Positions 1-64,000 of a stretch of 64,000 bases of DNA are shown here, in pieces. Below the pieces are notes generated by a model. The model was given only the letters and a program-made list of their open reading frames with translations. It had not been told where the DNA came from and searched no databases. Within the stretch, counting starts at the first letter, position 1. The number at the start of each line of letters is the position of its first letter. Position numbers and translations under genes: made by a program. The stretch spans positions 736,001 through 800,000 of the forward strand of contig CM000436.1 in the NCBI GenBank assembly GCA_000165345.1, read 5' to 3'.

Positions 1-39
1 CAAATTAAAAAGGACTGGCTCCTTGAATACAGAAATGGG

Positions 40-3000
40 TTGAGCTCCGAAGAAATGCAGCAGAGACAGATTGAAGGTAAATCATATACTATGCCATTAC
101 TTAAGGCAATGCTCTTGAGTCACTACAACCGCACAGCATGGAATAATGCCGAAAGCCAGGTTAAGTATTCAAATATTAAAAATGGCCAAACTACTGATGA
201 ACTCAGAGAAATTTCTCAAAGATTAATGGTAGATGAAGATAACAGTGCGAGAGTTCTTTTAGAGAGGAAGTACTGTATGAAGAAGGTTGGACTGTTAGGA
301 AAATTTTCACCGCGCTGGTTCATTTTCAAGGGTACGAATTTGGCTGTTTTCCATTCAGCTCATGAGGAAACCCAACCAAAATTCTACAGCTTAGTTGGTG
401 CAGCATATGAAGTTGAAGATAGAGATTCTTCTCCAAACAAAACATTATGGGCAACCCCAATAGAAATTATTTCTGAAGATGGAAATATTGTGCATAGTGA
501 TGCAAAGTACAGGCTCTCTGTAGTTACAAAAGAGCCAAAAGTAAGACACTTTTGCTTGTACAGTAATAAGAAAGAGGAAATTGCAGATTGGGTAAAAGTT
601 TTCCATGTTGCCAATTTAAATTTGGATCCAAGCCAAGCAGCATTGATTTCTAATGTAATTACTAGAATTGCTCAGAGAGATGTCCCTTCGGCATGGGAAG
701 CATTAGTTTATGAGGCAGAGAACAGGGCGCATAGAGAAACAATGTTAAGGTGTTTTGTTAATAGACTTAGATACCTCAAGGCCACAAGAGTCCTCAATAA
801 GTGGCAAACTATCTATAAGGTACAAAACAAAGATTCCAATGAGGGGTTAAAGTTGTTAGGTAGGGAGGTTATGCTAGGTAGACTTTATCGCCGCGACAAA
901 TTGTTAGTTAGAACTAGCCAACAAAGAGAAGCAATTATTGAGCTTATCCAAGAAGGATATAGAAGAGAAAAGAGCAAAAGCCAGGCTCAAATGAAAGCTT
1001 CTACTGAGAGCATTGAAACTACTGATAGCGACGCAGCTGCCATTGCTGCTACTTCTGAAGGAGCACAAATTAAGCAGGGTCAACAAGGGCGTGATTTTCC
1101 AACTGTTTTTTACGTCAACCCATCAATAGAGAAGTACCATTCCAAAATTTTGGATAGTAAGGAACAATCAATTAAATCAAAATACTCTAAGCATACAATT
1201 ATTCCTACATACCAGGAGGATGCAAATGTTAGGATTTCGAGTGATTTAAGCAGGGTTATTTGGGCCCCAAAAAAGTGGGAATCTGTTGGAAATAAGAATA
1301 TGTTTATCGATGTAGATTCAATATCATCGATTATTGTTAATGCATCAAAGCCCTCATATGCATCAAAGGGACTATACTCTGCTCCTAGTATAGTTAGCGA
1401 ATATGATATCGCTGAATGCGTTGATGAGTATGTATACAGTATGACTGATTCTTGCTTCTCTCATATTGCAGATAAGGAGAAAAGAGAGAGAGACCCACAA
1501 AATAGAATCACTACTGGTAACTGGTTGGCTATTTGCGGTCCAAGATTAGGATTTAAACCAGCATATTCACCAGATTTCCTGATCCGTGATACGCCTGTAG
1601 TTGTTATGAAAGTTAATATCAACATTAAATCTATCAGTTTAAATGAGAGGTTCTCTCGTCTTTATACAGAATATTATCAATATTATGCTGATGAATTGCA
1701 AGAAATGACTCCTTATGAGAAGACAACCACAATGGCAGCCTTAACTTATGGTGATAACTCTCAAACCACCAAATTGAACACCATCAAATCTTTGGTTTCA
1801 AACGTCCAAACAAATGAAGAAATAGTACGTGATTACGGCACAATGACAAGTAGCATCTCTAGCATTAGGAGACTATTTACAGCAGCATCAAACATTGATA
1901 ACGAAACAATTGAAAATAATCTTAAGGAATCAGGATCTTCAAACTTTGAAAATCAAATTAAACCATCAAACTCTACAGTTGCATCGATAAGAAACCTTTT
2001 CACAAAAAATATTTCAAATGTCAAAGATTTTAATTCTCCAAGATCATCACCAGTAAGATCTCAGACGAAATCTGCAACTGTTACAGGCACAAAACCCGCA
2101 AGGCAAATTGATGGATTAGTGCTCCCTCCAGAACTAAGTGTTATTGATCCATTTAAAACAGTCCAGGTTGAAAGAAACCTAGAGATAAGGGATAGCACAG
2201 TTCAAACATATCTAAGAATTACAGCCTTTCATCAATCTTATACATCTGCTCATGCTGTAGGCGTTAATCCAACATATGACTTGAATTTTTGCGTTGATGT
2301 CCCATTGATGACATCAAATGCTTCAAAAGAGATGATTAATGAGGCAAGAATCAAAGCTATGGAAGATGCTATTTGTACAGTCGACCTTTGGGTTAAGTCG
2401 CCAATTGATTGTGTTCCGGATGAACTTATTGCATCTATTGATATTCCTCTAAAGGAATTGAGCAACAGTGATAGACTTTCCAGACAAAGATCTCAGTTTA
2501 TTGCTGCTGATTCATTCATTCTTAAGCAACCAGTTCCTGATTTAAAATCTAGTGTTAGTGGCAATTCAAGAGCAATTCAAATACTTAAATATTTGGGTCT
2601 TCTAGATCCAAGTAGCGAAAATTTGGAAGATTTACCACTTGGTCAATTGGATATTTCTGCTGATTCAGTCATTGAGACATCAATTATGGGAGAAAACCCT
2701 ATTTCACCTGAAACTATTTGTTTAGGTGGTCTTCAGGGTCTTTCTTCTTATTCAATTGATCAGTCTACAAATCAAAATATCAGACAAAAGAATGGAGATT
2801 GTGTTGAATTATATATTGGGCAAGTAAAACTTGATCCAAATTGGACTCCAGGTCTGTACTTTGTTGAAGTTATTATGGGAGATGTTAGTTGTATGACTCA
2901 CTTAGTTCAAACAAGATACGATTCAATTTCTGCTGATTTCCGTTCTCATCTGTATATTCCAAGATATGATAATCAACTTGGAGTTGATCCAAAGTGCTTA

Positions 3001-6000
3001 CAAATATTGATAAGACGTGCATTGGGAACTGAAGATAGATGTTCCTCATTGGCTAGGTTACTCCAAGATTCTGTTATAATGGGTGAGTTAATTGTAGACG
3101 TCACAAAGTTAACGATGAATGAACCACACAGTAGCAATGGACTTTATGCTGTCTTCAAACCAACTACATCTGCACTCTATGGAAGTAGAGGTTTGGATTA
3201 TGCTTTAGAAATAGCCCAGTTGGGGCCAAAATCTGATGAGTTGCAAGAAGCAAAACAACACATCATGTTAGATGTTCAAATTAGAATGATGATCACATTG
3301 AGAAGAAAAACAGACGTAACATTAAAAAAAGTAATTGATCAATCAGATGACTTTAAATTAGTGGGTGATACTGCGCTACTAGTTGTAGAAGAAGAGCTGA
3401 AATATCCAATTTCGCAAAAAGAATTCCATGTAAAATGCTGCCCTGGTAATTTTGATACATTAAAAGCTGGAACTCTTGGATTGCCATTAAGATCAGTTGG
3501 AAACTATATAGAATACGAAATTGGAGGGTTCCAAGAAAATTCAGATCAACAAATCAACGATTTGAATACTCTAAACAAATTCGAGAACGATAGCATTTTA
3601 AACGAAGAATTAGAAGCTATTGATGCTCAGCCAGTTCCGTTATATGCGAGCGATCCAGTACCTGCTCAATTCTATCTCCCGGAAGATCCACGCACATTTA
3701 GAAGCCGTAAGTTACCAGGTATTTGGCATCGAATATTGGCTGATGGATTTAGACCAGGGGAACGCGTAACGAGACTTACACATCGTGTTAGATATGTTCC
3801 AGTTACTATTATTGCAATATATAAAAACAGGACTGCTTTGTGCAGATGGGCAGAAAATGTTTCTATAAATCCAACAGAATTTCCTGAAGGCTGTGTATTC
3901 ATCCCAGAACAAAGATTAGTCATGGGCGTTCCGCTTTCATTTCTTTCAACCCCACATAAAGCTGGTATTCATGTATATGATTCGACTATCACTAGACTAC
4001 CGGATAACAGTATAACATTGTTAAGTGATATAACGAACTATGGTGGATACATGCCATTGAGCGTTAACCCAATATTCTGTGAATATGAATGGGTACTCTG
4101 GATTAAGGCAGAGACCCCTCAACAAATGACTTTATGGGCAACAATTATTAGGAATACTGTAAGAGAAAGAGCATTTAGACGTGTTAGGGCATATGAAAGA
4201 ACCAGAGATATAATGAATAATGAAGAAGAGGTTGAAAATAATGATTGTAAAGCTTCTACTTCCATGATCTCAAGAAATTCGAATGGTCAATCATACTTAG
4301 AAAAACGATATGACAGTGGAGAATTAGAAGTTGTAGTACATAGCTCAAAGATTTTGTGTAAAAGTAATCAATCATTAAACTTTTATTCAGTTTTCCAATG
4401 GGCAAGAATACCAAAACAATTATACGAAATGATTGAAAATGAAGGAAATTATGATGTTAAGAGTAGTATTCGCCAAGCAATAAAAAGAATTATTGAGGAA
4501 AGTATTCTTGGATTTAATATGAAAAATAGAAGTTCAGTTACCGACCAATTGACTCCTCAAGAATTGAGGCCTGCACCAATAGATATGAGTACTGCAAAAC
4601 TGCATGCAAGCTATATTCCATTTAGTCTTTCAACTCAAATAAAAGAGAATAATTTGTACTCTGTTGATAGGATAAAAGATGAATTCTTAATTTTGGTTAC
4701 AAAAATAACATTCAGTTCTTATTACCTTTCAAATCTATGCAAAAATGTTTTACCAGATGAAACTTCTCCATATGTAAAGAATTCGAAGGAAGCCAAATTA
4801 TTGGATAAGATTAGCGGCGAATTGGTTGGCGTAGTTCCTGACAAACTAGACAAAAATAAGTTGACAAATGAAGTTTATAATACATATAGATGTAGGTTTT
4901 ATAATAACAAAGATACGTGCGAACAGGGAGGAAGTGTATTCAGTACAACTCATATTGATACAAGTGATGAAGTTCCACTTTTAATTATTAAACTATTCCA
5001 AGAGTCAAATGATGGTTTGGATACATTTATTGGCCATGTAATATTGAATACTGTTGATTACCTGACTCCAGAAAATCCATTCCAAATTAAATACAAAAAA
5101 ATCAATCCAAGATATACTTATATTGTTTCTGCTTCAGGTACCGGTGGTAAGATGTATAGTTTTGATACAGTTCCTGATGCATTAAACTTTGTAATGTCCC
5201 AAAATAAAGAAATAACTGTTGAAGAATTTTATAGGGCATTATATGGAGAAACAAATCAAGCAAGAAGAATTCATGGTCCATGGAGAGTCAGAGTGCAAGA
5301 AAATATTGAATACCATGGTGACGTTTGTTTAATGGTTAGATATGGCCCCACTGATATTCGGCTATTGACAGAATTCCAACCCACTGCTAATGATTATAAG
5401 GAACATATCTTAGATTATCATAGAAAGCAATTTGATGACAGTGGTATTCCATATATTCATACAGTTTATGATCCCAATACACCATTTGCAGTTAAGATAG
5501 CAAGAATATTCGGGAACAAGTTTGGTCAATTGAATGGAAATGTTTTTGATTTGTTAAAGAAATATTCAGATGACACGAAAATGCTTAAATTGATACAAAT
5601 GTATTTATTAAGACCAGCTGAACAATGGGTTTACGAGAGAAGTCTTTATGAACAAATGTTATTCTTAGAACCATTGACAGATTTAATCGAAAAGCAGAAT
5701 ATGACAAGATGGAAATATTTATTAGCAGATTCTAATAATAGAGGTTTACAACAATGGGAACAACTATACCGTCAAGGTTTATTATTGCATAAAGTTGATG
5801 AATTATCATATGATAGTTGGTCTATATTAGTAAATGCTAATGTTCGTGACCGTTTGCCATCGATTTTACTTGAATTATGGAATGGAGAAGAATATTTAGG
5901 TGAATATTTATTGCCTTCGTTGTCATCCTTACTATTAAGTAAGATTAACACTACAGTTAGGCTACATACATCTGCTTTGGCTAGAGAAAATGATAAGAAA

Positions 6001-9000
6001 ACACGTTATGACATCCGAAAGGAAAATTTAACAAGTTCAAAATTGTCTACATTTATAAATATGGAAATTAGTTGGAGAATCAAAAGCACGACTGAAGGTA
6101 TATTTGGATTGATAGTAAAAGATGTCAGAAATGTTGTTTCTGAATTAACAGATGACTTAAATGAAATTAAACCTCAAATACATGTTTATCAGTACTTTTC
6201 AGATAACGATCAATGGAGAATAATGGAAATAACTAAGCCTAGTATTGCTACAAGAACAATTTTGGGCATCGAAACTCCAGAAAAATTAAAAAAACAAAAT
6301 ATTGAATGGAATAATGTTTTTGTTTATAGCCGAGACAGAATTGTCGATCTTCAGTTCCCAATATCAATTCCTGCTATGGTTGAATCAGTCCCAATTGTAT
6401 TTAACTTTAATGAATTGTTGCTCTCAGATAATAATAGTATCAAATTAGACAAAGATGAAAATAATGAGGTTGTTGAAAAAATATGGTCATTATTGAAATC
6501 AGGAGTTCCAAACTATTATCGTCCGTATATTTGGATGCAGCTAAGCGGCGCAAATGACTTAAAGAACTCAATCCAGAAAAAATGGCAATCGTTGAATGAT
6601 TCAAATAAATGTGGTCATGACACGTTATTCTCATATTTAATTGAGTATGCAGATACATGTAATTCTTGCGTATTGAGGCAGTTAGATGAAGATATTGAAT
6701 CAGCGAAAATACGTTATCACATGTGCGAATCAATATTGGGCATTGATCAAGTTCATACTTTCTGGGAAAATGTCCGTTATATTATGAGAGCATTAATTGT
6801 TTTCTCATTAAGAAAGAAGTATAATATTTATAACTGCGAAAAATTCCATGTTGGATTGCCATTACAATATGCATTTGGCCTATTATCCTTAACTATCGAA
6901 TTATTAATGAATTTTGGTGGTGTCTGTTTAACTCCAGAAGATGTTTTCTATCTAGTTTATTCTGTGTGTGGTTCTAGGCATAATATTTATTTAAAATCTA
7001 ATAATGAAGAAGATAAAAAAGATGAAAATAGATCTTTGAAGAATAAGAAATTGATAAAAGGTGCTCTATTGCCTTATTATACAACAGAAGAACAAGAAGA
7101 TGATTTAAACAATGATATGCCTGCGCAGATTAATGATATCATTTTCTTAAAGAGTGCTTTAGAATTACTACATCCATTTGAATACGATAATATGTTAGCA
7201 TCCGGGTTTCAGCTTGAAGAAATATTTTATGGATGTCTAACATCAATATTTGCAGGCTCATTACCATCTTCAACAATTACACAATTGTATGATTTATTGT
7301 TCAATGTATACTTCCAACCAAAAGATATTTTCATGAAAAGAGGAGAGCACCATCATAAACATGATCATAAAAATGATATTGATTATAATGATAATAAAAT
7401 AAATATTTCACTTAGTAGGCGTATTTTAATATGCTTATCTTACTTTATCATAACAGAATCATATCGTGAAATTAATATCAACCCATTGATTTCTTCTAAG
7501 TGTATTCGTGAAACTATTAAATCTACTATGGCTACTATGAGAGATCCATTAGAAATGGTACACGGTATTGAAAGAGCTGATTTTATCATTTTTGGAAACA
7601 AGAAAATTTATGAAACTATATTAAAATTATATGAGACATATATTATTTCATATCAAGAATCTTTATGGTTTTCGAAAAAGCAAAATTCGGTGTTAGAAAA
7701 AATGATCAATATGACCCCATTACAAAATCAACATGGTAGTGATGCACCTTCACATTTAGGAATGAGATTCATTGGAGGAAGATATGTACCCAAGACTGTT
7801 GCTTCTCCTGGATTATCACTAAAAGATTTAACAGAGTCATTATATCCATTAATTAAATTCCAAGCACTCTATGCGGGGAGAAATCTGCATCAATTACCAC
7901 CTGGAATTGCTGGTTATGTAATAATAAAAATAGATGAAGTACGTGAATTTGCCAAATATAATGAACCCATATCTCCGGTAGTTTGTGTGAGAATGGACCA
8001 ATATAAAGTTGCAACAGACCCTGCAACTGAAAGATGTTCTAGATCATTTATATGGAAATCAAATAACGTATTTATGTTCCCAATACCGATTTGGAAATCT
8101 CCTACACAAAAGAAAAATTTAAATGGACGCAACAGCTATCATTTACATAAAGAGTCATCTGAGTCTGAAATGCCGTTGACCGTTGAAATTTTTATCGAAG
8201 TTTTGGATTCCGAAGCGCTTGATGATGAAAATAAATTATTGTGTTCAGCACAATTAAGTTTAGACAGGTGGTCAACTGACGGTGGTAGCTTATCATTAAA
8301 TGGTGATGATGGAACATTAGCAATATATAATGATTGTAATAAAATGAGCTTACTATTTTCATGGTATACATATGTACCAAATAGTGAGTTGGACACAAGC
8401 GCTTTATTACCATTTTCATTTGGAAAACAACAATGGGGTGATTATGGTGGCTACCACTGTATCTATGCACCAGTTAATGTAGAGTCATATAGGAATGAAT
8501 TGCATTCCGAATTAAAAGAGGAAAAATTGAAAGAATGGGAATCAGAGCCAAGACAAAGCGTATTAGATATTATTCGTGGTCATAGAAAAATGGATGAGAG
8601 TGGTGGAAATTTAGATGCTTTACCAACAATGAGATCCATGTATCCCGGTAAATTGGAAATCAGCACTGGAAAGTACGGCCCAACTAGATCGCAATTGCAA
8701 CAATTGTTTTTCTTCTCAGCTCCTTCTCTTTTACCATACGTTGACGAGATTGTCGAGAGTTTTGCAAAAATATCTATGAACTCATCAGAGGAGAAGGTTA
8801 CATTAACCCCAGTACCTTTAAGAGAACTCATTGCATCCATTATTTTATGTTCCCGTGGTACATTAAGCGAAAAAGCCAATTTATTATTTGATTTATTTGG
8901 CTATGATGATGCAAATCGATTGTCTGTAGCATTCCATTCAATGTATTATTCTCATACTCCTCAGTATCCAGCGGCTATTCAAATTGGTTCCCAATTAAAT

Positions 9001-12000
9001 ACTCATTTACCAGTTGAGGTATCTGATAAACTAGGTGTTGCTCCTTCAAATGTAATTTCACTAGCAGGCGTGGCAGCAATAGTACAAACTGCATGCATAC
9101 GTTCAAATATACCATTAGATAATGTTGGAATTTACCAAATTACAGCTTCAGTATTTGACCATTATTTCGATGTACCTAGTGTTGTAAAAGCATTGATTAT
9201 ACCTCCTAAGGGATATGATGGGCGTGTATCTAAGGAATATATTACACATAATTATCGCAATTTGAAGTATGATACGAGCTCAATATCAAATACTGAAGAT
9301 ATTACAATAGATAATATGAATATTTTTAGTGATTGCAAAGGAAGTAAGGGTATCTTTAACTCAATTAATTGTATGAATGGTAAAAGTGTTAAAGAAAATG
9401 CATACTGGTATAACATCGATCATATGATTGACAGTAAATTTATTTTGGATGTATCGAGATCCATAACACACCATATTAGAAAAAATGCATCTTTGGAAGG
9501 GTTATTTGGAATTGATTTCTCTGTTCATACTTGCCTAAGGCATTTTGATATTAATGATCCTTTCCCAGGTTTAATTAAAACATTAAGAATAATTATTAGT
9601 GGGAAGAGAAGTAAACATGAAATTAGAATAATTGATCTAACAATTGATGAGAAAGGCCACTTTATTGATTCAAGAGTACAATATGGTACAGAAACTAGTG
9701 ATGATTTGCACACGACAGATGTTAGAGGAGCAAATCAATTCAGACAAGCATTTGAATCAGGTTTAGCAACTGTCGATTTCCCAAGACTGTTGTTTAGTGA
9801 CGGAGCTGCAAATGGTAAAGAAAGAGTGCCTACTGCTAGTTTTGTCTTCAATCTACACAATATCTTAATTGATAAATATAGTTTTGTTACAAAATTCTGT
9901 GATTTCACATTAGTAACAGAAGCAATAAGGAGAATAACTGCTAATGATCGTACATGCGAGCCTAATCGATATCTTAAATTAAATGTAGAAGTTAATTTAA
10001 CCCTCGAAGAAAACAGATCTTATCCTCACTACAGCGTTGATGAAATCCTAGGCGTTCCATTAAAAATAATGAATAATAATGACGAGCTAGCAAATCAATT
10101 AAGCCAATCTCTAGTAATCTCTGGCTCAAATAATAATATTGGTAATCAAAGTCAGAGAAGTGTTATTTCAATGAATGCCTCAACATTAATGAATGAAGAT
10201 GGATACATGACTCAAAGATCAATGATTTCAACTAATTCAAAACAAGTATTCGAGCCGTCTTTATCGGTGCATTCTTCAATGCCTTTATTAACAGAGGGTG
10301 AAGACACAAATGAAGATGTTGGTTGTCAAAGTATAGAAGCAGAGAAGTTGAAATCAGGTATTTCATTAACGAGCAGCAATAGCATTGCTAAAGGTGAGAT
10401 TGAAAAGATGTTATCAAAGAAATCTACTTTAGTTGGAGATGAAGAATTGGAAAAAATGGTTTCAAACAATTCATATCAAGACAATAACGTTAATAATGCC
10501 GAAAAGTTGCCGACAAGAACGGAGAGTAACTCAGGGGCTGTATTAAAGCAAGCTTCTACTGCAACTTCTAGGATTGCTGCTTTGTTTATGACTAGGCAAT
10601 CTTCATTGTTTAATTCTCTATCATTCAATAATGATGGCGAAAATAATAAAGAAGCCGACGGTACTTTAGATTCTAAATTGAATTCTATTGCTAAATCATC
10701 TTCAAAAATTTCTGATGAAGAGATAAATAAAATAGAATCAACTTCTATTCCAAGAAATAAATCTTACAATATTGATGAAGATGAGGAAGAGCTTAAAGTG
10801 GATGAAGAAGAGGAAATGTTATTGCAACAACAACAATTATCTTCAGCAATTAATTCATTTAACTCTAAAAGAATAAATTCTCAAACAAGTCTACTTAGCG
10901 CAGTAAGTCGCGGCGCATCAACTGTAAATCTATGCCGTACATTCACTAGAGGAAATTTTGGCTCATATTATGAGGCTGAAGGCAAGACAGAGTATCAGGT
11001 TGATATTCCTTTTAGACCACCAGGCCAGGTAGAAGAGAGGCATAATATTAGAGTTTATTTGGCTGACAGCATCCGTGTTTTAAAGAATAAGGTAATGGAA
11101 GCTTGCAAATCAATTGCTCAAAGGTTACAAGAAAGTGGAATTGATAATGGATTGTATAAAGAGATTGTATTAGGGCCACATCATGTAGTTGAGCTAGTTG
11201 TTACTGACTTTGATGGCCATATTCGTTATTTGCCTTTATTAAATGAAACAAACTCTATTGAAGACTATATTCTTTCAAATGAAGATTTACTGCAAGAATT
11301 TATAACTTCGAATATGAATAGCATTCTTAACATCAGAATCATTCCACCAAAGAATTTACAAACAGAGAAATCAACTAGAATCGTTAATGAGATGCAACAC
11401 GAAAGTGGTGGAGCTTGTATTACAAGTATGTATTTGGCAAATGAGCTTGCAAACCACGAAATATTGGAAGATGGATTATTAGTTAGGAACCCATTAGGGT
11501 TTAGAACATATTTCCATAAGGCTCATTATGAAATAAGAAACAAGATGATTGAAATTGAACCGGGAAAAGTGGTATCTTTGGATAATTTATGTTTTGTAAG
11601 AAAAAGTAATACAGTACTAAATAACCTAGCAGCATGCATAAATTTAGATTGGAATGTTGATGAATGGGTTCCAGCAGTTGCAATTAGAGGAATTAATACA
11701 TTCTTGGATGAACTTGAAGGCATTCATTCTGAGTCGGTGCGTGGCCGCACATCTAGAATTCCGCAAGCAGTATTAAGTGCATCGTCAACGATCGGAGGGT
11801 TTATGCCAGTAACATTAGGAGCATATAACCCAATTTCTGCTGCGTTTGACTATGGTTATGGAGCAAGAAATGGAAGCATATCTGTTTCAAATAATCATAG
11901 AAACTTTGGAAATGGATCTAGTACAAAGAGGTACAAAACTGGAACGAATTCGGGCACTAAGAAATTTGGAACGACTACAACTGGTATAGCCAGTACAAAC

Positions 12001-12444
12001 CAACCTTCTAACTCTGTATCTTCAAAGATTAAACCAGAAGATATGATCACATCTGTTTATGGATGGGATCTATGCTATGAAGTTATTCTATTAGATTTCC
12101 ATGACTTGATGATTGAAGGAGGAATCAATACAAGAGAGTCCATTTGTGTAACTGAAAATGATGTTATTTTCTGTTTCAAAAATCCAAGTGTAAGGCAGCA
12201 ATTCGAGATTACTCAACTTACTACGGACGAAAAAATTAGAATTATGTCTCTTTCTGAATCAGGGATGTGCCCTCAAAGAATTGCGCTCGAGCTATCTGAA
12301 GACAGAGTTGCTGCATTAAAGAGTGGCTCGTACTCTATGCTATATAATAATCAACCAAGAGCAGTTGTTGTACCACACCAATTAGTTTCTGAATTTTTGA
12401 GAAGGTTCAGAGCAGCAATTGAAGAAGACAAACATATTTTCTAA
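40..12444 (+). CDS. Giant multidomain protein of more than 4100 aa. It has an N-terminal PH domain (about aa 75-190) and a central degenerate TBC/RabGAP-like domain (about aa 2140-2290, nt about 6460-6900). Long low-complexity and acidic stretches fill the remainder. The 5' end may lie outside the window.
   Basis: Single uninterrupted ORF of 12.4 kb. The track start at 40 is a TTG; the first in-frame ATG is at 55-57, and the frame stays open back to nt 1. A PH-like segment (KVGLLGKFSPRWFIFKGTNLAVFH...ADWVKVFHVANLN) lies near the N-terminus. A TBC signature-like segment GVPNYYRPYIWMQLSGA lies near nt 6500, but the canonical IxxDxxR arginine finger and YxQ glutamine finger are not evident. Confidence 0.6.
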   Translation: MSSEEMQQRQIEGKSYTMPLLKAMLLSHYNRTAWNNAESQVKYSNIKNGQTTDELREISQRLMVDEDNSARVLLERKYCMKKVGLLGKFSPRWFIFKGTNLAVFHSAHEETQPKFYSLVGAAYEVEDRDSSPNKTLWATPIEIISEDGNIVHSDAKYRLSVVTKEPKVRHFCLYSNKKEEIADWVKVFHVANLNLDPSQAALISNVITRIAQRDVPSAWEALVYEAENRAHRETMLRCFVNRLRYLKATRVLNKWQTIYKVQNKDSNEGLKLLGREVMLGRLYRRDKLLVRTSQQREAIIELIQEGYRREKSKSQAQMKASTESIETTDSDAAAIAATSEGAQIKQGQQGRDFPTVFYVNPSIEKYHSKILDSKEQSIKSKYSKHTIIPTYQEDANVRISSDLSRVIWAPKKWESVGNKNMFIDVDSISSIIVNASKPSYASKGLYSAPSIVSEYDIAECVDEYVYSMTDSCFSHIADKEKRERDPQNRITTGNWLAICGPRLGFKPAYSPDFLIRDTPVVVMKVNINIKSISLNERFSRLYTEYYQYYADELQEMTPYEKTTTMAALTYGDNSQTTKLNTIKSLVSNVQTNEEIVRDYGTMTSSISSIRRLFTAASNIDNETIENNLKESGSSNFENQIKPSNSTVASIRNLFTKNISNVKDFNSPRSSPVRSQTKSATVTGTKPARQIDGLVLPPELSVIDPFKTVQVERNLEIRDSTVQTYLRITAFHQSYTSAHAVGVNPTYDLNFCVDVPLMTSNASKEMINEARIKAMEDAICTVDLWVKSPIDCVPDELIASIDIPLKELSNSDRLSRQRSQFIAADSFILKQPVPDLKSSVSGNSRAIQILKYLGLLDPSSENLEDLPLGQLDISADSVIETSIMGENPISPETICLGGLQGLSSYSIDQSTNQNIRQKNGDCVELYIGQVKLDPNWTPGLYFVEVIMGDVSCMTHLVQTRYDSISADFRSHLYIPRYDNQLGVDPKCLQILIRRALGTEDRCSSLARLLQDSVIMGELIVDVTKLTMNEPHSSNGLYAVFKPTTSALYGSRGLDYALEIAQLGPKSDELQEAKQHIMLDVQIRMMITLRRKTDVTLKKVIDQSDDFKLVGDTALLVVEEELKYPISQKEFHVKCCPGNFDTLKAGTLGLPLRSVGNYIEYEIGGFQENSDQQINDLNTLNKFENDSILNEELEAIDAQPVPLYASDPVPAQFYLPEDPRTFRSRKLPGIWHRILADGFRPGERVTRLTHRVRYVPVTIIAIYKNRTALCRWAENVSINPTEFPEGCVFIPEQRLVMGVPLSFLSTPHKAGIHVYDSTITRLPDNSITLLSDITNYGGYMPLSVNPIFCEYEWVLWIKAETPQQMTLWATIIRNTVRERAFRRVRAYERTRDIMNNEEEVENNDCKASTSMISRNSNGQSYLEKRYDSGELEVVVHSSKILCKSNQSLNFYSVFQWARIPKQLYEMIENEGNYDVKSSIRQAIKRIIEESILGFNMKNRSSVTDQLTPQELRPAPIDMSTAKLHASYIPFSLSTQIKENNLYSVDRIKDEFLILVTKITFSSYYLSNLCKNVLPDETSPYVKNSKEAKLLDKISGELVGVVPDKLDKNKLTNEVYNTYRCRFYNNKDTCEQGGSVFSTTHIDTSDEVPLLIIKLFQESNDGLDTFIGHVILNTVDYLTPENPFQIKYKKINPRYTYIVSASGTGGKMYSFDTVPDALNFVMSQNKEITVEEFYRALYGETNQARRIHGPWRVRVQENIEYHGDVCLMVRYGPTDIRLLTEFQPTANDYKEHILDYHRKQFDDSGIPYIHTVYDPNTPFAVKIARIFGNKFGQLNGNVFDLLKKYSDDTKMLKLIQMYLLRPAEQWVYERSLYEQMLFLEPLTDLIEKQNMTRWKYLLADSNNRGLQQWEQLYRQGLLLHKVDELSYDSWSILVNANVRDRLPSILLELWNGEEYLGEYLLPSLSSLLLSKINTTVRLHTSALARENDKKTRYDIRKENLTSSKLSTFINMEISWRIKSTTEGIFGLIVKDVRNVVSELTDDLNEIKPQIHVYQYFSDNDQWRIMEITKPSIATRTILGIETPEKLKKQNIEWNNVFVYSRDRIVDLQFPISIPAMVESVPIVFNFNELLLSDNNSIKLDKDENNEVVEKIWSLLKSGVPNYYRPYIWMQLSGANDLKNSIQKKWQSLNDSNKCGHDTLFSYLIEYADTCNSCVLRQLDEDIESAKIRYHMCESILGIDQVHTFWENVRYIMRALIVFSLRKKYNIYNCEKFHVGLPLQYAFGLLSLTIELLMNFGGVCLTPEDVFYLVYSVCGSRHNIYLKSNNEEDKKDENRSLKNKKLIKGALLPYYTTEEQEDDLNNDMPAQINDIIFLKSALELLHPFEYDNMLASGFQLEEIFYGCLTSIFAGSLPSSTITQLYDLLFNVYFQPKDIFMKRGEHHHKHDHKNDIDYNDNKINISLSRRILICLSYFIITESYREININPLISSKCIRETIKSTMATMRDPLEMVHGIERADFIIFGNKKIYETILKLYETYIISYQESLWFSKKQNSVLEKMINMTPLQNQHGSDAPSHLGMRFIGGRYVPKTVASPGLSLKDLTESLYPLIKFQALYAGRNLHQLPPGIAGYVIIKIDEVREFAKYNEPISPVVCVRMDQYKVATDPATERCSRSFIWKSNNVFMFPIPIWKSPTQKKNLNGRNSYHLHKESSESEMPLTVEIFIEVLDSEALDDENKLLCSAQLSLDRWSTDGGSLSLNGDDGTLAIYNDCNKMSLLFSWYTYVPNSELDTSALLPFSFGKQQWGDYGGYHCIYAPVNVESYRNELHSELKEEKLKEWESEPRQSVLDIIRGHRKMDESGGNLDALPTMRSMYPGKLEISTGKYGPTRSQLQQLFFFSAPSLLPYVDEIVESFAKISMNSSEEKVTLTPVPLRELIASIILCSRGTLSEKANLLFDLFGYDDANRLSVAFHSMYYSHTPQYPAAIQIGSQLNTHLPVEVSDKLGVAPSNVISLAGVAAIVQTACIRSNIPLDNVGIYQITASVFDHYFDVPSVVKALIIPPKGYDGRVSKEYITHNYRNLKYDTSSISNTEDITIDNMNIFSDCKGSKGIFNSINCMNGKSVKENAYWYNIDHMIDSKFILDVSRSITHHIRKNASLEGLFGIDFSVHTCLRHFDINDPFPGLIKTLRIIISGKRSKHEIRIIDLTIDEKGHFIDSRVQYGTETSDDLHTTDVRGANQFRQAFESGLATVDFPRLLFSDGAANGKERVPTASFVFNLHNILIDKYSFVTKFCDFTLVTEAIRRITANDRTCEPNRYLKLNVEVNLTLEENRSYPHYSVDEILGVPLKIMNNNDELANQLSQSLVISGSNNNIGNQSQRSVISMNASTLMNEDGYMTQRSMISTNSKQVFEPSLSVHSSMPLLTEGEDTNEDVGCQSIEAEKLKSGISLTSSNSIAKGEIEKMLSKKSTLVGDEELEKMVSNNSYQDNNVNNAEKLPTRTESNSGAVLKQASTATSRIAALFMTRQSSLFNSLSFNNDGENNKEADGTLDSKLNSIAKSSSKISDEEINKIESTSIPRNKSYNIDEDEEELKVDEEEEMLLQQQQLSSAINSFNSKRINSQTSLLSAVSRGASTVNLCRTFTRGNFGSYYEAEGKTEYQVDIPFRPPGQVEERHNIRVYLADSIRVLKNKVMEACKSIAQRLQESGIDNGLYKEIVLGPHHVVELVVTDFDGHIRYLPLLNETNSIEDYILSNEDLLQEFITSNMNSILNIRIIPPKNLQTEKSTRIVNEMQHESGGACITSMYLANELANHEILEDGLLVRNPLGFRTYFHKAHYEIRNKMIEIEPGKVVSLDNLCFVRKSNTVLNNLAACINLDWNVDEWVPAVAIRGINTFLDELEGIHSESVRGRTSRIPQAVLSASSTIGGFMPVTLGAYNPISAAFDYGYGARNGSISVSNNHRNFGNGSSTKRYKTGTNSGTKKFGTTTTGIASTNQPSNSVSSKIKPEDMITSVYGWDLCYEVILLDFHDLMIEGGINTRESICVTENDVIFCFKNPSVRQQFEITQLTTDEKIRIMSLSESGMCPQRIALELSEDRVAALKSGSYSMLYNNQPRAVVVPHQLVSEFLRRFRAAIEEDKHIF

Positions 12445-12601
12445 ACTGATTTGGTATCTGGAGTAACTGTGAGATAATTCTTTATTTAATAATAAAATTC
12501 AGGTAATAAATATTAAATAGCAAACTAGCTTCTTAGATTCTATTCAACTTCAAATATTAATCTTACCTATTTTCAATTCTTCTTCATTTGATTTTTTTTC
12601 T

Positions 12602-14332
<1,731 letters not shown>

Positions 14333-14586
14333 TATGCATCATAAAATATTATACTAACAAATAAACATATAAATATGCATATATATATCGGACGTCTATA
14401 CTAAAAAGGTTCAAATTGAAATAGATTCCGATTTTTCCGTTTTAAAATCCTAAATTCTTAAAATTTTATAACATGCATGTAATAATTAAACTATCGATAT
14501 TTGCATGCAAACAGTTTCTTATTAAAACATTTAAATTAGTTTAATTTTATATTATTTAATTTATTCCCCTTAATTAAAGTTCTTTG

Positions 14587-15960
14587 TTATTCAGTTCCAA
14601 AGTATCGATCAGCAAAACAACCTAATCCTGGAATTACAAAACCATCAGAGTTAACATCACGGTCAATTTCAGTCGTAATTAGAGTTACCTCCGGGAACTC
14701 TTTACATATTCTGTGTATTGCATTGTGAGCAACAATAAGACTAAGAACAATAATTTTACGCTGCAAAACCCCCTTTGATAACAAATATTTAATTGCAGAA
14801 AATACCCCAAATCCATTCCCAAGAATAGGATCCAAAATAAATACATTCCTTGAGGCAATATCATCGGGTAATTTGCAATAGATAATCTTAGGTTTATCAA
14901 ACTGGGCATCAAGTTCCGTTTTAGGATTTTGGAACTCCAGTAGAATTTTTCCTATTGGGATATCTTTACAAACAGCAGATAAACCTATTTCCATACTTTC
15001 TCCTCCTCTAACTATTGAGACCGCGCAGAGTTTATCCTTGTAATTAAATTGCACTCCGTCGTAAAGTTCTCCAATAGGTGTTTCAATTGTTTGACCAGTA
15101 AAAGACAAATGGCTAAGAGCATTTTCGACGACCAGTCGAATTAATCTATCTGACCAAAAGACAAAGTCCACCACTGATGTATCCTTATTCCTTATAATAG
15201 AGTGCATATGGCGTATTTGACAATTAGAAGGAATAATATGCAAATTAGAGTAAATTTTTCTTAAATCATCCATTTTTAACTTGTATCTAAGATGTTGTAC
15301 AACAAGGTCAACAGCAACTTCATTTGGATAATGCGGAATTACGATATCTGCATATCTTCTAGTCGGATAAATGAATTCATCATAGGATGGCTTAACCGTT
15401 TTCTCATATTGATTAAGAATATCGTCAATTTGTCTGCCTCTCTCAATAGTATCTCTTCTTATTCTACGTACAAGACGAATATCATCGTCCGTATCGACAA
15501 AAATTGACATATTTATAAGATGTCTAATTTTTGGATGGAAAAGAATAAATATGCCTTCAACAATAATAATAGATGCTGGAGAAACCTTCCTTCCTGTTTC
15601 CAATCTCTTATGTTGTTTAAAACAGTAGTTAGGGATGTGAACCCCTTCCCCGTTTTTCAAACTTAGTAAAACATTGTATAGAAGTTCAAAGTCCACAGAA
15701 TTAGGATGATCAAAGTTGTAGTCTGCCATAGTTTGCCCCTCTTCTAAGACAGGAGTTTTATAAAAACTATCAGTCTCAATTACCGTAACTCGTTTATCTC
15801 CTAACTCTGAAAAAATTCTGGTACATACGCTTGTTTTTCCGCTTGCACTTCCTCCTGCAACTGCAATAACAAAAACATTTGAATTGCTGCTAGGCGTTAA
15901 AGCTTGATCGCCATAATATATGTCTTTAGAAATTAATTTTTCAAGACTGATATTAGACAT
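14587..15960 (-). CDS. UK-UPRT: Bifunctional uridine kinase / uracil phosphoribosyltransferase (UK-UPRT fusion), pyrimidine salvage.
   Basis: True ATG start. The N-terminal half has the uridine-cytidine kinase P-loop VIAVAGGSASGKTSVC, plus VTVIETDSFYK and DFDHPNSVDFELL. The C-terminal half has UPRT motifs: SIVRGGESMEIGL and the PRPP-binding FILDPILGNGFGVFSAI. Confidence 0.85.
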   Translation of the reverse strand: MSNISLEKLISKDIYYGDQALTPSSNSNVFVIAVAGGSASGKTSVCTRIFSELGDKRVTVIETDSFYKTPVLEEGQTMADYNFDHPNSVDFELLYNVLLSLKNGEGVHIPNYCFKQHKRLETGRKVSPASIIIVEGIFILFHPKIRHLINMSIFVDTDDDIRLVRRIRRDTIERGRQIDDILNQYEKTVKPSYDEFIYPTRRYADIVIPHYPNEVAVDLVVQHLRYKLKMDDLRKIYSNLHIIPSNCQIRHMHSIIRNKDTSVVDFVFWSDRLIRLVVENALSHLSFTGQTIETPIGELYDGVQFNYKDKLCAVSIVRGGESMEIGLSAVCKDIPIGKILLEFQNPKTELDAQFDKPKIIYCKLPDDIASRNVFILDPILGNGFGVFSAIKYLLSKGVLQRKIIVLSLIVAHNAIHRICKEFPEVTLITTEIDRDVNSDGFVIPGLGCFADRYFGTE

Positions 15961-16363
15961 TATATATTCAAATTAATAACCAAAAAATAGTAATGAAGTA
16001 AATCTACGGCAATATTTATAGCTATTAATATAAACAAATTAGAAGTTATTGTCTTATTATAAACGTTTCAAAATATTTGACGTCGAAATTTTTAAACAAT
16101 TATGATCAATAACAGTATCGGCGGTAACAGTTTTGAAAATGAAAGTTAAACATTGATTAAAAATAGTTTTGCTAGGTTTGGATTGAAAATTTGAAACAAT
16201 TAAAAGCAATCAATAACTATTCTAACTTGATCCGTTGTTGATATATAAAAGGGGGAAAAGATTTAATTATAAAATTTTTTTTTCTAGCGCGATATCAAAT
16301 TCTTTGTGGACTAGTTGATTAATATTATAGAATAGGTAATAGCAATATTAATCAGTATTCCCA

Positions 16364-17476
16364 ATGATTGACGACCAACTTATTATATATACGCTTGTAA
16401 TATCTCCTGTTGTCGGATGGCTTACTTCAACAAAAAGAACTTGGAACAAAAAAAATCAAGTAAACGGAGTTATTCTTGCACTAATTGTGTTAGTGATTGC
16501 ATGTGTATTGCAAAATGTAAGAGTTTCTCAAAACCATTACCAAACTTTGGGTATATCGAGTAGTGCGTCAAAGTCTGAGATTACCGCAGCATACAGAAAA
16601 TTAGCTCTTAAGTTCCACCCGGATAAAAACTCAGATTTAAGTGCAAGAGAAATTTATTCTAAAATTAGGAATGCTAATGAAATACTATCAAACGATTTAA
16701 GAAGAAGTTGGTATCGTAGATTCGGAACAGTTGAAAATAATTTAGATTTATACAAGGCTTCAGAAGATGAAGAATTCATTGATTATCCATTACATCTTAC
16801 TATAGTACCTTTTGTTACTGCTGTAATTCCGATTTGTTTGTCATTATTGATGTGGAATGATCAAGAGAATATAAGAAGAATAATTCTTTGTTTTATAGTT
16901 TGGACGTTATCGTGCGGGATTTTACTTAGATTTGATAGGAATGAGAACGATTTCCTAACATTTATTCCAATTTTCAGAAATTTTCTCCCGTTCGAGAAAA
17001 TTAGAGTTTTAGAAGGGCTATACATAACAATAATGAATTCTTTACAGCTTATTCTCCCATTTTTTGCCACAAGTTTCTACAAAAACGAACTTGCAGAGTT
17101 TTACCAATCTCTATTGAGGAAGAAGCTGCGATTACTAATATATATAGAGGATTTCTATAATGAAATAAAGCCCAAAAGCCAGAGAACAACCGAAGAGAGC
17201 GGTATTTCAACATACAATTACAGCATTGTTACTCCAAATTTTCAGTCAGATGCATTAAAGACAGAGGTAATTAAGCACATGGAACAAACTAGTTTAGAGT
17301 TTAATCAATTATTAATTGAAGAACCGTTTCTAAACGAATCATGGGATAACTCTTTTAATAATGTTTATAATTTACTAGAGGATAATCTTGATTTAGAAGA
17401 GAAGTCAGGGCTATCTATTGGTACGATTATTTTTATTTTATTCTGGGTATATAAAATATATTCGGCCTTTACTTAG
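16364..17476 (+). CDS. Membrane-anchored DnaJ (J-domain) protein with multiple predicted transmembrane segments.
   Basis: ATG at 16364. The J domain has an HPD motif: YQTLGISSSASKSEITAAYRKLALKFHPDKN. The N-terminus and several downstream segments are hydrophobic. Confidence 0.7.
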   Translation: MIDDQLIIYTLVISPVVGWLTSTKRTWNKKNQVNGVILALIVLVIACVLQNVRVSQNHYQTLGISSSASKSEITAAYRKLALKFHPDKNSDLSAREIYSKIRNANEILSNDLRRSWYRRFGTVENNLDLYKASEDEEFIDYPLHLTIVPFVTAVIPICLSLLMWNDQENIRRIILCFIVWTLSCGILLRFDRNENDFLTFIPIFRNFLPFEKIRVLEGLYITIMNSLQLILPFFATSFYKNELAEFYQSLLRKKLRLLIYIEDFYNEIKPKSQRTTEESGISTYNYSIVTPNFQSDALKTEVIKHMEQTSLEFNQLLIEEPFLNESWDNSFNNVYNLLEDNLDLEEKSGLSIGTIIFILFWVYKIYSAFT

Positions 17477-17478
17477 TT

Positions 17479-19014
17479 TCACAAATCCTGAATGTAAATT
17501 TTTCCATTTGTTTCAATTCCCAAGTCAGATAATGAATGAGAATCACTGTATCCTTCAATTTTAATCTTATTTTTGTTATTAACAAATATATACTCCAATG
17601 ATTCATTTTTTTGTATTTTGTAAATCTTCCAAATTAAAACTTTAACATCAGATACGGCCATTTTTTTGTTTAGTTTAATTGTGGTTGGATTACAGTCAAT
17701 ACAACATTTAAATTGAGGAATAAAGCTTATATCTAAGTATTTTTCGTCTTTACTCACATTATCGGAGTCAGGAATTAAATTTTGATGAATTGATATGTCG
17801 TTTTCTATTATGAATTCGCAAAGAATATCTCCATTGGGGTCTATTTCTCTCAACATATTATTTTTTAGTACTGTATATTGAGAAATATAATAACGCTGAT
17901 ATGAAATAATATCTTGCTTATTAATTATACTTTTATTGAACGTTTTTATATTTGGTAATATAGAAATTATTATACTTCTTAAATCTATTGTAGTGTTATT
18001 CAAAATAATGTTGTTTCTAAGACAAAGGTGCTCTAAGTTTGGGAAAGCTTTCCTTAAGTAAACAATTGTGCCAAGTTCAATAATCCCGCAGTTGTCCAAG
18101 TTTAATTCTAAAATATTTGGGAATTCAATATTAATATTTGTATTTGTTTTTAATATCGGTAATTTAAAAAAATAATTACTAGATATGTTCAAGCTTTTCA
18201 GGCCCGTTAAATATTTTAGGATATTTTCTATATTCTCCCAATCAGATAGTAAGTTTAGGCTCAAATCTAACCTTTGAATTGTTGAGTTTGAATAATCCAT
18301 TGAAATAAAATAGTAGTTGTTCGATGAAAGGTTAACATAGTTGACATTTGGCAATACTGAATCTTCTCTAAATAACAGCATTAGCTGCTCAAATTTAACG
18401 AAGGTTTTACTCATACTTAAAACTTTGATATTATTGAACTGATTATGGTTAATAAAAGAAATTTCTTTGAGCCTATTCCCATTTAGCATTAAGCATTCAA
18501 GTTTTGGTAAATGAGACAGTATGCAAAATAAAGAGTTCCAATCTGATAGTAAATTGTTGTTTAAGCAAAGAGAATTAATATTATTGTAGCATTGGGTAAA
18601 GTCTACAGGAGATTCTAAAGATTTCATAAGTTCTTTACAGGCACAAGTAACAATGCTCATTCTTTCTAGAGATAAAATTGATATTTTTTTGCAATACTCC
18701 TGTGCCTTTTTCAAACCCACAAAATTTTCAACCTCTTCATCGCATAAATATCGATTTCTAATAGCTTCTTGAAAAGAAATTCCTGACGATAATTCATTTA
18801 TTTTGTGAAGTTCTAGTTTCTTTTCTACCTTATTTCTGTTCATAAAACATGATGAAACATTTTGTATATCTGAATTTAGTGAATTACAATTTATATCTGA
18901 ATCCCACAAAACCCCAAAAAGTTCCTCGCCATTCTCATTAAATACGGTTGAGCAGATTGTCCCAATTCTTTCATCTTCCAAATGCAACACTCTATCACCT
19001 AATTTTATCTCCAT
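17479..19014 (-). CDS. Tubulin-folding cofactor E (TBCE)-like protein with a degenerate N-terminal CAP-Gly domain, leucine-rich repeats and a C-terminal ubiquitin-like domain.
   Basis: The track start at 19023 is a TTG; the first real ATG is three codons downstream (MEIKLGDRV, about 19014). LGDRVLHLEDERIGTICSTVFNENGEELFGVLWD parallels the TBCE CAP-Gly region (IGRRVEV...WLGVEWD). The middle is LRR-like (LNLSSN, LDLSLNLLSDWENI). The C-terminal UBL-like segment is VKVLIWKIY...LSDLGIETNGKIYIQDL. Confidence 0.5.
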   Translation of the reverse strand: MEIKLGDRVLHLEDERIGTICSTVFNENGEELFGVLWDSDINCNSLNSDIQNVSSCFMNRNKVEKKLELHKINELSSGISFQEAIRNRYLCDEEVENFVGLKKAQEYCKKISILSLERMSIVTCACKELMKSLESPVDFTQCYNNINSLCLNNNLLSDWNSLFCILSHLPKLECLMLNGNRLKEISFINHNQFNNIKVLSMSKTFVKFEQLMLLFREDSVLPNVNYVNLSSNNYYFISMDYSNSTIQRLDLSLNLLSDWENIENILKYLTGLKSLNISSNYFFKLPILKTNTNINIEFPNILELNLDNCGIIELGTIVYLRKAFPNLEHLCLRNNIILNNTTIDLRSIIISILPNIKTFNKSIINKQDIISYQRYYISQYTVLKNNMLREIDPNGDILCEFIIENDISIHQNLIPDSDNVSKDEKYLDISFIPQFKCCIDCNPTTIKLNKKMAVSDVKVLIWKIYKIQKNESLEYIFVNNKNKIKIEGYSDSHSLSDLGIETNGKIYIQDL

Positions 19015-19360
19015 ACTTCGCAATTACAAATTGTTCAAATCGTACGCGCGAACTTTTACATTTATCGAGTATCGCAGAACAAGTCTACCAAGCTCAAATT
19101 GCCCACAAATATAATATAATAACAACGCTCTCAAATTAAATCTATAAGTTTTACTAACACCAAAATAGAATACTAAGAAACACTAAATAAGAGAAATAAT
19201 ACAGCTACTCAAGTACCACTTTTCAAACTAGTCACCTTAGTGTGATTTGATTAGTCAATATTCTCCTTTTGCGATTTCATCATATTGCTCCTGTATCTTA
19301 TCAAAAAAAGAAGAAGAGGTAGCAAAATAGAGCTGAAAAAATATATATAAGCCACAAATA

Positions 19361-21031
19361 TTAAGCATCCACTTTTATTCTCTTCACGTCATTTTCGGTA
19401 GAAATAATTGAATTCTCCCTCACTTCACTCCATTCGGAATTTATACCATTAGCAGTTATCAAAGTATTAATCTCTCCTCCAGTATCTGCTGATTGATCTT
19501 CGGTTTCTGCTCGAGCTTCTGTTTCAATATTTGGTGTTTTGTATTCAAATATAGATGTTTCGATAGAACCATTACTTTTTACAACCAATAATTCAGTAGA
19601 ATTTGATTTTGGATCTAATTCTTGTGACTCAGTCGTGCTTGAAGGCAGAGCAAAGTCTCCACCTCCACCATTTACCTGCTCGCTTACCTTAGTCAACTCA
19701 TTAATGTTTGTGCTAGGCTTTCTCTTTGTACCCCTCAAACCCACTTTCCCTTTGCTTTGAGCAAGCGATTGTGCATGTAAGTTTATAAACCGTTCTTCAA
19801 GCCCACACATAGCCGCTATTTGCCAAAGCTGCTTTGTAGTTGCGTTCCGAATATCCGCTATTTTGCTTGCTTCAACTCTTTTTTCGGGATGACTTCTAAG
19901 GTAGGCTGACAACTCACTTTTCAATAATGCCCTTCCCTGGTCGCCTAATCTATATTTTCTTGTATGGCTAATCTTAAAAACGTCATTTGGTTCGCCTAGA
20001 ATGCATTGGTCTGAGCCACTAGTGTGAGAAATACCATTTGAAAGATTTTCAAATGAAATTTGGCCCAATTTAATATTCCTTAAGTTGTAATCTGGTAGTC
20101 CGGGATTTCCAATCGGCTTCATCGAATCATCACAAACAATATTAGTACTTTTATTAAAGTCGCCGTTTGCGTTCAAATAATTTTTTACTCTTTCATGCGC
20201 ATCCGCCAGACTAGCAATATTATTTAGATAAGAATTCAGCAATGAATTAAGCTTATCACTTTCTTCTGGCACGCCTATTTCCTTTTTCAACGAAAGCACT
20301 GGCTTTTTAATTTTGCTGATATCGCAATTTTCGGTTCCGCTAACCAAATTATTCTGATAAATCGAGCCTAGACATGGGCCAATTATTGGCGATATTCTAG
20401 GCATGATATTCGGGTGAATGATCGAGGGTTGAGATCCGATTGACAAAAGCGGTGATTGCAACAATGGGTTGATAATTGGAGGTTGAGAATCCAATTTTAT
20501 GGAATTAATAGATTGATTCTCCTCTTTAGATAACAAATTGTTTTGAGTAGACAAAATTGATTCTATTCCTGGAAAACTGGCTATTGGTATTCCACTTACT
20601 GGGATAACGCTCTGTGGAACTACTGTGCCATTCAAATTGTAGCCACTTGGAATGGCACTATAACAGTCTGGCAATACAGCTCGAACTGCACCAAGAGTAT
20701 TGTTTACTTGATACAGCTGGTTCGGTAAAATCAAGGGAAAACCAGGGTTTAATTCATTAATTCCACCAATATTCATATTTAACCCAAATCCAAGGTTTAA
20801 ACCAATCCCAATATTTTGTCCTAAAGATGAATTTATTGCTTGGCTAGTATTTTGACCTGAATTTGTGAACAATGATTCGATATAATTATTTGAAAAACTT
20901 TTCCCTTCTAGTATTGGCGATACACATGTTGTCGATGGGGCAGTTCCTGTTTTATTGAAAGATTGCTCAATTAATGCGCTCGACCCATTTTCAGTCTTTT
21001 CACTGGTATTTATTTCGTTCAGATGATTCAT
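19361..21031 (-). CDS. Hypothetical low-complexity (Ser/Asn/Gly/Leu-rich) protein with a conserved-looking basic helical block near aa 350-430.
   Basis: True ATG start. The ORF is 556 aa and largely low complexity. I recognise no domain. Confidence 0.5.
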   Translation of the reverse strand: MNHLNEINTSEKTENGSSALIEQSFNKTGTAPSTTCVSPILEGKSFSNNYIESLFTNSGQNTSQAINSSLGQNIGIGLNLGFGLNMNIGGINELNPGFPLILPNQLYQVNNTLGAVRAVLPDCYSAIPSGYNLNGTVVPQSVIPVSGIPIASFPGIESILSTQNNLLSKEENQSINSIKLDSQPPIINPLLQSPLLSIGSQPSIIHPNIMPRISPIIGPCLGSIYQNNLVSGTENCDISKIKKPVLSLKKEIGVPEESDKLNSLLNSYLNNIASLADAHERVKNYLNANGDFNKSTNIVCDDSMKPIGNPGLPDYNLRNIKLGQISFENLSNGISHTSGSDQCILGEPNDVFKISHTRKYRLGDQGRALLKSELSAYLRSHPEKRVEASKIADIRNATTKQLWQIAAMCGLEERFINLHAQSLAQSKGKVGLRGTKRKPSTNINELTKVSEQVNGGGGDFALPSSTTESQELDPKSNSTELLVVKSNGSIETSIFEYKTPNIETEARAETEDQSADTGGEINTLITANGINSEWSEVRENSIISTENDVKRIKVDA

Positions 21032-21753
21032 TTTTCGTCTTCGCTATAAGTCAGACGTGCAATTAAGCTAGCCATTCAGTCGCTACGGAATTGTTATTTC
21101 ACAAATTTTGAATTGAGCTTGTACTGGAAATTATTCAGCAACCAGAATTTTAGTTTAGTTTATTTACTTATTTAGTTGGAGAAGGAGACTAATATTGCCC
21201 TACTTTATAGTCAATTATCTTCATTTAATATGCCAAATATATACTTTTCGCTTCGTTTCCTGCATATCAACAGTATTTTGAATTGGCCCCACGCTTAATT
21301 ACGAGACATACATGCTTTTTTTGCAAGTATTTTCAAGTGGATTACATTTTAGTCTCCCGTCTCTGTCTCCAATCTTTTATTTCAAATTTTTAAAGTTGCA
21401 AAGATATCAAGATTATGTGAAGGGAAACAATTTTGATTTAGCTCAGTCCAGTTCCATCTTATTTGTATTTATCTTTAGCTTGATTCATTAATTTATGTAT
21501 TTTATACCGTCTTTTTTGTACTTCTTTGCGTTATGATCGTCCATTAATTAACAATTTTCAGTGTGTAGACTCTTTCTGATTCTCCTGATCATGCTTGAGG
21601 TTTTGAATGATCGATATTCAATTTATGTAGCTATTTTTTTTCTAAAATTAATTATAGAGCGGCGCAGATTATGTTGAGTGCAATGTGTGGATGCTGGCGT
21701 AGAAATAATTTTGATTCATAAAGAAATGTAGAAGCCACAATAGTAAATAAAAT

Positions 21754-23640
21754 ATGAGCATATATATATCTAATGATTATTCTGAGCCTAATTGTAATGT
21801 TCTACCGGATTGTAAATACAGTTTGTGCTACGTAAACTTAGCTCTAAATTCTCAAAAAATTGGGAGAAAGGGGAAATTTCAATCTAAAAGTTTTGAGTTC
21901 TTTGTTACCTTATACAAAAAGAATTTATTAACTGACGAGGAATTACAAATAGGAAGTTGCAGAATATTACCTTCGAATTATTGCACGCCATTTGAAAGGA
22001 ATTATTGTACAGTTTATTTTAATTTTTTTTCAATAGATGAATTAAAAGAATTTTTGGAAAAGAACGAAATAATTGTAATATTGAAGTTAGGTTTTGGCAT
22101 TAATCATTTTGAGGTGTTGTTTGACGAAACGATAAATTACTTCATCAAACCAGTAACAAGCATTAAGAATGAGTTATTTTTATCAAACAAAAATAACGAT
22201 TTCGAAGTTACTTTTATTGTTAATGTCGAGTGGTTTGCAACAATTCCTAAAATCATTAAAAACAATAGTGAAAACCTCGAAAAGCTAGACAAAAATATTC
22301 CTATCTCTTCGGGCTTAAAGATTGAGAATAAAATCTTTAATATTAATATGATTGATAATCCTAATATGAGTTTGATATATGAAAAAACAATTTGCAATGA
22401 CCCAATTATATCGAAAAAGATAGTTTGTTCGCAACCTATAACGAAAGCACTAAGTAAACATACTATTGACAAGTCAAAAAATATTAAGAACAATTTTTTT
22501 GCACCAAGTATTCACTCTTTGAACAATATAGGCAGTTGGACTGTAAAAATTAAAAATATTATATTGACTGAAAATGGGTTCACGTTTCTTCATGATAAGT
22601 TCCCAAAATATAGACAATCAAAAAGTTACAAGGTTATTGTCCAGTATTGCATTAAAAATGAAGATGGAAAAACTATAACACAAACTAGAAAGCATTGGAG
22701 TATAATGAGTTTTTTAAAGAATTACAATAATTTTTCTATTGATAATAGAATTCCAAGAAAACTTTACTACATTGCAAAAGCAAATATTTATTCTAGAATT
22801 CCTGAAACTATCATCGATAAAATAGAGGAAAAATACTTTCATATTAGTTTTTCGATTCCAAATTCACAAATACTATATGAATCAAAAGTTGATAAAGGAA
22901 ATGCTATTTTTTATGGCATATTGCATCCAAATGAAATTTCTTTAACTAAAGAATCTTTGGTCAAGCTTTATTCAGAGTTTCATAAAAAGAAATGTTTAGG
23001 TTATGCATTAATATCATTCTCAGATATAAAAGAAAAACCTTATGATAGTATAAACCTTCATGATAAAATCGATCGAATTATCGAAACAAAGAATAATTCA
23101 AATAAGAAACAATGCAAGGCGGGCTATTTAGAAGGAATGAGTATTATTTATCTGTATATATACTGGCACATTCAATTTCGGGCAAAAAATGAAAGGAAAA
23201 CACCTGAAAGTATTTTAGTGGAGTTTTATTCAAAGATTTCAAGTTCCAAAACTATTGAAGGAGGAGTAAATGTAACAGGAATGAAGAAGTGTGTAAGCGC
23301 ATTAATACACTCTAATACTGAATTAGCTCATAGTTTGATGAGCTACACAGGCTGTATTCCTGAAAACCTCACATTGTTTAACAACGTTTATGAATTGAGG
23401 TATTATTTACTTTTTCCTCATCTTGAAACATTTGAAAACTCTTGTAATGATATTTTTTCAAATGACAATTCAAAAGTTTTCAACGAATACGAATTTGCTT
23501 ATAAATGTAATGAGTTGGGCATAAGAGAATGCATCTCAATTACTTGGAGAGAAATGATGAAATCATCCTTTGAAGATATTTCTTTGAAAGCTTATAGATC
23601 GTGTTTGCAGCTCTATAAGGTTGAAAATATATTCTTGTAA
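21754..23640 (+). CDS. Hypothetical protein of 628 aa, Lys/Asn/Ile-rich, with no recognised domain.
   Basis: ATG at 21754. The ORF is long and uninterrupted, and the codon usage matches neighbouring genes. Confidence 0.5.
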   Translation: MSIYISNDYSEPNCNVLPDCKYSLCYVNLALNSQKIGRKGKFQSKSFEFFVTLYKKNLLTDEELQIGSCRILPSNYCTPFERNYCTVYFNFFSIDELKEFLEKNEIIVILKLGFGINHFEVLFDETINYFIKPVTSIKNELFLSNKNNDFEVTFIVNVEWFATIPKIIKNNSENLEKLDKNIPISSGLKIENKIFNINMIDNPNMSLIYEKTICNDPIISKKIVCSQPITKALSKHTIDKSKNIKNNFFAPSIHSLNNIGSWTVKIKNIILTENGFTFLHDKFPKYRQSKSYKVIVQYCIKNEDGKTITQTRKHWSIMSFLKNYNNFSIDNRIPRKLYYIAKANIYSRIPETIIDKIEEKYFHISFSIPNSQILYESKVDKGNAIFYGILHPNEISLTKESLVKLYSEFHKKKCLGYALISFSDIKEKPYDSINLHDKIDRIIETKNNSNKKQCKAGYLEGMSIIYLYIYWHIQFRAKNERKTPESILVEFYSKISSSKTIEGGVNVTGMKKCVSALIHSNTELAHSLMSYTGCIPENLTLFNNVYELRYYLLFPHLETFENSCNDIFSNDNSKVFNEYEFAYKCNELGIRECISITWREMMKSSFEDISLKAYRSCLQLYKVENIFL

Positions 23641-23758
23641 ATTAAGAAGAGAATTTTGGAAGACAAAGCAATTAACCTAAACTAGATAAGAGCTAGTTTC
23701 AAATTTAGTCTTCAAGATTTGTTTCCCAAAAAATACTTGCAATGCAGTACAAATTTGT

Positions 23759-24022
23759 TCAATTTTTTAGCATTGTATCTTTTTTTTCATCGTTGTACAT
23801 AGGGTCTCCAGAGTCAATACTAGGCTCCTGCTCGCATATTGTGCCTTCTTCACCTAAAGGCTTATAATTCAGGTCAAGTTATTTCAAATTTCACTTACCC
23901 CAGTTATATTTACCTGAGCCTCCTTTAATACCAGATTTATTTCCATATGCAGAGCTCTTTGGGTTCATACTATGACGGTCTAGTCTAGTATCCTTGTCAT
24001 GTTTCGGCTTGGAATGCGTCAT
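23759..24022 (-). CDS. Candidate small two-exon gene of about 72 aa, not in the ORF track. It has a basic N-terminal half and an acidic C-terminal half. Exons (minus strand) are 24022..23899 and 23853..23759. The intron of about 45 nt, GTAAGT...TTTAG, spans 23898..23854.
   Basis: ATG at 24022-24020. Exon 1 reads MTHSKPKHDKDTRLDRHSMNPKSSAYGNKSGIKGGSGKYNW-G and is followed by a GTAAGT donor that splits a Gly codon (phase 1). The acceptor cctttag restores the frame (G)EEGTICEQEPSIDSGDPMYNDEKKDTMLKN to a TGA ending at 23759. The gene fits exactly into the otherwise empty gap between two convergent genes. Confidence 0.3.
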
Positions 24023-24272
24023 CTCTTTAAGACTCTTAATTTATTTCGGTTAATTAGAAAAAAAATGGCATGCAATCCAAATAGACTTAAGTTGGATAGC
24101 GCAAACTAAAAGTGGCGCCTAATGCAATTTTTTTTTTCCTTAATGACGATTTAATTCCTTGAAACGAACATTGAAAAGATCGATAATTTAAGAAAATTTG
24201 CATGAGAAGGATATTTATGTTAGTAATTATAAAAGCAATTAAATATTAATGCTATAGAGTTAGAAATGTATT

Positions 24273-25253
24273 TTATTTGTTATTAGACTCATTGATTGCC
24301 ATGAAAATAAGGTGAGCTCTACTTTTGTGTTTTTCACTTTCATTGTGATTTTTATCGGGGTGGCAAAGTATTATGGCCTTCCTATATGCCTTCTTTACTA
24401 GCTCTATATCTGACATTAGTTTGGAGAATTCAATAGGTTCCCATTGGGCATTTTCCCATAATACCTGCTGAAGTGAGCTTAGTAAAACGCGAATATCTTT
24501 GTATGAGCCGTCAGGTTTTCTAGACCATCTACTAATTTCTTCAACAAGATCTTCGTAGCCAAAGTTGTCACTCTTTTCGTCATTACTTGATTCCAAAATT
24601 CTTGATTCTAGGACTTTTTGTGAGGTAAATGATTTTTTATTACTTAAAAATTTTGTTTGTTCATCATCTACTATATCAATAAAGTTGGAGTCATCTGAAT
24701 TGTCAAATTTAGTAGGGGTAGGCGCTTGAAATATATTGTTTTGAATTTTAGAGTTAGATCTATCAACATATTCTTTTTCATCAGTTTCGTAAGGCATACA
24801 CATATTCACAGTTTTTGCTTCATAATTTGAATTAACGGATTTTGTATGAATACCATCATAATTTGATGATGAGAAATTAACAAAAACTAGTATTTTTAGA
24901 ATGATTTTAGAGTTATATGGGGTTGCAGTGTCTTGGTCAGTAACTAAGTCGCACCAAACCCATGGATAAATACCGTTGCTATCATGACTCTTATACCTTA
25001 CAGAGATGTCGCAGAGACAATTTTTTGAATAGCAACAACAAAACTTATATTTAGGAATTATTTCTTTTATTCGTTCAAGTGTAATGCTTCTAAAATTTAA
25101 CTTATCTTTGCTTTGAACTAAATTGAATTGCTCTGGCTCATGATATTCCCCAAATCGATTTGCATATTGAATACAATAAAATATATGCTCACTGTTGTGT
25201 TTTTTGATAGAGTCGGTTGAAAGTGCACTTAAACTTTTTTTAATAAAATCCAT
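24273..25253 (-). CDS. J-domain protein with a C-terminal auxilin-type J domain, a candidate clathrin-uncoating Hsc70 co-chaperone.
   Basis: True ATG. The C-terminus WEPIEFSKLMSDIELVKKAYRKAIILCHPDKNH...AHLIFMAINES closely parallels the auxilin/GAK J domain (VKKVYRKAVLVVHPDK...IFMELNDA). Confidence 0.6.
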   Translation of the reverse strand: MDFIKKSLSALSTDSIKKHNSEHIFYCIQYANRFGEYHEPEQFNLVQSKDKLNFRSITLERIKEIIPKYKFCCCYSKNCLCDISVRYKSHDSNGIYPWVWCDLVTDQDTATPYNSKIILKILVFVNFSSSNYDGIHTKSVNSNYEAKTVNMCMPYETDEKEYVDRSNSKIQNNIFQAPTPTKFDNSDDSNFIDIVDDEQTKFLSNKKSFTSQKVLESRILESSNDEKSDNFGYEDLVEEISRWSRKPDGSYKDIRVLLSSLQQVLWENAQWEPIEFSKLMSDIELVKKAYRKAIILCHPDKNHNESEKHKSRAHLIFMAINESNNK

Positions 25254-25908
25254 TTTGTAGATTAGGTTTATACTAAATTTTCGTATTCATGGCTTTGGTA
25301 TTACGACGAGATAGTTTTCACTTCAATATTACTTTTAGAAACTTAATATTTGTTGTCGTCAGGTAATAAAAATAATTATTAATCCATCAAAGTTGAATAA
25401 CTAAACTTCAAAACTAGTAGTTTCAAACTGTCTATAAATAGGCGCAAAAAAGGTCCAAAAACAACCAACATGAAGGCCGACGGCATCCAAACCGGCAAGC
25501 TATGTAAAACGATACAAATTCAAAGACAAAATGTCGATTAGGCATCTAAAAACAGCATTAAATGCGCTTATCTCATGTATAGCCTGCATTAGAATTGATA
25601 AGTAGTACTTAGTATTTACACCTAAAGATCATTATGAAACTAAAATGTATTAGTTTCGTAGTATAATCAATCTATAGTTTGCTTAGCAATCAGCCGAGGT
25701 CATCAAGTAAAAAATATTTTGCAAAAAAAAAAAATTAGTTACCAGCAAACCTCGAATAATTCACCTAGGTACGATATAGCCATCTGAGAGGACAAAGGCG
25801 GAATCCTTCCATATTCCTTAAATAATATAAAGTTAAAAATTATATTCTTCATTATTAGTTATTAAAACAGAGAAAAAGTAACGAATAATTAAGAACATTG
25901 TTATTAAG

Positions 25909-26565
25909 TCATCCATAGATCCTTACAGATTTTCCCATTGTACTCTTTACTGTTAGACTCTTGATGTTGTGCCAATTCTTCTTCAATAGTGATACTAAGA
26001 AGTTAATTGCTAAAGTTAGGTTTTGTCTAATCTCTTCCTCTGTCATGTTAACGTTACCAATTGCCACACCAAGGCACAACACCTTCTTCAATTGGAACTT
26101 GATACTTGCCTTTAATTCATTCGCCTTCTCGTCAATTTTGTCGCTCGGGGTGATAACTGTTGGGAATTTACCTGCCTTATTTAATCCTGGACCTAATAGA
26201 CGTGGTATCTGTGGTAATAGTACCTGAGATGCCAAAAACAAATCGTACTTCTTGCAAAGTTTCTTGACAACCTTCTTGTTTTTGTTGATCTTCTTCATCT
26301 CTTCAATATCCATTACATCGAAGCCCAGTTTCTGTGCTCTTTCACAATCAGCAGCATCTCCCATTACACATACACGAGCATTTGGTCTTGGGACATTTGG
26401 TAAACGCACTGTACCAGCAAAACGCTTGTCTCTCTGAGTATCGTAATCCTTTAGCCCAATTTGCAATTCAACAGTCTCAACAAATTTCCTTGGCTTGGCC
26501 TTTGAGCCTTCCAAAATCTCAGAAATTGCACGACGAATAGTTTCGCTACTAACTTTCCCACTCAT
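25909..26565 (-). CDS. RPL10A: 60S ribosomal protein L10a (uL1).
   Basis: The 218-aa intronless [21 protein letters not shown]...[14 protein letters not shown]...[12 protein letters not shown] is the typical eukaryotic L10a/L1 sequence. Confidence 0.9.
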
Positions 26566-27116
26566 TGCTGATAACTATATATTAATTATAGATCCGATAG
26601 TATATCTGACTCAAAATCTAATGGAGACGATTTAGAGGATTGATTTAAAGTTTATTGAAAACTTACGGCTTAGTTGATCGCGTCCAATCGCAAAAAGACA
26701 GAATTATTATTACGTTTGTAATTAATTACACTAAATAACTTATTGGAATATATTTGACTATTAAAAATTCAGTTAATTTGATAAATTAAATAAATAATAA
26801 ATTAATAATTATACTGTCCAAAACGCTATGTCTCCAATGCCCGGTATTTATTTAATACCTATATAGCAATTATTATGATAAAAATAAAAACTCATACGTC
26901 TCAAAGAAGCTTAGTTACCGCTATTTTTAAACAAATTCGCAAAATTGCATGGAGTTGAAACCTGAAATTATTATCAGCTCATGCAATTACAAATGAACTC
27001 ACTCAGAAGTTCTCAGTAAATTAAAAAATATTGTTAGCGATTATAGATTATCAAGCAATATCTGTAAAACAATATTCTTGTTTTCATAATAACGTGCCCT
27101 AGACTTTCGCCATTCA

Positions 27117-27593
27117 ATGTGTCAAAACCGCATCTCTGAACATAAATATTCGAGGAAAAAAGTCGTTTCAAAAAAAGATGCAACTAAAAATTTGAGCATT
27201 CTTAATAAGAAGATAGATGCAACTGTGAAAAAACTCGACTCATCCAAATTTGGCGACAGTAAATATGACGATTTTGGAAGATTAAGTAAACGCGCTTTCA
27301 AGTTTCAAAGAAAATGTGAAACAAAGGACTCAATAATTAATAAGCATGAGAAAAGAGACTTGGAGCATGAAAACATCACTAGTTCAGAGAAATGTGAAGT
27401 AGAAAGCAATAGCCCTTTATCCGAGTCGGAGGTTATTAAAGAAATGTTTGGTATTGAGCGATTCGAAACATCAAAAAATAAAAACCACTCAACATCTAGC
27501 CTTTCTTGCTTTAGTATTAAATCAAAAAGGAAGTACAGACAATATATGAATAGACCAGGTGGTTTCAATAGGCCCCTTTCTCCTACTCAGTAA
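27117..27593 (+). CDS. Hypothetical Lys/Ser-rich small protein of 158 aa.
   Basis: ATG at 27117. It lies in a gap of about 1 kb between RPL10a and DENR. I recognise no domain. An antisense ORF (27305-27568) overlaps it, so strand assignment is uncertain. Confidence 0.3.
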   Translation: MCQNRISEHKYSRKKVVSKKDATKNLSILNKKIDATVKKLDSSKFGDSKYDDFGRLSKRAFKFQRKCETKDSIINKHEKRDLEHENITSSEKCEVESNSPLSESEVIKEMFGIERFETSKNKNHSTSSLSCFSIKSKRKYRQYMNRPGGFNRPLSPTQ

Positions 27594-27620
27594 CATAAAT
27601 AATTAGTCTATATTCGATAA

Positions 27621-28145
27621 TTATGTTTGTATAACGATATTACTTGGCTCAATATTTGGGTAAATTTTCAAAATGAATTCCGCAATTGTAATGTCAAAAT
27701 CACCTTGTACATCTATATGATCGGGTTTTCCACTGGTTCCCTTAACTACAGAAGCACCGCAAGAAAACTGTTTTGCAAATTTCTTTGCCGCCTCACTGAG
27801 CTGAATATCGAATAGTTCCAGCCCATTAACTACTGTTACATTCTTTCTCCTAGCTCTACTCTCTACTTTAATCGTGATTACGTTTTGTTTGGTCTTTTTT
27901 TTCTTTGCTGAATTTGATTCTTCATGTTTTTTTTGAGCGCTTCCTTGGGATATCTGAGTTTCGTCAATTTTAAGAGAAGTATTTAATTGTGAATCCAGTT
28001 TATTTGCTTCTGAAACTTCGTTGTGTCCTAATATTTTATTTTTCGTACATTGACCATACTCACAATAATCAGTAGGTAGTCCACAGCTTTTACAGTATTC
28101 AATTGTTTGTATTTCTTTGATGACTTCTCTTGTCTTAATTTCCAT
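27621..28145 (-). CDS. DENR: Density-regulated protein (DENR)-like translation reinitiation factor with an N-terminal Cys-rich zinc-binding region and a C-terminal SUI1 domain.
   Basis: The N-terminal cysteines are CKSCGLPTDYCEYGQC. The SUI1 block KNVTVVNGLELFDIQLSEAAKKFAKQFSCGASVVKG...IDVQGDFDITIAEFI closely matches DENR (FAQKFSCGASV...IIIQGDF). Confidence 0.8.
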   Translation of the reverse strand: MEIKTREVIKEIQTIEYCKSCGLPTDYCEYGQCTKNKILGHNEVSEANKLDSQLNTSLKIDETQISQGSAQKKHEESNSAKKKKTKQNVITIKVESRARRKNVTVVNGLELFDIQLSEAAKKFAKQFSCGASVVKGTSGKPDHIDVQGDFDITIAEFILKIYPNIEPSNIVIQT

Positions 28146-28594
28146 GGTTTGTAAAAAGTAATTATATTGATATTTGCAAAAAAAGAGCGGTTAAAAAAAG
28201 AAAAAAATATTAAGCTTGGCAATACTGAGGAAAATATACAGTTAACTTAAATATTACAGAATTTTTATCAAGTTATTAAGGTTAATGAAAATAGCTAAGG
28301 CTTATGATATTATTTCATCCGTTACACAAAATTTATAAAGATTATAAATATTTTAAAATAAGTAATATATGTGTAGTTAATTAGAAATTGAATGCTTTAT
28401 AGACACAAGTTATTGGGTTTGAATCGAATATATTAATTGGTTGCATTATTATATTCTTAAAACACATTTTCAAATATTCAGCGGTCTACTGTGTGAGATT
28501 GAAAAACTCAGAGCGCCAAAGAAAATGGATTTTAAGGGCTGATGAATAATTAGATTATTTCCAAGGAAAAAGGAAATTTTCGAACCAAACAAAA

Positions 28595-29761
28595 ATGAAG
28601 CAGTTTGATGCATTTTCAAAGCCAATATCTGAGTTCCGTATAAAAACTGCATTTGGAGGATACTTAACAATATTGAGTATGATCGCCATGATCATACTGT
28701 TTTATTCTGAATTAAAATATTACTTAAACATAACTAGAAAGGATGAAGTTACTGTTGATCATTTGTCTTCTAATAGAAATATTAACCTTAGGATGCAGTT
28801 GGAATTCCCAAAACTCCCGTGCGATATATTGGGGGTACGAATAATTAATCTTCAGGAAAATAAAGAAATATATTTACCAGATGGAGGAATAGAGTTCGTT
28901 AAGATCGGTTCAAATGAAAGTAATGCAAATAGTTCTTCTGGATGTGGTCCTTGCTATGACGCATCTATTATCAATGATTTGGGAGCAGTTAATTGTTGTA
29001 ATACATGCAAAGATATTTTTAATGAATACGATAAAAAAGGAATTAAGTTACCTCATGTAATAAGTTTCAAACAATGTGATTATGATAAATCGAAGAGGAT
29101 TTCAAATGCATTGTCTTCTAACTTAAATTCAGAAGGGTGCAAGATTAAAGTAAATGGATACATCCCAAAAGTTAAAGGTAAAATTGAGATTTCTCACAAA
29201 AGATGGGTTAAATATAAGGAAATGACAGATCTTGAGATTGCAGAAAGCCACTTATTTAACTTTTCATATAAAATGAATTATCTAGATTTTGGTGAAGAGC
29301 TGCCTGGAATTCCAAACAGATGGAAAAATCAGGAGTACATTCAAAGTTCTAGATTTGAAAAATTGGGATATTCACAAGACTTGGTTTTTGAGGATGCTTA
29401 TATTGATTTTGATATGCATTGTATACCTACACAATACAATACTATAAATAATAAGTCGATTAATTCGCACCAATTTTCAGTCAGAAGTCAATATAAAAAA
29501 GTTCTTGTTTCCTTAGCTAATGGCAAATTTATTCCCGACACTTCAATACCCGGAATACATATCAATTATGATTTTACTCCGTTCCTTGTAAAAATCACTG
29601 AAAGTCGTAGATCGTTTTTGTCGTTTATTACGGAATGTTGTGCCATAATTGGAGGAATTTTTGCATTTTCTGGAATGATTGATATATTTTTCTTTAAATT
29701 TTTATCTAGCGTAAACAAGTATAGACAAAAAAACAATACATCATTTATTCAAAATTACTAA
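28595..29761 (+). CDS. ERV46: ERGIC3/Erv46-family ER-Golgi cargo receptor, a COPII vesicle protein.
   Basis: ATG at 28595. The N-terminus is MKQFDAFSKP...TAFGGYLTILSMIAMIILF. The luminal cysteine motif CGPCYDAS...CCNTCKD is typical of ERGIC3/Erv46. The C-terminal TM is AIIGGIFAFSGMIDIFFF. Confidence 0.75.
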   Translation: MKQFDAFSKPISEFRIKTAFGGYLTILSMIAMIILFYSELKYYLNITRKDEVTVDHLSSNRNINLRMQLEFPKLPCDILGVRIINLQENKEIYLPDGGIEFVKIGSNESNANSSSGCGPCYDASIINDLGAVNCCNTCKDIFNEYDKKGIKLPHVISFKQCDYDKSKRISNALSSNLNSEGCKIKVNGYIPKVKGKIEISHKRWVKYKEMTDLEIAESHLFNFSYKMNYLDFGEELPGIPNRWKNQEYIQSSRFEKLGYSQDLVFEDAYIDFDMHCIPTQYNTINNKSINSHQFSVRSQYKKVLVSLANGKFIPDTSIPGIHINYDFTPFLVKITESRRSFLSFITECCAIIGGIFAFSGMIDIFFFKFLSSVNKYRQKNNTSFIQNY

Positions 29762-29820
29762 TATTTGTAGAAAGGGTTTTAATAATTGACTTAAATTCAA
29801 TAATAATGAATTGTATACTT

Positions 29821-32800
29821 TTATTTAAGCATTATCATTAAAAATAATATTAGTGCAATAACGCCAATTATCATTGCAATAATGAATCCTTTTTTTGCAG
29901 AGCTCCATATAGATGAAGTTGCGGATGAAATAGCTTCTCCAATTCCTTTCCAATCAACATATGTTCTGTTTTCCGTAACATCTTCCAAAACTGGGTCAAC
30001 GTTTGGGGGCTCTCTTCCTTTTCCCACTGGGTTAGAGTCCGATATTTTTCCTGGGACAATAGATATCTCGATTTCTACTTGCCCTTGAGGTGAATTTTGT
30101 TCTGTCGGATGTGAAAATCCAAACCAGGTTTTAGGAATTTTTGTGACTTGAGATGAATGTTTTTTTGCTCTTCCAAAGTCATTGCTTAAGTCAATTGAGC
30201 ACTCACCAATGTTATCACTCTGAATTAAACCATATGACCATAGTTGAAGTTTAAGGATTGGATATTGAGTTGGTATCTTAATATCAAATACAAACCTCCA
30301 GTTAAAAATTCCTGTACCATCTTTAGAATTATAATGAGTCTCTGTGGACTGAGTATCAGAATTAGATTCATCTAAACTATATATTCCGCTAACATATAAT
30401 GATATTGTAGTATTAGGTTCTATTGGAATATGCCTTACACGCCAAATCACGACTCTAAGTTGGTAACTTTGAGGATCAACCGAAGCTAGTTCAGTAATTG
30501 GCGTAGCTTTTGCAACTTGTTCTGACATTATTTCATACCACGCCCTCAATGTTCCATGAGATACAAAACTATTTTCTACCCTTAGGGTTCTCATTTCTAT
30601 AGGGGTCGAGTCACTTTCCAACATTGATTGAATTTTCGGATGGAACCAACGGTCTTCAATATCAATAAAGGTGCTTCCAATTATTTCTTCAGACATTGTT
30701 CCTGTGCCAATTAAGGAAACTCTTACTAATGCATTGTGAGGAAGAATACAACCTATCTCATATACCTGATTAAACTCGGGTTTATAGCCTTGGTGCCTAA
30801 CAAACCCTGTATCTTTGATATTATTCGGATAAACACTCTTTTTTTTTTTTCCGCTTCCATCAACCATAATACCATCCCCATTACTTTCTCTCGAGCGAAT
30901 GAATATATATACAGATGGGTTTAAATCTCCACTTGGTGGAAGAAGGCCTCTCGCAGAAAGTATGTAGCACCTTGCAACAATAGGTTTTATGTTATTGTAT
31001 TGATTTGCAATCCACATTCTATTGTCTGAAAATGTCTGAAGAACCTCTTCTTGTTCTTTTGTATCAACAATAATGTTAGTATCACTGTCTGGCTGTTGTA
31101 TAATACACAATGTATATTTTATATATCCAACAATATAATACAATCCTTTTTCGTTTATAGATACAATTGGAAGTGTCTGATAAGGCAGCTCTGCAGGATC
31201 TAGGTCTTGCTCTAATTCGTATGGAATTTCAAATCTTTGCTCAGTTTCATCTTCTTCAGAAAATATTTTCAAATCGAAGTTCAAGAGCCTTGCATCGAAA
31301 CCAAAAAGTGTTCCAACCTCTTTCAGTTTTAGAGCAAGATTTGCTTGGTCATCATCTTTAGAATTAAAACTTACGTCAATATAAACACTCTCATCTTTTT
31401 TCTCAGTTTTCATTAGATCAATGGCAGGGTAAAAAAATGAATTTGATGCTTCTGCATCGTATGTAGGGCTTGATTTTGAAACTATATTTGTAGGCGCAGA
31501 TATTGATTTCATCGTATTAAGAACTCTTTGATCATTTCCAGAAGAGTCTTCATCATCATCATCTTCTTCTTCTTCTTGATCAAGCCCTGCAATATTAATC
31601 TGATTATCATTTTCGCATTCAATTGATCCGTTAATTAATTCATCCAAAGTAGTTAAATGAAAAAATTCTTTATTAAACTTTCTTGAATTTTCGTCATACC
31701 ATGGTATTGCTGAGTTGAAATAAAGTATCGCGAATCCTGAAGATATACTAGATTCACCTGAATATCCAGAAACTTTTTCATTAACAGTAATCTCGAAATA
31801 AGACTGAAACACATCTCTTTTAGGTAGTTCGGCAGTTATCGCAAAATCATGTAAATAGTTCCAATTCCCTTCATCACCACAATTTGGAGATGGGGTTGAA
31901 TCATGCCAAAGGGGTGCGTTAGATTCTTCAACCTCACGGCCATAAGACACGGACACGGTTGGACTATTAAGAGATCTAAACATACGAACTCCTATGACAA
32001 ATAATCGTACGTCAGCGGGGAATGTTGTTGGCCGAATATCATCATAAAATGGATACTGTTTAACTTCATCAACAGATATCAACTCAAAAGAACACAATAT
32101 CCTTGCATTTGTATCTTCTTTTGGATTTTTTGTATCTGAGGGTTTGAGATGAAGCCAAATTGGCGAAGACTTCCATACCTTGGGAATCTGCGCAAGTTTA
32201 TAAGATGTAAATCCTATTCTAGAATCAGAACTTAAATAACCATGGCTCTGGCTAAAGGTTTCAATCAAAATATCTGATCCTAATGATAAATTTGTTGGCA
32301 GTGAAATCTGAACTTCATATGCTTCGTACCATTGTGGGGCTATAGACGATTCTATTGTACGAGATTGAATTGTTTGGTCACCAATAGACACTTTAACATA
32401 TGGGTTTGGTAATGATGACCCAACTCCCCTCAAGTTCATTCCTTCATAGATGAACGACCTAAAGTAATAGTTCTGAAGCGTATAAACCAATCGATCGGGA
32501 CGTTCTGACGCCGTATTCGCAGGGAGAATGACTATGCTTGCAAGCACATTGAATGTATATCCAGAACTCATGTCGAAAATCGGCTTCAATGTATACCAAT
32601 TTGGGTTCCCGTTAGAGTTGTTGGAAACTTCAGAGAGCAAAACCCTAGTGAATGATGCTCTCGTAAATGAAGGTGAAGACCAAAATGTTGCTCCTGAGCC
32701 GGTTTGAGAATAAATAAATAGGTCCCAAGGATCCTGCCCATCCGATAAATAAAAATATGTTTCATCAATCCTCCCTGTTTGTTCATCAAATATAATTGAT

Positions 32801-33936
32801 TCACCGCTTTGTGGCATTGCAATAGTTGTCGCAGAGTGAGGCCCTATACAAAATTCCAATATGACCTCGCCATCAAATGCAGGTCTACATGAAATCTCAT
32901 AAATATCAATCCAAAGTAAGTAACGCGTCATTGGTGGCTCATTTGAAAGTGGTATAGATTGTATTGATTTTATTGAACAGGCTTGAGTCTTTTGCGAGCT
33001 AGCAGAAATTAACAATCTACCGGCATAGGAGCTAGGGATATATGATGTTACTGAGGCATTTGAAGACGAAAAAAGTTCTGCTGCTCCACCATATGGAGGC
33101 TGAGTCCAATATAAATTTACCCAAGATATAGGAAAAGGCTCTTTAAAAATATTGAAAACATCCAGTTTAAATTTTCCTATTAAAGTCGGCTTCGATTCAC
33201 CATTCCAAAGTTCAAACAATAAATTCGAGTCTGAGCATGGAAAATATGCAGGCAAATTAATCGATGATTTCCAAATTGGGTTAGATTCATTCTTGATACA
33301 GACTGTTGAAATTTTTGAAATTCCATGCCTTACAGTAACATAAGGTTCTAAGGTATTATACATCCCTACAATTGGAGCAATATCTTGTCCTTTAAATATG
33401 CATACATTAAGGTTATACTGGGTTAAATTTATTTCTGGTGAAGATGAAATTCTTGTACCTTGATCGCCGTCATTACTTAAAATATTGCTGTTGTCATCAA
33501 CTGCAGGGATTGAGTCTCCTGGCGCAAAAATCCCAACAGTAATAAGTGCGAAACCCATAATTTCAGAAGGCTTATCCCCTAATATCAATGGTACCCAATT
33601 TCTGTAGATCCAATGCTGCGATTTACTATATACATAGTTAAAACTGAGAACATATGAGCCTATAGGAGCACTAGAAAGGACATATGCATGCATAACGTTA
33701 ATTTCAATAATAGAACAATCAAAATCGCATTTGTTGAGAGTCTCTGTAAAATTATATGATGCTTGAACCAATGTTGATGAAACAGCCGTTTGTTTGGGCG
33801 TTGTTCTTATTTGATCGCATACTTTGATTTCAATATATGGGCTTGGAGTTATATTACTTGTTCCATCGTTGAATTTCAAATCCCTAAGTTCATGAATATC
33901 GATGCGTATGCTATATTCAGTAGTTGGCTGCAACAT
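29821..33936 (-). CDS. Ferlin-like multi-C2-domain, tail-anchored membrane protein of 1371 aa.
   Basis: True ATG. Multiple C2-like blocks are present. The last C2 contains the ferlin-typical FNWRFVF motif (GIFNWRFVFDIKIP). The single C-terminal TM is GFIIAMIIGVIALILFLMIML. An acidic linker EEEEDDDDEDSSGND is also present. Confidence 0.6.
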   Translation of the reverse strand: MLQPTTEYSIRIDIHELRDLKFNDGTSNITPSPYIEIKVCDQIRTTPKQTAVSSTLVQASYNFTETLNKCDFDCSIIEINVMHAYVLSSAPIGSYVLSFNYVYSKSQHWIYRNWVPLILGDKPSEIMGFALITVGIFAPGDSIPAVDDNSNILSNDGDQGTRISSSPEINLTQYNLNVCIFKGQDIAPIVGMYNTLEPYVTVRHGISKISTVCIKNESNPIWKSSINLPAYFPCSDSNLLFELWNGESKPTLIGKFKLDVFNIFKEPFPISWVNLYWTQPPYGGAAELFSSSNASVTSYIPSSYAGRLLISASSQKTQACSIKSIQSIPLSNEPPMTRYLLWIDIYEISCRPAFDGEVILEFCIGPHSATTIAMPQSGESIIFDEQTGRIDETYFYLSDGQDPWDLFIYSQTGSGATFWSSPSFTRASFTRVLLSEVSNNSNGNPNWYTLKPIFDMSSGYTFNVLASIVILPANTASERPDRLVYTLQNYYFRSFIYEGMNLRGVGSSLPNPYVKVSIGDQTIQSRTIESSIAPQWYEAYEVQISLPTNLSLGSDILIETFSQSHGYLSSDSRIGFTSYKLAQIPKVWKSSPIWLHLKPSDTKNPKEDTNARILCSFELISVDEVKQYPFYDDIRPTTFPADVRLFVIGVRMFRSLNSPTVSVSYGREVEESNAPLWHDSTPSPNCGDEGNWNYLHDFAITAELPKRDVFQSYFEITVNEKVSGYSGESSISSGFAILYFNSAIPWYDENSRKFNKEFFHLTTLDELINGSIECENDNQINIAGLDQEEEEDDDDEDSSGNDQRVLNTMKSISAPTNIVSKSSPTYDAEASNSFFYPAIDLMKTEKKDESVYIDVSFNSKDDDQANLALKLKEVGTLFGFDARLLNFDLKIFSEEDETEQRFEIPYELEQDLDPAELPYQTLPIVSINEKGLYYIVGYIKYTLCIIQQPDSDTNIIVDTKEQEEVLQTFSDNRMWIANQYNNIKPIVARCYILSARGLLPPSGDLNPSVYIFIRSRESNGDGIMVDGSGKKKKSVYPNNIKDTGFVRHQGYKPEFNQVYEIGCILPHNALVRVSLIGTGTMSEEIIGSTFIDIEDRWFHPKIQSMLESDSTPIEMRTLRVENSFVSHGTLRAWYEIMSEQVAKATPITELASVDPQSYQLRVVIWRVRHIPIEPNTTISLYVSGIYSLDESNSDTQSTETHYNSKDGTGIFNWRFVFDIKIPTQYPILKLQLWSYGLIQSDNIGECSIDLSNDFGRAKKHSSQVTKIPKTWFGFSHPTEQNSPQGQVEIEISIVPGKISDSNPVGKGREPPNVDPVLEDVTENRTYVDWKGIGEAISSATSSIWSSAKKGFIIAMIIGVIALILFLMIMLK

Positions 33937-34086
33937 ATATCTTATTTCATATTATTTCGTATGGATTATTTCAACTTAACCCACAAAATCATTTGATTAT
34001 GGCGCATTAGGATTAAATATGTGAATTTTTACTTCGGAATTAAATTAATCTTTTTTTTTTAATAATACAGACTGCAGAAAACTCAA

Positions 34087-35448
34087 ATGCGTATGGGAAC
34101 AAATAGTATTTTCCCAAAAGTGAAAGATATAGGTGAATGGCAAAAATTATGTTCATACAATTTTCATGATCAAGAAGAATATAAGCTAGAATGGTGGCTA
34201 GGAATTATAGAAAAATTTTGCGACAAAAATAAATCCTTGTTGATTGAAATTAACTCGCTTAAGGCCATTGCTCAAGAAGAGTTTAAATTCTGGCCCATTG
34301 AAGTTCTTTCTTTACCAAATATTTTTAAGGGACTGATAAAAAGAAAAAAATTAGTGAATTTGGATTTTATCAATAAATATATGGTAAAGATATGGGAGAA
34401 TGCTGTTGAAGTAGAAAAAAGTCAATCTAGATCAAAAGTATCAAGAATTGGATTTGCCTGGGTTCGCTCAATAATTGGGACTTTTTTTAACGATACATTT
34501 ATATTAGAAACCGATGAAAGCACCGCAGAATTAGATACATTTGTATGCATTCCTTTATTGGACAAGTTATCAAATAAATTAGTTAATGATATAAATAGAG
34601 GATCATTAGGTAGCATTTCAAAATCAACGGGAATAGATGAACTTCTTATATTAAGTACTAAATTTAATGATTATTTAGTGCAAAATTATGAATTGTGCGA
34701 AACTGCGAAAAACGTGCTAAATGATATGATGATCTGGTATTTTATTACTTATTCACCCGGAGAATGGAGCTTGAAGCCATTTGTCGTTCACAAAGGTAAT
34801 AATAATCATGTCAATGCCATTAAATTTAGTAGGTCGTACTCTTCAGTGGCAAAGAAAGAAATTGAAATAAATGATACAGACATCGCAGATATTATACTTA
34901 AAATTACCGAAGAAGATTTACAAAAGTCATTAACAAATTTAGAAAAGAAATTTTTATTTCATGACTCGAAGTGCAAAGAATATGCTTTATGCGACCAAAA
35001 ACAACTAGCAATAAACCATTTGAAGCAAAGACATCAAATTGAAAAAGCACTAAATGATGTTAACGAACAACTACTTTTATTAAGTCAATCAAGAGTCACT
35101 CTAGATACCTCTAATGCGAGGATTTCTCTTGTAAACGCACTTGAAACCTCCACTAGTATAACCAAGGATATTTTCAATGAAAGTGAAATTTTGAAAAAAT
35201 TGGAAAATATTAATATAATGAGAGAAGAAGTTGAGGTTACACAAGAATCCATAAATTCAATGATAAAGTCATGCGTCAAAGACGCTTCAAAAAATATGGA
35301 GGCTACATCTTATGATTTAGAGAGGGAGCTGGAAGAAATCCTACATAAAGCCGACATTTCTATTCCTGCAATTGAACAAAATTGTCAATTTCAAGAGTCG
35401 CCAAGCGAATTCGAGGCGGAAAAACATCAAGTGACCAACACTGTCTGA
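34087..35448 (+). CDS. Hypothetical protein of 453 aa with a predicted coiled-coil C-terminal half.
   Basis: ATG at 34087. The ORF is uninterrupted and I recognise no domain. Confidence 0.45.
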   Translation: MRMGTNSIFPKVKDIGEWQKLCSYNFHDQEEYKLEWWLGIIEKFCDKNKSLLIEINSLKAIAQEEFKFWPIEVLSLPNIFKGLIKRKKLVNLDFINKYMVKIWENAVEVEKSQSRSKVSRIGFAWVRSIIGTFFNDTFILETDESTAELDTFVCIPLLDKLSNKLVNDINRGSLGSISKSTGIDELLILSTKFNDYLVQNYELCETAKNVLNDMMIWYFITYSPGEWSLKPFVVHKGNNNHVNAIKFSRSYSSVAKKEIEINDTDIADIILKITEEDLQKSLTNLEKKFLFHDSKCKEYALCDQKQLAINHLKQRHQIEKALNDVNEQLLLLSQSRVTLDTSNARISLVNALETSTSITKDIFNESEILKKLENINIMREEVEVTQESINSMIKSCVKDASKNMEATSYDLERELEEILHKADISIPAIEQNCQFQESPSEFEAEKHQVTNTV

Positions 35449-35588
35449 TATATCGTAGTTATTTGTTAATTATTCCATTGATTCAACGACAATACATCTA
35501 AGTCAAAGAACATAAAGAATTCGACACGTATTTTCACCAAAACTATACTTAGTAGTAAAACGCTAACAATCTAGAATATTCAAACAAC

Positions 35589-38087
35589 TTAAAGCTTATC
35601 TAAGTAATTATCAAGAGCAGGGATTTCTTCCTTGATATTCTTTCTTCTTCTAATTGCCTTTACAAGCTCTTCTGTCTTGCTCCCTTTCTCAAGTGGGTCG
35701 CCGTTAATCAACTCCCAGTGATCAAATACACATTGAGGGAACGCTTTACCAGATGTTGCAGCACGGAGAACAGTGGTGAACTTGAAAGAGTCAGCAACTG
35801 GCAAGTATGCCTTGATCTCGACTTGAGGCGTACCAGACTTGGGTTCCTCGTGGAATACATGACCTCTCCTTTGATTGAGAGTAGCATAGATTCCACCAAC
35901 AACTTCCTGTGGAGCAGAAATCTCAACCAAGAACATAGGCTCCAACAGTCTGGGTGAAGCAGTTAATGCAGCAGCATACATTACACGTCGGCATGTTGGA
36001 GTAATTTGACCCGCTCCACGATGGATTGCGTCAGCATGTAATGTTACATCGAGCAAATTAAAGCGAATTCCCCTCATATCTTCTTCACATAAAATCCCCT
36101 CCTTAGTTGCCCATTGGAATGCAGAATTACAGTGGTCTTTGATTTCAGTCAAATACTGGATACCAGTAGTTACGTCAACCATAATATTTGGACCAGTTGT
36201 TTCAGGGCCGAAACACCAGATTTTCATAGCAGCGTTCTTGTCAAATCCATACTTGTCATGTAAGAGATTTGATCTCTCTTTAGGGTCATCCCTTGGTGAT
36301 ACTTTTCCTTCTTCAATATCATCAGTCAATCCGTCAGGTAAAGGCTCTGCAGTCATGTACAATCTGTTATGTTTATTTGGAGATTTAGACAAGCACGTTT
36401 GGTTTGATAAATTGACTACAGTTTCCCTGTAAGAAACAATTGGGTCAGATGCAACAATCTCAATTTGTGCATATTCCTGTTGGAGATCTTGTAAGCAAAT
36501 TTCAACATGTAACTCACCACATCCTGCGATAATATGTTCGCCTGTCTCCTCTTTACTGCATACAACTAATGGATCAGACTTAGACAACTTCTTAAGACCT
36601 TCAACAAGTTTTGGTAATTCTTTGTTATCTTTTGGTCGTACTGCAACACGAACAACAGGTGATACGGAGTACTTCATAGATGCAATATTATGCGCAGTTT
36701 CAGAAGTTGTGATTGTACCAGATTTGAGCAAATATTGATCAATTCCGACCAAACCAACTGTATTCCCTGCAGGTACATCCGGAATTTGCTCGACATAACG
36801 CCCCATCATAAGAACTGTGCGTTGGATATTTTTAATATTCAAGTCCTCCTTTCCACCGGGAACATATCTTGGACCCTGAATGCGAACCTTTTGTCCAGTT
36901 GCAACTGTGCCAGAAAAGACACGGCCAAATGCATAAAATCGGCCCTTGTCACTAGTGGGAACCATTTTTGAAACAAACATACATAGAGGAGCGTCTGGAT
37001 CGCAATTTCTAATACCCTTTGCAGTTTCATCATCTTGAGGACCCTCGTACAAGTTCTCAACACGGTACTTTTGGGCTGCAGCGGGAGATGGTAAGTGTGT
37101 TACAATCATTTCCAATAAAGTATCACCAGCGCTTAACCACAACTGCATAACTTTCTTTAATAGAGGCTTGTCAACTAAAGCCTTGTCGTCACCCTTGAGC
37201 TCTACACCCAAATTAACCAACATCTTCTCATATTTAGCTTTGTCACCATTCATAATTGAAGAAAATAGTTGACATATCGGCTCCATAATAAATTGGCAGA
37301 ATGCTCTTTTACTTCCTGGTTCTTGAGTTTTTGTAAACTTCTTTGTTTCTGGGTTAAAGAAGTTATCTCCCCACAACCTTTGCATCATTTTTGATTTTTC
37401 AACACCGAATTTTTTTGCATAAATACGAGCAAACTTTTCGATAGTAAATGCCCATCCATGAAGCCCTGAACCAAATGAAACTGTACCCTTTTCTGGGAAT
37501 ACTTGAACATCGCCCATCAATTCATCAGAATAGGTAGAAATAATAACATTAACGTTCTCAATAACACGAGTAAAGTTCTGATAAATATCTTCTGCCTCCC
37601 ATTGTAACTCTAATAAAGCTCTATCTACCTTGTTTACATGAAGCACAGGTCTAATTCTCTCATTTAATGCTTGTCTAAGAACAGTTTCTGTCTGGATACA
37701 TACGCCATCTACAGCATCAACGACTACAAGCGCACCGTCTGTTACACGAAGAGCTGCAGTAACTTCTGAAGAAAAGTCTACGTGTCCCGGTGAATCAATT
37801 AAGTTGATTAAGAAAGGTTGCCTACCTTTACCATCTTCTAAATCATGTTCGAAGAAAAGTGAAATTCCGGTAGATTTGATAGTAATGCAACGCTCTTGTT
37901 CATCGGCACGGGTATCGGTGAAACGTGCATCTCCTGCTGCCTTTGAAGCAATAATACCTGCTTTGCATACAAGAGAGTCGGTCAATGTTGATTTGCCATG
38001 ATCGACGTGAGCAATAACAGACATATTACGGATGTTATGGGGCTTTCCCATAATCTCACGAATTTGCTCAACTGTAAAATTAACCAT
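35589..38087 (-). CDS. EEF2: Translation elongation factor 2 (eEF2).
   Basis: The 832-aa ORF starts [40 protein letters not shown], with the G-domain motifs [14 protein letters not shown] and NKVD. The diphthamide-site His is in [12 protein letters not shown]. It matches Cryptosporidium EF2 as I recall it from memory. Confidence 0.95.
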
Positions 38088-38387
38088 TTTAACTTCCCTT
38101 TATTACTTGTGAAACAATTATTCAACGGCGACGAAGTTCTCAACAATACGAAGAGAAATTTAACTCTGAACTCAAGATCGCAATCTTTAATTTGGCACAG
38201 AGACAATCAACTAGACATTATAAAATGCGCCAACCATTTGAATCCAATATGTCTTTATCAATTAATTAGAAAATATTATAAATTCATTTATTTATCCATA
38301 TTTATATACCTATATATATAATTCATCAATATTTTTATATAATTATTTAAAATATAATTGTAAAAGTCTAGATTGTACTTTCAAGAC

Positions 38388-38403
38388 AAAAAAAAAAAAA
38401 AAA
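38388..38403. repeat. Poly(dA) tract of 16 nt in the EF2/RFC divergent promoter region.
   Basis: Read directly: gacaaaaaaaaaaaaaaaagcgct. Confidence 0.85.
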
Positions 38404-38697
38404 GCGCTAATAAGCACTATATTCCAATTGCATAGAATTTTCACATTATAAAATTGTCTCTATTAGCTAACATTAACGTTTTACTATATGATCCGTGCAG
38501 TTGATGCACTGAAGGAATTAACTTAATGACTTGTTTAGATTTTTGGCCTGATTTCTCATATTAACTTTCGTTTTGATCGACTCCGCTATTTCTGTGTTTC
38601 CTCAATTAGCGCACACTGAACCCCCTAACTACCCATTTTATTGTTCTGTAAAACCACAACTTAAGGAAAACCCTCCTGAGATAGTTAATCAAGCACA

Positions 38698-39696
38698 ATG
38701 AGTAGCAATTTATGGGTTGAGAAGTATCGCCCCGGAAATGTACTTGATATTTCCCATCATAAGGATGTTGTGAGTATGCTGAGCCATGTACTGAAAAATG
38801 GGAATATGCCACACTTGTTATTTCATGGTCCTCCTGGAACTGGTAAGACATCTGCTGTGCTTGCCCTCTCAAGGGAACTATTTGGACCGAATGAATATAA
38901 GAACAGAATTCTCGAGCTTAATGCTTCAGACGAAAGAGGAATTAGTGTTGTGAGAGATAAAATAAAGTCATGGACGAGGCAAGTAGTCCAGTGCAACAAA
39001 ACACATGAAATTACGGGTAATCTACTTCCTTCATGGAAAATTGTTATTTTGGATGAAGCCGAAATGATGACAGCTGATGCCCAATCAGCATTAAGGAGAA
39101 TAATTGAAGTTTCCTCGAAAAACACCAGATTTGTTATTATTTGTAACTACATTAGTAAAATAATCGAGCCTTTGGCTAGCAGATGCGCGAAGTTTAGATT
39201 TCAACCAATTTCGGCAAATTCTCAGATAGAAAGACTGAAGTATATATGCTCTCAGGAAGATGTTTCATACGAAGACGGTGTATTAGAAACTATTGTTAAT
39301 TTATCTCAGGGAGACCTGAGAAGAGGAATAAATATTCTTCAATCGGCCTCTGAGCTATTTGGTAAGGATAAAAGAATTAGCATGAGCTCTATCTTAGATG
39401 TTTCGGGCGTTCCACCTATAAAAATTATTGAAAGAATTATAAATTCATGCAAAATTTTAGGTGTAGAGAGTATATTGATAGAAACCGCGAAACTTATTAA
39501 CGAAGGATGGAGCGTAGAACTGATTTTCAAAGGTCTGGCAGAATTTATCATTATGTGTGATAAGATCGATGATTCAAAAAAAGCATTTTTAATGTTGAGA
39601 ATTTCTGAGGCAGACGCAAGTGTGATAGATGGATCAAACGAATACTTAACTTTGCTAAATGTTTGTTCAAGTGTTCAGACTATTTTTGCGAATTAA
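38698..39696 (+). CDS. RFC4: Replication factor C small subunit (RFC4-like AAA+ clamp-loader subunit).
   Basis: LWVEKYRPGNVLDISHHKDVV...PHLLFHGPPGTGKTSAVLALSRELFG...ILELNASDERGISVVRDKIKSW. Walker A, an SRC-type arginine region and a DEAD-like ILDEAEMMT are present. Assignment to the RFC4 subunit is tentative. Confidence 0.8.
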   Translation: MSSNLWVEKYRPGNVLDISHHKDVVSMLSHVLKNGNMPHLLFHGPPGTGKTSAVLALSRELFGPNEYKNRILELNASDERGISVVRDKIKSWTRQVVQCNKTHEITGNLLPSWKIVILDEAEMMTADAQSALRRIIEVSSKNTRFVIICNYISKIIEPLASRCAKFRFQPISANSQIERLKYICSQEDVSYEDGVLETIVNLSQGDLRRGINILQSASELFGKDKRISMSSILDVSGVPPIKIIERIINSCKILGVESILIETAKLINEGWSVELIFKGLAEFIIMCDKIDDSKKAFLMLRISEADASVIDGSNEYLTLLNVCSSVQTIFAN

Positions 39697-39760
39697 ATGA
39701 AAGCTGCATTTAGTAGAAATGCTGGTAAAGAACTAATATTTTGTTTTCATTTATATCACT

Positions 39761-41440
39761 TTAACTATTCATTCTGGAACAATTAATTAAATACACTGAG
39801 TTTTCCTTATTAACTTCGGATCCCACATAATATTCAAGTTTATCTAGATTTCTCTCAGAATAATTTATTTCCTCTGATGCTATTGGGTTATTTGGTTGGT
39901 TTGAATTTTCATAAATCCTCGAGTCGTAATATAATTTCGGAGATGAAGATAAGTTATTAATATAGCCGAAATCTTTTATTTGATTAATATTCAAATTTCC
40001 ATTGCTCTTTAAACCCTTCCCTTTCTCAGGAGTTGTGATGATATTTAATTCCTGCCTTTCAAGTTCAATTACGGCTTCGACAGGTACTTCTGCTGCGCTG
40101 AGGTACTTTTTCGAATTTTCCTTTGGAGCCCAAAGTAACAGTAGGTTTAATTTTAGCACGGAAACAAAAAAAAACGGAATTGCATCTTGAAAAATCCATT
40201 GATATTTCCATCTCTCTACGATATCCCATGAATAAAAACGAATTTCCAACAATAAATATGTAAAAGCAATTATAATCGAGGAAAATAGTATATAAGTAAA
40301 CCGTTTGTATAATGATAGTTTTTCTGTTTGCTTATTATTTTCCAATTTGTTCAATAAATTGACTAGTTCGTGAAATATCCAAAAAAAAATTATTCCGTTT
40401 AATATTCCGACAGGTAATATTGAATATAATAGCAAGCCTGAAGTAATGTTTGCATTTCTAGATCTCAAGTAAACGATATACTCTTTAATTAATGCATTTA
40501 GAAAATACAAAATTCCTGTTAAAAAAATTGCAGTTGACTTTCTTCTAGAATCTATTGAAATTTTAGATATTCCTACCCCATGAGATGCAATTAATGTCAA
40601 AATGACTATAATGGTTAGCTTCAAAATATTAATAGCAGTGGAGATAGCAAATAGAAATGTTGAGCTTGATCCTGTTAAATTCCATTGCCTGAAATACTGT
40701 AGCCATAAAAATGATGAAAAAAAACTTAATAGTAATTCAACCAAGATATAATATTGAATATTGATGAGCTGCTTGCTATTCCTTATACATTTATAAATCC
40801 AATATATTGCCAGAAATGCGTGTAATATTACTCCAAAAAAATATAAGTTTATTTTCATATATTCAATTGCAGGCAAAAACCCATACACATTTTTAATAAC
40901 TAAATCCCCGTGAATATATCCATTACTTGAATTTCCACAATTAGATATCATTATTGAGTATGCTCCTCCTCTTTTTATGTTTGAGAAATAGTTAGAATTA
41001 CTTAGCTGAGTATCAAAATAAATTAACCCATCGATATTCGGTTTAATAAATGTATTCTCATTCTGGCAATTTCCAGATAATAAGTTTTCTTTATTACAGC
41101 ATACACCCAACTGATCATTCCTGATAAGATTCTCCAATTCTTTGCTTGGAACAACAATAATTTCTATACTTTCATCATCCAGTATAATTCCATCGCTTGA
41201 CTTTAACTTTAAGTTATCAAAATAAATCGTTGAATATTTTGCAGATTTTGAAACTAATAAATTATAATATGCATCACCGTTTTCAAAGATAAAAAATTGA
41301 TGTGGATGTATTAGAATTGATTTAGGGGGAGGTATTCTTAATCCATCAAAAGAAAAAGAATACACAAAACCCCCGTATATAAAGAAGTAGACCAAAAAAA
41401 AAATTATTCTTATTAAAAACGGAGAATAATCAGTACTCAT
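39761..41440 (-). CDS. Multi-pass membrane protein with an N-terminal luminal domain and a 7-TM core, possibly of the GPR107/Lung-7TM-receptor family.
   Basis: True ATG. The N-terminal hydrophobic leader is followed by a region of about 200 aa with Cys and N-glyco sites, then about 7 hydrophobic helices. The family call is weak. Confidence 0.4.
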   Translation of the reverse strand: MSTDYSPFLIRIIFFLVYFFIYGGFVYSFSFDGLRIPPPKSILIHPHQFFIFENGDAYYNLLVSKSAKYSTIYFDNLKLKSSDGIILDDESIEIIVVPSKELENLIRNDQLGVCCNKENLLSGNCQNENTFIKPNIDGLIYFDTQLSNSNYFSNIKRGGAYSIMISNCGNSSNGYIHGDLVIKNVYGFLPAIEYMKINLYFFGVILHAFLAIYWIYKCIRNSKQLINIQYYILVELLLSFFSSFLWLQYFRQWNLTGSSSTFLFAISTAINILKLTIIVILTLIASHGVGISKISIDSRRKSTAIFLTGILYFLNALIKEYIVYLRSRNANITSGLLLYSILPVGILNGIIFFWIFHELVNLLNKLENNKQTEKLSLYKRFTYILFSSIIIAFTYLLLEIRFYSWDIVERWKYQWIFQDAIPFFFVSVLKLNLLLLWAPKENSKKYLSAAEVPVEAVIELERQELNIITTPEKGKGLKSNGNLNINQIKDFGYINNLSSSPKLYYDSRIYENSNQPNNPIASEEINYSERNLDKLEYYVGSEVNKENSVYLINCSRMNS

Positions 41441-41843
41441 ATTTAGCTCAAATCAAATTAATGATTATAATTAATTATATGCATTCTAGATCCAATTTTG
41501 CGGTTTTGTGAGATCCAATTTATAGTCAGATACCAGGCTCCAAAATTAATAGATTGAATTTTTCAAAATCACGAGAAAAGAAAAATAATGATAAATTAAA
41601 TTATAATATATCTATAGGATAGCTTGGAGTATTCAAATATATTATTATCTCTGGACTTCTATAAATTATAAGAATTATACACATTTTGTTTTCTAATTTA
41701 TTTTATTACATTTAACAAAGGAAAAAAATTTAAGCGCTACACAATTTTTTTTTTTTGATTTATAAATAAAAATGGTAGGGAATATTGAATAAATTAATTT
41801 GAGTTGTGAAATTTTACCAAGATTGACTTAAATTTAGGTTGAG

Positions 41844-43703
41844 ATGACAAATAGCCCAGATGAGCTTGCTGACGGTGAGACTTGCATTTCTAGTGATTAT
41901 ATTCCTCCATTTAAGAAAAAGAACTTTGAAGTATCTCATAATCTTTTAAATAATCGTGAGCATCAAAAAAAACTATGGGATAGACTAGAGAAAAATATAA
42001 GGGGGGAGATCAATAAGCTGAATTTTTCAAATATTGAGCAAGTTTTAATTAATATTTTGAAGAATAATATTATTCGTGGTAGAGGAATATTAGCTAATTG
42101 TATAATTAGAGCTCAGTTATCTAGTCATTCATATACTGCTGTTATTTGTTATCTTTCTGCAATAATTAATTGTAATATTCCTGACTTTGGCTCATTGCTC
42201 TTAAGAAGGCTCATAAATCAATTCAGAATATCATACTCTAAAGGAGATAAATATGTTTGTAAACATACTTTATTGTTTTTAGCTCAATTAATCAACCAAA
42301 AAGTCGTTCACGAGCTAATTGCCTTGCAAATATGCCTTTTTTTAATTGAGAAATTAACTGATGATTCAATTGAGATATGTATTGATTTCATTTTTGAATG
42401 TGGCCAGTTCCTGTTAGAAAATACGCCTCAAGGGCTAAATACAATCATGAATAAGTTCAGAAGAATACTACAAGAGGGTAAATTAAATAAAAAAACAAAT
42501 TTTTTAATAGAACGCATTCTAAAGGAAAGGCGAGACAATTTCATGAACTATCCAATAAATAACCCAGAAAATGAGCTAATTGACTTAAATGATCAAATTA
42601 CTCATTTTTTCGATATTTTAGATGGAGAAATTGACATACAAGATGAATTAGATCACTTTATTGAAACTGAACCTAATATTTTTGAAGAAGAAAACACAAA
42701 ATGGGATGAAATTTCAAAAGAATTGCTTTCTGGACTATATGGTGTAACCATGGAAGATACTGAAGAACAATTAATTAAAAATAATCCTATGATAGATCTT
42801 TCTGAGAAAGATTTTGTAATTTTAAGGAAAAAAATTTATCTTTGTATAATGAACAGCTTAAATTATGAGGAGTGCACGCATAGACTGTTAAAGTTAAATA
42901 TTCCAAAAGATCAAATAAGTGAGACTTGTGCAATGATACTAGATTGTTGTTCAATGGAGCGAACATATCAAAAATTTTTTTCTTTGGTTGCTGAAAGACT
43001 TTGCATTATTAAGAAGGAATATCAAGAATCTTTTGCGAAACTATTTTCTGAAAGCTTTGAAACTGTCCATCGCTTAGAAACGAATAGGTTGAGACATGTA
43101 ACTAAGTTTTATTCATATTTACTTAGTAAAGATGCAATACCTTGGAATTTACTATTTATTGTTAAGCTATCCGAGAAAGACACTGCATCCTCTTCGCGTA
43201 TTTTTATTAAAATCCTCTTTCAAGAGCTTTCCTATAATATGGGAATTAAAAATTTAGATATAAAGCTTAATTCCTCTGAAGTTTTACCCTTTACAGAAGG
43301 CATTTTCCCAAAAGAAAATATTTCCAAAATAAGATTTTCAATAAACTTTTTCACTGCTATTGGACTTGGTGCGCTAACACACAAACTTAGAAATACGCTG
43401 AGTAATATTGAACAGCAGCAAACAAGTAGGTTGAATGAACTATGTTTAAGCTCTGGGATTGACACTATACAAGTTGATATCTCAAATTCAGAAAAAATAT
43501 CTGAAGAAGCAGAAATTATAAACACAAAATGCTCGGATACTTGCAAAAATAAAATGGAACAAACAAAAATGAATTCAAATTATGATAAGCAATCAAAAGA
43601 ATATTCCAGTTCTTGTTTAGAAGATTTAAGTAATAACTTAATATTTAACAACGGTATAAATAATCAAAAAAGAAGAAATCGCAGTTTTTCAAGAGAACTT
43701 TAA
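41844..43703 (+). CDS. CWC22: Pre-mRNA splicing factor CWC22 (MIF4G + MA3 domains).
   Basis: The MIF4G block ...IIRGRGILANCIIRAQLSSHSYTAVICYLSAIINCNIPDFGSLLLRRLINQFRISYSKGDKYVCKHTLLFLAQLINQKVVHELIALQICLFLIEK parallels human CWC22 (LLRGRGLLSRSVLQAQ...FPQIGELILKRLILNFRKGYRRNDK...AHLINQNVAHEVL). An MA3-like region lies downstream. Confidence 0.75.
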   Translation: MTNSPDELADGETCISSDYIPPFKKKNFEVSHNLLNNREHQKKLWDRLEKNIRGEINKLNFSNIEQVLINILKNNIIRGRGILANCIIRAQLSSHSYTAVICYLSAIINCNIPDFGSLLLRRLINQFRISYSKGDKYVCKHTLLFLAQLINQKVVHELIALQICLFLIEKLTDDSIEICIDFIFECGQFLLENTPQGLNTIMNKFRRILQEGKLNKKTNFLIERILKERRDNFMNYPINNPENELIDLNDQITHFFDILDGEIDIQDELDHFIETEPNIFEEENTKWDEISKELLSGLYGVTMEDTEEQLIKNNPMIDLSEKDFVILRKKIYLCIMNSLNYEECTHRLLKLNIPKDQISETCAMILDCCSMERTYQKFFSLVAERLCIIKKEYQESFAKLFSESFETVHRLETNRLRHVTKFYSYLLSKDAIPWNLLFIVKLSEKDTASSSRIFIKILFQELSYNMGIKNLDIKLNSSEVLPFTEGIFPKENISKIRFSINFFTAIGLGALTHKLRNTLSNIEQQQTSRLNELCLSSGIDTIQVDISNSEKISEEAEIINTKCSDTCKNKMEQTKMNSNYDKQSKEYSSSCLEDLSNNLIFNNGINNQKRRNRSFSREL

Positions 43704-43835
43704 TCCCCTAACTAAGTAAAAAAAAAATTTGGCTAAAATTATGCCACACTTAATAATATCAAGTAAATTCCATGTGTAGAATAATTAAAGTTTTTTTTAA
43801 TCGCAAAATATAAATTAATTAAATCCTTATTAATT

Positions 43836-45125
43836 ATGAATAACAAAGAAACAAGCACAATTCCGTCACCAAATATTATTGCTAGCAAAATATCCAGCGA
43901 ATTAAGTGAAATTTACTCACCAAAAATGTCAACATTGGTAAGGAACAACATTCCATGTAGGTTAACAAGTAACCGAGTTATGGCCCCTTCTAAATCAACA
44001 TATAGAGTTATACTTCCAGTCCGTGATATTGGGGATCTATCAGTTATCACGTATGAACATGAAGTTTATGTGGGCAATGGTGGATCTCTTAGATTCTTTT
44101 TATTAGGAAAACAAGTCAGGCACCGTTTTATTAATGTCCATTTAGATGAAGAAAGTCCAATACCTTCTTATATCGATCCCAATAAAGTTCCATTAGGAGA
44201 TCTTCCGGTTGTAAAGCTGGGGGATCTAGTTATTTTTGATGAAATTCCTTGCTTAAGATATTTAGCAAAGAAGCTTGGAGAATATGGGAGAAATTACTAT
44301 ATTGATTTCGTAATTGATGACGTGATTTTTCGTTGTTCAAAGTGGAGAGATATTTTAATGGAATTAATTTCAAAAAGTCGTAAAGAATTCTTAATCAACG
44401 ATATAAATGCGAATAAAGAATTAGAAAGATCGACTTCTAACTATAAATTGTTGAGAGAACAACTTTATTGCGAATTTGAAACTTTAATTTTATCGATTGG
44501 TGATAAGGGGCCTTTTATCGCAGAAAAAAACAAGCCAATGATTTGCGATTTTATTTTATTTTCAATTTTATTCGATGATATTTCTCTGATCGAATTTAAT
44601 GAAGGAGAGAAGTTTAATAGGACGTCTTTGTTACCAGAAGAATCATTAATTCATAAGTTCCCAAGATTAAAAATGCTTTTTGAATCTGTTGCTGTGCTTC
44701 CATTAATAGATCAGTGGGTAAAAGGTAAATACTTTTCTATACAGATAGAGGGTGAAAGCGGTGAACTAGTAACTCCTCCTGCTTCTCTATCTACTCAAGA
44801 TCACGTTAAAAATTCTGTTTTAGGATCGAATTCATTTAATGCGTATCAGCACTCATTTGGATATCAACCTCCAGTACTTCAACAATTACCAAATCAGATT
44901 TTTACTCATGTAAACGCAGGAGTGCGATTTTTCCCACAAAAAATGTCATTGCCGATAAATCCATCAATTTTTCCTACGAATAATAGCTTTATTTCCCAGC
45001 CTATTACAAACAATTATCACCACTTTTTTAATAGCCAGGTTCAAGGCCATAGATATTTAGGAGGGGTTTCATCCCCTTTTATCCAGAGAGTGAGCCCTTC
45101 TCAAAGTTTTAAACTTGAGTTTTGA
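43836..45125 (+). CDS. Hypothetical protein of 429 aa with a possible GST-N/metaxin-like thioredoxin-fold segment.
   Basis: ATG at 43836. The segment LPVVKLGDLVIFDEIPCLRYLAKKLG resembles the GST N-terminal motif. The C-terminal region is Gln/Pro/Asn-rich. Confidence 0.4.
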   Translation: MNNKETSTIPSPNIIASKISSELSEIYSPKMSTLVRNNIPCRLTSNRVMAPSKSTYRVILPVRDIGDLSVITYEHEVYVGNGGSLRFFLLGKQVRHRFINVHLDEESPIPSYIDPNKVPLGDLPVVKLGDLVIFDEIPCLRYLAKKLGEYGRNYYIDFVIDDVIFRCSKWRDILMELISKSRKEFLINDINANKELERSTSNYKLLREQLYCEFETLILSIGDKGPFIAEKNKPMICDFILFSILFDDISLIEFNEGEKFNRTSLLPEESLIHKFPRLKMLFESVAVLPLIDQWVKGKYFSIQIEGESGELVTPPASLSTQDHVKNSVLGSNSFNAYQHSFGYQPPVLQQLPNQIFTHVNAGVRFFPQKMSLPINPSIFPTNNSFISQPITNNYHHFFNSQVQGHRYLGGVSSPFIQRVSPSQSFKLEF

Positions 45126-45287
45126 TAAAGATCGCATTTAATAAATTTTCCTATAAAAATATCTTTTCTATTTGCTGTGAAAAATTAATATTCTATTCGA
45201 ATAATGCATTTAAAGCAATTTTTGAATGATCTAAGGTTTGGATATTTCTAGATTGAGTTAAAGTTTACTAAACCTATTCAATTAAAC

Positions 45288-46285
45288 TTACTTATATGAT
45301 AAATGTAATTCAGTAAAACGATCGAATACTTTACAGATTCGCTCAGGAGTTATTTGCATATTTTTTAAACCAAAAAGTTTGATAATAAATGCCAACATCA
45401 CAATTGATTTCCTGATATTTGAGTTCACAATTTCTGGTTTTACAGATGAAGACGAGTAGTTAAGAGTATCAGTATGCGAATGCTCAAATGGAAGAGATAT
45501 CCAAACATAGCCATTTAGTCCTAGAATAAGTTGTATTCCATATTTAAGCTTGACAATGTGTTGAGCTTGCCTTTGTATTAGCTTATTAGGTACTTTTACG
45601 ACCATTCCATTTGCTAACTTTCCATACTTTGCACTTCTAGTGTGAAGATGGCAAATACCTTCACTTTGGACTCGCTGCACCTCTGTACAAATCACATCAC
45701 CCTCATCTAAGATAGACTTCATATACAATGAGTCTTCTTCTGTTCTTCTCCTTTGGATAGACCCTGGAAGACTAATTGCTGCCAGAGATAATTGTGCAAA
45801 TTGAGTTGAACATATATCTATTAACCACTTCTTATTTGATACCTATATGAATTAAATATACTCAAAAGAATAATTTTAACTTACTTCTGCAACCCTTCCA
45901 ACTACAATATCTCCGACTTCAGCATTGTATCTACCACCCAAAGGTTTAGTGTATATTAATTTGTTTAGACTTTCAAGATATCCACATGCTGTAGAAATTA
46001 ATCTGGAGCACTTGTCTTCGAGTGTTCCATGCCCTCTGATATCATATTATTATATTTATAGGATTTTAGATTAACTTACCTTATGTAATTCGGTTCAGTT
46101 TGAATTTTGTCTCCAGGAATGACCGTTTTTTCACGTACTAGTTCATCCTTATCGTTGTATATATATAAATTATGATCTATAAAATTTAAGGCCGAGAAAA
46201 TTGATTTTTGTATTTGACGTCTAAATAATCCTGTTACAACTGAATCTGTAAACCTACCTTCCCATTCTATAATATTTATCTTCAT
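45288..46285 (-). CDS. RRP4: Exosome complex component Rrp4 (S1 + KH RNA-binding). It is a spliced gene with three exons at approximately 46285..46080, 46035..45885 and 45842..45288. The two introns (about 44 and 42 nt) begin with GTAAGT.
   Basis: Exon 1 is track ORF 46076-46285 (MKINIIEWEGRF...). The donor aag|GTAAGT lies at about 46079. Exon 2 encodes RGHGTLEDKCSRLISTACGYLESLNKLIYTKPLGGRYNAEVGDIVVGRVAE. The second GTAAGT lies at about 45884. Exon 3 continues VSNKKWLIDICSTQFAQLSLAAISLPGSIQRRRTEEDSLYMKSILDEGDVICTEVQ...SLHTRSAKYGKLANGMVVKV, matching the Rrp4 S1 domain (RRRSAEDELAMRGFLQEGDLISAEVQAV...SLHTRSLKYGKLGQG). The track ORF 45288-45728 begins at an internal TTG. Exon boundaries are uncertain by about 2 nt. 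Confidence 0.65.
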
Positions 46286-46383
46286 TTTTCAATAAAAAGA
46301 TAAAATCTTAATGTTTGGCGCTGCAAACAAATTTTTAACATGTATTGGAGCTACCTTTATTCAATACTTTGAAATAGAAGACT
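46286..46383. promoter_or_regulatory. A bidirectional promoter region of about 98 bp between the divergently transcribed Rrp4 gene and the small membrane-protein gene.
   Basis: The two start codons are 98 nt apart on opposite strands (46285 on the - strand, 46384 on the + strand). The interval is AT-rich. Confidence 0.5.
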
Positions 46384-47085
46384 ATGGAAAACGACTCAAA
46401 TAATGCGAGCATTTCAAATTCATTTTATTTCCTTTTGAATAATTTAGCAGGAATCTCGTAAGTTTTAGCTCTGAAATATTTAACTTTAACAAATCTTTTT
46501 AGCTTTGTATCATATTTTTTTTGGTCAGGCATTTCGTTACTAATTGGAGCAATCGTACTTAATTCATCTTTCTCGAATTATTCGCCTAAAATAAACAATC
46601 AGGCAGTTTGTTCAGCCTCATCTAATGTAATTGGTATTGTCTCATTATGGGTAGTTGAAGGGCTTTCATTCATTTCAATGTGTATTGCATATTCAGTTGT
46701 TGAATCGTAAGTTAAATAAGAATGAATATTGATACTAAATAATTACATATACAGTACATGCCAGACATTTGATAACTTAACGTTTTCAATTCAGGCAATG
46801 GGCGTGATTGTTAAATATCTTCCCACATGGATCAGGTTAATTCATGTATTTACATTTTGCCAAATTAACACTCTTTTTGCGCAAATAAGCCTTTTACCTG
46901 AATGCAACTCATCAGGCCTGCAAACTACACTTATTATAACTAGTGTTACTTGGTGGTTCGTAGCGATTTTTGGACTAATTTGCAAGAAGAGAATTGCAAT
47001 ACCTCCTCATATTTTCGATCCCTTAAGACCAAAAACAAGTTTCATGACAGAAATACACTTAGTTCTAAAAACAATGGGCCCTTAA
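46384..47085 (+). CDS. Small multi-pass membrane protein of about 202 aa encoded by three exons: 46384..46457, 46503..46706 and 46755..47085. Not in the ORF track except for its last exon.
   Basis: ATG at 46384 (MENDSNNASISNSFYFLLNNLAGI-). The first donor is tc|GTAAGT at 46458 and the first acceptor is tttttag at 46502. Exon 2 (204 nt) reads SFVSYFFWSGISLLIGAIVLNSS...LWVVEGLSFISMCIAYSVVE. The second donor is tc|GTAAGT at 46707 and the second acceptor is tatacag at 46754. Exon 3 joins in frame to track ORF 46729-47085 (TCQTFDNL...). Both exon junctions are phase 2 and both introns are about 45-48 nt. Four or more hydrophobic helices are predicted. Confidence 0.5.
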
Positions 47086-47138
47086 TTTAAAACAACGCAA
47101 ATAGTATTAAATAGTTAAAATAATTATAAAAAATGTAA

Positions 47139-49184
47139 CTAATATGATAATTTGTTTTTATTTGAGCTTACCCACAAGTTTGCAGGCTGTTTTGAGTTCA
47201 AATGTACTTGCTCCCACTCAAGTCTTATTGTACACCAAAGCGTTCTTCTAAAAACTTCTATTGTTGCCACAAACAAATTAATTAGTGCGGCATTGATTTG
47301 TATGTCATCGATAATTGTTATAGGGATTAGAGTAATCGCCCAGGTTAAACGACCAATCAAGTTATAAAATGCAACCAAGAAGTAGTACCAACTAGGATAA
47401 ATAGATTTAGAGCGAAGAAACGAAGACCTTTCTTTCATTAGTCCCCAGTCCATATAAATATCCCAAATAAACATATAAATTGTACCTGTGATATAGCAGA
47501 CAAACCATAAAAGTCTAGCTATGAAGGGAGACATCGATGTTACAGTTGTCCAGGGGACGGTAGCGACTATTGCAATTGCCAAACCAGTTGTGTACTTACC
47601 CATATTAAAGAGATGGTTTCTTCTACTAGGTGACTCATCAGTCAAGTATCTCATACCACATTGAAAAAATCTTATCTCATAAGGGAGAGCCAATGCAATA
47701 GTCTGCATCCATCTATAATTAGATAAGAAGTTAAATAGAGAAGTTGGGAGTACATCACCCTTATTCTTAATTACAAATACAAAAAATGTAATGGTGTATT
47801 CTACGTCGCCAAATGGTTTCGAAAGTGTTGTAAAAATATCACCAACAATATTAGCTCTAAGAGTAACATTTACAACTTTTGGTATAATCCCATGACTAAA
47901 GACTTCCAGTATCGAGTAAAATATGGCTTTTCTGTACTCGTAAGTGAATGTTTTACTTGGAATGAATAAAAGGGAAAACTCAATAGCCATTAATAAGGCA
48001 GGATAAACCCATAGCGGATAATATTCTATATTGAAATAGCTGAACAGAGAAATTCCCAAACGATAATCTGTAATAAATAAAGTGAAAATAATAATCCAAA
48101 CTATAGTTTGTAATGCGGCAAAAGAGAATATCGTAGTCGCAGCAACTCTGCTGTTAGGATCCATTCCAATCATATATTTATAATTCACGCCATAATACTC
48201 CATGATGCAAATGGAAATACCAGAACCCCATAATACGAAAATACCCATCAATACAAGTCTGAACAACGGAAATATCGCCAGTGTTCCTTGTATGCTGTAC
48301 TCGCTATTCACCACCGGAAGACGGCATATAACAAATAGATTAACAAGCAGGACAACACAAATGCCCATTAAAAATGACATTTTAAAATCTGGATTAAATA
48401 ATGATTTACCGATCGTTTTTCCTGACTTCAACCCATATTCCATCAGTGCTTCAAGCTCAAAAACTGAAGATTTATATAAGGTATCGAATCCCTGAGTTTT
48501 AATCTTATTAAAAACAATATTTGTACTTGATTGATCTTTCTGAGAGTTATACTTAGTTGAATCATAATTAGGTGAATTTTCTAAGAGATCCTTTGATCTA
48601 GAAAATAATTCAATTAATTTCTCTCGCGAAACTGAACCATCTTCAAGCTTATCAAAGCAAGAGGTGAATGATTCACTGCTTGGTAAATTTTCTAAATAAA
48701 AATCAAATAATTCATCGCGTCTCATCAAAAGTTTCAAAACAGCTAGTTTATTTACTAGAGCATATTCCTGTAAATCATCAAATGTTTTCCAAATATCCAA
48801 AATCAGGTTTGGCAAATGCAGTTTAGAGCCTATTTGCGCTGATTTATCATCAAGTAAAGTAGAAATACATTCTAGATGATCACTATTATCTTTTAATATC
48901 TTATTATAACTCAATATGACAACATCTATATTATGTCTTAATGATAGATGAAACTGCTCTAACTTCGAAACAAAGTGATCAGATACATCTTTATTAAGTG
49001 GCCTATAAGAAACATCGATGTGATTTGCTTGTTCTTTTAACGCAGCTAAATTAGATTCTTTCCCAATTGAATTCAACAAATTCGAGTGGCATTGGTTTAA
49101 AGTTTGTATAAGGCTGCGATAATTAATAAATCTTCCGCCCCATTTTGTTGATTCAAGTGACTCAATCTTGTCTGCAAACTTCAT
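47139..49184 (-). CDS. SPX-EXS domain membrane protein (XPR1/SYG1/PHO1-like putative phosphate exporter or signalling protein).
   Basis: True ATG. The N-terminal SPX-like segment is MKFADKIESLESTKWGGRFINYRSL. A multi-TM core follows. The C-terminal EXS motif is WDIYMDWGLM. Confidence 0.65.
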   Translation of the reverse strand: MKFADKIESLESTKWGGRFINYRSLIQTLNQCHSNLLNSIGKESNLAALKEQANHIDVSYRPLNKDVSDHFVSKLEQFHLSLRHNIDVVILSYNKILKDNSDHLECISTLLDDKSAQIGSKLHLPNLILDIWKTFDDLQEYALVNKLAVLKLLMRRDELFDFYLENLPSSESFTSCFDKLEDGSVSREKLIELFSRSKDLLENSPNYDSTKYNSQKDQSSTNIVFNKIKTQGFDTLYKSSVFELEALMEYGLKSGKTIGKSLFNPDFKMSFLMGICVVLLVNLFVICRLPVVNSEYSIQGTLAIFPLFRLVLMGIFVLWGSGISICIMEYYGVNYKYMIGMDPNSRVAATTIFSFAALQTIVWIIIFTLFITDYRLGISLFSYFNIEYYPLWVYPALLMAIEFSLLFIPSKTFTYEYRKAIFYSILEVFSHGIIPKVVNVTLRANIVGDIFTTLSKPFGDVEYTITFFVFVIKNKGDVLPTSLFNFLSNYRWMQTIALALPYEIRFFQCGMRYLTDESPSRRNHLFNMGKYTTGLAIAIVATVPWTTVTSMSPFIARLLWFVCYITGTIYMFIWDIYMDWGLMKERSSFLRSKSIYPSWYYFLVAFYNLIGRLTWAITLIPITIIDDIQINAALINLFVATIEVFRRTLWCTIRLEWEQVHLNSKQPANLWVSSNKNKLSY

Positions 49185-49571
49185 ATTTCATTTGGAAGAC
49201 AACTTGCTTATTAATTGAAAAATTATAGCGGTACCTACATTAAGTGTAAAAACCTACCATATAAAGTAGATCCCGGAGATGTCTTGTCTAACCACCGACC
49301 GCCGCCCAATTAGTATTTATATTAATAGTTGCTTTGCATGTATATATTATAAACAATATTCTTTGATTACTCATTCTCATTAAATTATTGGGTACCGAAT
49401 AGATCTACTTCTTATATTTGCGTGAAATTGGATATTTAAACCTATTTGTTCATTATTATGAAAATATTATCATAATTTAAGTAACTAGCTAGATTAGCTT
49501 AGGATAACATCTCAATATTTAAAATTAATCTATATTGTTATGGATCTGAAGATTGACTCACTAACCGTCCG

Positions 49572-49645
49572 GCACCCATAGCTCAGCTGGTTAGAGCATA
49601 CGGCTAATAACCGTAAGGTCCGCGGTTCGATCCCGCGTGGGTGCA
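49572..49645 (+). tRNA. tRNA-Ile(AAT): tRNA-Ile, anticodon AAU (reads AUU/AUC/AUA by wobble).
   Basis: Manual fold. The acceptor stem GCACCCA pairs with TGGGTGC. The D-arm is GCTC-AGCTGGTTA-GAGC. The anticodon stem TACGG pairs with CCGTA around the loop CTAATAA, giving anticodon AAT. The variable loop is AGGTC. The T-arm is CGCGG-TTCGATC-CCGCG. The discriminator is A. There is no intron and the CCA is not encoded. Confidence 0.9.
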
Positions 49646-49646
49646 C

Positions 49647-49653
49647 TTTTTTT
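49647..49653 (+). terminator. RNA polymerase III oligo-T terminator (T7) immediately 3' of tRNA-Ile.
   Basis: The sequence gtgcaCTTTTTTTgg is read directly, 1-2 nt after the tRNA 3' end. Confidence 0.75.
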
Positions 49654-49767
49654 GGCCCCGGCCCACATTTAGGTAATTTAAAGGAAGCAGATCAGTTTAG
49701 TGAGAGGGGAAACGGAAGTTTTTAAATTATTTAAAATTGTTGAGCTACTAATTTAAAATGTGGCTAA

Positions 49768-52700
49768 ATGCTTACTGAAGAATTAGATTGTAATATCTTA
49801 TTGCAGCGGAATAACCTTTGTGAGAAAGGTTGGAGAGTCGGTCAAATCAAGAGAGTAATAATAAATGACATAGGAGGGCACGAATTTATTGATATTAGTC
49901 TACTTCCTGGGGTTAATTTAATAACAGGCGGAAATGGAAGTGGCAAAAGCAGCTTAGTTTCTGCAATTGCTCTGTTATGTGGCTGGAGCGGTAGAAAGGC
50001 TGGTAAGGACGCAAATTTGAATAAATATGTTAGAATAGGTGCAAATAAGGGTACTGTCTGCATACACTTTGCAAATAATGATAACAAATTCCAAAGAGGA
50101 TATTTTAATGATATTTATGGGGAAGAAATAATCATTGAACGCAATATTTATTTGAAGGGTAATTCGAATTATACTTTTAGAGGCTCTAAATCTAGTTCTC
50201 CAATTCACAGATCTTTCAATGCAAAACACCACTTGTCTCAATTTCGTGCCTATGCAAACATAATCATTAATAACCCTGTAACGTTTTTAACACAAATGGA
50301 TGCAAAATATCTTATTCGTGAGCAAAACTCACCAAAATCTTTATACGATTTTTTCCAAAGAGCGCATTTATTTGATTACTCATGGAAACATTTGGCTGAA
50401 GAACAACGTCGCATTGAAAAAGCAGAAATTATTTCCAAATCATTAAATAATGACTTGAAACAATTGGAAAGTGAACTGGAAGAATTTAATAGTATGAAAG
50501 AACTAATTCAGACATATAATAAATTGCAAATACATCGGAGAAATCTTGAAAGTATAAATATTGTGGCATCCATAAAAAATTTGAGCTTATCAATCAATTC
50601 TCTTCTTTTTCAGTCTGAAGAGCTTTATAAAGCCAAGTCAGCATTAGATATTGAGGAGTTAAATAAAAGAATAATCGAAAGTGAAAGAGAAATCTATGAT
50701 TCTCAATCTGAAATAAATAATTTTCATTCAGAACATGAGGTCAATATTAATAAGCATAAAAGGCTAACAATTGAACTGGAACAAATATGTGATAAATTTA
50801 ATTCATATACTAAACAAATTAAAGAAATAAAAGGCGAAATTTCAAGCTTAGAAAAAGAAGTTGAATTTAAACAAGAGAATTATGACTCGAATCAAGAAAA
50901 AAAAAAATTGCATTTTAAAGGAGAATTATTAGAGAAAATTAAAGCTTCAAAAGAAAAAATTAATATTCTGAAGTCTAAAAAAGAAAATTTAATTTTACTC
51001 TCACTAAATAAAAAAAATGAACTAACAACATTATTTGAACAAATTAAAGAAAATAAGGCCAAAATTAATTTATTTTCTGATGAGAAGCTATCATTTAATC
51101 TCAAGTTAGATGAAATCAAGAATATTTTGGAAACAGATAGGAAATCTCTTAAATATGATTCTGATTTAGAGCAATCAAATAAATCTAATTCTACAGAAAC
51201 AGGATATATTGCATATCATAACTCCAAGATTAACGACTCCAAAGGTAAAGAAAGTTTGGCAGTTATATATTCAAGATTGTATGATTACTTTACAGACGAG
51301 GATTTCGAAATTATATTTGGTTATTCAAAATTTGTACATAATAAAATTATTAAACAACTCGAAAAAATTGAAAAAGGGGTGAAAATAATTGGTCCAATTG
51401 CTCTCCATATTTTTCCCAAATCTGAATTCTATTATAATGAAAAAATATTAAGTATACTTGATGAAATTATAGGTGGAAGGTTCGAGAGGTATGATACTAT
51501 ATCTGGCTACAAAATTAGGAGAAATTATAAATATTGGCTAGTTGAAAATTCAGAAACAAGGAAAGAATTGATTTCATTGTTTAAAAATAACAATGTTTTC
51601 TTAGAACCTTCATTAATTTATATAAGGTCTTCATTCAATCAAAAATATGAACTATCTGCTGTTCGTAAAAAATTCCCAAAAGTAGGATTAGCCGTAATTG
51701 ATTTAATACACGTTGAAAATGATGAAGTTTTTAATTTTCTAATAGATAACTTCCAAATAGAAACAACTTTTATCTTCATGAATGACCACGAAATGGATTT
51801 GATATATGATTACAGTCTTAATATTAGAAGGGCACATTGTCTAGCTAATTATTCATTTAAATATCGAAGAGGTGGAATAGTAGTTGCCCCAGAAATTTGT
51901 ATCCCTAAGCAACATGCAACATCAAAAATCGTCATTAGGAAATTAAATGATATTTTTCAATTAAGAAATTATGGATCTGATTTATGTGCTGATCAAAAAG
52001 AAAAAAAAAAATTTAACTTTCCAGAAAAAATCGAAATAAAACGACTATTAGAATTGAATATAATAGAGAATGAGAATAAAAAGAAGGAAATTATTAAAAA
52101 AATTATAGAAATCGAGGAAAAAAATAATGATTTAAAACTTTCAATAACAAATCATGATAATAAAGCCTCCTATATTCGTAATGAAATATCTAGCTTTGAG
52201 ACTGAATTGGAAGATATTACTAAAGAAGAGCAAATAATTAACATGAAAATTGTAGAGTTAGAAACAGAGCTTCGGAAACTTGATAGGGATGAAAAACACA
52301 TTTTCAATGTAAATATTTCTGAGATTAATCATTTATCTACGAAGTTAAGTGAACTTAATCAACTTCTTACTGTAATTGAAGAAAAAATTAGTTATGAGGA
52401 AAAATTAATGAAAAATAAAGAAGCCGATATAGAAAAATTAAAAATTATCCTCGATAATGAAAAGGAGTTTATCAAGTTAAAAGAACAGAAACATAAAATT
52501 TTGAAAATTAATAAAAATTCTTTACTTAACGAAAAACCCCAAATCGAAGTAAAAATAAATCAGATAACTAACAAAATAAATCAGTTAAATACTGAAATTG
52601 ATTTTAAAAAAAATGAGTTGAAAGGCTTGAAAAATAAATATCGAACGATTAATACCAAATTTTGCGCTGCTAATGAATCTGAAATTGGAACTGACTTCCT

Positions 52701-53574
52701 GATTACCAATGATCTATTGTCTACACTCGAATACTTTAATTGTTGTTTAAATTTGTCAGGAGATATTGAACCCTTTCCAGATTGTTCAACTATAGAACTT
52801 TGGAAATCAAACATATCTAGACAAATGGATACTATTTTTTTAGAAATTATGGAAAAATCAAAAATTTTCGGGTTCAATGTTACCCAGAGAAATTGTTCAG
52901 AAGACTTAATTAACAAAATACTGGACACTATAAATATAAAGTATGAAAAATACAAGGAGAAAATAAATGAATTACAAGAAGAAAACAAGCTTTTAAATCA
53001 GAACAGAACGAATCTAAATAGAAGGATCCAACGGTTACAAAAAGATCATATTCGCTGCGGAAAAAATGTAAATTTACAATTCAAGCATTACTTTTCTATT
53101 TTTTGGTCAAAAACAATGCGCCCTCATCTCAAGTTCGACCATGACAAGTCGATCTTGAGTATCTATGTTATTCCTGATACTGCTACTGTGAAAAAACCTA
53201 AACAGACTGAAAGCCATTTATCTTCTGAAAGAAATTCTACATCCTGCAAAGATCAACTCAACAATTTTGTGAGTAGGGAAATTCAATCTCTAAGTGGTGG
53301 AGAGAGTAGTAGTATTGGTATATCGCTTCTATTAGCGTTATCCCAAAACAACTCTTCACCGTTCCACCTCTTTGATGAACCAGACGTATATATGGATGAC
53401 ATCCGGAGAATGACGATGATTCGGTCATTAATAGAATTCGAACGTTTGTGCTCAAAAGGAAAAATAACTTTTAATAGGCAAGTTTTATTTATTACACCCC
53501 ATAGTGAAATCGTGCCACATATTAAAGAAAATTATGCCGATATAATTCATGTTGTACAACTAATTAAAAGATAG
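49768..53574 (+). CDS. SMC6: SMC6-like structural maintenance of chromosomes protein (SMC5/6 DNA repair complex).
   Basis: ATG at 49768. The N-terminal Walker A region is LLPGVNLITGGNGSGKSSLVSAIALLCGWSGRKAGKDANLNKYVRIG...IIIERNI...NPVTFLTQ. There is a long K/E/N-rich coiled coil. The C-terminal signature and D-loop are LSGGESSSIGISLLLALS...LFDEPDVYMD, matching the SMC6 DEFDVYMD motif. Confidence 0.75.
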   Translation: MLTEELDCNILLQRNNLCEKGWRVGQIKRVIINDIGGHEFIDISLLPGVNLITGGNGSGKSSLVSAIALLCGWSGRKAGKDANLNKYVRIGANKGTVCIHFANNDNKFQRGYFNDIYGEEIIIERNIYLKGNSNYTFRGSKSSSPIHRSFNAKHHLSQFRAYANIIINNPVTFLTQMDAKYLIREQNSPKSLYDFFQRAHLFDYSWKHLAEEQRRIEKAEIISKSLNNDLKQLESELEEFNSMKELIQTYNKLQIHRRNLESINIVASIKNLSLSINSLLFQSEELYKAKSALDIEELNKRIIESEREIYDSQSEINNFHSEHEVNINKHKRLTIELEQICDKFNSYTKQIKEIKGEISSLEKEVEFKQENYDSNQEKKKLHFKGELLEKIKASKEKINILKSKKENLILLSLNKKNELTTLFEQIKENKAKINLFSDEKLSFNLKLDEIKNILETDRKSLKYDSDLEQSNKSNSTETGYIAYHNSKINDSKGKESLAVIYSRLYDYFTDEDFEIIFGYSKFVHNKIIKQLEKIEKGVKIIGPIALHIFPKSEFYYNEKILSILDEIIGGRFERYDTISGYKIRRNYKYWLVENSETRKELISLFKNNNVFLEPSLIYIRSSFNQKYELSAVRKKFPKVGLAVIDLIHVENDEVFNFLIDNFQIETTFIFMNDHEMDLIYDYSLNIRRAHCLANYSFKYRRGGIVVAPEICIPKQHATSKIVIRKLNDIFQLRNYGSDLCADQKEKKKFNFPEKIEIKRLLELNIIENENKKKEIIKKIIEIEEKNNDLKLSITNHDNKASYIRNEISSFETELEDITKEEQIINMKIVELETELRKLDRDEKHIFNVNISEINHLSTKLSELNQLLTVIEEKISYEEKLMKNKEADIEKLKIILDNEKEFIKLKEQKHKILKINKNSLLNEKPQIEVKINQITNKINQLNTEIDFKKNELKGLKNKYRTINTKFCAANESEIGTDFLITNDLLSTLEYFNCCLNLSGDIEPFPDCSTIELWKSNISRQMDTIFLEIMEKSKIFGFNVTQRNCSEDLINKILDTINIKYEKYKEKINELQEENKLLNQNRTNLNRRIQRLQKDHIRCGKNVNLQFKHYFSIFWSKTMRPHLKFDHDKSILSIYVIPDTATVKKPKQTESHLSSERNSTSCKDQLNNFVSREIQSLSGGESSSIGISLLLALSQNNSSPFHLFDEPDVYMDDIRRMTMIRSLIEFERLCSKGKITFNRQVLFITPHSEIVPHIKENYADIIHVVQLIKR

Positions 53575-53632
53575 ATAGTTCTATCCATCAATAAATAGCC
53601 TGGTATAACATCTCAACTGATTTTTATACCAA

Positions 53633-54538
53633 TTATGTTTTTTTAATATTATTTTCTGTGTTATGTTCAAGTAACAATTCTAAAGTTTTTTGCATTTTAA
53701 GTGATTTCTTAATAAACTCAGAAATACCCAAATTATGTGAGTCGATATTGCGTTCCAATTCTAGTGGATAAATGCTTGGCTGTTTCGGAATTTCAGTAAA
53801 CACTTGAGATTGAGGCGTTGAAATGTCTGAAGAACCTTCAAGTGGAGATGAAATTACTTCTGTTTTATCTCTTGATTTATTTTGAGCCCAAGTAAAAGGA
53901 GCACCATATTTTGAACGAAGTCTTTGTCTTTGATTTTGTTTTAAATTATTTGGCTCAAATATATTTTGATTATTTAATTTCTCTTGTTCATCTTTCTTAG
54001 ATATTTTAAGAGCTTTAAGCAAATTCTTTTTGTCGTTGGAAGTGTTTTGTTTAATAGGGTTGCAAATTTGAGTTTCCTTATTATTGCACTTGCCACCAAC
54101 TTGAGACGGTGATAATGGTACATTAGTCTCTGCAGTGTAAAATAAAGATATCAACTTTAAATCTTCATTATTTCTCAATGATGCTGGCCATGCCCAAGTT
54201 GGGATAAAGGATGAATTTTGAACCTCTGAATTATTGTGTGAAAGCTTTGAAGTGATTCTAAATTTATGTGAACAAATACTACCTGTTCTCAAAGGCTTGG
54301 GGTTAATACATTTAAACGCATGTGAATTCAAGCATGCATCATGAGCTTTGTGAGAAACCATAAATGCACGTAAATCCTCTTCAAATCTAGTTTTATAAAT
54401 TAACCTCAATTTTTCTGCTTTTTTTGCTAATTCGCTTGTATGATTAGATCTTTCTATTTCCAAAGCATTTCTATATCTTAAATGAGATATTTCGTCGTGT
54501 TTCCCATTGTTTGTGTATGTTTTAAACGAACCACCCAT
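53633..54538 (-). CDS. Hypothetical protein of about 300 aa.
   Basis: The track start at 54565 is a TTG; the first in-frame ATG is at about 54538 (MGGSFKTYTNNGK). I recognise no domain. Confidence 0.4.
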   Translation of the reverse strand: MGGSFKTYTNNGKHDEISHLRYRNALEIERSNHTSELAKKAEKLRLIYKTRFEEDLRAFMVSHKAHDACLNSHAFKCINPKPLRTGSICSHKFRITSKLSHNNSEVQNSSFIPTWAWPASLRNNEDLKLISLFYTAETNVPLSPSQVGGKCNNKETQICNPIKQNTSNDKKNLLKALKISKKDEQEKLNNQNIFEPNNLKQNQRQRLRSKYGAPFTWAQNKSRDKTEVISSPLEGSSDISTPQSQVFTEIPKQPSIYPLELERNIDSHNLGISEFIKKSLKMQKTLELLLEHNTENNIKKT

Positions 54539-54850
54539 TTTAACACCGCTCTTTTGATTAACCAAATTTTTTTTACTTAATCCACATAAAATTTTAAAAA
54601 ATAGAATTAATTATTCCCGCGAAAGTTTTTTTGCAATATGTTGGTAAAATAACTTAATAAATAATGGAGTCATACTCAGTCTAGAATAAGCTTTGAATTG
54701 TATGAAACTCATTATTTGTTACTTATTAATATGTATATTTCAATTTAATGCAAATTTTCATTTTAAATTAGTAATTTTTTAAGCGCTAACAATTTTAGAT
54801 CCTATAATTAATTTCCCATGTAAAAAGGCATTTTTCATTCTGTCATATTC

Positions 54851-55549
54851 ATGATATTTCTACCTAAGCGTCCGAATAAAAGATACGCAGGTCAATTTTT
54901 ACTTATCATTTTCTTATTTGTTTTTTATAAACTTGCTTTTAGCTCAGAAATTAGTGAAATTTCAGAATCTAACCAGTATGATCTAGAAAACGAAAATATA
55001 TCGAAAAGACCAGAAGGTGCCACTTCTATACCAATTAAAAAAAAATTATTTGAAAATTTTAGAAAGGAGGTGACAGTTGATAAGTACTATACAAAGGACG
55101 GAAAGAAAGTCAAAGTGATCTTAGTAAGAAAAAGACGTCCAGCATTTAATTGGCTTAGAAAATGGAGAAATAAACGAAAAATTAAAAATAAAGCAAAAAA
55201 AAGATATAAAATGAATAGGGATCGAAAAAGTAAAAAACCTAACATACTAAAAAGAGTATTTAAAAGAAAAAAAATGAATGATAAAAGTGAAGAAGACGCC
55301 AAAATATCAGATGTAAACTATGCGAAAGAAAACGAGGAAAGCGTTTCAAAAAGCGATATATTTGAGGAAGATACTGAGGTCAATAAAAACGAGGAAGATG
55401 AACCTAGAACGAAAGAACCAGATACTCAGTTGGATGATACGGCCCCTTCACCCAGCAGAACATCAAGTTATGAAAGAAGTTCAATTACTGGTGAAAATAC
55501 GGATCCTACTGATATGAAAACATCAACTTTCGATATTAGCGCCCTCTAA
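54851..55549 (+). CDS. Hypothetical secreted or type II low-complexity protein with an N-terminal hydrophobic segment, then a Lys/Arg-rich block and an acidic block.
   Basis: ATG at 54851. The hydrophobic segment is MIFLPKRPNKRYAGQFLLIIFLFVFYKLAFS. The K/R-rich middle is followed by an E/D-rich tail. Confidence 0.45.
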   Translation: MIFLPKRPNKRYAGQFLLIIFLFVFYKLAFSSEISEISESNQYDLENENISKRPEGATSIPIKKKLFENFRKEVTVDKYYTKDGKKVKVILVRKRRPAFNWLRKWRNKRKIKNKAKKRYKMNRDRKSKKPNILKRVFKRKKMNDKSEEDAKISDVNYAKENEESVSKSDIFEEDTEVNKNEEDEPRTKEPDTQLDDTAPSPSRTSSYERSSITGENTDPTDMKTSTFDISAL

Positions 55550-56076
55550 GCCATAAATCTATTCCTAAAATTTTATGAATTTTTTTCTCCATTCAAACTT
55601 TTGAGAATTTATCTCATTACTATAATATAACGTTTGGAATATTTATGCATGATCTTTGAATAGATGATCTTTGTATATTTTATATATTTTTAAATCGTGT
55701 TCAGTTGATTTATCGACAAAACTTAATATAAATAGCGGAATGTAGACATTTATTAAATTTATATTACTAAGAGATTATCGATTTGAAAATTAAATTATAA
55801 ATGAGACTATTTTATGTTTAAAGTTAATATCTATTAAAGTTAAATTAATATAAATTGAAATGTATCTTATTCCAACTAATATTTCAAGTAAAAATGAAAA
55901 CATGCAAGTTCCATGAATTCAATAGGCGTTTGGTCATTAAAAGGAAATTGATAAGTATAAAATATACGTAACAAAAAATTATTTTCATTTCTTTAATTAA
56001 TTCTTTATAAAATTCAACAAATCAAATTGATATTAACAAATATATCGGATAAATATCAAACTTCCAAATTACAAAT

Positions 56077-58704
56077 TTATCTAAATTTACTGTTAGGGTG
56101 CGCAATTCCTTTCGGATTACCCAAAATAATTTCTTGATTAAACTCGACTTTATCTCGATGAAATTTACTTTTAATAAGTATCCAGATAAATATTCCTATG
56201 AATATCGATCCAGAAATACTCAAAATCCCTATTATTCTATTGGAAATACTTTTTTTTTCTTTCCCAACAAAAATTACTTTATCTTCATCAACATTTGAAT
56301 TGATAATATCATAACTCAAATTATTTGGATTTAAATCTAGTGCTTGATATTTATGATTTTTGACATCGTTTAAATCGCCAGAGGAATTTTTGTTTAAATC
56401 GCTAAGGTCCAACGATATTGGGTCAGTATTTGTGTTAATTGTCTCTTGTCTCAAATCCGAGTGAATATTTCCAATAACAGGAGATAGATGTTGCTTAAAT
56501 AATGAAATTGGGTTTAAATATTCCATTGTAATGTATAACGACTCAAAGCTTCTCCATTTAAATTCAATAGACTTTGTAACTTCTTCTGAATTTATGCCCT
56601 TAAGTTCATTACTGTAGATATTGATCTTTATATTTTCATCTGATGGCCCCCAAACCCTCCATGACCTGATAGGTAGTTGATGAGGCCATCTTGTTCCTCC
56701 AAAGTATTGAAATCCTAACCTTGAGTCGAACTTATTAGAATGGCCATTGCGAATATAATCAACAGCATATGCCTTTATTCCATGAATGCTCCCTAACGTA
56801 GTTCCAATTACCCAAGTATCTTTGGATTTATTAATTACTATCCCTCGATACAACACGTATCCAGGGTGATTTTTCTTCTTATTTCTTTTTTGTCTAAAGA
56901 AAGGGAATCCTAGATATTCTCCCAAATGAAAATAATCTCCATTGATATCATCAGTGCCTCCATTTATTACCATTTTAACATGTTTTGGTTTGATACCTAT
57001 AATTCTGACAAAAACTTTTTCTTCAACAAAATTACTATTTGGAATATTATGCACATATTTCTTTTTAAATGGGGGTTTCAAAAATGCCCAACCATCAGGC
57101 TCTAATTCCATCCCTCTTTCAGCAGGCCAATCAACTTCGGATTTAATTCTTGAATTGCTTGGCCTTCTCCAAATAGCCAAAATTTGGCTGGGGCTAGTAT
57201 TTCCCAATTGCCTTGAAATAATCCACGATATGGCATTTGACTCATTAACAAATGACCAAAGGTACAGACTATTTCCAGGGTATTCTACTATTGAACTTTG
57301 TAAGCTAACGTCCTCACTTCTTAAGGGCCCCCTTTGTACAAAGTATGGCCTACTCTTAAAAAATCCCTCCCAACTATATAAGGCATTAGAGAAGTATCCA
57401 TTCGCACCATTAATTATAATATCTAAAGTTCCCCGTGAAGGTGGTATACATGAAGAAATTTTGTATTTTGTTAATCCGCTAAATTTACTTAAATGAGGAT
57501 TGGGACAACCCGGAAATACTTGTAAATCGTCGGGTGATTCAACTAAAGGAATATGTTCAAGAATAATTGATTCCTTAGGTATAAAAGTAAATGGTCTTGC
57601 TTCTTCAACAATCAAATCCTTATCAAAAACCAATACACGCTTAGACTCCATTTCTTTAGGTATTGTAACAGGTAATGGATTCCTCAAGGGGGTGCTAGGA
57701 TCTAGTTCGACGTATGGAACTATATCATGAGCACTAAACTTTCTTGGCTGAACATACCATCCTCTAGTGTATGCAGGGGAGTATGGCCTTCCAATTATTT
57801 CTGCATAAATTTGTCCAACTGATATTTTTGGGTTATTAATTGGCCAAGTATCTCCAATACACCATCTTTCTATGGGGAAATTTAAAAAAAATATGTACAA
57901 GCTTGGCTCAGGATAAATTCTTCTATAAACTGGCCTAATAATTGGCTCAACATACCAAGGAAACCTTTCATCACTTTGAGACAATTGCATTGATTCTTCT
58001 CTCTTATATATTCCATGTAATGCAGCATTATATGAGGAACTACGGACTTCAATAAATAGTGGAGTATATCTTGCATATGGAATAGTACGTAAATATATTT
58101 CTTTCGAAAAAATTTCATCTTTTACATTTCCTGGAAATGAAAAATATCCAAAATTATTATATTTATTATTTTTAATCGAACTTTCTCCTTCGGTAATTTC
58201 ACTTCCTGCGCTAATATTATTATACTTTGTATTTAGTCTTTCAATCTCATTAATAACAAAATGTTCAATTCCGATCATTCTTTCGTTAGGTCTCACCATA
58301 AATGCAAACTCGTCAATTTGAAGACTTTCTATTTTTGGTTTTTTGATTAGTTTAAATGGCTTAATGGTAGATAATTCTACCTTTTGGGGAGATTTATAAT
58401 GCGACTTCCCAGAAACAGAAATATAATCATGTTGATTGATTGTTTGATTATTGTGGGTCTCTTTAATAAAAATATTCCTCGAATTATCTTTAATATCTAT
58501 TTGAGAGTTAGCTTCATTTAACTCTGAAATATTAATATCATCTATAATTGAAGTTTCATCTTCGCTTTCATCTGTAGAAAACGAACTTTTTTCATGCTTA
58601 TTTTTTAGTAAGTTAACCTCGATTAAATAACCAGTATTTTGGTCAAAAAATAAATAACTATATAGGTATATTAATGAAAATAGTCCCAGAAAATTAATAC
58701 ACAT
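56077..58704 (-). CDS. Large type I membrane glycoprotein of 875 aa with an N-terminal signal peptide, an ectodomain of about 800 aa rich in Trp/Pro/Tyr/Asn, and a single C-terminal TM.
   Basis: True ATG. The N-terminus is MCINFLGLFSLIYLYSYLFF. The C-terminal TM is IIGILSISGSIFIGIFIWILI, followed by a short cytoplasmic tail. I recognise no domain. Confidence 0.5.
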   Translation of the reverse strand: MCINFLGLFSLIYLYSYLFFDQNTGYLIEVNLLKNKHEKSSFSTDESEDETSIIDDINISELNEANSQIDIKDNSRNIFIKETHNNQTINQHDYISVSGKSHYKSPQKVELSTIKPFKLIKKPKIESLQIDEFAFMVRPNERMIGIEHFVINEIERLNTKYNNISAGSEITEGESSIKNNKYNNFGYFSFPGNVKDEIFSKEIYLRTIPYARYTPLFIEVRSSSYNAALHGIYKREESMQLSQSDERFPWYVEPIIRPVYRRIYPEPSLYIFFLNFPIERWCIGDTWPINNPKISVGQIYAEIIGRPYSPAYTRGWYVQPRKFSAHDIVPYVELDPSTPLRNPLPVTIPKEMESKRVLVFDKDLIVEEARPFTFIPKESIILEHIPLVESPDDLQVFPGCPNPHLSKFSGLTKYKISSCIPPSRGTLDIIINGANGYFSNALYSWEGFFKSRPYFVQRGPLRSEDVSLQSSIVEYPGNSLYLWSFVNESNAISWIISRQLGNTSPSQILAIWRRPSNSRIKSEVDWPAERGMELEPDGWAFLKPPFKKKYVHNIPNSNFVEEKVFVRIIGIKPKHVKMVINGGTDDINGDYFHLGEYLGFPFFRQKRNKKKNHPGYVLYRGIVINKSKDTWVIGTTLGSIHGIKAYAVDYIRNGHSNKFDSRLGFQYFGGTRWPHQLPIRSWRVWGPSDENIKINIYSNELKGINSEEVTKSIEFKWRSFESLYITMEYLNPISLFKQHLSPVIGNIHSDLRQETINTNTDPISLDLSDLNKNSSGDLNDVKNHKYQALDLNPNNLSYDIINSNVDEDKVIFVGKEKKSISNRIIGILSISGSIFIGIFIWILIKSKFHRDKVEFNQEIILGNPKGIAHPNSKFR

Positions 58705-60650
58705 ATCATTATTGAGAATAAAAGTCTTTATTTACAAATTTTGTGTGTGCGTACACACAATCCATTAGTAAAAATTTATATATCGTTGAACGAATATTTA
58801 GTCATCTTTGAAAATATTGATGGGTTAAAGAATCCAAAATCATAATTTTTGATAACTAATCTAATATGTGATTTTTTTTTTCCTCCAACAAATGGCTCAT
58901 TGCGCTATGATTATTATATTAAAATTGACAAAAGGTCGTTATAAATTTCTGTAAAGATAAATTATTTCATAAACTAAAAATAAATGTTCTACTAAATATA
59001 GCTTGAAAAAATATATATTAGCTTAAAAATAAATTAATAGTACGAAAATTATATTCAACACTTGAAAATTCAACTGCTTTTATTTAAGAGGGAAAAAGAA
59101 GTAATATTGAGTACTTTTGTATTTTAAGTTTATTTTATTCGTAAATCCAATTTATTAGGTAATTACAATCGAATTTTTAAAATTTAACAACTTTCAATTT
59201 ATAGAAATTGATTTAACTTTAATCATTCGAGTAGCCAATTTGATCCAAAAATAGTTCAATATGAAAAAGTTTAATTATAGTAATTACTGTGAAATGAATT
59301 AATTTGATATTTATTAACATGAAAGTTTTATTTTCAGCAAATAAAAATCACTACAGTAATTCATAGTATAACTATTCTTAAAAATCATGAACAAACCGAA
59401 AAAATTGAAACTAGAAAATTTATTAAATTATTATTTAAGATCTTTTCCGCAATCTGACAATTTGATGATTCTGATCTTATTCTGACTTAGTTCAACAAGA
59501 GGAATACAATACTTGAATTGAAAAGATTTAAATAAGTTCTAAATTATAAAGTCTCTAATAGTTATTTTGTGCAATAATTTATTAAAAAAGTTGCAACTAT
59601 GTTGATATTTTTGTAAATTTAGTTGAACTTTTTTTTTGAATAATAATACAACATTTAAATATTTTATTTGTACGTAACTTAAGCACTAAAAATTTACAAT
59701 TAAGACTTAAATGTTAATCACCAGCACTTAACATTATCATAATTCGAAGGAGCATATTTTGCCTTAAAATTCTATATTGTTTAAGAAATAAATCTATTAT
59801 ATAAAATATCGCAGTTATCATCTCTGAAATAGATTCTTATCATACTATTATGAAAAGTAAATTAGACATCATTTGAGCTATTAATATTCTCGTTAAATAC
59901 AATTAAAGTAGAAACAATTATCAATAGCTATAAATAGTTATTGGACATTGTAGAGAAATAAAGAACTTAAGGGTTTTTTTAGTATGGCACTTCATTTATT
60001 TAAATTGTAATTTACATAATTGTGCACTGGTTAACATACTATAAATCAAAAATGTTCAAGTGCGTTAATAATAAAGAGCTTAATCAAGGGAGTCAGAATC
60101 GGCAACATTTCCTCGTTATTGATAAATATTCTATTTAAATTTCGGGGAAAGGAATTATTAAACTTAATTTTCTTTATGAATTACTACGATTTGCACATAT
60201 TAGCTTGGATAATCACAATAAATGATGTAATTTGTTTTGAAAAACTAAGCAAAATTTTCGTTACAAATAGTTGAACCTTTTAAATATGTGTTTTGCATAC
60301 TAACAATACTACATTTTTTTAGAAAATGATTCAAGAAATTCAATTTGATATCAATACATGCAATGATTAACAATTGGTAATTGATAAATCAATCTAAGAA
60401 ACTTGAACCGCGTTAAATATTTTAAGACATTTTAGATTTCTGTCTACTTTTTTGACAAAAGCCCGGATAAAATTCCTCGTCTAAATTAAAGTAGACAAAA
60501 AAACGCCCCCACTATTTTGTAATATAATAATTAGCTCGTGCTGGAGAGTATCCGGTACTATTAATACCGCGAATTAGAAATAAAAAATAGATATAAATTT
60601 TATTTTAAATATAGATCGGACAAATTATGTAAAGATCTTGATGACTTTGG

Positions 60651-61865
60651 ATGTCAAACTTGAATAACTTAGCATTGCAATTGGTCCAGATTCTTAACCA
60701 GCATAGTAGCGATGGTGGACCGCAAAGTGCTGTATCATCCAACCAGACGGATACAGCAAATAAGTTTTTGCTTGAACACTATAATAATTTCTTTCTGCCA
60801 TATATTTCGAGAACGGGAAATGAGCATATTTTGAGCAATCCCTGTAACCAGAATTCCACTCCAATTGATCAGCTATTGACATCATATCCGAACAATACTG
60901 GTACACCAATTGGCTCCATTTTAAATTACGATCAATGCGGAAACTTAAAGTCGCCTTCACAATCTACTGATCAAGAACAATTGAATTCAAAACAAAATCT
61001 AGATCCATTAACCTATAATTCAGCGGTGAAATCTACACAACTATTACTTACCTTACAAAACCAAACTCCATTGATTGGGTTACAAAACACTCCGATCGAA
61101 GTTTCAAGACCGCAAGTTTCAAGTTCTTCTACTCAACAAGTCGCTCCACTTAATATACTTAACAATAATTTAAATAATTGGGCAGAATCTGCTCTTTCAA
61201 CATTGCTAGATAAGCCGGATATGCTTATGAATTTAATGCGACTTGGTGCTGCCAGTATTATGGCATCTTATTATGGACAGACACAGAATCCAACTGGCGT
61301 AAATATCTTACAACAAAGTTCTCCGTTTATTTATAATATGTCTCTTTCACCAAAACAAGCTGAAACACCCTGCATTAATAATGTTAGTCCTATTGAGATG
61401 AACAACTCTTCTATGGCATTTACTCCAGTAAAATCACCTTCAACAGAAAAAATTGAACACCAAACCCCGGTATTTACGCCGAATGCATCTCAACAGTTCT
61501 CCGACGAACTAGTTTTCTATAACTTTCTTGAACAGAGTAGAAAACTTTCGTGCGACATCAAAAATCAAAATGAGAAGAAAAATTTATCTACAAATAAAAG
61601 TAATGGACAACCTATTAGGAAAAGCTGTGCAGGGAGGCCACGGTTAGATCGTTCAGATTGGTGTTGTAGTTTATGTAGATGCATTGAAACTGCACAATGG
61701 AGATATCTCAGAAATACCCTCGAGAATAATCAAAACAATATTTGCCATCGTGGTAAAATCCTGGTGTGTAACGCTTGCTATTTAAGAGTGTCTAAGGAAA
61801 ACAAAATTAGACAAAAAATAAATACCTATAAACTAGAAGGAAACATAAAAATAGACGATACTTAG
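60651..61865 (+). CDS. Putative nuclear protein with a C-terminal GATA-like C4 zinc finger that has an unusually long inter-cysteine loop.
   Basis: ATG at 60651. The C-terminus reads CSLCRCIETAQWRYLRNTLENNQNNICHRGKILVCNACYLRVSKENKIRQK. Compare the GATA consensus CxNCxTxxTxLWRR...CNACGLY plus a basic tail. Here the spacing is C-x2-C-x30-C-x2-C instead of x17-18. The N-terminal 300 aa are Gln/Asn/Ser/Pro-rich low complexity. Confidence 0.45.
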   Translation: MSNLNNLALQLVQILNQHSSDGGPQSAVSSNQTDTANKFLLEHYNNFFLPYISRTGNEHILSNPCNQNSTPIDQLLTSYPNNTGTPIGSILNYDQCGNLKSPSQSTDQEQLNSKQNLDPLTYNSAVKSTQLLLTLQNQTPLIGLQNTPIEVSRPQVSSSSTQQVAPLNILNNNLNNWAESALSTLLDKPDMLMNLMRLGAASIMASYYGQTQNPTGVNILQQSSPFIYNMSLSPKQAETPCINNVSPIEMNNSSMAFTPVKSPSTEKIEHQTPVFTPNASQQFSDELVFYNFLEQSRKLSCDIKNQNEKKNLSTNKSNGQPIRKSCAGRPRLDRSDWCCSLCRCIETAQWRYLRNTLENNQNNICHRGKILVCNACYLRVSKENKIRQKINTYKLEGNIKIDDT

Positions 61866-62363
61866 GAATTGAAAACTTTTTTTTTATTTTTATTTTTCTT
61901 TATCTCCAAGATGTGTGCGTTCTATCCCTTTATACACACTAATTTATAGATGTAGGATTATGTCTCAAAGATTGCATTTTTATTCACAATTATTTACAAT
62001 GGGCCAAATATTCGTATGCGAATGCTGCGAAGAGCAATCTAGATGTATAATTGACCAGAATGAAGTGGAAATAGTGCGTCCAACACATTGCGTTACAGAA
62101 TATCAACGTAAAATGGGTTATATTCCAGTGATAACATGTAGCCCCATGTCATCAAGAAATCAAACTCCACGCTCAATAATTTCATCATATTTCTATTCAC
62201 CTAGAGGGAATGAGCCATGAAAATAGTTATTTTTTACTGTTTTTTTTCCCCCCTGATAAATAGGTCTTGTCTTTTTCAGTTCCCCCCCTTATTTTATATG
62301 GTATAAAACTCAATTACTTTATTTCATCACAATAGAATTGATTTATGGAAAATCCTAATTATT

Positions 62364-62615
62364 ATGAATGAAGAGGTTTTCAATCTCCAGTTTCCAGATT
62401 CTACAATTTCAAAGATTTCTAAATCAGTATTAAGTAACAACTCCCGTTTGTCTAAAGACGCATGCAAAATTATCAATAGATGTGCTACATTATTTTCAAT
62501 TTATTTAGCATCTCTATCGTGCCCCTCTAAAGATGGAAAAAAATCAACAGTGCAGGACTATAATGTAAAGGCTGCTTTGAAGTATATATCTTCGAAGAAT
62601 AATTCATCTATATAA
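62364..62615 (+). CDS. Small histone-fold protein of 83 aa, of the NF-YB/Dr1/DPB4/CHRAC class.
   Basis: ATG at 62364. FPDSTISKISKSVLSNNSRLSKDACKIINRCATLFSIYLASLSCPSKDGKKSTVQDYNVKAAL aligns with the histone-fold pattern of NF-YB-like proteins (LPxAxIxxIMK...AKExVQECVSEFISFITSEAS...KRKTIxxEDIxxAL). Confidence 0.4.
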   Translation: MNEEVFNLQFPDSTISKISKSVLSNNSRLSKDACKIINRCATLFSIYLASLSCPSKDGKKSTVQDYNVKAALKYISSKNNSSI

Positions 62616-63092
62616 ACATCCAAGAATATTTATTCTCATTTTTGTTTGAGATAATTCATTAGTGTTTATTGGTTACAATAACTCTTAAGAAAATGTGAAT
62701 TATCATTTTTTTTAATCCACAATGAAAATGCTTGAAGGTACTACAAAGTTAAGTAGTTTAAACAATTGAACGACATTTTTTCATTATAATAAATTACTTT
62801 AATCTCTTTCCAATTTACATACCAGATTATTTCTTTAAATATAATTTTTCGGCATTCACAAATACTATCAATAGATACATGTGAATTGATAGTTCCAGAA
62901 AACGAATAATATATTCGAAATAATATATGCGATAACAAGTTTCAAATCCTTACATGTTTAAAAGTTTCTTGAAATTTTTGTTATTGGTCATTGGAAAATA
63001 TATATATTTTTTCAGTCTATTTAAGTAAACTATTCCTATCTTAACTTTTAATTTGCTAATAAGTTGCTTTTTACATTACTAATTTGATCGAT

Positions 63093-63132
<40 letters not shown>

Positions 63133-64000
63133 GCACTTAAAATTCATATGCAGATCGAAGAATTTGACTATTTGAGAAATTTTTCTCATTCAAAACATAA
63201 CAATAGTATAAATATTTTAATTAGAAAAACAAGATCGATGTTCAAAGCCTGCGCTTTCCTTGACTTTTAGCTTCAATAACCAGGGAATTATGCAATTTAT
63301 TTTTATTAATTACAACACGAAGCGGAGATTGGGAAATATATCTTTTGTGTTATGTTATAATTTACTTATTTATATTGAAGTGATACGAATATCTGTAAAA
63401 CGGTTCTAATCTATTTAACGTTCAACGCATGATAGAACTAGTGGTTTGTAAAGTTGTTGAAAATAATATAATTTATTGACAGCATTAGTGCATTGAGTTC
63501 GAGATAGAAAGTTAATTATTCTTAAGTTCGAAAAATACTTTTATATAATTACTTACAGAAATGTATCCCACGCAACTTTTTTGGAATTTTCGGGAGTATT
63601 TTTCGCGTTATTAGAAACATATATCCATCGTCACACTAAATGGTAAATGGGGGGGCAGGGAAAAAACGGTTTATTTGATGCATATGTTATCTTAACCTGG
63701 AATAAATTAAATGAAAGAATATTATTAGTGTTCGCATTTCATATTAATAAATGGGAACATTTTTTTGTTTCCATACATCAGAAAGGACGATACGTAAGAT
63801 AAATCGTGAAATTAATTATATTACTAAGTCGAAGAAAAAGTTCGATGAGAAGTCAAATAAATTCATTTTAAATGCATTAAAATACGATGGAAAAAAGTCA
63901 AAAATTTTGGTTGACATAATTAAAATTGAAATATCTAGTTCAAATACTATTTTTGAAAAAAGGTTTTTATATTTGTGTCTGTTAGATAGATTAATTATTG

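Follow-up and report, generated by a model that had tools for sequence, protein, structure and literature searches.

A giant PH-domain protein of Cryptosporidium carries a very diverged, probably non-catalytic TBC domain

Canonical TBC-domain GAPs insert two residues into the Rab active site, the arginine of an IxxDxxR motif and the glutamine of a YxQ motif. Several ancient TBC classes have lost one or both of these fingers and are generally regarded as non-catalytic (PMC3655817). Non-catalytic TBC proteins such as TBC1D7 and TBC1D23 serve as adaptors or scaffolds (PMC3655817, PMC11101121), and one finger or both are missing from 8 of the 18 T. gondii TBC proteins (PMC11101121). Here we describe a giant Cryptosporidium protein whose central domain shares these losses. 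Its gene lies at one edge of a 64,000-nucleotide stretch of DNA, which we call the window:

1..12444, forward strand: coding region of the giant gene, 5' end cut by the window edge (33 codons absent), stop codon at 12442-12444

In the translation of the window, frame 1 is open from nucleotide 1 to this stop (4147 codons) and requires no introns, which confirms the single 12.4-kb reading frame of the first-pass annotation. The ORF listing gives one ORF at 40..12444 on the forward strand (4134 amino acids), in which the TTG at 40 is merely a mechanical start. The suspicion that the true N-terminus might lie outside the window proved correct: the start is 33 codons upstream. Assembly GCA_048859185.1, which is 99.95% identical, has the gene called at 4180 amino acids (4147 + 33), and in the C. 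bovis, C. ryanae and C. xiaoi orthologues 33 residues precede the conserved QIKKDWLL with which the window opens. The C. bovis orthologue has an in-frame stop 18 codons upstream of its start ATG. An ATG is present at nucleotide 55 (M19), yet it is not the start of the giant gene. Residue numbers below are those of the window translation; full-length numbers are larger by 33.

The ORF is intact and alike in length in four Cryptosporidium species, with 4131–4133 amino acids in C. bovis, C. ryanae and C. xiaoi. The C. bovis protein is 82.8% identical over its full length, collinear and identical in domain order, and its locus is syntenic with ours, sharing the genes for an LNR protein, UK-UPRT and DnaJ. 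In C. parvum, cgd8_2790 is annotated with a PH domain, has a reported mass of 475.45 kDa and was detected by mass spectrometry among the top 20 of the oocyst-wall proteome (PMC9508764). The computed mass of our protein with its 33-residue extension is 475.6 kDa, and the neighbours of its gene match cgd8_2800 (LNR, next door) and cgd8_2910 (the ferlin FER1, nearby). By name, size and synteny, rather than by sequence comparison, the giant protein corresponds to cgd8_2790. Its public product names refer to a PH domain or are “hypothetical,” and the database records of the Cryptosporidium products carry no TBC, C2 or EF-hand annotation (Pfam column “-”). The TBC domain of this known “PH domain containing” protein is thus previously unannotated, while its kind, the non-catalytic TBC domain, is already known. 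Several low-complexity stretches rich in Ser, Asn and Glu are seen along the protein.

The central domain and its motifs are as follows:

6451..7710, forward strand: TBC (Rab-GAP-like) domain, aa ~2151-2570, helical throughout, interrupted by four inserts of low confidence
6502..6534, forward strand: TBC motif A, GVPNYYRPYIW (RxxxW; R2174, W2178)
6682..6702, forward strand: remnant of TBC motif B, L2228-D-E-D2231-I-E-S2234, IxxD retained, Ser at the arginine-finger position
6868..6876, forward strand: remnant of TBC motif C, Y2290-A-F2292 where canonical domains have YxQ, glutamine finger absent

Is this a TBC domain at all? The Pfam RabGAP-TBC profile (PF00566) gives no match in a scan of the full-length giant protein, and the only partial match (65 residues, aa ~2370-2434 against profile positions 128-193) scores 15.7 bits (E = 0.012), below the gathering threshold of 25.2 bits. 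The aligned region of the homologues does score above it (P0016, 46.2 bits; P0025, 43.0; P0019, 40.5; P0010, 29.4; P0008, 26.2; P0005, 25.9), and when a profile of the family, which ranges over Cryptosporidium, gregarines, Chromera and dinoflagellates, is compared with the PDB, all 12 matches are TBC domains (best E = 8.5e-13). The proposed TBC assignment therefore falls below threshold on the protein itself and holds for its homologues and the family profile. The segment adopts an all-helical TBC fold, and its structural matches include TBC1D7, TBC1D23, TBC1D24 and TBC1D31. Identity to solved TBC domains is 10–18%; one of the inserts is rich in His and Lys (aa ~2445-2466). On this transitive and structural evidence, the central domain is a true, very diverged homologue of the Rab-GAP catalytic domains.

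We counted residues at the catalytic columns in 16 aligned family members. The two sequences picked out at first pass, GVPNYYRPYIWMQLSGA and PLQYAFGLLSL, were located at aa 2168 (nt 6502) and aa 2287 (nt 6859). Motif A aligns with the GVPxxxRxxxW of TBC1D1, TBC1D4, RABGAP1 and 4p17, and its G, P, R and W are invariant (16/16), including the R2174 and W2178 of the RxxxW signature noted previously. In motif B, position 1 is L, I or V in all 16 members and D2231 is invariant, while the arginine-finger column (S, S, A, D, L, L, A, N, L, H, A, N, G, V, I, H) holds no arginine (0/16). The register of this motif depends on how it is aligned: anchoring on the motif places the finger at S2234, and global hhalign against TBC1D4 and TBC1D1 places it, with low confidence, at E2230. 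Local and global hhalign are both without confidence here, and neither residue is an arginine. A structurally shifted arginine near motif B is possible; the family alignment shows no conserved arginine anywhere in the motif B helix, and R2226 varies. The YxQ register is fixed, because in four independent HMMER alignments the family “piaYseSL” pairs with the “vGYCQG” of TBC1D1, TBC1D4, RABGAP1 and RABGAP1L, and hhalign concurs. The tyrosine is present in 16/16 members and the glutamine in one, the column being occupied by residues as disparate as F, Y, K, A, S and E. The earlier impression that both fingers are missing is thus upheld across the family.

From its N-terminus the protein runs from the PH domain through a conserved middle region and a C2-like stretch to the TBC domain, after which come a C2 domain, an EF-hand segment that is degenerate and a conserved segment towards the C-terminus. 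The features mapped outside the TBC domain are these:

277..606, forward strand: PH domain, aa 93-202 (Pfam PF00169, 26.0 bits, E = 1.3e-5 on the N-terminal fragment)
3319..4200, forward strand: conserved middle region, aa ~1107-1400 (phmmer domain table, MAFFT alignment)
7906..8373, forward strand: C2-fold beta-sandwich, aa ~2636-2791, directly after the TBC domain (AF2 model and Foldseek)
8686..8925, forward strand: degenerate NCS-type EF-hand-like segment, aa ~2896-2975, core VPLRELIASIILCSRGTLSEKANLLFDLFGYDD (profile A5)
11041..11280, forward strand: conserved C-terminal segment, aa ~3681-3760, beginning HNIRVYLADSIRVLKNK (phmmer matches to dinoflagellate homologues, alignment)

The PH-like domain recognized previously near the N-terminus holds up, if weakly. 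The Pfam match is marginal, exceeding the cut-off (25.1 bits) on the N-terminal 300 residues yet reaching only 21.1 bits on the full-length protein, while the family profile A3 matches PH domains in the PDB and the Trp of the C-terminal helix is invariant in the family. We also considered CryPH, the PH protein of the Plasmodium crystalloid (PMC6291999); this is a 287-amino acid secreted protein unrelated to the giant protein. The middle region, which precedes the C2-like stretch, has no match in a Pfam scan and is collinear with the Chromera and dinoflagellate homologues (motifs VGDxAxLxVEE ... LPGIW ... YEW). The rest of the protein, scanned against Pfam in eight overlapping pieces, gave no match, C2 included, and a phmmer search of the PDB with the full giant protein was likewise empty.

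The segments following the TBC domain are identified by fold and by focused profile. Taken as a whole, the AF2 model of aa 2599-3340 is of poor quality (pLDDT 53), and we used its C2 part alone (aa 2636-2791; pLDDT 60-82, eight strands). All 46 Foldseek matches of this part to PDB entries at E ≤ 1e-3 are C2 domains or C2-containing proteins, among them the C2A domain of myoferlin (E = 1.7e-5, TM 0.66). We regard aa ~2636-2791 as a C2 domain at the level of the predicted fold, without Pfam C2 support. A broad profile of the post-TBC region found nothing significant in the PDB (E~1). The 28 matches of the focused profile A5 at E < 5 are all EF-hand calcium sensors, mostly of the NCS/KChIP type plus calaxin, led by hippocalcin (1.2e-4), neurocalcin (1.4e-4) and NCS-1 (8e-4); AF2 confidence for this segment is only moderate. 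On inspection, neither candidate EF loop contains the canonical 12-residue Ca2+-binding pattern DxDxDG...E: the loop ending in VPLRE has E, V and L at positions 1, 3 and 5, and in the loop DLFGYDDANRLS positions 3, 5 and 12 are occupied by F, Y and S.

A search for apicomplexan relatives, suggested at first pass, finds them in the other Cryptosporidium species and in gregarines. The gregarine homologues (2400–3400 amino acids; Porospora cf. gigantea KVP17_000913, Gregarina sp. and EukProt transcripts) are 27–30% identical from aa ~1634 on and alike in the TBC, C2, EF-like and following segments. They differ at both ends: a counterpart of the N-terminal ~1600 residues, PH domain included, is not seen, and the C-terminal end consists of up to five canonical tandem C2 domains. 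Among 20 matches whose sources were looked up, no Toxoplasma or Plasmodium orthologue was identified. Chromera velia has a giant homologue, Cvel_6528 (3642 amino acids, named “C2 domain-containing protein”), and dinoflagellates have homologues of 2900–3600 amino acids, including a “Rab-GAP TBC domain-containing protein” of Polarella glacialis and others in Yihiella and Biecheleria. These are collinear with the giant protein throughout (PH, middle region, TBC, EF-like and C-terminal segments) and 20–24% identical to it in the TBC region; unlike it, they exceed the Pfam TBC cut-off and possess a canonical C2 domain of their own near the C-terminus. Their arginine finger is equally absent and the glutamine nearly always so, the latter position being mostly Glu as against Phe in the giant protein.

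We favour, with a probability of roughly 0.7, the following reading: the product is a cytosolic multidomain protein of ~4180 amino acids whose diverged TBC domain lost its fingers long ago and which would act as a Rab effector, tether or scaffold. Since the same finger defect is found family-wide, the loss is ancient and selectively maintained rather than a recent decay, and the domain retains its scaffold motifs (RxxxW, IxxD, the Tyr of YxQ). By analogy with known non-catalytic members, it most likely binds Rab GTPases rather than switching them off. The PH and C2 modules would anchor the protein to a membrane, the inactive TBC domain would bind Rab-GTP or another partner without stimulating hydrolysis, and the whole could serve vesicle traffic much as the TBC1D7 and TBC1D23 adaptors do. 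The original suggestion of a pseudo-GAP scaffold in place of an active Rab GAP gains support from the finger columns as to catalysis and from analogy as to the scaffold role. One would not expect a trafficking scaffold of the cytosol to be abundant in the oocyst-wall fraction; protein size or carry-over may explain this abundance.

Catalysis by other means, with residues supplied from other positions, another domain or a partner, or by the GTPase's own glutamine, seems to us improbable. Strong conservation of the TBC fold and of its Rab-face motifs (16/16 for RxxxW, IxxD and the Tyr of YxQ) would suit an active GAP, as would the YCQ retained in one dinoflagellate member, the uncertain motif B register and the arginine that the gregarine Porospora P0003 has at the finger column under an alternative register. 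Against these stand the variation of R2226 in a motif B helix with no conserved arginine, the chemical disparity of the glutamine position, which is contrary to a conserved catalytic role, and the general view of finger-less classes as non-catalytic (PMC3655817). There is very little chance that the central segment is an unrelated helical domain whose likeness to TBC is spurious: the subthreshold Pfam score and the low identity to solved domains point that way, and the family-profile, homologue and fold results refute it. We give just as little credence to an ORF produced by faulty assembly or annotation, or to a pseudogene in decay, in place of one expressed giant protein. Most of the 4147 residues lack a Pfam match, and low-complexity stretches are present; yet the ORF is uninterrupted in the independent assembly GCA_048859185.1, in Logan assemblies of the same species and in three other species, a frame this long would stay open by chance with a probability of about 1e-145 at the window's composition, and the C. 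parvum counterpart has been seen by mass spectrometry at 475 kDa (PMC9508764).

A more far-reaching version of the favoured reading is, in our judgment, a long shot. The protein might go back to an ancient giant scaffold with the order PH, C2, finger-less TBC, C2 and dead EF-hand, already present before apicomplexans, chromerids and dinoflagellates diverged, and might serve a lineage-specific secretory compartment as a Rab effector or tether. It may then have been lost, or have diverged past recognition, in coccidia and haemosporidia, and the oocyst-wall abundance would suggest wall-forming bodies or the crystalloid body. If true, this would define a new TBC class whose function was never GAP catalysis.

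The trafficking machinery of Cryptosporidium is greatly reduced and includes few Rab GTPases, and the parasite's genes are difficult to study. On the favoured reading of a non-catalytic scaffold, a 475-kDa oocyst-abundant “PH domain containing” protein gains a testable architecture, in which PH and C2 domains flank a canonically non-catalytic domain of the Rab-binding type, and becomes a concrete target for tagging, knock-down and Rab-interaction screens. From dinoflagellates to Cryptosporidium the finger defect is fixed; it marks out a non-catalytic TBC lineage of long standing and supports the view that many apicomplexan TBC proteins are pseudo-GAPs; it reveals no new type of mechanism.

How does the giant protein compare with known TBC proteins? 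TBC1D8 and TBC1D9, like yeast Gyp2 and Mdr1, combine a GRAM/PH-like domain, a TBC domain and an EF-hand. The order of a PH-superfamily domain, then TBC, then EF-hand recurs here as a resemblance only, since in the giant protein the PH domain lies ~2000 residues upstream, the TBC domain and the EF-hand are separated by a C2 domain, and that EF-hand is degenerate. Assignment to class TBC-L on account of the EF-hand was rejected, TBC-L being WDR67/TBC1D31 and not TBC1D8/9 (PMC3655817). Closer in kind are TBC1D7 (of the TSC complex), TBC1D23, TBC1D24/Skywalker and TBC1D31/WDR67, which, like the giant protein, have kept the TBC fold and lost one or both fingers. Its best TBC matches are nevertheless active-type domains (4p17, RABGAP1L, TBC1D1/4) rather than any one non-catalytic class, and it is 3–10 times larger than the known non-catalytic TBC proteins, with the domain set in a different context.

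A single plus-strand frame without a stop codon runs from nt 1 of the window to 12442-12444 (4147 codons), as the first-pass annotation had claimed in listing a giant ORF at 40-12444; at the composition of the window (about 32% G+C) the probability of so many stop-free codons is ~1e-145. Nt 40 is simply the first TTG accepted by the ORF listing, and the earliest ATG in the window lies at nt 55. The suspicion that the true N-terminus lies outside the window proved well founded. The gene is called at 4180 amino acids in the near-identical assembly GCA_048859185.1 (4147 + 33), and exactly 33 residues (MSNNIQLNDLNKEPNT...) precede the window-opening QIKKDWLL in all three orthologues from C. bovis, C. 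ryanae and C. xiaoi. Protein-level conservation extends over the 18 window codons ahead of M19. In C. bovis an in-frame stop lies 18 codons before the initiator ATG, in an A-rich spacer, and no other ATG intervenes. Together, these sequence comparisons place the start ~99 nt outside the window and make the ATG at 55 internal. Residue numbers below follow the window (add 33 for the full length).

Both motifs that the first-pass annotation quoted from the TBC-like central segment are found where it placed them. Alone, the giant protein scores below threshold with PF00566 (15.7 bits, E=0.012, aa ~2370-2434), and its sole PDB phmmer match at E<10 is the TBC protein 4p17 (E=0.008, two collinear pieces). 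When 1.84 billion cluster representatives were searched exhaustively by HMMER with aa 2101-3300 as query, 28 proteins were retrieved, many of them collinear giants by full-length phmmer. Across the stretch that aligns with aa 2370-2440, six of ten scanned homologues exceed the Pfam TBC cut-off (25.9-46.2 bits). The profile of a 16-sequence family alignment over the domain has 12 PDB matches at E<1, all of them TBC domains (4p17, 8.5e-13; TBC1D4, 2.8e-5; TBC1D1, 1.6e-4; TBC1D7, 8e-3). AlphaFold2 predicts an all-helical fold from this alignment (mean pLDDT 74.7, pTM 0.78), and the first 29 Foldseek matches of the model in the PDB are all TBC domains. Since family profile, homologue Pfam scores and predicted structure agree, we consider aa ~2151-2570 a genuine TBC domain with four inserts predicted to be disordered. 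One of these is a His/Lys/Asp-rich low-complexity stretch, GEHHHKHDHKNDIDYNDNK (7333-7398, plus strand; aa ~2445-2466); C. bovis, C. ryanae and C. xiaoi have a different, shorter sequence at this position.

Canonical TBC GAPs use an arginine finger (IxxDxxR, motif B) and a glutamine finger (YxQ, motif C). Motif A (GVPxxxRxxxW) is invariant across the family. For motif C, HMMER places the family 'piaY-s-e-SL' on the 'vGYCQG' of TBC1D1, TBC1D4, RABGAP1 and RABGAP1L, and hhalign agrees; the Tyr (Y2290) is invariant, and the glutamine-finger column, F2292 in the giant protein, reads F,Y,K,A,S,S,E,E,Q,E,K,E,E,F,E,E in the 16 members (Gln in 1/16). A hydrophobic-x-x-Asp pattern (L2228..D2231), with L/I/V at position 1 in 16/16 and an invariant Asp, fits the IxxD of motif B. 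The arginine-finger column, three residues past D2231, reads S,S,A,D,L,L,A,N,L,H,A,N,G,V,I,H (Arg in 0/16). An hhalign comparison with a TBC1D4/TBC1D1 fragment, verified by sequence against 3qyb and 3qye, sets the register four residues earlier and the finger at E2230, with a local confidence close to nil. An Arg is lacking at the finger position in both registers, and the lone Arg of the helix, R2226, is unconserved. With Ser or E2230 at the arginine position and F2292 at the glutamine position, the giant protein lacks both fingers of the dual-finger mechanism, as first proposed, and the same holds for practically all members of the family.

Judging by what is established on TBC biochemistry (Gyp1-Rab33 and similar studies, cited in PMC3655817 and PMC11101121), such a loss would be expected to abolish GAP activity. 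The main rival, an active GAP that uses substitute catalytic residues, is less probable, and no conserved candidate residues speak for it. A non-catalytic TBC domain is preferred; it would have been non-catalytic already before the apicomplexan/dinoflagellate divergence and yet have been kept under selection, since its motifs and fold are conserved. This points to a role in binding a Rab or another partner rather than to a GAP role.

The N-terminal PH domain of the first-pass annotation also holds. PF00169 scores 21.1 bits on the full-length protein and 26.0 bits on the N-terminal 300 amino acids (cut-off 25.1; E=1.3e-5; aa 93-202). This region can be aligned with the N-terminal part of the homologues from Chromera and dinoflagellates, the Trp of the C-terminal helix being invariant, and a profile built on the alignment retrieves PH domains from the PDB (myosin X best, E=2.3e-5; also centaurin-alpha1, PLEKHA7, RalGPS1, kindlins, TAPP1 and GRP1). 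We therefore regard the PH assignment as sound, although the score is weak.

The AlphaFold2 model of the region after the TBC domain (aa 2599-3340, ten sequences) is poor overall (pLDDT 53) and contains a better-defined eight-stranded sandwich at aa ~2636-2791. All 46 Foldseek matches of this sandwich at E<=1e-3 are C2 domains or C2-containing proteins, including myoferlin C2A, otoferlin C2A and Munc13 C2B. The best-conserved motif after the TBC domain, from Cryptosporidium to dinoflagellates, is (V/I)xLxE(L/F)xxxLIxxSRGTxxEKAxxLF. A focused profile of an EF-like segment in this region has 28 PDB matches at E<5, all of them EF-hand calcium sensors; calaxin is among them, and most are NCS/KChIP-type proteins (hippocalcin, 1.2e-4; neurocalcin, 1.4e-4; NCS-1, 8e-4). 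Its two candidate calcium loops, as read from the sequence, depart from the DxDxDG...E consensus, and we call it a degenerate EF-hand. Elsewhere, a region at 3319-4200 (plus strand, aa ~1107-1400) is strongly conserved in the Chromera and dinoflagellate homologues (VGDxAxLxVEE, LPGIW); its 'YEW...W' end resembles a PH-type C-terminal helix, and a C2-like stretch (GELEVVVHSSKIL...) follows. Searches with this region gave no Pfam or PDB sequence match. A C-terminal segment at 11041-11280 (plus strand, aa ~3681-3760; H-x-[IV]-x-V-[FY]-L-x-D-S-I-x-x-[FL]-K), conserved in dinoflagellate homologues, could be a small beta-grasp-like domain.

Twenty hits were traced to organism. Members come from Cryptosporidium species, the gregarines Porospora cf. 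gigantea and Gregarina sp., Chromera velia (Cvel_6528, named 'C2 domain-containing protein'), the dinoflagellates Polarella glacialis (auto-named 'Rab-GAP TBC domain-containing protein'), Yihiella and Biecheleria, and MMETSP and EukProt transcripts. In Chromera and the dinoflagellates, collinearity with the Cryptosporidium protein extends from the PH domain through the C-terminal segment, whereas in the gregarine proteins the match begins only at aa ~1634 and tandem canonical C2 domains form the C-terminal end. Three homologues of this gregarine type (P0002, P0003, P0004) have no counterpart of the N-terminal ~1600 amino acids, hence no PH domain, and carry up to five canonical tandem C2 domains at the end; they represent either another architecture within the family or incomplete gene models. 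The search for orthologues in other apicomplexans reached gregarines; none of the 20 traced hits was recognised as coccidian or haemosporidian, which is not evidence of absence.

The window region is compact, intron-poor and eukaryotic, and also encodes ERGIC/ERV, Snf7, EF-2, RFC, EXS and SMC/Rad50-like proteins in addition to the following.

Other genes of the window
12602-14332, minus strand: LNR gene, 576 aa, six LNR (Lin-12/Notch) repeats (Pfam E=1.3e-36)
14587-15960, minus strand: uridine kinase-UPRT fusion, an ordinary Cryptosporidium gene; synteny anchor
29821-33936, minus strand: ferlin, 1371 aa, three C2 domains and a Ferlin_C region; corresponds to CpFER1 (cgd8_2910); likewise an ordinary Cryptosporidium gene and synteny anchor
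19361-21031, minus strand: ORF without Pfam family at E<=0.001
21754-23640, plus strand: ORF without Pfam family at E<=0.001
43836-45125, plus strand: ORF without Pfam family at E<=0.001
53633-54565, minus strand: ORF without Pfam family at E<=0.001
56077-58704, minus strand: ORF without Pfam family at E<=0.001
60651-61865, plus strand: ORF without Pfam family at E<=0.001

The last six ORFs (310-875 aa) probably encode lineage-specific proteins. The uridine kinase-UPRT protein has exact matches in many Logan assemblies and in GCA_048859185.1 (1.34-Mb chromosome), whose locus matches the window at 99.95% identity. The nearest named relatives of the giant protein are those of C. bovis, C. ryanae and C. 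xiaoi (4131-4133 aa); identity to the C. bovis orthologue is 82.8% over the full length, and the C. bovis gene order is unchanged (giant gene, LNR protein, uridine kinase-UPRT, DnaJ). The gene model for the C. bovis LNR protein in this position has just 342 aa, against 576 in the window. In C. parvum, cgd8_2910 is the ferlin FER1 (PMC7999867), and cgd8_2800, to which the LNR gene corresponds and which appears in a secretome/transcriptome study, is a signal-peptide LNR protein (PMC12604037). With the missing 33 residues the giant protein has a computed mass of 475.6 kDa, against 475.45 kDa reported for cgd8_2790, which is annotated as a PH-domain protein. Because name, size and synteny agree, we treat it as the counterpart of cgd8_2790, a correspondence based on these three; cgd8_2790 is among the top 20 proteins by abundance in an oocyst-wall-enriched proteome (PMC9508764).

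The best-supported reading is that the giant protein is a very large membrane-associated scaffold; the earlier proposal of a pseudo-GAP scaffold is supported by finger loss in a domain that retains TBC motifs and a predicted TBC fold. The giant gene already had a name, taken from its PH domain; what is added here is its previously unannotated TBC, C2 and EF-like content and the loss of the fingers across the family. TBC classes without catalytic activity are well known (TBC1D7, TBC1D23, TBC1D24, TBC1D19, WDR67; PMC3655817), and of the 18 TBC proteins of T. gondii, 8 are missing one finger or both and nine are larger than 200 kDa (PMC11101121). The giant protein would therefore join a known kind of TBC protein rather than found a new one.
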